Source: Azolla caroliniana
Taxonomy: Eukaryota; Plantae; Polypodiophyta
Direction: 5' to 3'
NCBI GenBank assembly: GCA_043228905.1
Contig: JBHGNT010000009.1
Span: 17,670,001-17,734,000, forward strand
DNA length: 64,000 nucleotides
The translations under genes and the position numbers were made by a program. Positions 1-64,000 of the stretch are shown here, piece after piece. The notes beneath the pieces were generated by a model. That model was not told the DNA's origin and did no database searches. It was given only the letters and a program-made list of their open reading frames with translations. Every line of letters starts with the position of its first letter. Positions within the stretch are counted from its first letter, which is position 1.

Positions 1-88
1 GCACCGGTTCACCGACATAACGCTACGGGAGCTCAAGGTCGGTGCAGGTGGCTTTCTACTGCCAGCGGAGGAGGACAGGATTCGGAGA

Positions 89-2962
89 ATGCTCAGAAGG
101 CATGGGAAAGCATTCGCGTTCTCGCCGCGGGAGGTCGGGTGCGTGGACCCGACGATCGTCGAACCGATGGTGATCTTCACGGTAACGCATGTACCGTGGA
201 ATCTCAAACCGATTCCGGTGCCGAGAGCTCACATCCCGAAGTTGATGGAGCTTCTGAAGCAAAGTGTGGAGATGGGCATCCTCGAACCATCGAGCGCCCC
301 GTATTCGAATCGGTGATTTACGGTGCCGAAGAAGAACGGCACGCTGCGCTTCATTCAGGACCTGCAACCGGTCAACAAGGTGACCATCCGTAATGCAGGA
401 ATCGGACCGACCATAGACGAGTTCGCGGAGGCCTTCGCTGGAAGGTCGATCTATTCGGTCGGTGACTTATACTCGGGGTACGACCAGTTCCAGCTAGCCG
501 TGGAGAGCTGCGATATCACAACGATACGAACCCCTCTCGGCCTACCAAAAGGCAGGACGAATTCGGTGGTGCATATGGTGAATGCAATAAACAAGGTGCT
601 GAGGGAATGCATCCCGGACATCACCATGCCATTCTTGGACGACATCCCGATAAAGGGGTGTCCCGTGGATGATGCGGACGAAATTGTTGGGCCGGACGGA
701 TGCCGGAGGTTCGTCGTGAACCACATCGACGACTGCGAGAAGGTGTTGCAAAGGCTCGAAAACGCACGACTCACCTTCTCCGGAGAAAAATCGGCGTTCG
801 GGCAGTTGGAGATCTTGGTGGTTAGACACCTGTGCAGGCCTTACGATAGGAAACTGTCTGCGGCAAAGGTAGAGGCCATCTCCGCGATGAGGAACGATTG
901 CAGGTCAGTCACGGAGGTTCGCAGATTCTTGGGAGCATGCGCGTTCTACCACATTTGGATCCCGCACTACGCGCATGTCGCGGAACCCCTCTACGGACTA
1001 TTGGAAAAAGGGTGTAGCTTTGAGTGGAGGACGGAGCACACGGAGTCGGTCCGACGACTAAAGGAGGCCCGTACGATAGCACCAGCTCTCCGTAAAGTGG
1101 TTTATGGAAAGGGGGTCCCCATCTACGTAACGGTGGACATGAGCTCGACCGGGATCGGGTGGGTGATCAACCAGGAGGACGAGGACGACGCACAGTTCCC
1201 GATCTGGTTCGGGGCGAAGGTATTGAGCAAGCGACAACACGGATATGCCCAAGTCAAGTGCGAACTATGGGGTATTGTTTCAGTAGTCAAGGCCGACCGG
1301 GACTACCTCATCGGGATGGAGGTAACAATCGAGACGGACTACCTGCCGATACTCGGCATGGTTTCCGGATGCGCGACGCCGGATCTCACAATGCTCCGAT
1401 GGATAGCGTACATTAAGTCCCTGAACCCGGAGATACGGCACATCTCCGAAAAGGATAACGCCATGGTCGACATCCTTTCGAGAGCAAGGTTCAACGACGA
1501 AGACGGCATGGTTTTGGATGACGAAGAAGTCGGTGAGGACTTCTTCGGGTCGGCTAATGTGACGACGAGGAAATGGGACACTCCGGCGCATAACGAATTT
1601 GACAAAAGCAGGTACGACAGGGAGTTGCTCCAAATCGCGAGGTTCCTACGGGCGATGACACCGGACGCAGCGTGGACGAGAGAAGAGGCGAGCCGAGTAC
1701 GAAAGAAGGCGTACCGATTCTTCCTACGGGACAGGTGCATATGGAGGCACCCAAAGAAAAGAAACGGCATCCCGCTCTGAGTAGTGGCAAAGAAAGAAGA
1801 ACAGGAGGAACTACTAATAGCATTTCACGAGAGTCCCTGGGCCGGGCACCACGGAACATGGGCCATGTTCGAGAAGCTGAAGGAGAAGTACTGGTGGCCG
1901 GGGCTATACTAGGACGTGCATCGGTTCGTTAAGACTTGCGAAAGCTGTCAGATGCACTCCGTAGTCCATCATCGGGACGAGCTACACCCGACTTACCCGC
2001 CTGCAGTCCATTTCAAGTGGATGGTGGACTTGGTGACGATGCCGATGGGAGCAAGGCAGATGCGATACTTGGTGCTGGCGCGAGAAGACTTAACAAACCA
2101 GGTGGAAGGCCATGCACTGCAGAACAAGACAACCGCGGCGGTATGCCGGTTCCTGATCGAAGAGGTAGTGTGTCGGTACGGGTGCGTCTAGAGGATCGTG
2201 GCGGACCGGGGAGTGCTGGATGTGCGTCAAGCTGAGGAGCTGTTCAACCGACTAGGGGTCAAACTCTCCCTCACTAGGGCGTACAATCCGGAGGCGAACG
2301 GGAAGGTAGAACGTGGGCACGGGCCGATTGTGAAGGCATTGGTGCGTGCATGCGGAGGGCAGGTCGGGAATTGGCCGTGGCTCCTTCCTTACGCACTATG
2401 GGTGGACCGAACTACGCACAGTTAGGTGATAGGGTTTATGCCGGCAGAGTTGATGTACACACAAAAGCCGATCATGCCGATGGAACGGATGGTTTCTTCA
2501 TGGGCGGCGGTAGATTGGAAGGCCGAGATGAGCCAGGAGGAGTTTCTGGCGGCACAGATTGGGCAACTCGAGCGGAGGCCGGAGGACATGAAACGGGCGA
2601 AGGAAGAGCTGCGGGCGGCAAGGGAGCGGAACAAGACCCGGTTCAACGGGACGCACCGGTTGCGACCAAAGAAGTTCGAGGAAGGCGACTGGGTCTTGGT
2701 GTACGACAGCAACCTCGACAATTAGCACAAGGCGGTGCGAAAGTTCGCTAGGAGGTGGTTCGGTCCCTACACGGTGAGGAGCGCGAACGATAATGGCACG
2801 TACCACCTCACAGAACTCGACGTGACACGATTAGCGGTGCCGGTGGCCGGGAAGCGGATCAAAGCGTTAAAGAAGTGGTTCGAATACGAGCAGGAGCCCG
2901 CGAGCGAAAGCGACGACGACGATCAGTTCGGGCTCGGCAGAGAATCGGAGAGCGACGAGTGA
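89..2962 (+). pseudogene. pol: gypsy pol pseudogene (RT, RNase H, integrase) with stops
   Basis: RT motifs DLYSGYDQ and MPFLDD; RNase H VDMS/ELWGIV/ETDYLP/DNAMVDILSR; integrase zinc-finger CESC, KWMVDLV, YNPEANGKVERGH; GPY motif WFGPY. Broken across ORFs 89-316, 323-1780, 1916-2962. Confidence 0.92.
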
Positions 2963-3031
2963 AGCCGGTTTTCTTCGGTGTCTACCCGTCTCTGGCGCAT
3001 GCCGGTGGATGCGCGGTTTGGTGGGGGTGCA

Positions 3032-3713
3032 TGTCGTGAAGAAAACCGGCCATAGGCGGAATCGGAGAAAGAGGCGCATGAACCGGCTCTTACACTGATG
3101 GACGCGTGAATTGATATTTGGGTCGGCTGATGTAAATACTAGGTAGTATACATTTATTAGGGGATTGTGCATATCTCTGTCAAAAGGGACAGGGAATAAA
3201 GCGGTTTGACTAGGGAGAAAATGGGCACCCCCTTTCGGGGAACTATTTAAGGAGGAAGAGAAGGAAGAAACAAGGATATTGGGCGTTGGCGAGGACGATG
3301 TGCTGCTGCAGAACTAAGTGTCGCGCTCTCTCTTCTCCTCCGATCGTCGGTCTCTGTGGGGTCGGGAGTTCGCTGCCTCTACTTCGTGGACAGCCCGTGC
3401 GCTTCCAACAGAGGCTCTCCCCTTTTTGTTTCTTTGAGTCGAGTGTGTTCTATCTGTGTGCGTGAGTAGGATCCCCACGCCGGGTCCATCGACGCCTTGC
3501 CGGTTGTAATCGTCAGAGTTTGCAATCTCTAGATATTGTAATCAAATCTTACTGTAATTAAGTGTGCCGTTTGTTTCTCTTTCCTTCTCCTTGTTGCTTA
3601 TCTACAAGACTTCTCTTCTCTTCTCTTTTCTTTCTCTCTCTCTCTCTCGCTCCTCGGTTCAAGGCCCCCGTGGTCCTGCCTCTTTCTACACGCACGCGCG
3701 TAACAACGCGACA
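3032..3713 (+). repeat. 3' LTR of gypsy element (682 bp)
   Basis: TG...CA ends with imperfect terminal inverted repeat TGTCGTG/CGCGACA; preceded by GGTGGGGGTGCA; TATTTAA near 3244. Confidence 0.85.
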
Positions 3714-3801
3714 ACGTGAGCAAAGGTCTACTCGACGTAGTCCATTCCGACTTATGGGAACAGGCGCAGACGGCTACATTCGGCGGATGCCGATATTACG
3801 T

Positions 3802-4505
3802 TGTCGTGAAGATTTTCGCCCACAAGCGGAAACCCGAGCAACGAGAGCCAAAGAGCGATGTGTAACGTTGCACACATACATAATGTATTTGTAATAGTAA
3901 TAAGGGTAAAGGGTATGGTGCTAGAAATGCCCCATATGATCCCTAAGGTATAAAGGTGATGTGGTCTTGTGCGCACATCAACGCGAGAGAGAGAGAGAGG
4001 TACTATGTGGCACATAGGTACCTAGTTGTTTGTGAGGAGGTGGGAGTTAAGGGGGCCATCAATCTCACCCTCCCCAAATCAAGGCAAATATCCCCTTTGA
4101 ATGAAAGGGGATATTTTAGTCTCACTTTTGTAAACAGTCTTCCCTCCTTGTGCTATAAAAGGAGAGGGAAGGCACCAATGTGGGGGTTTCCTATTTTGAG
4201 TGTGCGAGGTATACCACATAGGTCGAGCGTTAGGGTTAGGGTTAGGGCTTCTTTATCTTTATCTTCATCTTCGTCGGTTAGGGTTTCGAGTAGTCGTTTG
4301 GTGCGGCCTATGCGGCCACCATTTTGTAATCGTTCATTTCGTTTTAATACATCTTGTTGATCATCTTGCCTCTATCTTCCTCTTGTTCATTCTTCTTCTT
4401 CTTGAGCAAACCTTCCATTCCATGTCTGATTCCTTCTCCTCTACTCCTTAGTCCAAGACCCCCGTGGTCCCGCCCTTCTCCATGCACGCGCGTAGCAACA
4501 CGACA
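3802..4505 (+). mobile_element. Solo LTR of the gypsy lineage (704 bp) inserted in copia integrase
   Basis: Ends TGTCGTG...CACGACA; flanks ACGT (3798-3801) and ATGT (4506-4509). Removing it restores TATTACGTGCTCTTC as in the uninterrupted copia at ~33750. Confidence 0.88.
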
Positions 4506-5088
4506 ATGTGCTCTTCATCAACGACTTTTCAAGGCACACTTGGATCTATCCGATGTGGGAAAAGAGTGAAATGTTCAAACACTTCCAAACATTCAAGAAT
4601 GAAGTTGAGAAAACCACGGGCCGACATGTACGATGTCTCCGATCAAATGGCGGCAAGGAGTACTTCTCAGACGATTTCACTGCGTATCTCTAAAAGGAAG
4701 GAATTCGACGAGAATTCACTTGCTGACACACTCCGCAACAAAACGGAGTAGCCGAGTGAAAAAATCGCACATCCTTGAAGTAGCGCGGGCCATGATGAAC
4801 GAAAGCATATGCCCAAGTCATATTGGGCTAAAGCTACAAATACGGCCGACTACCTAATGAACCGGTGCACTTGACCCGAAGTCGGAGAAATGTATCCTCG
4901 TAGGATACTCACTTGAGCAAAAGGGGTACAAGTGCTACAACCACTTAACTCGAAAATCTCGAGTAAGTCGAGACGTCGTTTTTGACGAGTCCGCATCCTG
5001 GTATGCACCAGAGACAACTCTGACTCCGACTCCGCTCGACCCGGAATCCGCCGAACAAGAGATAGAGGATGAAGATCTCCTTACGCGC

Positions 5089-7032
5089 ATGTTCGAAGAA
5101 AGTCCGATCACGACCCGACTAAGCGGACCACAAAAGCCTTTCAGCGATCAAAGCACATCACGGCCTAGCTCGAAGATGGACAAAGGCAAGGCGAAAATGT
5201 CAGAATACGAAGACGATCGCTTCGGTGACGATGACTCGACTCACTCACTCGACAGTGAGTTCTGCGGCTTCGATGTACCAATCAGAGCTAAGAAATCCCT
5301 CATCTCTACAAATGAAAAGCTTTGCCGATCCACTCGTGAAAAGAACCACGTAAGTCGTTTCGGCTACAACAATTATATGGCGTATCATTACGCCTTTATG
5401 ATGAAGGTAGCGACAGTACGGGAGCCGGAAACCTTTTCCGAAGCCGTGAAGGACCCACGATGGATCGATCCAATGAACGAGGAGATGCAGGCACTACGGA
5501 AGAACGAGACGTGGGATCTCATTCCCACCTCACCACACAAAAAGGCGATCGGATGCAGATGGATTTACAAAGTGAAATACAACGCCGACAGTTCCTTCAA
5601 CCGCTACAAAGCGCGACTCGTAGCGAAAGGCTACGCACAAACGCACGGAGTTGACTACGAAGAGACCTTTGCCCCAGTGGCAAAGATGACATTGGTACGA
5701 ACTGTAATTGCACTTGCCGCGGCGAAAGGGTGGCACCTCCATCAAATGGACATCAAGAACGCCTTTCTACAAGGTGAATTAGAAGAGGTGTACATGATCC
5801 AACCACCCGGCTTCAACTCGAGCACCTATCCGGAAGTTGTTTGCCGACTCAAGAAGACACTCTACGGCCTCAAGTAAGCACCGCGTGCTTGGCATTCGAA
5901 TATAACGCAATATCTTCATCAAATCGGCTTCCATATTTCAAAATCAGACAACTCCCTCTACATACGAAGCGATTCCGCAAGTCTGATCGTCATCATCTTA
6001 TATGTGGATGACCTAGTCATTGGAGGTGAGCATCTCGTCGAAATCAATAAGGTCAAATCGCTCCTTTCCGACAAGTTCGAGATGATGGACATGAAGGAAC
6101 TCCACTACTTCCACGGCATCGAGGTAATTCGGACTCCAGCCGGAATCATGATTTCTCAACGGCACTACATCCTAAACTTGTTATACAAGTTCGGTATGGC
6201 TAAGTGCAAATCCGTGGCAAACCCGTTCGATCGTAATCTCAAACTAGATGCGGAACCCGGCACCAAAGCGTGTGAGCCAACTCAGTATCGGCAACTCATC
6301 GGGATTCTCATCTACCTCACGATCACGCGACCCGATCTCAGTTATCCGGTCCGTCTCCTTAGTCAATTCATGCAAACACCGCGTGATACTCACTTGGATT
6401 GCGCTAAGCGAATTCTACGATATGTCAGTGGCACAATAGATTGCGGCATCCTCTACAAGACCGCGATGCCCATACGACTCGAGGGGTACACAGAAGCCGA
6501 TTGGACCGGCTACAAAGCTGATAGAAGATCAACCTCCGTATTTGGTTTCTCCCTCGGCAACAGAGCAATATCCTGGAGTAGCAAGAAGCAGCCTACCGTC
6601 GCTCTTTCGAGTACGGAGGCAGAATACCGAAGCGCAACCGTAGCTGTATGTGAAGTCGTATGGCTCAAAAGGATACTGAAGGATCTGGGTGTACCCATCA
6701 AGGATCCGACTTCCCTTTACTGCGACAACATGAGCAGTATCTATTTGGTTCGGAACCCAGTGTTCCACGCGCGGACAAAGCACATCGAAGTGCACTATCA
6801 CTTCATCCGAGAGCGCATTCTAGGTGGCGATGTCGACCTACAACACATTAGGACGAATCTTCAAACGGTCGATATCTTCACTAAAGCCTTGGGAGCCGAC
6901 AAGCTATTGCAATTCATGACCGATCTCGGATTGACAATCCCTGACCTGCCAAGCTTGAGGGGGAGTACTGAAGACATTACGCATTACTGCGTGGATTCCG
7001 CAAAACCGCACACACTACGCAAGAACGCCTGA
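5089..7032 (+). pseudogene. pol: copia RT/RNase H pseudogene (in-frame TAA at 5875-5877)
   Basis: ORFs 5089-5877 and 6004-7032 carry canonical copia RT and RNase H motifs. Confidence 0.92.
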
Positions 7033-7254
7033 ATTACGCAACCACGCAACGAAGCTGTGAAGAGCCGATCTACCGCGCAAAGCCGTTAAAAAAGACGAAA
7101 GCTGAGGCACAGACTTCGCAACTACGCACAACACAAGCTGCAGCACGGATTCCGCAACTTCGCATAAATCCGAGTCAACGCGAACTCCGGAACACGAGTC
7201 GAAGCAGATTTTGGATACTTTCTAAAACCGACCCTACTTGAGCTTCAGGGGGCG

Positions 7255-7633
7255 TGTTGAGACTCAAGTTCAACTTGGTTTAGTGTGTGAACTCACCTTG
7301 AGAGTGAATAGACAATCCAAAGGTCAAGAGTCACCTCTTTGAATTCTAGCATTTAGTATTAGTCATATGATTCTATGACCAATAACATATGAGCTTTGAC
7401 ATTCCCCATGCTCCATGACTCTTGTAGTTAATGAAGAGAGAGGGTGACTATATAAAGCACCCTCCTCCCACCTTGTATTGTGTTGAGTCTTTCTCCTTTG
7501 TTAATATACTCTTACCTTGCATATTCACTATGTCTTATTCCTTGTCTCTCTCTCACTCTCTCTCTCTCTCTCATACACACACATAACTCATATCTCTTCC
7601 ACTTCACAAGAATCCATCTCTTGATTCCTTACA
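7255..7633 (+). repeat. copia 3' LTR
   Basis: TGTTGA...CCTTACA; homologous to the LTRs at 41415-41812 and 43224-43617. Confidence 0.9.
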
Positions 7634-8300
7634 TCGGGAAACAAACCCGGGTCTGTACCATCACAGGGTGTTATTGTACCATTAGACCACCGATGCACAC
7701 ATGTTCTCAATTACATATTTTACCCATAGACCCATTCATCAATCTAATATATTAGAACTATGCACAACCTATTTACATTGTCACTTCGATCAAAGGTTGA
7801 GGGATGCAATTTATTTGCGGTTTGCATCATTTCATTTGCCAAGGATAAAACCCGAGTCTATAGAATAAGAGAGATGTATTACTCCACTAAAGCACCAATG
7901 AATATGGTGTTGGTTAAAATAGTTTCTCACCTACGGAGAATAGTAATCTAATTTCTTGATGGCCAAACTATTTATCCTTGAAATATATAGTGCACATGTT
8001 TGGATCAATTCGTTTGCCGAGGACAAAACCCGAGTCTATAGAATCAGAGGGATCTATTACTCCACTATAGTACCAATGAATGTTTTGTTGGTTAAATAGT
8101 TTCACACCTACGGAGAATATTATTCTAACTTTTTGATGGCCAAATTATTTATCCTTGACCTTCTCTATCTTATTCCACCAAGCAATAACAACCACTTATG
8201 TAATCCACTATATGTGGTCTCTCAATTAGTGAAAATGCCTCAAATCCTATATCCGGGAATGACATGTCGGCACATAGTGATATGCACATGTTTTGATTCA

Positions 8301-8371
8301 TGCATTGGCCGGGAATTGAACCCGGGTCTGTACCGTGGCGGGGTACTATTCTACCAATAGACCACCAATGT
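8301..8371 (-). tRNA. tRNA-Gly-GCC: tRNA-Gly(GCC), probably a pseudogene
   Basis: Matches plant tRNA-Gly-GCC but has G1>A, a D-loop change and U33>C. Confidence 0.6.
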
Positions 8372-9325
8372 ACACATAGTGTTCTTAATGCATAGTGTAC
8401 CAATAGACCTATTTATGAATTTAATCTTTTTAAACTATGCACATCTTATTAACATCGTGCATTCGGTACCAGCTTGTGCGATGCAATTTTATTTTGTGAG
8501 ATATAGTTCACGTGTTTGGATCGGTTCATTGGCCGGCGACGAAACCAAGGTTTGTAGAATGGGAGGGATCTATTCTTCCACTAAAGAACCATACCGTGTG
8601 GTATTAGTTAACTCGTTTCTAACGTGCAAAGAATATTATTCTAAATTTCTAACGGCCAAACCATTTTTCGTTGACTTTCTCTATCTCATTCTAACAAGAA
8701 ACAACAAGCACTTATGTAATCCACTATATGTAGTCTCTCAATTGGCAAAGTTGTCTCAAATACTATATGAGGGAATGACATGTTGCCACAAAGTGATATG
8801 CACATGTTTGGATTCATACATTGGCCGGCAAACAAACACGGGTCTCTACCATCGCTGGGTGCTATTCTACCACTAGACCACAAAATCATCTCAATTACAT
8901 ATTTTACCCATAGACCCATTCATCAATCTAATATTTTTGTATTATGCACAATCTATTTACATTGTCTGTTGGATCGAAGGTTCTGGGATGCAATTTATTT
9001 GCGTGAAATATATAGTGCACATGTTTGGATCAATTCGTCTGCCGAGGACAAAACCCGAGTCTATAGAATCAGAGGGATCTATTACTCCACTATAGTACCA
9101 ATGAATGTTTTGTTGGTTAAATAGTTACACACCTACGGAGAATATTATTCTAACTTTTTGATGGCCAAACTATTTATCCTTGACCTTCTCTATCTTATTC
9201 CACCAAGAAATAACAACGACTTATGTAATCCACTATATATGGTCTCTCAATTGATAAAAATGCCTCAAATCCTATATCCTGGAATGACATGTCGGCACAA
9301 AGTGATATGCACATGTTTTCATTCA

Positions 9326-9396
9326 TGCAGTGGCCGGGAATTGAACCCGGGTCTGTACCGTGGCAAGGTACTATTCTACCACTAGACCACCAATGC
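9326..9396 (-). tRNA. tRNA-Gly-GCC: tRNA-Gly(GCC), acceptor-stem mismatch
   Basis: GCATTGGTGGTCTAGTGGTAGAATAGTACCTTGCCACGGTAC...GGTTCAATTCCCGGCCACTGCA. Confidence 0.7.
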
Positions 9397-10367
9397 ACAC
9401 ATAGTGTTCTCAAGTGCATAGTGTACCAATAGACCTATTTATGAATTTAATCTTTTTAAACTATGCACATCTTATTTACATCGTGCATTCGGTAGTAGCT
9501 TGTGCCATGCAATTTTCTTTGGTGAGATATAGTTCACCTATTTGGATGGGTTCATTAGCCATCAACGAAACCCAGGTTCGTAGAATTGGAGGGATCTATT
9601 CTTCCACTAAAGAACCATACCGTGTGGTATTAGTTAACTCGTTTCTAACGTGCAAAGAATATTATTCTAAATTTCTAACGGCCAAACCATTTTTCGTTGA
9701 CTTTCTCTATCTCATTCTAACAAGAAACAACAAGCACTTATGTAATCCACTATATGTAGTCTCTCAATTGGCAAAGTTGTCTCAAATACTATATGAGGGA
9801 ATGACATGTTGCCACAAAGTGATATGCACATGTTTGGATATGCACATGTTTGGATTCATACATTGGCCGGCAAACAAACACGGGTCTCTACCATCGCTGG
9901 GTCCTATTCTACCACTAGACCACAAAATCATCTCAATTACATATTTTACCCATAGACCCATTCATCAATCTAATATTTTTGTATTATGCATAATTTATTT
10001 ACATTGTCTGTTGGATCGAAGGTTCTGGGATGCAATTTATTTGCGTGAAATATATAGTGCACATGTTTGGATCAATTCGTCTGCCGAGGACAAAACCCGA
10101 GTCTATAGAATCAGAGGGATCTATTACTCCACTATAGTACCAATGAATGTTTTGTTGGTTAAATAGTTTCACACCTACGGAGAATATTATTCTACCTTTT
10201 TGATGGCCAAACTATTTATCCTTGACCTTCTCTATCTTATTCCACCAAGAAATAACAACGACTTATGTAATCCACTATATATGGTCTCTCAATTGATAAA
10301 AATGCCTCAAATCCTATATCCGGGAATGACATGTCGGCACAAAGTGATATGCACATGTTTTGATTCA

Positions 10368-10438
10368 TGCAGTGGCCGGGAATTGAACCCGGGTCTGTAC
10401 CATGGCAGGGTACTATTCTACCACTAGACCACCAATGC
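10368..10438 (-). tRNA. tRNA-Gly-GCC: tRNA-Gly(GCC), acceptor-stem mismatch
   Basis: A and B boxes and anticodon stem intact; 3' acceptor strand reads CCACTGC. Confidence 0.7.
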
Positions 10439-11393
10439 ACACATAGTGTTCTCAAGTGAATAGTGTACCAATAGACCTATTTATGAATTTAATCTTTTTA
10501 AACTATGCGCATCTTATTTACATCGTGCATTCGGTAGTAGCTTGTGCCATGCAATTTTCTTTCGTGAGATATAGTTCACCTATTTGGATGGGTTCATTGG
10601 CCATCAACGAAACCCAGGTTCGTAGAATGGGAGGGATCTATTCTTCCACTAAAGAACCATACCGTGTGGTATTAGTTAACTCGTTTCTAACGTGCAAAGA
10701 ATATTATTCTAAATTTCTAACGGCCAAACCATTTTTCGTTGACTTTCTCTATCTCATTCTAACAAGAAACAACAAGCACTTATGTAATCCACTATATGTA
10801 GTCTCTCAATTGGCAAAGTTGTCTCAAATACTATATGAGGGAATGACATGTTGCCACAAAGTGATATGCACATGTTTGGATTCATACATTGGCCGGCAAA
10901 CAAACACGGGTCTCTACCATCGCTGGGTGCTATTCTACCACTAGACCACAAAATCATCTCAATTACATATTTTACCCATAGACCCATTCATCAATCTAAT
11001 ATTTTTGTATTATGCATAATCTATTTACATTGTCTGTTGGATCGAAGGTTCTGGGATGCAATTTATTTGCGTGAAATATATAGTGCACATGTTTGGATCA
11101 ATTCGTCTGCCGAGGACAAAACCCGAGTCTATAGAATCAGAGGGATCTATTACTCCACTATAGTACCAATGAATGTTTTGTTGGTTAAATAGTTTCACAC
11201 CTACGGAGAATATTATTCTAACTTTTTGATGGCCAAACTATTTATCCTTGACCTTCTCTATCTTATTCCACCAAGCAATAACAACCACTTATGTAATCCA
11301 CTATATGTGGTCTCTCAATTGGTAAAAATGCCTCAAATCCTATATCCGGGAATGACATGTCGGCACAAAGTGATATGCACATGTTTTGATTCA

Positions 11394-11464
11394 TGCATTG
11401 GCCAGGAATTGAACCCGGGTCTGTACCGTGGCAGGGTACTATTCTACCACTAGACCACCAATGC
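11394..11464 (-). tRNA. tRNA-Gly-GCC: tRNA-Gly(GCC), apparently intact
   Basis: Full cloverleaf with one G-U pair in the T stem; T5 run 65 nt downstream (11324-11328). Confidence 0.85.
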
Positions 11465-12419
11465 ACACATAGTGTTCTCAAGTGCATAGTTTACCAATAG
11501 ACCCATTTATGAATTTAATCTTTTTGAACTATGCACATCTTATTTACATCGTGCATTCGGTAGTAGCTTGTGCCATGCAATTTTCTTTCGTGAGATATAG
11601 TTCACCTATTTGGATGGGTTCATTGGCCATCAACGAAACCCAGGTTCGTAGAATGGGAGGGATCTATTCTTCCACTAAAGAACCATACCGTGTGGTATTA
11701 GTTAACTCTTTTCTAACGTGCAAAGAATATTATTCTAAATTTCTAACGGCCAAACCATTTTTCGTTGACTTTCTCTATCTCATTCTAACAAGAAACAACA
11801 AGCACTTATGTAATCCACTATATGTAGTCTCTCAATTGGCAAAGTTGTCTCAAATACTATATGAGGGAATGACATGTTTCCACAAAGTGATATGCACATG
11901 TTTGGATTCATACATTGGCCGGCAAACAAACACGGGTCTCTACCATCGCTGGGTGCTATTCTACCACTAGACCACAAAATCATCTCAATTACATATTTTA
12001 CCCATAGACCCATTCATCAATCTAATATTTTTGTATTATGCACAATCTATTTACATTGTCTGTTGGATCGAAGGTTCTGGGATGCAATTTATTTGCGTGA
12101 AATATATAGTGCACATGTTTGGATCAATTCGTCTGCCGAGGACAAAACCCGACTCTATAGAATCAGAGGGATCTATTACTCCACTATAGTACCAATGAAT
12201 GTTTTGTTGGTTAAATAGTTTCACACCTACAGAGAATATTATTCTAACTTTTTGATGGCCAAACTATTTATCCTTGACCTTCTCTATCTTATTCCACCAA
12301 GAAATAACAACGACTTATGTAATCCACTATATATGGTCTCTCAATTGATAAAAATGCCTCAAATCCTATATCCGGGAATGACATGTCGGCACAAAGTGAT
12401 ATGCACATGTTTTGATTCA

Positions 12420-12490
12420 TGCATTGGCCAGGAATTGAACCCGGGTCTGTACCGTGGTAGGGTACTATTCTACCACTAGACCACCAATGC
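12420..12490 (-). tRNA. tRNA-Gly-ACC: tRNA-Gly variant with ACC anticodon
   Basis: Identical to the copy at 11394 except that the plus strand reads GGT at 12456-12458. Confidence 0.75.
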
Positions 12491-13445
12491 ACACATAGTA
12501 TTCTCAAGTGCATAGTTTACCCATAGACCCATTTATGAATTTAATCTTTTTGAACTATGCACATCTTATTTACATCGTGCATTCGGTAGTAGCTTGTGCC
12601 ATGCAATTTTCTTTCGTGAGATATAGTTCACCTATTTGGATGGGTTCATTGGCCATCAACGAAACCCAGGTTCGTAGAATGGGAGGGATCTATTCTTCCA
12701 CTAAAGAACCATACCGTGTGGTATTAGTTAACTCTTTTCTAACGTGCAAAGAATATTATTCTAAATTTCTAACGGCCAAACCATTTTTCGTTGACTTTCT
12801 CTATCTCATTCTAACAAGAAACAACAAGCACTTATGTAATCCACTATATGTAGTCTCTCAATTGGCAAAGTTGTCTCAAATACTATATGAGGGAATGACA
12901 TGTTGCCACAAAGTGATATGCACATGTTTGGATTCATACATTGGCCGGCAAACAAACACGGGTCTCTACCATCGCTGGGTGCTATTCTACCACTAGACCA
13001 CAAAATCATCTCAATTACATATTTTACCCATAGACCCATTCATCAATCTAATATTTTTGTATTATGCACAATCTATTTACATTGTTTGTTGGATCGAAGG
13101 TTCTGGGATGCAATTTATTTGCGTGAAATATATAGTGCACATGTTTGGATCAATTCGTCTGCCGAGGACAAAACCCGAGTCTATAGAATCAGAGGGATCT
13201 ATTACTCCACTATAGTACCAATGAATGTTTTGTTGGTTAAATAGTTTCACACCTACAGAGAATATTATTCTAACTTTTTGATGGCCAAACTATTTATCCT
13301 TGACCTTCTCTATCTTATTCCACCAAGAAATAACAACGACTTATGTAATCCACTATATATGGTCTCTCAATTGATAAAAATGCCTCAAATCCTGTATCCG
13401 GGAATGACATGTCGGCACAAAGTGATATGCACATGTTTTGATTCA

Positions 13446-13516
13446 TGCATTGGCCGGGAATTGAACCCGGGTCTGTACCGTGGGAGGGTACTATTCTACC
13501 ACTAGACCACCAATGC
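13446..13516 (-). tRNA. tRNA-Gly-CCC: tRNA-Gly variant with CCC anticodon
   Basis: Intact Gly-GCC body; plus strand reads GGG at 13482-13484. Confidence 0.8.
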
Positions 13517-14471
13517 ACACATAGTACTCTCAAGTGCATAGTTTACCCATAGACCCATTTATGAATTTAATCTTTTTGAACTATGCACATCTTATTTACA
13601 TCGTGCATTCGGTAGTAGCTTGTGCCATGCAATTTTCTTTCGTGAGATATAGTTCACCTATTTGGATGGGTTCATTGGCCATCAACGAAACCCAGGTTCG
13701 TAGAATGGGAGGGATCTATTCTTCCACTAAAGAACCATACCGTGTGGTATTAGTTAACTCGTTTCTAACGTGCAAAGAATATTATTCTAAATTTCTAACG
13801 GCCAAACCATTTTTCGTTGACTTTCTCTATCTCATTCTAACAAGAAACAATAAGCACTTATGTAATCCACTATATGTAGTCTCTCAATTGGCAAAGTTGT
13901 CTCAAATACTATATGAGGGAATGACATGTTGCCACAAAGTGATATGCACATGTTTGGATTCATACATTGGCCGGCAAACAAACACGGGTCTCTACCATCG
14001 CTGGGTGCTATTCTACCACTAGACCACAAAATCATCTCAATTACATATTTTACCCATAGACCCATTCATCAATCTAATATTTTTGTATTATGCACAATCT
14101 ATTTACATTGTCTGTTGGATCGAAGGTTCTGGGATGCAATTTATTTGCGTGAAATATATAGTGCACATGTTTGGATCAATTCGTCTGCCGAGGACAAAAC
14201 CCGAGTCTATAGAATCAGAGGGATCTATTACTCCACTATAGTACCAATGAATGTTTTGTTGGTTAAATAGTTTCACACCTACGGAGAATATTATTCTAAC
14301 TTTTTGATGGCCAAACTATTTATCCTTGACCTTCTCTATCTTATTCCACCAAGAAATAACAACGACTTATGTAATCTACTATATATGGTCTCTCAATTGA
14401 TAAAAATGCCTCAAATCCTATATCCGGGAATGACATGTCGGCACAAAGTGATATGCACATGTTTTGATTCA

Positions 14472-14542
14472 TGCATTGGCCGGGAATTGAACCCGGGTCT
14501 CTACCGTGGCAGGGTACTATTCTACCACTAGACCACCAATGC
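14472..14542 (-). tRNA. tRNA-Gly-GCC: tRNA-Gly(GCC), one anticodon-stem mismatch
   Basis: 3' side of the anticodon stem is GGTAG instead of GGTAC; otherwise intact. Confidence 0.7.
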
Positions 14543-14892
14543 ACACATAGTGTTCTCAAGTGCATAGTATACCAATAGACCTATTTATGAATTTAATCTT
14601 TTTGAACTATGCACATCTTATTTACATCGTGCATTCGGTAGTAGCTTGTGTGATGCAATTTTCTTTCGTGAGATATAGTTCACCTATTTGGATGGGTTCA
14701 TTGGCCATCAACGAAACCCAGGTTCGTAGAATGGGAGGGATCTATTCTTCCACTAAAGAACCATACCGTGTGGTATTAGTTAACTCGTTTCTAACGTGCA
14801 AAGAATATTATTCTAAATTTCTAACGGCCAAACCATTTTTCGTTGACTTTCTCTATCTCATTCTAACAAGAAATAACAAGCACTTATGTAAT

Positions 14893-14893
14893 C

Positions 14894-14927
<34 letters not shown>

Positions 14928-15237
14928 AGGACACATTGTTTTTAAAATTCTATGAATACTCTGTGTCATTTGTACAACGCGCTCATTAGCGCTATTTATA
15001 CAAGTCCACACGGGACTGTTAGGAGATCGGTGTACTTCAATGCTCACATGAGCATCTGACACTAACTACGAGACTATAGCTGCGTAGTAGTCTAGCCTAT
15101 ACTAGGCTTGCGGTTACAAATTTGATCCGGCATACCGGCTCCCCAGCTCACCGGTCCTTACTGCTTACCGGCTCGGTTGTTCACCAGCGTACCGATTCAT
15201 CTCGCTTACCGGCTCCGGTTTAGCTTGCCACTCAACA
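14893..15237 (-). repeat. copia 3' LTR (truncated by ~60 bp)
   Basis: Aligns to 20202-20546; starts inside the GA microsatellite. Confidence 0.88.
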
Positions 15238-15424
15238 CTCCCCCTGAAGCTTAACCTAAGGTAGGGTCGTAGTGTCTTCCTCTGTGGCAGCCGGTTCTTC
15301 CAACCGACTTCTCCTGGCATCGCTTCGCCTTGCTCGCGCTCCTTGTCCGGTCCCGTCCCATCTGTTGATTCGAATCGGCTGTCTCCGACTCATTCAAGCT
15401 CTAGTCCGAATCGGTATCCTCCGA

Positions 15425-18400
15425 TTAGATTTTCGGCTTCAGGCCTCTCACCACATCGGACCATGTCCGGGTGTTGGCCTTCTCAGTGCTTCCCTTGTCA
15501 TCTTCAGCCGGTTCACCGAAGTTGAATTCTTCATTCGACTCCGCATCATTGCCATTACGATCGTGATGACCTCCGCATAGCATGCACTTCTTTTCCTGAG
15601 TGTACACTTCTTCTTCATAGCCGCTCACTCCGACCTGTTCGGATGTGCCGACTTCCTTCGTCAACTCGGCCTCATTTTTCTTCTTGTCTCCACCTCTACC
15701 GGTTCTTCTCTTACCTACGAGTTCAACAGTTTTTTTGCCTTTGCGTCTCCCCCTCAAGTGCGGCAAGTCGAGATGCTGAACACCAAGAATTTCGGAATAG
15801 TGTTGCAACTTGTCTGACCCGAGTGGTTTGGTGAAGATGTCGGCAACTTGCCGATCCGTGTGAACATACTGTAGTTCAACCTCATCACTCAGGACCCGCT
15901 CACGCACGAAGTGATAATGCACTTCTATGTGTTTTGTGCGAGCATGGAACACAGGGTTCTTGGCGAGCTGCATGCTACTAAGGTTATCGGAGTAGATCAG
16001 GATCGGGGTCAGTACCTCGATCTGCAGGTCTTGTAGTAGTCGCCGAAGCCAAATGGCTTTGCAAGTGGCAACGGTCGTGCCCCGATATTCAGCCTTAGTG
16101 CTGGATAGGGCCACTGTTGACTGCTTTTTGTTGCTCCACGCAACACCCGTGCTCCCAAGAGAAAACATAAAGCCGGAGGTAGAGCGACGATCCGTTGCAT
16201 CGCCAGCCCAGTTGGCATCCGTGTAGCCAACAAGCTCTTCGGTTATACCTTGCCGGTATAAGAGCCCCCGGTCCTTAATGCCGCTTACATACCTCAGTAT
16301 TCGTTGCACGCACAGAAGGTGCTCCACGGTCGACTTCTGCATGAATTGGCTTACCACTCCGACCGGATAGCTAATGTCGGGTCGGGTGATGGTCAAGTAG
16401 ATCAGGTTTCCGACTATTTGTTGAAACCTTTTCTCATCGCAGGCTGGTCCGGAGTTGGGACGGATCTTCTTATTCCGGTCCAGGGGTGTGGAGACAGGTC
16501 GGCATTCCGTCATGCCGAACTTATACAGTATATTCAACACATAATGGCATTGAGAAAGCAATATGCCATCGAGGGTGCGGATCACCTCGATCCCCAAAAA
16601 ATAATGAAGGTCCCCCAAGTCCTTCATATCGAATGCGTCCGACAACTGGGACTTGACATGGTTGATTTTCGGAAGACCTGGGCCGGTGATGACTAAATCA
16701 TCAACATAGAGTAAGATACATACCGGACCGTTTGAGCCTTGACGGATGAACAAGGAAGAGTTCAACTTAGAGGCAACAAACCCCATCTTTCGCAACCGGT
16801 GCGTGATCTTAGCATTCCAAGCACGGGGGCTTGCTTCAAGCCGTACAATGACTTCCTCAGCCGGCATACCGCCGACTTATTCACCTCCGACTGAAATCCG
16901 GTGGGCTGAGTCATAAAGACTTCTTCTTCAAGATCTCCTTGAAGGAAGGCATTCTTCACATCCATCTGATGAAGATGCCACCCCCTTGCCGCAGCAACCG
17001 CCAGTACCATACGAATCGTCGTCATCTTCGCTACAGGAGCGAAGGTCTCGTCGTAGTCGATTCCGTGGGTCTGCGCATATCCCTTTGCCACTAACCGGGT
17101 CTTGTACCGGTTAACTGTACCGTCGGCATTGTACTTTACCTTGTACACCCACTTGCATCCGATCGGTTTACAATGACGGGGAGGGTCAACCAGGTCCCAA
17201 GTTCCGTTGGCATCCAGTGCCTGCATTTCTTCCTCCATAGCAGCACGCCAATTTGCGTCCTTTGCCGCTTCTGCGTAGCTCTCCGGCTCACGCACTTCAG
17301 TGACCTTGGTCATGTACACATAATGACGCGCCATGTACTCGTTATACCCGTACCGTTTAACGGGATCCTTCTGGCGGGTGGACCGGCGTAACTCACCGTT
17401 ACCCAGTATGAGACCCTTCTTGGCCGGTTCGGTCTTCGTTCCCGAAGATCTGCCTATGTCCTTGCCGAAGTCAGATACGCACTGATCTGACTCATCATTG
17501 CCGGTCTCGAATTCCAGCATCTTCTGCTTCCCTTTCTCTTTGCGTGTGAACCGTCTCCTGGGTTCCTTGCGCGGGGAGAGCACGACAGAGTCTCCACTAC
17601 TCGTCGTCTCATCATCCGACTGGTTGGACTGATCCAGTCTCTCATTCGGTCCACTTAACCGGAATGATTCCGGACTCTCATCTTGAGTCCCAGCTTCATC
17701 TTTCTCTACCTGGGCCGGTTCAGGCTCACTAGCCCCATCCTCCGACATCGGGTAGGGATCGGAAGTCGGAGTTGATAAGGAATACCACGATGCCGATTCA
17801 TCAAACTCGACATCTCGGCTGACTCGGACCTGCTTCGTTCGGGGGTTATAACACTTATACCCCTTTTGCTCTTGAGCATAGCCGACTAGGATGCATTTTT
17901 CCGATTTTGCATCCAGCTTTCTCCGCTTCTCATCTGGCACATGTACATAGGCTATGATGCCGAATATCCAGAGGTGTCTCAAATTCGGCTTGCGCCCGAA
18001 ATACAGCTCGTGAGCTGACACCTTGTCCTCGATCCGGTTCTGGATGTAAACGGCCGTTTGGACCGCCTCCGCCCAATAGAACTTGGGCATGCTCTTTTCC
18101 TCCAGCATTGCCCTAGCCGCGTCAATCAGCGACTGATTCTTCCTTTCGGCCACACCATTCTGTTGCGGTGTGTATCTGTAGTTGAATTCTCGCCGAATTC
18201 CTTTTTGTTGCAAATAGTTGTTGAATTGGCCGGAAAAGTACTCTTTTCCGCCATCCGACCGTAGGCATTTGATCTTCCTCTCCGATTCCCGTTCCACCAT
18301 CTTCTGGACGCTCCAAAAACACTCGAAGACTTCGCTCTTCCGCTCAATGAGGTAGATCCACGTATGCCACGTGTAGTCGTCAATGAAGGAGACGAAGTAT

Positions 18401-20091
18401 CGACTCCTGCCAATGCTAACATTTTGTGCCGGTCCCCACACATCCGAATGGATAAGGTCGAGCTTGTTACGTCTTCAATTTCTTTCGGCGGGGAATGGAA
18501 GCTGGTGTTGCTTCCCGAGTTGGCAGGCTTCACAAATCTGGGCTCTCCGGCCTCCAAACTTCGGCAAACTGAAAACAACTTGTTCCGTTTGCAGGTCTTG
18601 AAGCCTCTGGTAGTTGACGCGGCCGATCCGCTTGTGCCACAGGTCGATATCCGACTCGACCTTCTGTCCTTTGGCAAACAGTGTGGTGCCGACGTCATTG
18701 GTGTTGAGGATAAACATCCTCCCATCTCTGCGCCCTTGCGCAATAAATTCGCCTTCATCCTCAATGAAGCATCCGAGGTGCGTAAACCGCACCTACATCC
18801 CCTGGTCGACGATCTGTCCGACCGACACCAGGTTCTTCGTGATCGTCGGAACATGTAATACATTCATCAGCTTCCCCCTCAATCCTACGTGGGTCAAAGG
18901 TACTTCTCTGACGTGCACGATCGGGTGGGGAGTGTCGTCTCCGGTTTCGACAACTCCCGGTTGATCCGGCTTCTCCAAAAAAGAGAACCACTCCTCGTGG
19001 CTCGTCATGTGGTTCAATGCACCGGAGTCAACGTACCACACTTCCTCCGATTTGGAAGTGGTCTTCTTCATTGAGTTTGCCTTGTGCTTCATCACCAAGG
19101 CTGGCCCCTTACCGTTCTTGGATCCTCCCGATCCGTTTGCGTAGTGCGAGCTTTGCCGGCCTTCCTTACCGGTCTTGCCGGATCCGGATTTGTCTGAATC
19201 GGCACGCTTTCTACATCACTCGCTTTCCCTGTGGCCCTTTTTGCCACAGTACCAACATTCCGTAGAGGATTTGTCTTGCCGGCCTCCGGCACCACCTTCA
19301 CTCCCCCTGCTTGTGGAAGTCTCGGAACTGTTGTCGGCACGCTCATTGTGCCTTCGTTCCTGCTCTTGTCGGCCGCCTCCATTGCGTGCCGACCTGCCTC
19401 GTCCACCACGCCCACGGGACCGATCCGCTCCCGTGTACAACATCCGGTTGTCTGGGGATGCACTGGTAGATGCACCGGCGTGGTTCTCCCCTACAAGGAG
19501 CATCGACTATAAGTCGAAAAATGAGGGCGTATTCTCCCTTGTACAAACCGCAGTCTGGAAAGCTCCGAACTTGGATGCCAGGCCTCCAAGATTGACCTGC
19601 ACCATCTCGTCTTCCTCTACGGTGACGTTAATAGAGGCAAGAGAGTCACATATCCCTTTGATCCGAGCTGTGTAATTTGCCACCGACATGTTCTTCTGTC
19701 GAACATTGCTCAACTCCTGTCTGAGTTGCAGCTTCCGGGCAGTAGTGCTAGCGGCGAACACCTTTTTCAAGTTTCCCTAAGCATCCTTGGGTGTCTTGGC
19801 GTCATGGATATGGCTGAGCAACTGGTCACCGACAGTGGACGCGAAGCAGTAAATCACCCTGCTTGCCGCCTATTCCCACACTTGGAAGTCCTTGTGTGTC
19901 GTCTCCGGTGCTGAGTCGTTCACTCCGTCGACATAACTCCAGTAGCCATGCCCAAGCAGGTATTCGTGCATCTTGTATGACCAAGATGCGTAGTTGGTTC
20001 TGTCGAGCTTCTCCACCGGGAGCGACGTAGCCATACCTCTGTCCATTTCTCCTTTTGTGTCTGTTTTCCAATCTGTTAGAGTTTCCTTCAC
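15425..20091 (-). pseudogene. pol: copia gag-pol pseudogene
   Basis: gag EKLDRTNYASWSYKM; zinc knuckle CWYCGKKGH; protease WYVDSGA; integrase DDYT...RSDGGKEY; RT LYVDD; RNase H ARTKHIEVHYHF. Several stops and frameshifts. Confidence 0.93.
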
Positions 20092-20129
20092 AAACTTAGA
20101 TGTCTACAGCAGAGGTTCTCAACCCACGC

Positions 20130-20141
20130 GCTCTGATACCA
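20130..20141 (-). other. Primer binding site, tRNA-iMet
   Basis: Reverse complement TGGTATCAGAGC directly after the 5' LTR. Confidence 0.93.
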
Positions 20142-20204
20142 TGAGAAAGATTCCTTGCGGAAGCGTTAGAAAGAATAGTACACAAAGAGGGAGAGAGTAC
20201 GCGG

Positions 20205-20235
<31 letters not shown>

Positions 20236-20546
20236 CAGGACACACTATTTTTAAAATTATATGAATACTCTGTGTCATTTGTACAACACGCTCATCAACG
20301 TTATTTATACAAGTCCACACGGGACTGTTAGGAGTACGGTGTACTTCAATGCTCACATGAGCATCTAAAACTAACTACGAGACTATAACTGCCTAGTAGT
20401 CTAGCCTATACTAGGCTTCCGGTTACGGATTAGATTCGGCATACCAGCTCCCCAACTCACCAGTCCTTACTACTTACCGGCTCCGTTGCTCACCGGCATA
20501 CCTATTCACCTCGCATATCGGCTCCGGTTGAGCTTGCCGCTCAACA
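20142..20546 (-). repeat. copia 5' LTR (405 bp)
   Basis: On the minus strand TGTTGA...TTCTCA; direct repeat of 14893-15237. Confidence 0.92.
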
Positions 20547-22796
20547 ATAGTTTACCAATAGACCCATTTATGAATTTAATCTATTTGAACTATACGCATC
20601 TTATTTACATCGTGCATTCGGTAGCAGCTTGTGCGATGCAATTTTCTTTCGTGAGATATAGTTCACGTGTTTGGATTGGTTCATTGGCTGGCGACAAAAC
20701 CCAGGTCTGTAGAATGGGAGGGATCTATTCCTCCACTAAAGAACCATTGCATGTTGTATTAATTAACTCATTTCTCACGTAAAGAGAATATTATAAAAAA
20801 AATTTGATGGCCAAACCATTTTTCGTTGACTTTCTCTATCTTCTTCTAACAAGAAATAACAAGCATTTATGTAATCCACTATATGTAGTCTCTCAATTGG
20901 CAAAGTTGTCTCAAATACTATATGAGGGAATGGCATGTTGCCACAATGTGATATGCACATGTTTGGATTCATACATTGGCCGGGAAACAAACACGTGTCT
21001 GTACCATCACATGGTACTATTCTACCACTAGACGACCAATGCACACATGTTCTCAATTACATATTTTACCCATAAACCCATTCATTAATCTAATATTTTT
21101 GAATTATGCACAATCTATTTACATTGTCTATTTGATCGAAGGTTGTGGGATACAATTTATTTGCGTAAAATATAGTGCACATGTTTGGATCAGTTCATTT
21201 GCCGAGGACAAAACCCGACTCTATAGAATGGGAGGGATCTATTACTCCACTAAAGCATCAATGAATGTGGTATTGGTTAAATTGTTTCTCACCTACGGAG
21301 AATATTAGGCCAAACCATTTATCCTTGACCTTCTGTATCTTATTCCACCAAGAAATAACAACCACTTATGTAATCCACTATATGTGGTCTCTCAATTGGT
21401 AAAAATGCCTGAAATCCTATATGAAGCAATGACCTATCGGCACAGACTAATATGTACATATTTTGATTCATGCATTGGCCAAGAATCGTACCTGGGTCTG
21501 TACCGTGGCAGGGTACTATTCTACCACTAGACCACCAATGAACACATAGTGTTCTCAACTGCATAGTTTACCAATAGAGTCATTTATGAATTTAATCTTT
21601 TTGAACTATGCACATCTTATTTACATCGTGCATTCGGTACCAGCTTGTGCGATGCAATTTTATTTTGTGAGATATAGTTCACGTGTTTGGATCGGTTCAT
21701 TGGCCGGCGACGAAACCAAGGTTTGTAGAATGGGAGGGATCTATTCTTCCACTAAAGAACCATACCGTGTGGTATTAGTTAACTCGTTTCTAACGTGCAA
21801 AGAATATTATTCTAAATTTCTAACGGCCAAACCATTTTTCGTTGACTTTCTCTATCTCATTCTAACAAGAAACAACAAGCACTTATGTAATCCACTATAT
21901 GTAGTCTCTCAATTGGCAAAGTTGTCTCAAATACTATATGAGGGAATGACATGTTGCCACAAAGTGATATGCACATGTTTGGATTCATACATTGGCCGGC
22001 AAACAAACACGGGTCTCTACCATCGCTGGGTGCTATTCTACCACTAGACCACAAAATCATCTCAATTACATATTTTACCCATAGACCCATTCATCAAGCT
22101 AATATTTTTGTATTATGCACAATCTATTTACATTGTCTGTTGGATCGAAGGTTCTGGGATGCAATTTATTTGCGTGAAATATATAGTGCACATGTTTGGA
22201 TCAATTCGTTTGCCGAGGACAAAACCCGAGTCTATAGAATGGGAGGGATCTATTACTCCACTATAGTTTCACACCTACGGAGAATATTATTCTAACTTTT
22301 TGATGGCCAAACCATTTATCCTTGACCTTCTCTATCTTATTCCACCAAGCAATAACCACTACTTATGTAATCCACTATATGTGGTCTCTCAATTGGTAAA
22401 AATGCCTGACATCCTATATTACGGAATGACATGTCGGCACAAAGTGATATGTACATGTTTTGATTCATGCATTGGCCGGGAATTGAACCCGGGTCTGTAC
22501 CATGGCAGGGTACTATTCTACCACTAGACCACCAATGCACACATAGTGTTCTCAAGTGCATAGTTTACCAATAGACCCATTTATGAATTTAATCTTTTTA
22601 AACTATGCACATCATATTTACATCGTGCATTCGGTAGCAGCTTGTGCGATGCAATTTTCGTTTGTGAGATATAGTTCACGTGTTTGGATCGGCTCATTGG
22701 CCGGTGACGAAACCGAGGTTTGTAGAATGGGAGGGATCTATTCTTTCACTAATGAACCATAGCATGTGGTATACGTTAACTCGTTTCTGACGTACA
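20547..22796 (-). repeat. tRNA-Gly-derived tandem array segment
   Basis: Same units; tRNA-like heads at 20972, 21471, 21988 and 22468. Confidence 0.95.
22468..22538 (-). tRNA. tRNA-Gly-GCC: tRNA-Gly(GCC), apparently intact
   Basis: All stems pair; only a C38>T change in the anticodon loop. Confidence 0.85.
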
Positions 22797-22802
22797 TTGT
22801 AT

Positions 22803-22943
22803 GAGCAAACGTACTTGGGAACCCTTCGAGCATGTTGCCAATGTTCAGGATCTTCTTGCTGATTTCCACCGAAAGTATCCGAACAAACCAGGTCCGCAAT
22901 CAGCGCCGACTCGTTCCACTCGTCGTCTTTAAGGGGGAGATAG
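22803..22943 (+). mobile_element. 3' end (chromodomain tail plus PPT) of a preceding tandem chromovirus copy
   Basis: Near-identical to 31012-31152 (TWEPFEHVAN...; AAGGGGGAGATAG). Confidence 0.88.
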
Positions 22944-23387
22944 TGTCATGATATAGCAAGACTCGAACCTATGACCTTATGCTACATGGGTCGAGCTCTT
23001 ACCATTAGACTATGAATTGTAATTTGAAGGATATTATTTTCATTTATGCTTTATCATAGAAAATTGATGTATATTCCAGATCTCTCTGGATCATTCTAGA
23101 AGCTTCAGGATTATTCCTAAAAGTACTATAAAAGGAGGCACAAGGCATTGTTTTGAACTAAATTGGTTCAACACCAGTCTTAAGCCTCTTAGCCATTTTG
23201 TACTTATCTTTCGCATAATATATTGGCTGTTATCATCATCTCTCTCTCTCTCTCATCCTCGCTATCTCTCTTTTCTCTTCTCTCTTTCTCTCTCTCGGGA
23301 GTCTTACGCAGTCCCGTCCTCTTAGTACTAATAGTACTACTCTTCTTTAGTACTAATTCCATCTCTACTTTAGTACTATTCCTGACA
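22944..23387 (+). repeat. chromovirus 5' LTR (444 bp)
   Basis: TGTCATG...CCTGACA; TATAAAA at 23127-23133. Confidence 0.92.
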
Positions 23388-23389
23388 GT

Positions 23390-23401
23390 TTGAACCAATT
23401 T
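23390..23401 (+). other. Self-priming PBS
   Basis: TTGAACCAATTT is the exact reverse complement of AAATTGGTTCAA (23160-23171), ~30 nt after the TATA box. Confidence 0.85.
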
Positions 23402-23456
23402 TTCCTCCAACCTACTTGTCGTTCTCCCTCATCCTCCTACCCTTTTCCCTTATACT

Positions 23457-24610
23457 ATGGCTACTGTTAGCGCCCAAGAATATCAATCCGTTTTCTCTGA
23501 GCTACAGTGTCTAAAAGAAAAGTGTGTTGCCCTGGAACAAGAAAACCAACGGTTGATAGGGGATCTGCAACAAATCGCTTTAGAAAAACAACAAATGCAA
23601 CAACAACAATGGGGAGTTAGCGTTACGGGTACAACAACTCGAATTAGTGTTGCAACAACAAGGATCAAGTCCCCAAGGATTTCATAAAGAGCCCAAGATT
23701 GGACTTCCTGTGAAATTTGATGGAATGCGATCGCAATTCCGGGGATTCCTTAATCAGGTACGCTTAGTCATCCAGATGCATCCTTCCCGATATCCCACTG
23801 ATGCATCTCGAGTCGGCCTAATAGGCACGTTACTTAGCGGCTCAACCTTGGCATGGTTCGCTCCGCTTCTAGAAAAACAATCGCCCTTGCTTAATAATTT
23901 TGAAGATTTTATTGGTGAGTTTAAAGCCTGCTTTGGAGATACCGACAGCATCAGGACAGCAATTGAAGATCCGAAGATTGCGTCAAGGCGATCGTCCATC
24001 CTCTGCCTACGCGGCGGATTTCCGTCTACTCGCCTCAAATATCCCCTGGGATGATCAGGCCCTCATGGAGTAGTTTCCCTACGGCTTGCGCAACGATGTC
24101 AAAGACTTGCTTTTAACCTTCCCCGAAGAACCAAAGTCTCTTACGGAGGCAATCAGTCGAGCGGTCCGATGCGACAACCGCCTTTTCGAACAGCGTTCGG
24201 AACATCAGTTACAAATACGACGCTCTCGGTCGGAACCCACATACGCCTCAGTCACGGCTAAACCGTTTGCACGTGATGTATCTCAAGCCAATATTCCGAC
24301 ACCAATGGAGATCGACACCATGCGTCAACGCAGCCCATTATCGGAAGAAGAAAAGCAACGATGACGTACCAATCGATTATCTCTTTATTGCGGTGGACCA
24401 GGGCATATCGCCATCAATTGTCCCCATCGGCCAAGAAGACAAGTAAATCAAATCGTCGCTTGTACTAAACCCGAGTCAATTATTCCCTTCAGAGTGTCTG
24501 ATAGTATTAATAGTACTAATAGAGTGTCAGATAGTATTCATAGTACTAATAGCCCAAGTATCTCAAACAAATTTGAAATCCTTAGTCAATTAGATGAAGA
24601 GTTAAACGAT
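23457..24610 (+). pseudogene. gag: chromovirus gag pseudogene
   Basis: EPKIGLPVKFDG...LLSGSTLAWF, PTPMEID and a degenerate zinc knuckle near 24380-24425; frameshifts and stops. Confidence 0.85.
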
Positions 24611-25532
24611 TGAGTCCAGCCAAAATAGGAGCCGTTTGGTTGGACAGCAGCCCTAGATCTGTACAGCCCATTAGTGGTTCCATTCCCTCCAAGCAAGTTA
24701 GCAATGTGTTCCTAACCCAAGTCATTGTTAGTACTAAAAGTACTCCCCCAGTACCCGTCCTAGCACTTTTAGATTCCAGAGCTAATTCCTGTTTCATGGA
24801 TCGAAATTTTGCCCAAGCTTCTCAGATATCCTTAAGAAAACTTCCTTGTCCCGCATCTGTAGTCATTGATGGTCGTCCCATTGCTTCCGGGAATATTGTA
24901 GAAGAATTAGAACCCATTCAAGTTGTCCTAGGTAGCTTTGTGTGTGTAGTATCATTTAATATAATTAGTAGTCCAGAGCATCCCATTGTCCTAGGATTAC
25001 CTTGGTTTGAATTACATAATCCAGCCATAGATTGGAGAACAAGAGAAGTCCGATATCGACCACCCCAAGAATCTACTCACCAAGTTTCGACCATTTCACT
25101 CCATCAATTACGCGAAGAAGGACACAAGGAGGCAATGTCCCTATTTGCAATATCAGTACATCCTTCCAGCACTATTAAGAAGGACTCCTCAGTACAACTT
25201 CCGGCAAAATATCATCCTTATGCCAATGTATTTGACAAAGTAAAAGCCGGTACCCTTCCTCATCACCGTCCCTATGACTGTCCCATTGATTTACAACCAG
25301 GAACCGAGCCACCATGGGGACCAATTTACAACTTGTCACCCACCGAGTTAGAAGTCCTTCGAGCCTACATAGAGGAGAACTTGGCAAGCGGGTTCATCCG
25401 TCATTCGAAATCTCCGGCCGGTGCACCCATCTTCTTTGTCAAGAAGAAAGATGGCTCACTTCGTCTCGTCGTTGATTACCGCGGATTGAATAAGGTCACC
25501 ATCCGGAATAGGTATGCACTTCCTCTTATATC
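24610..25532 (+). pseudogene. pol: chromovirus pol, 5' part (protease, start of RT)
   Basis: [46 protein letters not shown]. Confidence 0.92.
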
Positions 25533-26031
25533 TATTGTATGTTTTTAGGGTTAGGGTTAAGGATGATGATAATCATGATAAAGATAGACATGGCGGTTAT
25601 GATGATGATGGAGAGTATGGGATTGATGGCGAGAGAGATCATGTGCATTGAGAAGCATTGCGGGGTGGGGGGTGGTGCCTAGAATGGCTCCACCCCCCTC
25701 CCAAGGGGATTCAACATTGAGGGGGAGAGAGAGAGAAAGAGAGAGAGAGATTGAGAGAGAAAATGATCATTCATGTTTCATTCATTCCCCATAAGGGGTT
25801 AAATAGTACAAGAGGGGGTAGATACATAGGGGTGTAAGCCCCATTGAGCATTCATACTGGACAGTCACTCACACCTCCTCATATCCATCCACATGCACAC
25901 ACGTGTGCATGTGTTCACATACGTATAGACTCACAACTACATTTATACCCCCTACACATACACAACATCATGATAACATTCGACCCTCGCTCATCACACT
26001 TGACTCTCCGTACATCTTGTACAGGGTAACA
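25533..26031 (-). repeat. LTR (left copy)
   Basis: TATTGTATG...GGGTAACA; outer TG mutated to TA. Confidence 0.92.
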
Positions 26032-26036
26032 CAATA

Positions 26037-26052
26037 TGGCACGCCCGTGGGA
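26037..26052 (+). other. PBS-like site, tRNA-Arg(TCT) type
   Basis: TGGCACGCCCGTGGGA, 5 nt inside the left LTR; recalled complement of plant tRNA-Arg-TCT 3' end is TGGCACGCCCGGTGGGA. Confidence 0.75.
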
Positions 26053-27970
26053 AAGTGCCTTGCACGTCGATCCCACATGCCTTGATGATGATATTTCTTC
26101 GACCGGAATTTCCATCGGTCCTTTCATTGATCGACTCCCTCGATCAGAGTGCTTGACTCGAACATCTTTGTCGGTCAATGACTCTTCTACGACACGAACA
26201 TTCTCGTTCTGTCGACTTACGAACTTTGGTAACATCATTTGGGTCGTCAAAAAACATTGTATGTATGTGTGTTCTTCTTTATATCTTGTGAGTCACGTGT
26301 GGATCACATCCATTTCTTTTAGGTTGATGAGTTTTTGAAATTCCGTTGGTGCCTTTCAGTTTTGAAAATTCTAGTATGTACCCTCATGTTTTTAAAATTT
26401 TGCACATGCCCTTAGGTTTTTTTCGAAATTCCTTGGATGCTTTTTATCCTTCTCTTTTTCTCCCACTCTTTTTTCTGTTTTCTCTTCTTTCTCTTCCTGT
26501 ATGCGGATCTCGTCTTGTCTCTGTCAAAGACAGTTCTTGTTTCTCTCTTCTTCTTCTACGACCACCACTATTTCTTCGTTGTGTGTCCATTGCTTGTTCT
26601 ACGTCTGTCCATTGTTCAGCACATCCAATCATCGCCACTTCATCCGACAGCCTTCTTACAATCGCACCGCCGGTTCGGCCGCTCTAGCCGTTGTCTAGCC
26701 GCTCCCTATCGCCATCTCGGTCACCGTCTTTGTCCAACATGTCTCTATTTCCGTCTCTGGCTCCATTGTCGTTGTCGTCTCCATCTATTGTCGTTGGCTG
26801 ACTTCTCTATCGTCGTCAACGGCCTTGTTGGCCGAGGTTCATTGCTTGGCTGCTCTATTTGGTCTTCATACGGATGACGTTAGACTGCCGTTGTGGCCGT
26901 TGTTGTGTGGCCATTCAGGCTCTCTGGCTCCTGTCCGGCCGCTCCCGACCATTCTGTGCGCTCCGACTGTTGTCCGGTCAGTTTGGCCGCTCCGATTGTT
27001 ATCCGGATAGTTTGGCCGCTCTTCGTTTTCCGATCCGGTAGTCCTATTTGGCCCATTTTGACGTGTCTATAGCCGTTGCTCATCCGTCTTTGTTCGGGCC
27101 ATTCTGGACACTCCGGCCGTTTCTCCATCTCTGTCCCGTGTCGCCATTCTGGTTGTTATCGACCGTTCTTCCGCTCCTATCTGGCCACACCGGCTTCTCT
27201 TTTGCCGTTGTGCGGCCACATTGGCCACTTTTGTGCATTCTGGCCGCTTATCCGGATGTCTGTCCGTTGTCTTTTGGCTATGCGTCTAGTCCGTCTTCTC
27301 GGTCATCTGTCCGGTTCTTTCCTACCCGTTTTCGGTTGTGTCGCTTGAGTTTGTATGCTTCCTTTTCGCCTGGCCATTCGTCTCTGTCTGTGCTTGTGAA
27401 GTCTAGCTTGTCCGGTTGCCTCGTTTTGTTTTGATATTGTGTAGTTAGTCGTCCATGTCTTTTGGGCGTTGTCAATTTTTCTGGACTTCAATGTCTCGTC
27501 AACGACAGCGTCTCCTTCTCTGTCTACATTGGCCCGTCTATGTTAACCAACTTTGGGTCTGGTTCCGATTCCGGTTCCGACTCTCTCTGTGTTGCTTCGT
27601 TTGGAACCATCTCTCGTGCATTCTCAGCACATTTTGCCGGCCTCCGCTCCACACACTGCGTCTTCCACTGCAGTCTCCAGGTGGGCTTCTCTTTCCGGTC
27701 ATGATGGCGTTGGTTCCCTCTGCGTCGTTGTTTGTCCAGACGTGCATCTTGCACCACGCATTCAAAACACACACATTGTCGCTAACCGCTTTCGGAACCA
27801 CGCACATTGACACATTGACTCACACAAAACATTGTTTCCATTTCTGCATTCCTCCATAGATAACATCTTCACCGTCATTTTCACGTTTCGCTATCTCTTG
27901 CACTTAGTCGCTATGGTTTGCACATCCGCATATCATTCTTCAACTTCGTCTCCAAAGGGGGGTCGCCTTA

Positions 27971-27980
27971 GTGATCGCCA
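27971..27980 (-). other. PBS-like site, tRNA-Arg(TCG/CCG) type
   Basis: Reverse complement TGGCGATCAC, 5 nt inside the right LTR; can pair with a tRNA end GUGGUCGCCA using one G-U. Confidence 0.6.
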
Positions 27981-27985
27981 AAAGG

Positions 27986-28484
27986 TGTTGTATGTTTTTA
28001 GGTTTAGGGTTAAGGATGATGATCATCATGATAAAGATAGACATGGTGGTTATGATGATGATGGAGAGTATGGGATTGATGGCGAGAGAGATCATGTGCA
28101 TTGAGAAGCATTGCGGGGTGGGGGGTGGTGCCTAGAATGGCTCCACCCCCCTCCCAAGGGGATTCAACATTGAGGGGGAGAGAGAGAGAAAGAGAGAGAG
28201 AGATTGAGAGAGAAAATGATCATTCATGTTTCATTCATTCCCCATAAGGGGTTAAATAGTACAAGAGGGGGTAGATACATAGGGGTGTAAGCCCCATTGA
28301 GCATTCATACTGGACACTCACTCACACCTCCTCGTATCCAGCCACATGCACACACGTGTGCATGTGTTCACATACGTATAGACTCACAACTACATTTATA
28401 CCCCCTACACATACACAACATCATGATAACATTCGACCCTCACTCATCACACTTGACTCTCCGTACATCTCGTACGGGGTAACA
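27986..28484 (-). repeat. LTR (right copy)
   Basis: TGTTGTATG...GGGTAACA. Confidence 0.92.
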
Positions 28485-31141
28485 ATATCAAGTCTTTTAG
28501 AGTGAGTTAATGGTGCCAAGTTTTTCACCAAAATCGATCTACGAGGAGCGTATAACCTCGTGTGGATCCGACCGGGAGATGAATGGAAGACCGCCTTTCG
28601 CATGCGGTATGGGCATTTCGAGTATACTGTTATGCCGTTCAGCCTAACCAATGCACCCGCAGTCTTCCAACACATGGCAAATGATATATTAAGAGACCTC
28701 TTGGATATCTGTTTGATCATCTATCTGGATGATCTACTGATTTATTCGAAGACCCAAGAAGAGCACGATTCTCATGTACTATTAGTACTAAAGTGACTCC
28801 GCGAGAATGGTCTTTATGCCAAGCTAGAAAAATGTAGCTTTGACTGCAACCAAGTGGAATTTCTAGGCTACGTCATCTCCTCAAAGGGCATCGACATGGA
28901 TCCAGCTAAAGTCCAAACTGTACTAGAGTGGCAAATTCCACGGTCGGTACGAGATGTACAATGTTTTCTAGGTTTTGTTAACTTCTACTATAAGTTTATA
29001 CAGGATTACTCGAAGATTATTTTACCTCTCACAAAACTTACGAAGAAGGGACAAACATTTCTTTGGTCCAATGAAGCAGATATGGCTTTTCGGCATCTTA
29101 AGAAAGCCTTTACATCAACACCGATTCTAGCTCATGTGGATACAAGCAAACCATTCATCATGGAGGCCGACGCATCAGATTTCGTCCTCAGGAGTATCCT
29201 TTCTCAACAAGGAGATAAAGAAGAGTTACATCCTGTGGCTTTCCATTCGCGCAAATTCGATGTCGCGGAAATGAACTATGAAATACATGACAAGGAGTTA
29301 TTAGCCATCGTGGATTCATTTGTGCAATGGCGGCATTTCTTAGAGGGCTCTCCACATCAGGTCATTGTCTTTAGTGATCATAAAAATCTTGCTTATTTCC
29401 AGAACGCCCGCATACTAAATCGACGGCAAGCTCGGTGGGCACAATTCCTCATGCATTTCGACTTCAAAATCACATATCGATCGGGGAAGCAGCAAGGAAA
29501 AGCAGATGCACTATCACGGCGTTCATATCTTGCACCTCGTCCTGGAGATCCAGCATTTGATAATCAAAAGCAAGTAATCTTGGGACCAACACGATTGCAC
29601 ACGACACGGATTTTTCACACCCCGATGGATTCACAGATTACCGATCACATACGTGCAAACTTGAAGACGGATAGTTTTGCTCAAGACATCCTGGCGCACA
29701 TTGATACTTCTCGGGCATCCTGTTCTCAGTCTCAACAACTAGGTATTGACTACCAACAATTCGAATATCATGATGGTTTGTTATTCTTTAAAAAGCGTGT
29801 ATATGTCCCCGATTGCTCCTGTCGCCTTCAAATCGTCAAGAATTGTCACAACACCCATACGGCGGGACATTTCGGTAGTACTAAGACGTTGGAGCTAGTG
29901 CAACGATCTTTTTGGTGGCCCCACATGCGCCGTTTTTTCGACGACTACGTTCGGACCTATGATGCTTGTTGCCGAGCAAAGATGCCACGACACCATCCAT
30001 ATGGCTTGTTGGAACCCTTACCGATTCCAAGTAAGCCGTGGCAGTCTATTTGTCTTGATTTTATCACAGATCTGCTGATCTCGAAGGGGTTCGATGCTAT
30101 CTTAACCGTCGTTGACCGATATACGAAGATGGCATATTTTGTGTCGTGTACTAAGGCCATCACTAGCGAGGAAACCGCCGCCCTTGTCATGCGTGAGGTA
30201 TTTCGGCATCATGGCCTCCCAAACAGTATCATCAGTGACCGAGGACCGCAATTTGTCTCCAAATTTTGGCAGCATCTCTTCAAGATGCTCAAGGTCTCTT
30301 GCAACCTCTCCTCCGGCTACCATCCTCAAACCGATGGGCAGGCGGAACGAACAAACCAAACGCTAGAGCAATATCTCCGGTGTTTCCTGAGTTATCAACA
30401 GGACGATTGGGCCGAGATTCTCCACTTTGTGGAGTTTGCGTATAATAATGCTATTCACTCCTCGGCTCGGCTCTCCCCATTTTTCGCTTATACCGGTTTC
30501 CATCCTCGCTGGTCGGTGATCGACACCCCAGAGCTACCTACCAACCCTCGTGCAAGGATCATTTGGAGAGGCTATGCAAGATCCAGATGGATCTCTCTAC
30601 TCACCTTTGTCATGCTCAACACACACACACACAGAAGATTTATGTGGATCGTCATCGGATTCCCTCCTCTTTTGCCATCGGAGATCGAGTATGGCTCTTA
30701 CGTCGTCAAATCAAGACTACTCGACCGTGCTACAAGTTGGATTATCGACAACTCAGCCCTTTCCGTATTACGGGTAAGGTTAATGATATCACATTTCGCC
30801 TTGATCTCCCTCCGCAGGTTCAAATACATCCGGTTTTCCATTGTTCTCTTCTTGAACCTTATAAAGCAAACACCATTCCCAATCGTGTTACACCACCACC
30901 GCCCCCGCTGGAGTTGGACGTCGGCCCGGAGTATGAAGTTGCTGCCATCCTCGATTCCAAACTTGTTCACAACAACCTTTATTATTTGGCCAATTGGCTC
31001 AGTTATAGTCCGAGCGAACGTACTTGGGAACCCTTCGAGCATGTTGCCAATGCTCAGGATCTTCTTGCTGATTTCCACCGAAAGTATCCGAACAAACCAG
31101 GTCCACAATCAACACTGACTCATTCCACTCGTCGTCTTTAA
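28485..31141 (+). pseudogene. pol: chromovirus pol, 3' part (RT, RNase H, integrase, chromodomain)
   Basis: ORFs 28560-28796, 28854-31118 and 30563-31141; stop near 28794 and frameshift near 30550. Confidence 0.93.
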
Positions 31142-31152
31142 GGGGGAGATAG

Positions 31153-31593
31153 TGTGATGATATGGCAAGACTCAAACCCATGACCTTATGCTACATGGGT
31201 CGAGCTCTTACCATTAGACTATGAATTGTAATTTGAAGGATATTATTTTCATTTATGTTTTATCATAGAAAATTGATGTATATTCCAGATCTCTCTGGAA
31301 CGTTCTAGAAGCTTCAGGATTATTCCTAAAACACTATAAAAGGAGGCACAAGGCATTGTTTTGAACCAAATTGGTTCAACACCAGTCTTAAGCCTCTTAG
31401 CCATTTTGTACTTATCTTTCGCATAATATATTGGCTGTTATCATCATCTCTCTCTCTCTCATCCTCGCTATCTCTCTTTTCTCTTCTCTCTTTCTCTCTC
31501 TCGGGAGTCTTACGCAGTCCCGTCCTCTTAGTACTAATAGTACTACTCTTCTTTAGTATTAATTCCATCTTTGCTTTGGTACTATTCCTGACA
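31153..31593 (+). repeat. chromovirus 3' LTR
   Basis: Follows PPT AAGGGGGAGATAG; direct repeat of 22944-23387. Confidence 0.92.
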
Positions 31594-32014
31594 ATAGAAT
31601 CATATTCTATGACACATAACTTATGAGCTTTCACATTCCCCATGCTCCATGAGCCTTGTAGTTAATGAAGAGAGAGGGTGACTACATAAAGCACCCTCCT
31701 CCCACCTTGTAGAGTGTTGAGTCTTTCTCCTTTGTTAATATACTTTTACCTTGCGTATTCCGTGTGTTTCACTCTCTCTCTCTCTCTCTCTCTTACACAC
31801 ACACATAACTCACATCTCTTCCGCTTCACAAGAATCCATCTTTTGATTCTTTACACCGTATCAAAGCGATTTGGTAGCTCGATCTAGCCCATTCGCCTCA
31901 TCGTAATCGTGTGTGGTGCTCTACGCTGACAACCAAGAACCGGCTCATAGCTATCGTAGCTTTGTTACATAGTTTGCATTCGAAGAGAGAAGAAGAAGAA
32001 GAAGAATCAACATA

Positions 32015-34206
32015 ATGAATACTCAAATGGGGAGCGCTCTCCCTACTAAGAAGTTGGATCGAAACAACTTTGCATCTTGGGAGTACAAGATGCACCAATA
32101 CCTTGTCGGACAAGGCTATTGGAGCTACATCAAAGGAGCGCACGAAGACCGACCCGCCGAAGCGGCTCCTGAATACACGACATGGGAGCAAGCCGCAAGC
32201 CGCGTGATGTATTGTTTGGCGACATGTGTTCACGACCACATGCTCGGTTACATTCGAGAAGCCAAGACGCCGAAGGAAGCATGGGAAAATCTACGAAAGA
32301 TTTTTGCCGCCAACACGACCGCGAGGAAGCTTCAACTCCACCAAGAATTGAACAACATTCAACAATGGGACATGTCCATCACAACATACACCTTGAAGAT
32401 CAAGGAGCTTTGCGACTCGCTCAACTCAATAAGCGTAAGTATAGATGATGATGATGAGATGGTGCAAATATGCCTCGGCGGCCTCGCACCACGGTTCGGC
32501 GCGATGCGAACCGCCGTTCTAGCATGGGAGAAATCTCCCTCCTTCTTCGAGCTCCAATCAATTCTATTGGTCGAAGAAAACCACATGCGTACAAGGAGCA
32601 ATGAGTCGGAAGGCCACATGCTCTACACGCACTCTAATGGAGGAATAGGACGCGGACGAGCGAGAGGCCGATTCGGCCAAGGACAAGGCGGACGAGGTCC
32701 GACCTACGACAACAACTCCCAATTTCAGCCGCAAAACGGAGACCAACGAGGAACCTTCGCAAGAAGGGGGAGCTTCGACTCCGGCCCGAGCCGTCAAAAC
32801 GCAACTGAATGCGGATATTGCGGAAAGCTCGGCCACCACGAAGAAGAGTGCCGAAAGAAGATGTGTGAATCGGCTTCCACAAGCCGAGAACTCACGAATT
32901 ACGCACACAACTCCGACTACGAATATTGTTGCGGAATGTATGCACACAACTCCGACTGTGGCGAAATGTACGGGCACAACTCCAACTACGAAGATCATGG
33001 CGGAATGTATGGGCACAACTCCGACCGTGGCGGAATGTTCATGATGAAACATAGAGCAAACTCTATGTCGGCCGCTACCTCAACTAGTGCCTCCGGTCCG
33101 GAAGACGTATGGTTCGTCGATTCCGGTGCCTCGAACCATATGACATCGCATCAAGAATGGTTCCGAGAACTTCGAGAGCCGGACCGACTCGGCTATGTCG
33201 AAACCGGAGACGACACTACGCACCCGATTCGGCACATTGGCAATGTTCCGTTCGGAAAAGAAGGTAAGCAAAATTACATTAAAAATGTCTTGCATGTACC
33301 GACCATTACAAAGAATTTGGTCTCCATCGGCCAAATTGTAGAGCAAGGGATGCAATTTCGATTTAATCAAGGCGGTTGATTCATCGAAAAAGAGGGCCGA
33401 CTCATCGCATGCGGACGAAGAGAGGGCTGGATGTTCATACTTGATTCACGCGAGTTGAAATCCACCATGTTCGTGAAAAACACGAAAGCCGACTCCAACA
33501 TAGAGCTATGGCACAAGTGAATCAGCCACATCAATCTCAACAAACTCAAACCAATGAAATCGAAAGGATTCGTCATCGCACTCCCGACATTCAAAGAGAA
33601 GGAGATTGAAGGTGTATGCGAAGCGTGCCAATTCGGCAAGCAACACCGACACCCATTCCTGAAAGAGCGGAACGTGAGCAAAGGTCTACTCGACGTAGTC
33701 CATTCCGACATATAGGGACCGGCGCAGACGGCTACATTCGGCGAATGCCGATATTACGTGCTCTTCATCGACGACTTCTCTAGGCACACTTGGATCTACC
33801 CGACGCGGCAAAAGAGCGAAGTGTTCGGACACTTCCAAAATTTCAAGAATAAAGTCGAGAAAGCCACCGGCCGACATGTACGATGCCTTCGATCGGATGG
33901 CGGCAAGGAGTACTTCTCGGACGATTTCACGGCGTACCTCTGAAAGGAAGGAGTTCGGCGAGAATTCACTTCCCGACACACTCCGCAACAAAACGGAATA
34001 GCCGAGCGCAAAAATCGGCACATCATCGAAGTAGCGCGAGCAATGATGAACAAGAAGCATATGCCCAAGTCATATTGTGCCGAAGCTGCAAATACGGCCG
34101 TCTACCTAATGAACCAATGCACAACATCCGGCATGCACAAGGTCACTCCGCACAAAAAATACTTTGGAAAGAAGCCGGACTTATCGCACACCCGGATATT
34201 CGGCGC
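32015..34206 (+). pseudogene. gag: copia gag-protease-integrase (5' part)
   Basis: ORF 32015-33379 (KLDRNNFASW, CGYCGKLGHHEEEC, WFVDSGASNHM), then integrase with stops ([16 protein letters not shown]). Confidence 0.92.
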
Positions 34207-34947
34207 TGTTGTAGTGTATTCCACACACTACGTGAAAACCATAAAATAATATAACCGATTTAATTACATATAAATAAATAAAATAAGAATATCAAAATAT
34301 TTATCATGTGCATAGGGCAAGATTCAAACCCTATACCTCCATGTAGCCAAACCTCAACTTTACCATTATGCTACCTTATCTTTAGTGTTCTACAAATAGA
34401 TTTAATAACTATAAGTGCTTTATTTGCGCCTACCTTTATTAAAAGGTAAATCATGCATTTTTAGAGTGCGTGAATATTTTATAGAAAAACGCAAGCAACT
34501 AAAAAGTGACTCATGCACATCTAGTGTGCATGAGCACTATATTTAGCAAATAAAAGCAAGGATTAGAAAAGCATCACATGCACATTTAGTGTGCATGAAC
34601 ATATTAGAAAAAAAAGCATGTAGCTATGCTAAGACTCCCTCATCACTACATAAGGATGGGGAGCACAATGTAATAGGTGTGTGAAATATTTGGAAATTGG
34701 ATATATTTCCGAAAACACCAACCAATTAATATAATCGTGGGATTCACGAATTTTGCCATCTAAATTACTCTTATAATCTAAATATTGTTTTAAATACACT
34801 AAACTCGTGGGATTCACGAGATTGCTATCTTACTTCTCTTTATACCTATTCTTTACTAGCCTTATTTGTATTTTTCTTCCTCCTAGTCCAAAACCTCGAC
34901 GGTTCCCACCCGACTCACGCAACGATCCGGAGCCGAAAGGCACGACA
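34207..34947 (+). repeat. gypsy 5' LTR
   Basis: TGTTGTAG...CACGACA. Confidence 0.92.
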
Positions 34948-34951
34948 CAGT

Positions 34952-34968
34952 TGGTGAACCCGACGTGA
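34952..34968 (+). other. Primer binding site, tRNA-Trp
   Basis: TGGTGAACCCGACGTGA is complementary to the plant tRNA-Trp 3' end TCACGTCGGGTTCACCA. Confidence 0.9.
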
Positions 34969-35057
34969 AGGCGGGTGGCAAGGAGATGGAGAATCAACAA
35001 GAGGCGATGAACATGATGATGATGATGGTTGAGCGGATGCAATGAGAACAACGTGCG

Positions 35058-36533
35058 ATGTCGGAGATGAAGTCGGCCGTAGAGCGGCTTGTGCAACGAA
35101 ACGGGCAATTCAACGGAAATGATGTGTCACGCTATCTACATGACTACAAGACGGAGATGATGCGATGTGGAATACCGGAAAGATTGCAAGTGATATCTTT
35201 CAGTCGGGTAGCCACGGATGAGTTACAAGAAAGAATCTACAAGATACGGCAACAAAACCCAACATGGGGGTCCTTTGAAGGAGCTTTACGAGAGGCATAT
35301 GATTACGATAGACCAAAGGGACGAGATCGGCGAGAGTTTGATGAATGGGTGGCATCGGAGAAGACCCACCGAAGTGCAACACAAGCATTCCTAGAGTTCG
35401 AGCATCGTTTTGCTCGAATCTCGAAGCGGGAACAAAGATTGTTGGGGGAGGATAAAGTCCTAATGTTCGTAAAATCGATCGATCGAAAAGAAAGGATGGA
35501 CATCGGGATTGAACTCGAAGACGATGACTGTACGAATGGTCTTACCGAAGATTGGGCCGAAGTCCAAAGGGTATGCCGGAGACATGATGAGAGGAAGATG
35601 AGAATCTTGTCAACGACATGGCCAATGAAGGATGGTCGATTGAAGACAAACGATGGAGCCGATATGAAGGCCGAAATACAACATGATGGTGTGACGGAAG
35701 AGGGTGTAAAACAAGCTACCCTCTTGTCTTGCGAAAGAACAACGACGAAGGGTAAGGCCGATAACCCAAGTGTAGAAGAAGATTTCAGAATACAAGTGTC
35801 CGAAACATCGGGTGAAAAAGGGGTAAGCATAATTGATGTTTGCATAATTGATGCAGTGAAAGAGAGCAAGGAGGACTTGATTGAGGAGGTCACCACGAAA
35901 GATGACATCGAATCGAAGGTGGCTATGGACGAATCAACGACGGATGGCCATATCGAGACTTCCCCACCACTGATTCCAGAGACTCCGGCGGTTGAGTTCG
36001 AAAGGCAACGTGAGACCGAAGAGACGGAAGGTGGCGGAGAGAAAACAAAGGTCGAAGCCGATGCGTATGACGGAGAGAGAGCCAAGAATATGGCTATGGG
36101 TGAAACAACGGAGGATGATAATACCGAGGATTCCTACCCACTAATTCTAGAGACTTCAGCGGTTGTGTTCAAGAACCAACGTGAGACCGGAGAGACGGGA
36201 GGTGGCAGCAAGAAAGGTAAAGTCGGAAGCCGGTTCGGATGGAAGGTGATCCAGACGGGATTCCGATCCGAAAGAAAGCCGAACCGGGTAAAAGAGGATT
36301 CGATCGAAAGTCGACCCGAAAGAAAGCCGAACCGAAAGGAAGAGAATTCGACCGAAAAACGACACAAACGAAAGCCGAACCGGGCGAATGAGGATTTGGC
36401 CGAAAGACGAACCGAAAGAAAGCCGACTCGGATGGTTCGCAGTATCCGATCCGATTCGGAGCAAAGGTTCTCAACGAAAGGCAACGAGGATATGCACAAG
36501 TCAAAAGAGAACTGTGGGGAGTCGTGTCGGTGA
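35058..36533 (+). CDS. gag: gag-like ORF (491 aa) with acidic, repetitive C-terminal half
   Basis: Open 491 codons directly after the PBS; FNGNDVSRYL...TWGSFEGALREAY capsid-like pattern. Confidence 0.7.
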   Translation: MSEMKSAVERLVQRNGQFNGNDVSRYLHDYKTEMMRCGIPERLQVISFSRVATDELQERIYKIRQQNPTWGSFEGALREAYDYDRPKGRDRREFDEWVASEKTHRSATQAFLEFEHRFARISKREQRLLGEDKVLMFVKSIDRKERMDIGIELEDDDCTNGLTEDWAEVQRVCRRHDERKMRILSTTWPMKDGRLKTNDGADMKAEIQHDGVTEEGVKQATLLSCERTTTKGKADNPSVEEDFRIQVSETSGEKGVSIIDVCIIDAVKESKEDLIEEVTTKDDIESKVAMDESTTDGHIETSPPLIPETPAVEFERQRETEETEGGGEKTKVEADAYDGERAKNMAMGETTEDDNTEDSYPLILETSAVVFKNQRETGETGGGSKKGKVGSRFGWKVIQTGFRSERKPNRVKEDSIESRPERKPNRKEENSTEKRHKRKPNRANEDLAERRTERKPTRMVRSIRSDSEQRFSTKGNEDMHKSKENCGESCR

Positions 36534-38230
36534 TAAAATCGGATCGGGATTATTTGATCGGAGCCGAAGTGGTGATCGAGACGGATTGTCTTCCGATACT
36601 CGGGATGATGCGGTGTTGTACGATACCGGATGTAGTTATGCTAAGGTGGGTTGCATATGTCAAGTCGCTTAATCCGGAGGTTCGACACATCTCGGGGAAG
36701 GACAACGCGGTAGCGGATATGTTATCAAGGGCTCGGTTCGGAGACGACATAACCGAATTGGATAATGAAGAAGTTTCCGAAGACTACTTTGCGTAAGAGC
36801 ACATATAACGAGTGAATGTAATCCGAGAATTCCGGGAAGAAGAATACGAGGGAGAAAGTTTGATGATCGGAAAGATGTTACAAGAGGCCGAGGACTCAAC
36901 AAACGATAAAGGAAGAAGAGCCGAGATCCGAAGGAAGAAGAGGCAAGTCCAAAAGTTCTTCTTGGAAAACGGATTAATATGGAGGGCGCCGAAAAGACCG
37001 GATGGTATACCACTTCGAGTAGTCGGGACAAAAGAGCAACGAAACCGGATAATGTTCGAGTTTCACGAATCCGATTAGGCTGGACACCGAGGAACATGGG
37101 CAACATTTGTGAAGATCAAGCAAAAATATTGGTGGAAGAAAATGTACAAAGATGTCACGGAGTTCACGGAAAGCTGCGAGAAATGTCAAGTCTACTCCGG
37201 GGTTCGACATCGAGATGAGCTACATCCGACATTCTCACCGACAATCAACTTCAAGTGGATGGTCGACATAGTGGCCATGCTGACCGGGATCGGACAAAAG
37301 AAATACTTGGTATTAGCTCGGGAAGATCTCACGAATCAAGTAGAAGGTCGAGCGCTTCAGAGGAAAACGTGTTCCGCGGTATGCCAATTTCTTTTGGAGG
37401 AAGTATTTTGCAGGTACGGGTGCGTAGGACAAGTGATTGCGGACCGGGGAGAACTCGACTCGGACAAAGCTAGGGGATTCTTCGCCAAACACAGAGTTCG
37501 GTTAATGCTGACAACGGCATACAATCCGAAGGCCAACGGGAAAATCGAACGAGGACATAGTCCGATCGTGAAAGCACTTGCGAAGGCATGCGATGGAAAG
37601 GTGAAGGACTGGCCGCAGATGCTTCCATATGCACTATGGGCGGATCGGACGATGCATAGCTTCGTAACCGGTTACATGCCGGCAGAACTCATGACCAGAC
37701 AAGCACCGGTAATGCCGACGGAAACTGCGATTGCAACATGGACAGTGCTACCGTGGAAGGAAGAGATGAGCCGGGAAGAACTACTAGCGGTCCGGATATG
37801 ACAACTAGAGGGAAGACCGGCAGACATAGCGGAAGCAATACGCAGACAACAAGAAGCACGGTTCCGGAACAAAAGCCGGTTCGACACAAAGCACCGACTA
37901 CGACCGAGGAGGATTGAAGAAGGAGATTGGGTGATCGTCTATGACAGTAGTTTGGACCATCAACATACAACGATGCGGAAATTCGTGAAAAGGTGGTTCG
38001 GGCCATACGAGGTTCGGAAAGTCTTCGACAACGGAACGTACCGACTATCCGAGTTGGATGGAACAATACTATGAGTGCCTATAGCCGGGAAGCGGGTGAA
38101 GATTTTCAAGAAGCGGACCGACGACAAACCCTATGTGTTCCAAGCCAAGACCGACAACGAGGAGCAATCAGACGAAGACCACGGTGATGCGGAAAGCGAA
38201 GAAAGTGAAATACAACTCATAGTTGACATT
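36430..38230 (+). pseudogene. pol: gypsy RNase H (partial) and integrase pseudogene
   Basis: PIRFGAKVLNERQRGYAQVKRELWG, ETDCLP, DNAVADMLSR, CEKC, YNPKANGKIERGH, WFGPY; stops present. Confidence 0.9.
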
Positions 38231-38325
38231 AGGGGAGAATCAGAGGAAGCTTTGGGTGAAGACGGATATGAGGAATCGAGAACTTCGGCACATACCGGAG
38301 GATGTGCGGGTTCGGAGGGGGCGAG

Positions 38326-39066
38326 TGTCATAGTGTATTCCACACACTACGTGAAAACCATAAAATAATATAACCGATTTAATTACATATAAATAAATAA
38401 AATAAGAATATCAAAATATTTATCACGTGCATAGGGCAGGATTCAAACCCTATACCTCCACATAACCAAACCTCAACTTTACCATTATGCTACCTTATCT
38501 TTAGTGTTTTATAAATAGATTTAATAACTATAAGTGCTTTATTTGCACCTACCTTTATTAAAAGGTAAATTATGCATTTTTAGAGTGCGTGAATATTTTA
38601 TAGAAAAACGCAAGCAACTAAAAAGTGACTCATGCACATCTAGCGTGCATGAGCACTATATTTAGCAAATAAAAGCAAGGATTAGAAAAGCATCACATGC
38701 ACATTTAGTGTGCATGAACATATTAGAAAAAAAAGCATGTAGCTATGCTAAGACTCCCTCATCACTACATAAGGATGGGGAGCACAATGTAATAGGTGTG
38801 TGAAATATTTGGAAATTGGATATATTTCCGAAAACACCAACCGATTAATATAATCGTGGGATTCACGAATTTTGCCATCTAAATTACTCTTATAATCTAA
38901 ATATTGTTTTAAATACACTAAACTCGTGGGATTCACGAGATTGCTATCTTACTTCTCTTTATACCTATTCTTTACTTGCCTTATTTGTATTTTTCTTCCT
39001 CCTAGTCCAAAACCTCGGCGGTTCCCACCCGACTCACGCAACGATCCGGAGCCGAAAGGCACGACA
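38326..39066 (+). repeat. gypsy 3' LTR
   Basis: Follows GGAGGGGGCGAG; TGTCATAG...CACGACA. Confidence 0.92.
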
Positions 39067-41175
39067 GCGCGATAGCGTACGTGCACATCCCCGACGAGAA
39101 GCGTTAAAAGCTTGATCCGAAGTCGGAGAAATGTATCCTCGTAGGATACTCACTGGAGCAAAAGGGGTACAAGTGCTACAACCCCTCAACTCGAAAATCT
39201 CGAGTAAGTCGAGATGTCGTTTTTGACGAGTCCGCATCCTGGTACGCACCAGAGACAACTCCGACTCCGGCTCTGCTCGACCAGGAATCCGCCGAACAAG
39301 AGATAGAGGCTAAGGATCGCCTTACGCACATGTTCAAAGAGAGTCCGATCACGACCTGACTGAGTGGACCACAAGAGCCTTTGAGCGATCAAAGCACATC
39401 ACGGCCTAGCCCGAAGATGACAAGGGCAAGGCGAAAATGGCAGAATACGCAGATGATAGTTTTGACGACGCTGAGTCGACTCACTCACTTGACAGTGAGT
39501 TCGGTGGCTTCGATGTACCAATCGGAGCTAAGACATCCCTCATCTCAGCAAATGAAAAGCTCCGTCGCTCCACCCGTGAAAACAACCCCGTAAGCCGATT
39601 TGGTTACAACGATTATATGGCGTACCATTACACCTTTATGATGAAAGTAGCGACAGTACGGGAGCCAGAAACCTTTTCGGAAGCCGCGAAGGACCCGCGA
39701 TGGATCGAAGCAATGAACGAGGAGATGCAAGCACTACGGAAGAACGAGACGTGGGATCTCGATACCACCTCACCACACAAAAAGGCAATCGGATGCAGAT
39801 GGATCTACAAGGTGAAGTATAACGCCGATGGCTCCGTAAACCGCTACAAAGCTCGACTCCTAGCGAAAGGATACGCTCAGACGCATGGCGTCGACTACGA
39901 AGAGACCTTTGCCCCGGTGGCAAAGATGACAACGGTGCAGACCGTAATTGCGCTTGCCGCGTCAAAAGGGTGGCACCTCCATCAAATGGACGTCAAGAAC
40001 ACCTTTCTGCAAGGTGAATTAGAAGAGGAGGTGTACATGATCCAACCACCCGGCTTCAACTCGAGCACCCATCCGAAAGTTATATGCCGACTAAGGAAGC
40101 CTCTCTACGGCCTCAAGCAAGCACCACGTGCTTTGCATTTGAAGATAACACAATATCTTCATCAAATCGGCTTCCGTATGTCAAAATCGGACAACTCCCT
40201 CTACATACGAAGCAATTCCGCAAGTCCGATCATCATCATTTTATATGTGGATGACCTAGTCATTGGTGATGAGCATCTCGTCAAAATGAATAAGGTCAAA
40301 TCCCTCCTTTCCGACAAGTTCGAGATGACGGACATGAAGCAGCTCCACTACTTCCTCGGCATAGAGGTAATTCGGACTCCGGCCAGAATCATGATCTCTC
40401 AACAGCACTACATCCTCAACTTGTAATACAAGTTCGGCATGGCTGACTGCAAATCCGCGGCAACCCCGCTCGATCGTAATCTCAAACTAGATGCGGACTC
40501 CGGCACCAAAGCGTGTGAGCCGACTTAGTATTGGCAACTTATCGGGAGTCTCATCTACCTCACGATCACTCGACCCGATCTCAGTTATCCGGTCGGTCTC
40601 CTTAGTCAATTCATGCAAACACCGCGTGATACTCACTTGCATTGTGCTAAGCGAGTTCTACGATACGTGAGAGGCACAATGGATTGTGGCATCCTCTACA
40701 AGTCCGCGATGCCAATACGAATCGAGGGGTACACAGACGCCGATTGGGCCGGCTACAAAGACGATAGAAGGTCAACCTCTGGATTTGTTTTCTCCCTCGG
40801 CAATGGAGCAATATCCTGGAGTAGCAAGAAGCAGCCTATCGTCGCGCTTTCGAGTACATAGGCGGAATACAGGGGCGTAACCGTAGCTGCGTGTGAAGCC
40901 GTATGGCTCAAGAGGATCTTGAAGGATCTAGGCGTACCCATCAAGGATCCGACTTCCCTTTACTGCGACAACATGACCAGTATCTATCTGGCTCGAAACC
41001 TAGTGTTCCACGCGCAGACAAAGCACATCGAAGTGCACTATCACTTCATCCGAGAGCGTGTTCTAGTTGTCGATGTCGACAAACGGCTGACATCTTCACT
41101 AAAGCCTTAGGAGCCGACAAGCTATGGCAATTCATGACCGATCTAGGGTTGACAACCCTAACCTGCCAAGCTTGA
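39067..41175 (+). pseudogene. pol: copia copy 3 integrase C-terminus, RT and RNase H
   Basis: Resumes at (G)AIAYVHIP; ORF 39437-40426 with LYVDD; RNase H fragments with stops. Confidence 0.92.
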
Positions 41176-41414
41176 GGGGGAGTACTGAAGACACTATGCA
41201 ATAACGCGTGGATTACGCAACAACGCAACGAACCCGCGAAGAAAGACACATAACGAAGCACAGACTTCGAAACTACGCACAACGCAAGTTGGAGCATGGA
41301 TTCCGCAACTCCGCATAAAGCGAGTCGACGCGAGTCGACGCGAACTCCGGAACGCGAGTCGAAGCGGATCTCTGATACCGTCTAAAACCGATCCAACTTG
41401 AGCTTGAGGGGGCG

Positions 41415-41710
41415 TGTTGAGAATCAAGCTCAACTTGGTCTAGTGTGTGAACTCACCTTGAGAGTGAATAAACACTCCAACAGTCAAGAGCCGCCATTAA
41501 GTCACCTCTTTTGTATTCTAGCATTTAGTATGAGTCATAGAATCATATTCTATGACACATAACTTATGAGCTTTCACATTCCCCATGCTCCATGAGCCTT
41601 GTAGTTAATGAAGAGAGAGGTTGACTACATAAAGCACCTTCCTCCCACCTTGTAGAGTGTTGACTCTTTCTCCTTTGTTAATATACTTTTACCTTGCGCA
41701 TTCTCTGTGT

Positions 41711-41762
<52 letters not shown>

Positions 41763-41812
41763 TAACTCACATCTCTTCCGCTTCACAAGAATCCATCTTT
41801 TGATTCTTTACA
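41415..41812 (+). repeat. copia copy 3, 3' LTR
   Basis: TGTTGAGA...CTTTACA after PPT GAGGGGGCG. Confidence 0.92.
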
Positions 41813-43617
41813 CCGACTCAAGAAGCCACTCTACGGCCTCAAGTAAACATCCTGTGCTTGGCATTCGAAGATAACGCAATATCTTCATCAAATCGGCTTC
41901 CGTATTTCAAAATCGGACAACTCGCTCTACATACGAAGCGATTCCGCAAGTCCGATCGTCATCATCTTATATGTGGATGACCTAGTCATTGGAGGTGAGC
42001 ATCTCGTCAAAATCAATAACGTCAAATCGCTCCTTTCCGACAAGTTCGAGATGACGGACATGAAGCAACTCTACTACTTCCTCGGCATCGAGGTAATTCG
42101 GACTCCGGCCGGAATCATGATTTCTCAATGGCACTACATCCTCAACTTGTTATACAAGTTCGGTATGGCTAAGTGCAAATCCGTGGCAAACCTGTTCGAT
42201 CGTAATCTCAAACTAGATGCGGACTCCAGCACCAAAGTGTGTGAGCCAACTCAGTATCGGCAACTCATCGGGAGTCTCATCTACCTCACGATCACTCGAC
42301 CCGATCTCAGTTATCTAGTCGGTCTCCTTAGTCAATTCATGCAAACACCGCGTGATACTCACTTGGATTGCGCTAAGCGAGTTCTACGATACGTGAGCGG
42401 CACAATGGATTGCGGCATCCTCTACAAGACCGTGATGCCCATACGACTCGAGGGGTACATAGACGCCGATTGGGCCGGCTACAAAGCCGATAGAAGATCA
42501 ACCTCCGGATTTGGTTTCTCCCTCAGCAGCGGAGCAATATCCTGGAGTAGCAAGAAGCAGCCTACCGTCGGTCTTTCGAGTACGGAGGCGGAATACCGGA
42601 GCGCAATTGTAGCTGTATGTAAAGTCGTATGGCTCAAAAGGATACTGAAGGATCTGAGCATACCCATCAAGGATCCGAGTTCCCTTTACTGCGACAACAT
42701 GAGCAGTATCTATCTGGTTCGGAACCCAGTGTTCCACGCGCGGACAAAGCACATCGAAGTGCACTATCACTTCATCCGAGACCACATTCTAGCTGGCGAT
42801 GTCGACCTACAACACATTAGCACGAATCTTCAAACGGCCGATATCTTCACTAAAGCCTTAGGAGCCAACAAGCTATGGCAATTCATGACCGATCTCGGAT
42901 TAACGATCCCTGACCTGCCAAGCTTTAGGGGGAGTACTAAAGACATTAAGCAATACTGCGTGGATTACGCAAAACCGTGCACACTACGCAAGAACGCGTG
43001 GATTACGCAACCACGCAGCAAAGCTGCGATGAGCCGATCTACCGCGCAAAGCCGTTAAAAAAGACGGAAGCTGAGGAACAGACTTCGCAACTACGCACAA
43101 CGCAAGTTGCAGCACGGATTCCGCAACTTCGCATAAATGCGAGTCGACGCGAACTCCGGAACGCGAGTCGAAGCAGATTTTGGATACCGTCTAAAACCGA
43201 CCCGACTTGAGCTTGAGGGGGCGTGTTGAGAATCAAGCTCAACTTGGTCTAGTGTCTGAACTCACCTTGAGAGTGAATAGACAATCCAACGGTCAAGAGT
43301 CACCATTATGTCACCTCTTTAAATTCTAGCATTTAGTATTAGTCATAGAATCATATTCTATGACACATAACATATGAGCTTTCACATTCCCCATGCTCCA
43401 TGAGTCTTGTAGTTAATGAAGAGAAGGGTGACTATATAAAGCACCCTCCTCCCACCTTGTATTGTGTTGAGTCTTTCTCCTTTGTTAATATACTCTTACC
43501 TTGCGTATAAACTATGTCTTACTCCTTGTCTCTCTCACTCTCTATCTCTATCTCTCATCCACACACATAACTCATATCTCTTCCGCTTCACAATAATCCA
43601 TCTCTTGATTCTTTACA
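41813..43617 (+). mobile_element. Ty1/copia copy 4 (RT C-terminal half, RNase H, 3' LTR); host of copy 3
   Basis: Starts mid-RT at RLKKPLYGLK*; ORF 41973-43058; LTR 43224-43617. Confidence 0.92.
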
Positions 43618-45491
43618 CCGGGACACAAACACGGGTCTGTACCCTCACAGGGTGTTATTCCACCATTAGACCACCAATGCACACATGTTCTCAATTACAT
43701 ATTTTACCCATAGACCCATTCATCAATCAAATATATTTGAACTATGCACAACCTATTTACATCGTCAGTTGGATCAAAGGTTGAGGGATGCCATTAATTT
43801 GCGGTTTGCATCAATTCATTTGCCGAGGACAAAACCCGAGTGTATAGAATAGGAGGGATCTATTACTCCACTAAAGCACCAATGAATATGGTGTTGGTTA
43901 AAATAGTTTCTCACCTACGGAAAATATTATTCTAATTTTTTGATGGCCAAACCATTTATCCTTGACCTTCTCTATCTTATGCCACCAAGCAATAACAACC
44001 ACTTATGTAATCCACTATATGTGGTCTCTCAATTGGTAAAAATGCCTGAAATTTTATATGAGGGAATGACATGTCGGCACAAAGTGATATGTACATGTTT
44101 TGATTCATGCATTGGCCGAGAATCCAACCCGAGTCTGTGCCGTGGCAGGGTACTATTTTGCCACTAGACCACCAATGCACAGATAATGTTCTCAAGCGCA
44201 TAGTTTACCAATAGACCCATTTATGAATTGAATCTTTTTGAACTATGCACATCTTATTTACATCGTGCATTCGGTAGCAGCTTGTGCGATGCAATTTTTT
44301 TTCGTGAGATATAGTTCACGTGTTTGGATCGGTTCATTGGCCGGCGACGAAACCCAGGTTTGTAGAATGGGAGGGATCTATTCTTCCACTAAAGAACCAT
44401 AGCATGTGGTATTAGTTAACTTGTTTCTCACGTAGAGAGAATATTATTCTAAATTTCTCACAGCCAAACCATTTTTCGTTGACTTTCTCTATCTTATTCT
44501 AACAAGAAATAACAAGCACTTATGTAATCCACTATATGCAGTCTCTCAATTGGCAAAGTTGTCTCAAATACTATATGAGGGAATGACATGTTGCCCAAAA
44601 GTGATATGCACATGTTTGGATTCATACATTGGCCAAGAAACAAACACGGGTCAGTACCATCGCAGGGTGCTATTCTACCACTAGACCACAAATGCACACA
44701 TGTTCTCAATTACATATTTTACCCATAGACCCATTCATTAATCTAATATTTTTGAATAATGAACAATCTATTTACATTGTCTGTTGGATCGAAGGTTGTG
44801 GGATGGAATTTATTTGAGTGAAATATATAGTGCACATGTTTGGATCACTTCATTTGCTGATGACAAAACCCGAGTCTATAGAATGGGAGGGATCTATTAC
44901 TCCACTAAAGCATCAATGAATGTGGTATTGGTTAAATTGTTTCTCACCTATGGAGAGTCTTACGCCAAACGATTTATCCTTGACCTTCTCTATCTTATTC
45001 CACCAAGCAATAACAACCACTTATGTAATCCACTATATGTGGTCTCTCAATTGGTAAAAATGCCTGAAATCCTATATGAAGGAATGACCTATCGGCACAA
45101 AGTGATATGTACATGTTTCGATTCATGCATTGGCCGGGAATCGAAGGTTGTGGAATGCAATTTATTTGCGTGAAAAATATAGTGGACATGTTTGGATCAG
45201 TTCATTTGCCGACAACCAAGTCGAGTCTATAGAATGGGAGGGATCTATTACTCCACTATAGTACCAATGAATGTGGACTTGGTTAAATAGTTTCTAACCT
45301 ACGGAGAATATTATTCTAACTTTTTGATGGCCAAACCATTTATCATTGACCTTCTCTATCTTATTCCACCAAGCAATAACAACCACTTATGTAATCCACT
45401 ATATGTGGTCTCTCAATTGGTAAAAATGTCTGAAATTTTATATGAAGGAATGACATGTCGGCACAAAGTGATATGTACATGTTTTGATTCA

Positions 45492-45562
45492 TGCATTGGC
45501 CGGGAATCGAACCCGGGTCTGTACCGTGGCAGGGTATTATTCTGCCACTAGACCACCAATGC
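45492..45562 (-). tRNA. tRNA-Gly-GCC: tRNA-Gly(GCC), near intact
   Basis: Canonical GGTTCGATTCC B box; one D-loop change and one anticodon-stem mismatch. Confidence 0.72.
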
Positions 45563-48515
45563 ACACATAATGTTCTCAAGTGCATAGTTTACCAATAGAC
45601 CCATTTCGGAATTTAATCTTTTTGAACTATGCACATCTTATTTACATCATGCATTCGGTAGCAGCTTGTGCGATGCAAATTTTTTTCGTGAGATATAGTT
45701 CACGTGTTTGGATCGGTTCATTGGCGGGCGACGAAACCCAGGTTTGTAGAATGGGAGGAATCTATTCTTCCACTAATGAGCCATTGCATGTGGTATTAGT
45801 TAACTCATTTCTCACGTACAGAGAACATTATTCTAAATTTCTGACGGCTAAAACATTTTTGGTTGACTCTCTCTATCTTATTCTAACAAGTAATAACAAG
45901 CATTTATCTAATCCAGTATATGTAGTCTTTCAATTGGCAAAGTTGTCTTAAATACTCTATGAGGAAATGACATGTTACGACAATGTGATATGCAAATGTT
46001 TGGTTTAATACATTGGCCAACAAACAAAAACGGGTATGTACCATGGCAGGCGACTATTCTCAATTGAATATTTTACCTATAGCCCCAATCATCAATCTAA
46101 TATTTTTGAACTATGGATAACCTATTTACATCGTGTGTCGGGTCGAAGGTTGTTGAATGCAATTTCTATTCGTGCAATATTGTTCACATGGTTGGATCGG
46201 TTCATTAGTTGGGGACGAATGGGAGGGATCTATTCTTCCACTAAAGCACCAATGTGTGCGGTGTTGGTTTACACATTTCTCACCTACGGAGAATTTTATT
46301 ATAACTTTTTGACGGCCAAACCGTTTATCCTTGATCTTCTCTATCTTATTCCACCAAGAAATACCAACCACTTATGTAATACACGATATGTGGTCTCTCA
46401 ATTGGTAAAGTTGTCTCAAATAGTATATGAGGGAATGACATGTTGCCACAAAGTGATATGCACATGTTTTGATTAATGCATTGGGCGGGAATCAAGCCCA
46501 GGTTTGTACACTAGCACGGTACTATTCTACCACTAGAACACAAACGCACACATCATTTTGTCAATGGCATTGTTTACCCATACACCCATTCAGGAATCTA
46601 AACTTTCTCAACTATGCACATCCTACGTTCGGCCGCAACTTTCTTTCGTGAGATATAGTTCACGTGTTTGGATTGGTTCATTGGCTGGCTATGGAGCCCA
46701 CGTCCGTAGAATGGGAGGGATCTATTCTTCCACTAAACCACCAATGCATGTGGTATTGGTTAAGTCGTTTCTCACGTACAATGAATATTATTCTATCTTT
46801 TTGACGGCCAAACCATATATCCTTCACTTTCTCTATCTGATTTCACCAAGAAATAACAACCACTTATGGAATCCATTATATGTGGCCTCTCAATTAGTAA
46901 AGTTGTATGAAATACGATATGAGAGAATGACTTGTTGCCACAAAGTAATATGCACATGTTTTAATTAATGCCTTGGCCGGGAATCATACCCGGGTCTATA
47001 TCAAGGTAGAGTACTATTCTACCACTACACCACCAATGCCCACATCATGTTCTCAATTGCATGGTTTACACATATACCCATTCATCAATATAATCTTTTT
47101 GAACTATGCACATCCTATTTACATCATGTGTTCGGTCACAGCTTGTGGGATGCAATTTATATTTGTGAGTTATAGTTCACGTGTTTGGATCGGATCAATG
47201 GTCGGGCACGAAACCCAAGTCTGTAGAATGGAACGGATATATTATTCCACTAATGCACCAATGCTTGTTGTATTAGTTAAGTCGTTTCTCACCTACAAAA
47301 AATATTATTCTAACTTTCTGACTGCCATACCAGTTTTCATTGACTTTCACTATTTATTTCTACCAAGAAATAACAAGCACTTATGTAATCCACTATATGT
47401 AGTCTCTCAATTGGTATAGTGCTTTTAAATACTATATGAGGAAATGACATGTTGCCACAATGTGATATGCACATGTTTGGATTAATACATTGGCCGGGAA
47501 ACAAACACGGGCTATACTATGGCAGGGTACTATTCTATCACTAGACCACCAATCCACGCATGTTCTCAATTGCATATTTTACCCATAGACCCATTCATCA
47601 ATCTAATATTTTTAAACTATGGATAATCTATTTACATCCTGTCTTGGGTCGCAGGTTGTGGGATGCAATTTCATTTCATGAGATATAGTTCACATGTTTG
47701 CATTGGTTCATTAGCCGAGATCGGAACCCACGTCTATAGAATGAAATCGATTTATTCTTCCACTAAAACACCAATGCATGTGGTGTTGGTTAACACGTTT
47801 CTCATCTATGGAGAATAGTATTCTAACTTTTTGACGGTCAAAATATTTACCCTTGACCTTCTCGATCTGATTCCACCACGAAATAACAACCACTTATTTA
47901 ATCCACTATATGTGGCCTCTCAATTGGTTATGTTGTCTCAAATACTATATGAGGGAATGACATGTTGCCACAAAGTGATATGTACATGTTTTAATTAATG
48001 CATTGGCCAGAAATCATACCCGGGTTTGTACCGTGGCAAGGTACTATTCTACCAGTAGACTACCAATGCACACATCATGTTCTCAATTGCATGGTTTACC
48101 CATAGACCCATTCATCAATCTAATCTTTTTGAACTATCCACAACCTATTTACATCGTCAGTTGGATCGAAGGTTGTGGGATGCAATTTATTTGCGTGAGT
48201 GATAGTGCACATGTTTGGATCGGTTCATTTGTCGAGGACAGAACCCAGGTCTATAGAATGGGAGGGATCTATTCCTCCACTAAAGCACCAATGAATGTGG
48301 TGTTGGTTACAATGTTTCTCACCTACGGAGAATATTATTCTAACTTTTTGATGGCCAAACCATTTATCCTTGACCTTCTCTATCCTATTCCACCAAGCAA
48401 TAACAACCACTTATGTAAGTCACTATATGTGGTCTCTCAATTGGTAAAAATGTCTCAAATCCTATATGAGGGAATGACATGTCGGCACAAAGTGATATGT
48501 AAATGTTTTGATTCA

Positions 48516-48586
48516 TGCATTGGCCGGGAATCGAACCCGGGTCTGTATCATGGCAGGGTACTATTCTACCACTAGACCACCAATGC
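48516..48586 (-). tRNA. tRNA-Gly-GCC: tRNA-Gly(GCC), anticodon-stem mismatch
   Basis: Canonical B box; anticodon stem GTACC/GATAC. Confidence 0.65.
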
Positions 48587-49323
48587 ACACATCATGTTCT
48601 CAATTGCATAGTTTACCCATAGACCCATTCATGAATTTAATATTTTTGAACTATGCACATCTTATTTACATCGTGCGTTCGGTCGCAGCTTGTGCGATGC
48701 AATTTTCTTTCGTGAAATATAGTTCACGTGTTTGGATCGGTTCATTGGCCGGTGACGAAACCCAAGTCTATAGAATGGGAGGGATCTATTCTTCCACTAA
48801 AGAACCATTGCATGTGGTATTAGTTAATTTGTTTCTCACATACAGAGAATATTATTCTAAATTTCTGACGACCAAACCATTTTTTTGTTTTTTCATAAAA
48901 AATATCCTCCATTGGTATTAACATAAAGTGGCCAAAGGCAATATATAGAAAAGTTCATTATTACAAAGAAAAATGCAACATAATTAAGTAGAAACTATTG
49001 AACTATTGAACCCCATCTAAAACAAATAGTTTCAACTACAGAAAACAACACCTCCTCCACCGTAGTGCTGCGGAATGTAAATATCGCATTTAGCGCTGCT
49101 TCCAAAAGTATCTTTTGAGGGCCACCATGGCAGATATGCCCAGAGAATACTGTTTCTACATGTATATATTGTTCATCACCATCAGAAAATAGAGGTAAAC
49201 AGCCCCGTAGACCAATATGACCAACTGCTTCCACTACAGTTCATGATAGAAATCCATTTGATGCCTTAACATGTAAATCAACAGTTCCATTTACAGCCAT
49301 GGCATGTTCCAATAGCACCAACG

Positions 49324-50090
49324 TGTTGGGATACAGGTCCCTCCGGATGGGAAGGGAGAAGAACAGTGCCGACGAACAATCTCGGCTGAGGCCGATAGGT
49401 CGAGGCCGAAACCGGATGAGTACCCGGCTACGGAGAGCCGAATGATACAGACCTGGTATGAACTGGATGAGGAGTACCTGGCTACGGAGAGCCGGATGGT
49501 GCAGACCCGGTATGAACCGGATGAGGAGTACCCGGCTACGGAGAGCCGGATGATACAGACCCGGTATGAACCAGATGAGGAGTACCCAGCTACGGAGAGC
49601 TGGATGGTGCAGACCCGGTATGAACCGGATGAAGAGACATATTCGTAAATATGTTTTTGAGAGTCCATCGAGGCTATATTTGTAAATAGCCGAAAAGTCA
49701 TATTAGTATAAATATGACTTAGGGCAAACTTTTAGTATGAGTTGTAGTTGTCATTTTCTTGTTGGTGCAAGAGAAGAGAGAGAGTGTAACTGTACAGAGA
49801 GAGAGAGAGAGAGAAAGAGGTTGTTGCCTCTGTTGTAACCGCCGCCTGTTGCGAAGATTTGTGAGCACGAGGTCGTTGCCTCAGTGAACTCACTATTGTA
49901 CATTCTTACATAGTGACAATTTGCAGCCTATGGGCTGCCGTGGTTTTTCCCCTAGTTTGGGGTTTTCCACGTAAACCTCCTGTGTATCTTCATCTTCTTT
50001 GTGTCGTGCATTTATTTCCCGTTTTCTGTGTATCATTCTAAGCTCGGTTGCGGCCGAGCGTTGCGCATAAGGAGCGTTGAGTTCCCGTCA
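49324..50090 (+). mobile_element. Solo LTR (767 bp)
   Basis: TGTTGGGA...TCCCGTCA; 5-bp TSD CAACG (49319-49323, 50091-50095); TATAAAT at ~49707. Confidence 0.88.
49411..49632. repeat. 54-bp tandem repeat, ~4 copies, in solo-LTR U3
   Basis: Unit ACCGGATGAGGAGTACCCGGCTACGGAGAGCCGGATG(A/G)T(A/G)CAGACCCGGTATGA. Confidence 0.9.
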
Positions 50091-50149
50091 CAACGTACGT
50101 TCATCTAGGGATGATCTGTTAGACTCTTTGTATACCATCTTGGCATCTT

Positions 50150-50760
50150 GGCAATGTCCATGAAAATCCTGTATTAACAACAAAAAATTAGTCTAAAAGT
50201 TTCCTCACCCACTCATGATAGTCGGCTTCAACCCTCCCACCATCTTCACTCATCCTTATCACAGAAAAAATTTCTTCATTCAGTCCACATCAGGCATCTC
50301 GCCGATTAGCATGTTGCCAATGTCCACTAAAATCCTGTATTAACAACAAAAAATTAGTCTAAAAGTTTCCTCACCCACTCATGATAGTCAGCTTTGACCC
50401 CCCCACCATCTTCACTCATCCTTATCACAGAAAAAAAATCTTCATTCAGTCCACATCAGCCATCTCGCCGATTAGCATGTTGCCAATATTCACGAAAATC
50501 CTGTATTAACAACAAAAAATTTAGTCTAAAAGTTTTCTCACCCACTTATGATAGTCGGCTTCAACCCCCCCACCATCTTCACTCATCCTTATCACAAAAA
50601 AAATTCTTTATTCAATCCACATCAGCCATCTCGCCAATTACCACCCAATTCCTGTACAAATAACAAACAAAATGAGTCTAGAATATTTCCTCCTCTCCTC
50701 ATGAATTGCTTCGGCCTCCACGCCATCATCACTCATCCTCTCATCATAGCAATATGCTTC
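50150..50760. repeat. ~166-bp tandem repeat, three good copies plus decaying copies to ~51400
   Basis: AAATCCTGTATTAACAACAAAAAA recurs at ~50164, ~50330 and ~50496. Confidence 0.88.
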
Positions 50761-52066
50761 AATCTGTACTGTCATCAGTAATCATCCTATTGAACAGCAC
50801 AATATATATATATATATATATATATCCCAAATGATGTACCTATGAGAACAAAATGATATTATAGTAATCTCATCATAACATGCTTCAATTCCCACACCCC
50901 CATCACTCATCGTAATGAAAAACAGACAATCAACTACCTCAAACATCGACTCCTCAAGAAAAATATGCTTCCCACTCATCATTATCTCAAAAGAAAAAAA
51001 ATGCTTCATTCAGTCCGCATCAAACATCTCACCGATTACCATCAATGGCCTGTGAAAAACAACAACAAATTAAGTGTAAACAATTTCCACATCTCCTCAT
51101 GATATGCTTCGGCCGTCGCACCATCTTCACTTATCCTCTCTTCATGGAAACATGCTTCAATCCCCACCGCCATCATCAATCATCGTAATGAAAAATAAAA
51201 CCTGCTTCATTCAATCGACATCAACCATCTGTCAATGTCGCTGATTATCAACAAAATCATGTATGGATAGCACAACAGACGAGTTAAAAAAAACAATTTC
51301 TCACTTAGTCATGAAAATCTGCTTCCATTCCCACACCATAATCACTCATCATAATAAAAAACAAAAAAATCAACTTCCTCAAGGCCACATCAATCAGCTC
51401 GTTGTCATCAAGTATCCCCATTAGCTTAAACCTATAGAAGCAAACATGAATGCACACTCCCCTCTCCTTGTGAACATCTGCTCAACCACCAACAATCATT
51501 ATCAGTCATCCCTAACTAAGGTAAAGCATCTGCTTTACTATCCGCAACAAGCATATCGGAGATTACCGTCAAAAGCTTCTTTTATGAAAAGACTCTTGCT
51601 ATGTGCCACAATCACCTCTTCCATGTTGATTCATGTTGTGTGCTCTAAGGACGGTGCTGGTGGCGGGAACAACCAACGAGGTGGTATGTAATTCCACTTG
51701 ACATTAGCCTCTGCATCCAACATGATAGGAATAGATGACCAAACACTTCGAATTCTCCTTCTTTTTCGACTAGTTGTGTTTCCTTATCCCTTACAACTGT
51801 CGTAATCACCTTTAACCGTATGTAACAATAAGTCCCAAAAACGCTTAACTTGTTCTACAATATGAGTATTTTCATCATTGTATAGCTTGGAACACCTAGC
51901 TTTCCAAAGAACCCATAAACCCAAAGAGGAAACAATTTGCCAAACATAACTTCGCGAGAAGAACTTGATTCCCTACAAGGAACTTGAAATAGCATATACT
52001 TGAAAACATCTCACATGTAAAGACAAAGAAGAATGCTGACAATGATAAAAGGCCGTTTGTTGATCA

Positions 52067-53288
52067 TTGACTTTCTCTATCTTATTCTAACAAGAAATAA
52101 CAAGCACTTATGTAATCCACTATATGTGTTCTCTCAATTGTTTAGGTTGTCTCAAATACTATATGAGTGAATGACATGTTGCCACAATTTGATATGCACA
52201 TGTTTGGATTAATACATTGGCCGGGAAATAGACACAGGTCTGTACCGTGGCATGGTATTATTCTACCACTACACCACCAATGCACGCATGTTCTCAATTG
52301 CATATTTTACCCATAGACCCATTGTTCAATCTAATATTTTTGAATTATGAATAACATATTTACATCGGGAGTTGGGTTGTAGGTTGTGGGATGCAATTTC
52401 TTTTTGTGAGATATAGTTCACATGTTTGGATTGGTTCATTAGTCGGGGACGGAACCCATGTCTATAGAATCGATTCTTCCAGTAAAGCACCAATGCATGT
52501 GGTTTAAGACGTTTCTCACCTATGGAGAATATTATTGTAACTTTTTGACGGCCAAACCATTTATCCTTGACTTTCTCTATGTGATTCCACCAAGAAATAA
52601 CAACCACTTATGTAATCCACTATATGTTGTCTCTCAATTGGTAAAGTTGTATCAAATACTATACGAACCCAGGTCTGTACCGTGGCAAGGTATTATTCAA
52701 CCACTAGACCATTGATACACACATCATGTTCTCAATTGCATAGTTTACCCATATACCCATTCATCAATCTAATCTCTTTGAACTATGCACATCCTATTTA
52801 CATCGTGCGTTTGGTCGCAACTTTTGGGATGCAATTTCTTTTCATGAAATATAGTTCACGTGTTTGGATCATTTCATTGGCCGAGGATGGAACCCAGGTC
52901 TGTAGAATGGGAGGGATCTATTATTCCACTAAAGCACCAATGCATGTGGTATTAATTAAGTCGTTTCTCACCTACAGAGAATATTATTCTAACTTTTTGA
53001 TAGCCAAACCATTTTTCGTTCACTTTCTGTATCTGATTCTACCAAGAAATAACAAGCACTTACGTAATCCACTATATGTAGTCTCTCAATTGGTAAAGTT
53101 GTCTCAAATACTATATGAAGGAATGACATGTTGCCACAAAGTGATATGCACATGTTTGGATTAATACATTGGTCAGGAAATAAACATGAGTATGTACCAA
53201 GGGAGGGTACTATTCTACGAGTAGACCACGAATGCACACATGTTCTCAATTGTATATTTTACCCATAGGTTGATTGATCACTATAATC
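52067..53288 (-). repeat. tRNA-Gly-derived tandem array segment
   Basis: Degenerate tRNA heads near 52213, 52667 (partial) and 53165. Confidence 0.92.
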
Positions 53289-55995
53289 TTCTTCTTTTTA
53301 ATAAATGATTTTCTTCAATAGTATTAAGAACAAAATGCCCGAAGGCTACAACTTGGACCTAGCTACTGAGGTTACAACTTTTCCTATACAATGATGTAAA
53401 ATACAAGGATGTTTAGATTTGTTGATATTTAAGAAAGAGTCCATGGAAGTCGATATTGCCATTGAGGCTCTTGAGTTGACATTGTAAAGAGGGGCACCTT
53501 TTTCCATAAGTGAAGAAACTTTTTCCTTTTCTTGTTCACAGTATCTGGGGAACCCTGCATATTGTCATACTGGCCACGGACTACTGCCAACAAGTTCTCC
53601 CATATCTCAAACGACACATTTGAGAGATGAATGTCTACCCCATCGTAATGTCGGTTACATCGATATTTCCATAATGCCCATAATGTTATTGTGGTCACAG
53701 TTTTCCAATTTTGGACAAATCGCACTTGCTTGCGATGTTGTTGGAAGGGACTAACGAGTATCAATCTTCTATTATGTATTTCCATTGCCTTATGAACATC
53801 ATTTGCCTCATACAACATCAAGCCGAAATGTAATATTCCCCACATCGTTGATCTCCATTAGAATAGGCAACCTACATTGATTGTTAGGAATAAAGACATG
53901 ACTTTCTTCCATACTTGTTAAGCAAACAAACAAGACCATAGGACATGCTTAATAGTCTCCTGAGGTTCATGGCAAAAGCCACATTGCCACAAATTGGGTG
54001 CTACATTCCCTTTCAATGAATGACCAACGAGTAGTGCCATATGCACTAATAACCATTGAAAGAGAATAAATTTAGTTGGCCCCTTGAATGACCATATCCA
54101 TTTCCAATAGGTTCTCAAATGCAAAGTGGAAACACCCCAATTGGTCCAATGTTTGTAAGTTGCTAGTATCGTTACATTCTAAGAGAGCAGTAATGATCTT
54201 CCAAGTTTTACTGAGTACTGAAAGAAGGGGACCTTTGCAATATTTTCCCCCAAGGAGTATGACCAAAGCCAACCCCTCGGATCCCATGTTAATCTTGCAA
54301 CAGGATCTTTTGCGGATAACCACAGGATATCAGACATATGAGCAACTGATGGATAAGGATCAAGGATCCATTTCTTTCCAGTTTTACCAACCACTCTAAC
54401 TGGTGCACTTCGCAAGTCCTGTAGATAACTGCAATCAAAGATATAAGATTGCAATCTATTGTTGTCTAGGACCTCAAAATAAGAAACGCACCGCACCCAT
54501 TAGGTGAAACGCCCTCCATCAATGTATCATTTGTGAAGCATCCAAACCATATATGTTCCTGCCTAGGTTGGAAGGTTGTAAAAAACGAAGAATATGTTGC
54601 CGATAAGGTGGCCATCATTATCTTGGCACCATGAACTGATTGTAGATGTGCAAGTCGATCTTCTTGCGGCATTTGTTGAAAATGAATCCAAGTTCTTACA
54701 GATGCAGCTGGCCCATTATCCAATTTACCCCAAGCAAGGTGAGTACGCATGCCCAATACTTTTCCTGCATTATCCCGAAATAGAGAATTGGCAAGCATAG
54801 GCTAATTAAGTAATGCATCCTTTCCAAGCTTCTGATCCTAACAACAAACCTTTGATAACAAACTTAGTCAAGAGAGCTCTTGACTGCATCAAAGGATCTA
54901 TCAAACCCAACCCTCCATTGATTTTAGGTTGAATCAACACATTCCAAGCAACTTTGACTACTGTAGGAGAGCCATGTATTCCCCCCCAAAGGAAATTCTG
55001 GATCAAGCTTTGCACTTTTGTTATTGCTGATCTAGAAAATATCCACACAGATGTTATACACCACATTGATACCAATAGTATTGTGTTTGCTACTACAACC
55101 CAACCCGCAAAAGACAATTGTTGGGCATCCCAATACAGTAATTTACGTTTTATTGATAATAGTAACGGACATAGCATTGCTTCTGGCCTTAAATCTATTC
55201 CAACTATACATCCCAAATATCGAACTAGCTCAACACGATGAAGCCATCGGAAAGCAGGACTTGGATACCACTCAGGATGAGTTTCTGCACCCACCCAAAG
55301 GCCAACCGATTTATTCCAGTTAAGTGATGCATCTGTAGCATCTGAGAAAACCTCCAAAGCATTTTGTACTCGACCGAGATTTTCAATCTCCCCGTCAACA
55401 TAGAGGGTTGTATCATTTGCAAACTCAACATCCACTATAGTGGATTGTGTAATAGGTAATACTATGCCTTTGATACCAGAAGTTGACGATCTTAGGTAGG
55501 AGGACAAGGCTTCCCCAAACAAGATAAAAAGAAATGGAGCAAGAGGGAATCCTTGCCTAACAGAACTAGAGATAGGAAATAGCGTCTTGTATTCTCCGGC
55601 AAACAAATTTGAACTAGAAGCATGCTTGTAAAAGGATGAAACGCCTTTTATCCATGCGGTAGGAAAACCCAATCTTGACAACACTGCCTCAAGAAAATCC
55701 CAATCCACTTTATCATATGCCTTTTCAAAGTCAAGCAATAATATTGCAAGTTGTTGTTTATGTTGCTAAGCTAATGCAACCATTTCCCAAAACAAAAAGA
55801 TATTATCAAAAATACTTCTATCTTGCAGAGAGCCAGATTGTGTGTCATAAATAATAGACAGGAATACAGGTCGTAGACTAACTGCAATAGTTTTTGCCAC
55901 AATCTTATACACAACATTAAGCAATGTTATTGGTCGCCACTTGGAGACTTCATCACATTGAGCATCTGATTTAAGAATCATATATATGATTCCTT
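53289..55995 (-). mobile_element. 5'-truncated LINE (L1-like), ORF2 pseudogene
   Basis: WRPITLLNVVYKI, LLDFEKAYDKVDW, VRQGFPLAPFLF, EFANDT, VRYLG, GGLG, zf-RVT CGFC...ETIKHVLWSC, LWALWKYRC; T-rich tail ~53289-53299. Confidence 0.92.
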
Positions 55996-58922
55996 CTTAT
56001 AGAAGAATTCCTTATTGACCATATCTTGCCTTTGCGACCAGCGAGTTACATTACGATAGTCAAAGAACATTGGGCGTGCTTCTTGTTTTTCCTTTAGACT
56101 GCTTTTTATTTGCTACAAATCACAACATAATATAGATGACATTGGATACCTTTCCAACAATTGTTGTAATGCTACAAGAACACGACGCAAGTTAGCAATC
56201 TCTGAATTGCAGTGATAAACAGATGTGAAACTATTTTTGTGAATAGAATCTTTGTATTGACTATGGCCTGAGCCATATTGCTATGCAAACAATCATCCCA
56301 AAAATTGTAATTTGACCATATCTGAGTGATTGACATGCAATGATTATCATCACATAACAATACAGGAGGGATATGCAATTGCCTCGACTATCTCCTCTTA
56401 GTAAATGTAACAACCTATTTACATCGCCAGTTGGGTCGCAGGTTATTGGATGCAATTTCTTTTCGTCAAATATAGTTCACATGTTTATATCAGTTCATTG
56501 GACAGGGACTCAGATCTGTAGAATGGGAGGGATCTATTCTTCCACTAAAGCACCAATGAATGTGGTATTAGTTCAATCGTTTCTCACATACAGAAAATAT
56601 TATTCTAACTTTCTGATGGCCAAACCATTTTCCGTTGACTTTCTCTATCGAGAATGACATGTTGCCACAATATGACACACACATGTTTGGATTAATACAT
56701 TGGCCGGGAAACAAACACTGGTCTATACCGTGGTAGGGTGCTATTCTACCACTAGACCACCAATGCACGCATGTTCTCAATTGCATATTTTACCCATAGA
56801 CCCATTCATAAATCTAATATTTTTGAACTATGCACAACCTATTTACATCGTGAGTTGGGCCGTAGGTTGTGCGATACAATTTCTTTTCGTAAGATGTAAT
56901 TCACTTCTTTGGATCGGTTGATAAGCCGGGGACGGAACTATGCATATCCTATTTATATCGTGCATTCGATCACAACTTGTGGGATGCAATTTCTTTTCGT
57001 GAGATATAGTTCACATGTTTGGATAAGTTCATTGGCCGGGGACGGAACCCAGGTCTGTAGAATGGGAGAGATCTATTCTTCCAATAAAGCACCAATGCAT
57101 TTCTCATCTACGGAGAATTTTATTATAACTTTTTGACGGCCAAACCGTTTATCCTTGACCTTCTCTATCTGATTCCACCAAGAAATACCAACCACTTATG
57201 TAATACACGATATGTGGTCTCTCAATTGGTAAAGTTGTCTCAAATAGTATATGAGGGAATGACATGTTGCCACAAAGTGATATGCACATGTTTTGATTAA
57301 TGCATTGGGTGGGAATCAAGCCCGGGTCTGTACACTAGCACAATACTATTCTACCACTAGAACACAAACGCACACATCATTTTGTCAATGGCATTGTTTA
57401 CCCATACACCCATTCAAGAATCTAAACTTTCTCAACTATGCACATCCTACGTTTGGCCGCAACTTTCTTGGCTATGGAGCCCACGTCTGTAGAATGGGAG
57501 GGATCTATTCTTCCACTGAACCACCAATGCATGTGGTATTGGTTAAGTCGTTTCTCACGTACAATGAATATTATTCTATCTTTCTGACGGCCAAACCATA
57601 TATCCTTCACTTTCTCTATCTGATTTCACCAAGAAATAACAACCACTTATGGAATCCATTATATGTGGCCTCTCAATTAGTAAAGTTGGAAACCAAGTCT
57701 GTACCACTAGACCACCAACGCACACATCATGTAGAATGGAACCCAGGTTTGTACCATGGCAGGGTACTATTCTACCACTAGACCACCAACGCACACATCA
57801 TGTTCTCAATTGCATGGTTTACCCATAGACCCATTCATCAATCTAATCTTTTTGACCTATGCATATGCTATTTACATCGTGCATTCGATCGCAACTTGTG
57901 GAATGGAATTTCTTTTCATTAGATATAGTTCACGTGTTTAGATAAGTTCCTTGGCCGAGGACTGAACCCCAGGTCTGTAGAATGGGAGGGACCTATTCTT
58001 CCACTAAAGCACCAATACATGTGGTATTAGTTAAGTCGTTTCTCACCTAAAGAGAATATTATTTTAACTTTCTGACGGCCAAACCATTTTTCGTTCACTT
58101 TCTCCATTTGATTCTACAAAGAAATAACAAGCACTTATGTAATCTACTATATGTAGTCTCTCAATTGGTAAAGTTATCTCAAATACTATATCAGGGAATG
58201 AAGTGTTGCCACAATGTGATAAGCACAGTTTTGGATTAATACATTGGCCGGAAAACAAATATGGGTGTGTACCGTGGCAGGGTACTATTCTACCACTAGA
58301 CCACCAATGCACGCATGTTCTCAATTGCATATTTTACCCAAAGAACCAGACATAAATCTAATATTTTTGAACTATGTACAACCTATTTACATCTTGAGAT
58401 GGGTCACAGGTTGTGGGATGCAATTTCTTTTCGTGAGATGTAGTTTGCATCTTTGGATCGGTTCATTAATAGGGGATGGAACCCAGGTCTGTAGAATGGG
58501 AGGGATCTATTCTTCCACTAAGGCACCAATGTAGATGGTGTTAGTTAAGACTTTTCTACAGCCAAACCATTTATCCTTGACCTTCTCTATCTAATTCTAC
58601 CAAGAAATAACAACCACTTATGCAATCCACTATATGTGGTCTCTCAATTGGTAATGTTGTCTCAGATACTATATGAGGGAATGACATGTTGTTGGTTAAG
58701 ACTTTTCTACTATATGAGGGAATGACATGTTGTTGGTTAAGGCTTTTCTATGGCCAAACCATTTATCCTTGACATTCTCTATCTAATTCCACCAAGAAAT
58801 AACAACCACTTATGTAATCCACTATATCTGGTCTCTCAATTGGTAATGTTGTCTCAAATACTATATGAGGGAATGACATGATTCCACAACACAAACTGAT
58901 ATGCACATCATGTTTGGATTAA

Positions 58923-58993
58923 TGCATTGGCTGGGAATTGAACCCGGGTCTGTACCGTGGCAAGGTACTATTCTACCACTAGACCACCAATGT
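58923..58993 (-). tRNA. tRNA-Gly-GCC: tRNA-Gly(GCC) pseudogene
   Basis: G1>A and a T-stem mismatch; boxes and anticodon retained. Confidence 0.55.
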
Positions 58994-61724
58994 ACACATC
59001 ATGTTCTCAATTGCATGCTTTACCCATAGACCCATTCATCAATCTAATCTTTTTGAACTATGCACATCCTATTTACGTCGTGCATCCGGTCGCAACTTGT
59101 GGGATGCAATTTCTATTCATGAGATATAGTTTACTCGTTTGGATTGGTTCAGTGCCCGAGGACGGAACCCAGGTCTGTAGAATGGGAGGGATCTATTCTT
59201 CCACTAAAGCACCAATGCATGTGGTATTAATTAAATCGTTTCTCACCTACAGAGAATATTATGCTAACTTTCTGATAACCAAACTATTTATCCTTGACCT
59301 TCTCTATCTGATTCAACCAAGAAATAACAACCACTTATGTAATCCACTACATGAAGTTGGATACCTTTCCAACAATTGTTGTAATCCTGCAAGAGCACAA
59401 AGCAGGTTAGTGATTGACATCTGATGATTGTCATCAGATAACAACTCAGGAGGGATACGCAATAATCTCGTGTATCTCCTCTTAGTAAATGTTAAAACCT
59501 ATTAACATTGTGAGTTGGGTCGCAGGTTGTTGGATGACATATGTTTTCGTGACATATGGTTCACATGTTTCTATCGGTTAATTGAACGGGGACAGAACAC
59601 AGATCTGTAGAATGGGAGGGATCTATTTTTCCACTAAAGCACCAATGCATGTGGTATTAGTTGAGGCGTTTCTCACCGACAGAGAATAATATTCTAACTT
59701 TCTAACGGCCAAACCATTTTTCGTTGACTTTCTCTATCTGATTCACCAAGAAATAACAAACACATATGCAATTCACTATATGTAGTCTCTCAACTGCTAA
59801 AGTTGTCGCAAATACTATATGAGGGAATGACATGTTGTCACAATGTGATATGCACATGTTTGGATTATTCCATTGGCCGGAAACCAAACATGGGTCTTTA
59901 TCGTGGCAGGGTATTATTCTACCACTAGACCACGAATGCACAAATGTTCTCAATTCCATATTTTACCCATTGAACCATTCATCAAGCTAATATTTTTGAA
60001 CTATGAACAACCTATTTACATCGTGAGTTGGGTCACAGGTTGTGGGATGCAATTTATTTTCATAAGATATAGTTCACATGTTTGGATCGGTTTATTAGCT
60101 CGGGACGGAACCCAAGTCTGTAGAATGGGAGGGATGTATTCTTCCAATAAAGCACCAATGCATGTGGTGTTAGTTAAGACGTTTCTTATCTACGGAGAAT
60201 ATTAATCTAACTTTTTGACGGCCAAACCATTTATCCTGCACCTTCTCTATTTGATTCCACTAAGAAATACCAAGCACTGACGTAATCCACTACATGTGAT
60301 CTCTCAATTAGTAAAGTTGTCTCAAATACTATATAAGGTAATGACATGTTGCCATAAATTGATATGTAGATATTTTGAGTACTGCATTGGCCGGGAATTG
60401 AACCCGGATCTGTACCATGACAAGGTAGTCTTCTACCACTAGACCACCAATGCATACATCATGTTTTTAATTGCATGGTTTACCCATAGACCCATTCATC
60501 AATCTAATCTTTTTGAACTATGCATATCCTATTTACATCGTGCATTCAGTCGCAACTTGTGGGATGCAATTTCTTTTCGTGAGATGTAGTTTGCATCTTT
60601 GGATCGGTTCATTAATAGGGGACGAAAACCATGTCTATAGAATGGAAGGGATCCATCCTTCCACTAAAGCACTTATTCATGTGGTATTAGTTAAGTTGTT
60701 TCTCACCAATAGAGAATATTATTTTAACTTTTTGACGTCCAAACCATTTTTGGGTGACTTTCTCCATTTGATTCTACCAAGAAATAACATGCACTTATGT
60801 AATCCACTATATGTAGTCTCTCCATTGGTAAAGTTGTCTCAAATACTATATGTGGGAATGACGTGTTGCCACAATATGATATGCACATTTTTGGATTAAT
60901 ACATTGGCCGGAAAACAAATACGAGTTTGTACCGTGGCAAGGTACTATTCTGCCACTAGACCACCAATGCACGCATGTTCTCAATTGCATATTTTACCCA
61001 AAGAACCAGACATCAATCTAATATTTTTGAACTATGTACAACCTATTTACCTCTTGAGATGGGTCATAGGTTGTGGGATGCAATTTCTTTTCGTGAGATG
61101 TAGTTTGCATCTTTGGATCGGTTCATTAATAGGGGACGAAAACCATGTCTATAGAATGGAAGGGATCCATCCTTCCACTAAAGCACTTATTCATGTGGTA
61201 TTAGTTAAGTTGTTTCTCACCTATAGAGAATATTATTCTAACTTTTTGACGTCCAAACCATTTTTGGGTGACTTTCTCTATCTGATTCTACCAAGAAATA
61301 ACAAGCAGTTATGTATTCCAGTATATGTTGTCTCCCAATTGGTAAAGTTGTCTTAAATACTAAACGAGGGAATGACATGTTGCCACAAGGTGATATGCAC
61401 ATGTTTGGATTAATACATTGGTCGGGAAACAAACATGGGTCTATACCATGGCAGGGTACTGTTCTACCACTACACCACCAATGCACAAATGTCCTCAATT
61501 GCATATTTTACTCCTTGACCCATTCATCAATGTAATATTTTTGAACTATGCACAACCTATTTACATCATGAGTTGGGTCACAGGTTGTGGATGCAATTTC
61601 ATTTCGTGAGATATAGTTCACATTTTTGAACCCAGGTCTGTAGAATGTGAGGTATCTATTCTTCCACTAAAGCACCAATGCAGGTGGTGTTGGTTAAGAA
61701 GTTTCTCACCTAGGGAGAATATTA

Positions 61725-61739
61725 TGTTTTGAGCACAGA

Positions 61740-61789
<50 letters not shown>

Positions 61790-61981
61790 AGAGAGAGAAA
61801 CTCAAGAAATTTTTATTTAAATGAATGGAAAGACCTTATGCAGCAAATTGGTTTCGCTCGCTTAGAGCTTATTAGTGCAAAAGGTGGTTTATATAAGATG
61901 TGGAGAATGGGGAAAGGAGGAGAAAGAGGGAAAGTATAATCATAGTGAGTGCGGTGTAATATGAGTGAAAATAGATGGAGG
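61725..61981 (-). mobile_element. Probable truncated LTR fragment
   Basis: Non-array insert starting TG, with a long (GA)n tract and minus-strand TATATAAA upstream of the CT tract, as in the other LTRs here. Confidence 0.5.
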
Positions 61982-64000
61982 CCTTGACCTTCTCTATATT
62001 TGATTCCACCAAGAAATAACAACCACTTATGTAATCCACTATATACAGTCTCTCAATTGGTAAAGTTGTCTCAAATACTATATGGGGGAATGACATGCTG
62101 CCACAAAGTGATAGGCAGAGATGTTTTGATTAATGCATTGGCTGGGAATCGAACCCAGGTTTGTACCGTAGTACGGTACTATTTTACCAATAGACCACCA
62201 ATGTAAACAACATGTTCTCAATTGCATAATTTTCCCATTGATGACTCTAATGGTGTTTCACCATGCACAACCTATTTAAATCGTGTGAGTTGGGTCGGAG
62301 GTTGTGATATGCAATTTCTTTTCATGAGATATAGTGCACATGTTTGGATCGATTCATTGAACGGGGACGGAACCTAGCTTTGTAGAATGTGCGGGATCTG
62401 TTCTTCCACTAAAGCACCAATGCATGTGGTATTAGTTAAGACGTTTCTCACCTATGGAGAATATTTGTCTAACTTTGTGACGACCTGACTAATTATCCTT
62501 CCACTAAAGCACCAATGCATGTGGTATTATAAACTTTTGGTGGCCAAACCATTTGTCCTTGACCTTCTCTATCTAATTCCACCGATAAATAACAAGCACT
62601 TATGGAATCTATCAATTGGTAATGTGGTCTCAAATACTATATGAGGGAATGACATGTTGCCACAAAGTGATATGTAGATGTTTTCATTAATGCATTGGCC
62701 AAGAATCTGGGTCTATACCGTGGTAGGGTACTATTCTACCACTAGAACACCAATGCACACAACATGATCTCAACTGCATATATTACCCATAGACCCATTC
62801 ATCAATCTAATCTTTTTGAACTATGCACACCCTATTTAAATCGTGATTTGGGTGTGCTAAAAGGGTGGGTCAACTTGGGTACGTGCATCCTAAAAAGGGT
62901 GAGTTAAAAGGGTGGCACAAAGGAACACATGCACACCACAATATTATTGTAATTTTTTGACGGCCAAACGGTTTATCCTTGACCTTCTCTATCTGATTCT
63001 ACCAAGAAATAACAACCAGTTATGTAAGGTCTATCAATTGTAAAACTTGTCTCAAATACTATATGAAGGAATGACATGTTGTGACTATGTGATATGCACA
63101 TATTTTGATTAATGCATTAGTTCGGAATCTATCCCTGGTCTATACCGTGGGAGGATACTATTCTACCACTAAACCACCAATGCACACAACATGTTCTCAA
63201 TTGCATAGTTTAACCATAGACCCATCATCAATCTAATCTTTTTGGACTATGCACATCCTATTTACATCGTGCGTTCGATCACAACTTGTGGGATGCAATT
63301 TCTTTTCGTGAGATATAGTTCACGTGTTTGGGTCAGTACATTGGCCGAGGACGGAACCCAGGTCTGTAGAATGGGAGGGATCTATTCTTCCACTAAAGCA
63401 CCAATGCATGTGATATTAGTTAAGACGTTTCTCACCTACGGAGAATATTATTCTAACTTTTTGACGGCCAAACCGTTTATCCTGGACCTTCTCTATCTGA
63501 TGCCACCAAGAAGTAACAACCACTTATGTAATCCACTATATGTGGTCTCTCAATTGGTAAAGTTGTCTCAAATACTATATGAGGGAATGAGATGTTGCCT
63601 CAAAGTGATATGCACATGTTTGGATTAATGCATTCACAAGGAATCGAAGACGAGTTTGTACTGTGGCAAGGTACTATTCTACCACTAGACCACCAATGCA
63701 CACAAGATATTCTCAATTGCATATTTTAGCAATAGACCCATTCGTATTCTAATATTTTTAAACTATGCACAACCTATTTACATCGTGAGTTGGGTCGCAG
63801 GTTGTGGGATGCAATTTTGTTTCGTGAGATATAGTTCACATGTTTGGATCGATTCATAGCCGAGGACGGAACCTAGGTCTGTAGAATGGGAGGGATCCAT
63901 TCTTCCACTAAATAACCAATGTATGTGGTATTATTTAAGACATTTCTTACCCACGGAGAATATTATTCTAACTTTCTGACGGACAAACCATTTTTCCTTG

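What the first reader, a model, noticed from the sequence alone, without database searches (positions are those of the whole stretch)
25533..28484. LTR element with tRNA primer-binding sites at both inner ends and no adjacent polypurine tract
Seen: 499-bp LTRs and a clean ATATC TSD, so the element integrated normally. Inside the right LTR the minus strand reads 5-nt spacer + TGGCGATCAC (27980-27971). Inside the left LTR the plus strand reads 5-nt spacer + TGGCACGCCCGTGGGA (26037-26052). The two sites face outward symmetrically, and neither LTR is abutted by a PPT. Established: LTR elements normally prime the minus strand with a tRNA at the PBS and the plus strand from an RNase H-resistant PPT; TGGCGA.. 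and TGGCACGCCC.. are tRNA-Arg-type PBSs of Tat-like gypsy elements. Inference: this family may prime BOTH strands with host tRNAs, the second tRNA annealing to minus-strand cDNA. I do not know of a description of this. Caveat: AAAGGGGGG at 27954-27962 could be a displaced PPT if the element is plus-oriented, but it lies 23 nt from the LTR.
Basis: partly seen in the sequence, partly recalled or inferred. Interest (0 to 1): 0.85.

Follow-up and report, generated by a model that had tools for sequence, protein, structure and literature searches.

The report
Retrotransposon with tRNA sites both ends
A high-copy, non-coding plant jumping gene carries a conserved match to the end of an arginine tRNA at both inner ends and no purine tract beside either end repeat, so it likely starts both DNA strands on tRNA ends instead of only the first, which would be a new way for such elements to copy themselves.

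Summary
Observation confirmed: 499-bp LTRs (10 mismatches), ATATC target duplication, outward-facing tRNA-Arg-type sites at both inner ends, no purine tract against either LTR. The element is non-coding and very high-copy; close relatives occur in at least four organisms. The right site reads TGGCGACCAC in the family (10/10 to Arabidopsis tRNA-Arg UCG/CCG plus CCA); this copy has one decay mutation. The left site is a discrete 41-nt module matching tRNA-Arg(UCU) in three boxes (24/26) around a small hairpin. LTR promoter features suggest minus orientation: the right site would be the ordinary PBS, the left module would sit at the PPT position, and AAAGGGGGG would be antisense. The same G-run module also occurs at the opposite LTR end with a UCU-type 10-mer, so it looks like part of a portable tRNA-site module. 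Equal 5-nt spacers are not a family rule. Best reading: host tRNAs prime both strands (0.5); main rival: the element's own tRNA-like RNA primes the plus strand (0.25). No priming data, host tRNAs or autonomous partner were available. This scan noted the same arrangement earlier in coding elements elsewhere in this genome (unreviewed).

The parts
25528..25532 (.). Target-site duplication ATATC (left)
   Evidence: host pol resumes in register across the insertion
25533..26031 (-). Left LTR, 499 bp; the 3' LTR if the element is minus-oriented (inferred)
   Evidence: orientation
25799..25806 (-). TATA-like CTATTTAA in the left LTR, followed on the minus strand by AATGAA and a CT-rich tract
   Evidence: function inferred
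26032..26036 (+). 5-nt spacer (2 nt in L009/L017)
26037..26077 (+). Left tRNA-Arg(UCU) module: box 1 26037-26046, box 2 26047-26052, hairpin GTGC-CTT-GCAC 26055-26065, box 3 26067-26076. Complementary to the tRNA on the plus strand. Sits at the PPT position if the element is minus-oriented.
   Evidence: by-eye match 24/26 to Arabidopsis Arg-TCT plus CCA; loose ends begin at 26034-26037 and 26076-26077 in the laid runs; deepest bin in X1 and X3
26078..27939 (.). Non-coding internal region, A/G-rich on the minus strand, variable between copies
   Evidence: no Pfam hit in 3 ORFs scanned; no retroelement protein match; indels of 1-2 nt, no codon periodicity in block 27501-27830
27940..27970 (-). 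Conserved hairpin module containing AAAGGGGGG (27954-27962 on plus). The family has TCGACT at 27940; this copy has TCAACT.
27971..27980 (-). Right tRNA-Arg(UCG/CCG) site; family TGGCGACCAC, this copy TGGCGATCAC; the likely ordinary minus-strand PBS
27981..27985 (-). 5-nt spacer
27986..28484 (-). Right LTR, 499 bp; the 5' LTR if minus-oriented (inferred); TATA-like site at 28252-28259
28485..28489 (.). Target-site duplication ATATC (right)

Best explanation
This is a recently inserted, non-coding LTR retrotransposon with a tRNA-Arg 3'-end match at both inner ends and no polypurine tract beside either LTR, and it likely primes both DNA strands with host tRNAs. It is probably transcribed from the minus strand (inferred). 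tRNA-Arg(UCG or CCG) would anneal at 27980-27971 on the RNA and start minus-strand DNA, as in any LTR element. After RNase H removes the RNA, the 41-nt module at 26037-26077 would be exposed on the minus-strand DNA. tRNA-Arg(UCU) would anneal there through its acceptor end and T arm, around a small DNA hairpin, and start plus-strand DNA 5 nt from the 3' LTR. Enzymes would come in trans from an autonomous non-chromovirus gypsy partner. Shown: anatomy, conservation, tRNA match, absence of a PPT. Inferred: orientation, every priming step, the partner.
For: (1) Both sites are conserved while the sequence between them diverges. Right site: 19 family loci out of 38 pattern hits, 15 distinct 100-nt contexts; contigs of organisms A, B, C and D cover it, with minor variants up to about 18% at the positions listed. 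Left site: a discrete module shared by families with unrelated flanks on both sides (table 7). (2) Both face outward in single elements: the window, L028 and L034. (3) tRNA match: right 10/10 to Arabidopsis Arg(TCG) and Arg(CCG); left 24/26 in three boxes to Arg(TCT) (by eye, CCA added). Both matches break at the same place, the 11th base from the tRNA end. (4) The G-run module occurs a second time in L009/L017 at the opposite LTR end (LTR match score 174 against shuffle maximum 41; module score 29-38 against maximum 21-24), and there its 10-mer is the UCU type. A swap from one tRNA-Arg end to another in the same context is what a tRNA-binding site would show. (5) TATA-like box on the minus strand at one aligned position in 7 of 8 LTR rows, followed by a CT-rich tract. 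(6) No purine run above 7 nt, and none shared between the two subfamilies, within 100 nt of the inferred 3' LTR. (7) A non-coding element that still transposed (2% LTR divergence, clean TSD) should keep the cis signals it needs, and it keeps these two (inference).
Against: There is no biochemical or cDNA evidence. Orientation was not tested against pol or transcripts: no autonomous partner was found in the window or in the 44 loci, and the TATA pattern was written after I had seen the sequences (plus-strand hits occur in 2 of 8 rows). Host tRNAs were not seen; the left box 1 differs from the Arabidopsis consensus at one base. The bases GGCAT next to the left module are kept in both subfamilies, are not tRNA-derived, and pair with the module's own end in the RNA sense, which fits a self-folding RNA role (the fold is not better than shuffles, z 0.26). 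AAAGGGGGG is invariant in 19 of 19, and in the L009/L017 second junction its AAAGGGGG version lies on the inferred sense strand about 20 nt from the LTR. The 19 loci were selected by the right motif, so they cannot show copies that lack it, and they are metagenome contigs that may be mosaics. The left junction is seen in only two sequence types.
Confidence: 0.5

Rival explanations
1. Self-encoded primer: the element's own RNA at 26077-26037 mimics a tRNA 3' half, survives RNase H, is cut after CCA and primes the plus strand in place of a PPT; no second host tRNA is used.
For: In the RNA sense the module folds as a T-stem-like helix closed by GGCAT pairing with GTGCC (-19.2 kcal/mol). GGCAT is kept in both subfamilies and is not tRNA sequence. 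The RNA is already annealed at the right place. Both models predict the same cDNA ends.
Against: The fold is not exceptional (z 0.26), and L009's module folds differently. A primer must stay paired to the DNA, whereas this fold hides its 3' end. A different hairpin module carries the same 10-mer at the same LTR end, so the tRNA end is what is kept, not the fold.
Confidence: 0.25
2. The element is plus-oriented: the left module is the ordinary PBS, AAAGGGGGG is a PPT displaced 23 nt from the LTR, and the right 10-mer has another role, such as setting the RNase H cut.
For: CAAAGGGG is invariant in 19 of 19 loci. C-to-T variants in the partner strand of the hairpin would be G-U pairs on the plus strand (by eye). 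The left module is the better tRNA match.
Against: Promoter features lie on the minus strand. The G-run module also occurs at the other LTR end. The G-run plus TCG resembles the tRNA T arm GTGGGTTCG at 7 of 9 bases (by eye). Unreviewed notes place a 40-base hairpin-split tRNA copy at the 3' end of coding elements. A PPT 23 nt from the LTR would leave a long overhang (established mechanism, recalled).
Confidence: 0.1
3. The sense tRNA copy is not a primer site but an RNA structural signal (anti-PBS pairing, dimerisation, packaging or strand transfer), and the plus strand is primed loosely by other RNase H fragments.
For: Ty3 and Drosophila Gypsy have second tRNA-related sites at the genome 3' end that do not prime; in Gypsy only the 5' one is indispensable (passages). 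In L009/L017 the second-junction 10-mer is the exact complement of a TGGCACGCCC PBS.
Against: Those known sites are complementary to other parts of the tRNA on the RNA strand, not a sense copy ending in CCA 2-5 nt from the LTR. In this element the two ends are different isoacceptors and pair poorly with each other. Precise LTR ends need a precise primer end.
Confidence: 0.12
4. The element is a chance chimera of two 5' halves, or an assembly artefact.
For: Related contigs L009 and L017 contain divergently arranged element ends.
Against: The LTRs are direct and 98% identical, the TSD is clean, the host pol is split in register, the same outward-facing pair occurs in L028 and L034, and copy depth is high.
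Confidence: 0.03

Closest known systems
Canonical Ty3/gypsy reverse transcription (yeast Ty3; PMC5371799, passages read)
   Same: Direct LTRs, tRNA-primed minus strand with a short acceptor-stem PBS and extra T-arm contacts
   Different: Ty3 primes the plus strand from a PPT just upstream of U3; here no PPT abuts either LTR and a tRNA 3'-end copy sits there
Plant non-chromovirus OTA elements: Ogre, TatIII, Retand, Athila (PMC6317226, passages and supplementary table 5 read)
   Same: 5-bp TSD; tRNA-Arg PBS (Ogre 89%, TatIII 64%, Retand 30%); long non-coding regions
   Different: The paper describes one PBS and, for most LTR elements, a PPT; I saw no second, inverted PBS in it. No pol here, so lineage and aRH are untested
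Bipartite or two-site tRNA binding in Ty1, Ty3 and Drosophila Gypsy (PMC5371799, PMC1635307, passages read)
   Same: A second tRNA-related site near the genome 3' end; a PBS split by a loop (Ty1)
   Different: Those sites lie on the RNA strand and bind other arms of the tRNA; here the second site is on the opposite strand, ends in CCA next to the LTR, and names a different isoacceptor
Non-autonomous LTR elements (TRIM, LARD; definitions recalled, from no call)
   Same: No coding capacity, conserved terminal cis signals, tandem forms sharing an LTR (L009, L017)
   Different: 2.95 kb, between the usual sizes of the two groups, and without the PPT that both normally keep

Membership tests
LTR retrotransposon (non-autonomous) | Direct LTRs with TG...CA ends and a 4-6 bp TSD | tested here: met
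   (left LTR has G>A at base 2)
LTR retrotransposon (non-autonomous) | PBS complementary to a tRNA 3' end within a few nt of an LTR | tested here: met
   Arabidopsis tRNAs, not the host's
LTR retrotransposon (non-autonomous) | Polypurine tract abutting the 3' LTR | tested here: not met
   control elements in the window have one
LTR retrotransposon (non-autonomous) | No gag/pol coding | tested here: met
Tat (OTA) lineage | RT phylogeny and additional aRH domain | not testable with these tools
   No pol in the element; no partner in the window or loci; no genome held
Tat (OTA) lineage | tRNA-Arg PBS and 5-bp TSD (typical, not unique) | tested here: met
Ty3/Gypsy bipartite PBS | Second site on the RNA strand complementary to the T, D or anticodon arm of the priming tRNA | tested here: not met
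   The second site is on the opposite strand and covers the CCA end
Dual tRNA priming (proposed) | Host tRNA covalently joined to plus-strand strong-stop DNA | not testable with these tools
   Needs particle cDNA or in vitro assay

The most novel reading that the evidence does not exclude
A plant LTR lineage has abandoned the polypurine tract and primes both strands with host tRNA-Arg, using interchangeable hairpin modules that can sit at either LTR end; the 3' site arose as an inverted copy of a PBS module, and even non-coding passengers keep both sites.
Probability: 0.5. Interest if true: 0.88.

Novelty: new variant of a known kind. Interest (0 to 1): 0.74.

Why it matters
PPT priming of the plus strand is treated as near-universal in LTR retrotransposons and retroviruses. 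A successful, high-copy lineage that replaces it with a tRNA end would show a second solution. This holds under the top two readings, 0.75 together. It would change what RNase H has to do, make replication depend on two host tRNAs, expose both ends to tRNA-fragment silencing, and mean that annotation tools that orient or filter elements by PPT mis-handle these. A 3-kb non-coding copy that keeps both sites is a minimal construct for testing it.

Tried and rejected
No genome held; metagenome loci are not searchable as genomes. No RNA holder listed among 22 runs, which says nothing on expression. Scans of viral contigs for the junction motifs gave 0, 2 and 0 hits, and genome contigs gave 2; all 4 hits lack LTR context and were dropped. 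19 of the 38 metagenome hits were GC-rich or repeat matches without the element's context and were dropped. No autonomous partner or retroelement protein lay next to the motif in the 38 loci, apart from a Tcn1-like flank in L018. A hidden antisense ORF in the conserved block was rejected (gaps of 1-2 nt only; substitutions 105/101/104 by codon position). Rfam gave only weak chance matches; the bacterial promoter scan is not applicable. Two homolog searches did not name the organism. A phage-contig tRNA-Arg(UCU) with the exact GGGCGTG end is illustrative only; the parallel UCG scan gave 0. Motif searches in four other papers' supplements gave no tRNA 3' ends. TGGCGACCAC is read as Trp or Arg in human ERV9, but in the Arabidopsis table it is 3'-terminal only in two Arg rows (3 hits, the third internal in Lys). 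In one search the variant table lists only 27961-27968 and omits 27974, so it does not test the 10-mer itself. Literature searches for a precedent: 0 papers each; 14 listed of 16, listing only; one read, PMC1635307. Subscription journals and large supplements (REXdb files 1 and 3) were not visible.

Full report
Observation. The element spans 25533-28484. Its two LTRs are 499 bp, ungapped, and differ at 10 positions. ATATC flanks both ends. It interrupts a Tcn1-like chromovirus pol in register: homolog P0013 matches up to 25533 (residues 1-271) and again from 28485 (residues 270-959). TGGCACGCCCGTGGGA starts at 26037 on the plus strand and TGGCGATCAC at 27980 on the minus strand, each 5 nt inside an LTR. 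The longest purine runs in the 25 nt beside the LTRs are 3 and 6 nt, whereas a gypsy and a copia element in the same window have ordinary PPTs against their 3' LTRs. The 1954-bp interior is non-coding: 3 of its ORFs scanned had no Pfam hit, and its best conserved block shows 1-2 nt gaps and no codon periodicity.

Setting. No genome is held. The window is a retroelement-rich plant region with tandem tRNA-Gly arrays. I infer a non-seed land plant, probably a fern.

Conservation. Contigs of four runs show a very high-copy family. At 27974 almost all depth reads G (22349 of 22377 in X1; similar in X3, X4, X9), so the family's right site is TGGCGACCAC and this copy has decayed by one base. The right junction is covered in organisms A, B, C and D (that table lists variants only for 27961-27968). 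A metagenome scan with the right motif gave 38 loci, of which 19 are family copies. Outside the search pattern, CAAAGGGG and TCGACT are present in 19 of 19, in 15 distinct contexts. These loci were chosen by the motif, so they cannot reveal copies without it. The left site lies in the deepest bin in X1 and X3, and loose ends begin at 26034-26037 and 26076-26077, so 26037-26077 is a discrete module shared with families that have other LTR ends and other interiors. L028 and L034 carry both sites facing outward in one element; L009 and L017 have one LTR flanked by both. Spacers vary: 5 or 2 nt on the left, 5 nt (15 of 19) or 4 nt on the right.

tRNA match. The host's tRNAs were not available. In the Arabidopsis consensus table of PMC4535395 (supplement searched), Arg(TCG) and Arg(CCG) end in GTGGTCG; with CCA this is 10/10 to the right site. 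TTCGACTCC upstream of it (13 of 19 loci) equals the Arg(TCG) T loop and start of the T stem. The left module, read on the minus strand, matches Arg(TCT) in three boxes by eye: 9/10 (T stem and loop), 6/6 (T stem) and 9/10 (acceptor end with CCA), with a 14-nt insert containing a 4-bp hairpin. At both ends the match breaks at the 11th base from the tRNA end. A perfect 10-mer within 8 offsets of a given LTR end has a chance of about 4-8 in 10,000 for 50-100 tRNA ends.

Orientation. Aligning 8 LTR rows, a TATA-like box lies at one position on the minus strand in 7, followed by AATGAA (7 of 8) and a CT-rich tract; the plus strand has hits in 2 rows, one being the same palindromic site (pattern written after seeing the sequences). 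Unreviewed notes of this scan describe coding gypsy elements in the same genome with no PPT and a roughly 40-base, hairpin-split sense copy of the tRNA-Arg(UCU) end 2 nt before the 3' LTR. That description fits my left module and moved me from a plus to a minus reading. I could not check their pol orientation, and they are leads, not independent support. Under the minus reading, the right site is the ordinary PBS, the left module occupies the PPT position, AAAGGGGGG is antisense, and no purine run above 7 nt lies within 100 nt of the 3' LTR.

A portable module. L009 and L017 hold a second junction in which the G-run hairpin module (score 29-38, shuffle maximum 21-24) ends in GGGCGTGCCA, the UCU-type end, 2 nt from an LTR segment homologous to the opposite LTR end (score 174, shuffle maximum 41; sequence further upstream is not homologous). 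So the same module serves at both LTR ends with different tRNA-Arg 10-mers. This argues that the conserved thing is the tRNA end and that AAAGGGGG belongs to the module. It is one locus seen in two contigs and could be an assembly mosaic, and there the purine run lies on the inferred sense strand.

Mechanism. Most likely (0.5) tRNA-Arg(UCG/CCG) primes the minus strand at the right site, and tRNA-Arg(UCU) anneals to the minus-strand DNA at the left module and primes the plus strand. The main rival (0.25) is that the element's own RNA, which can fold into a T-stem-like helix ending near CCA (not better than shuffles), is the primer. A plus-oriented element with a displaced PPT (0.1), a non-priming structural role (0.12) and a chimera (0.03) follow. 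All priming steps are inferred.

Comparison. Ty3 primes the plus strand from a PPT and has a bipartite PBS (PMC5371799, passages). Drosophila Gypsy has a second tRNA site that binds other arms of the tRNA and is dispensable (PMC1635307, abstract and passages). REXdb lists tRNA-Arg PBSs and 5-bp TSDs for Ogre, TatIII and Retand and three primer types for the minus strand (PMC6317226, passages and one supplementary table). Two Tat papers did not help: PMC13468544 has no mention of PBS, PPT or tRNA (term search), and the parts of PMC10508981 that I saw (first third and passages) deal with protein domains. Membership in Tat is untested. Searches found no description of an inverted tRNA site replacing the PPT; subscription papers and large supplements were out of reach.

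Verdict. The feature is real, conserved and unusual: a new variant of LTR-element replication signals. This window adds a minimal non-coding member that keeps both sites, and a sign that the modules are interchangeable between ends. Interest 0.74.

Noticed in passing
window 7985-15000, 20550-22800, 43620-48880, 52000-53300, 56400-64000: Large tandem arrays of a roughly 510-520 bp unit carrying tRNA-Gly(GCC) genes and decayed copies (16 ARAGORN calls, 30 core matches), broken up by retroelement insertions; one block alternates 509/517-bp units.
   Followed up: partly
window 34207-39066: Gypsy element with a 4-bp GCGC target duplication (NCGN type), a PBS starting TGGTGAACCC (tRNA-Trp type, recalled) and an ordinary PPT. 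These are the features REXdb gives for Phygy, described there as specific to Physcomitrella. Its phylogeny was not tested.
   Followed up: partly
L028 (oriented contig 200-1310): A degenerate tandem tRNA-Pro array directly followed by a solo-like LTR of this family, so the organism has arrays of more than one tRNA type.
   Followed up: no
L018: Another copy of the family is flanked by Tcn1-like integrase sequence, as in the window; this may be chance in a repeat-rich genome.
   Followed up: no
L026 (oriented 124), L028 (oriented 2059 and 3124): Further AACA + 6-nt spacer + TGGCGACCA / TGGTGACCAC / TGGCACACCA junctions, probably other families or variants using tRNA-Arg ends.
   Followed up: no
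window 25661-25704 and 28114-28157: A conserved GGGGGGTGG...CCACCCCCC hairpin and telomere-like AACCCTAA repeats in the inferred U5 part of the LTR.
   Followed up: no
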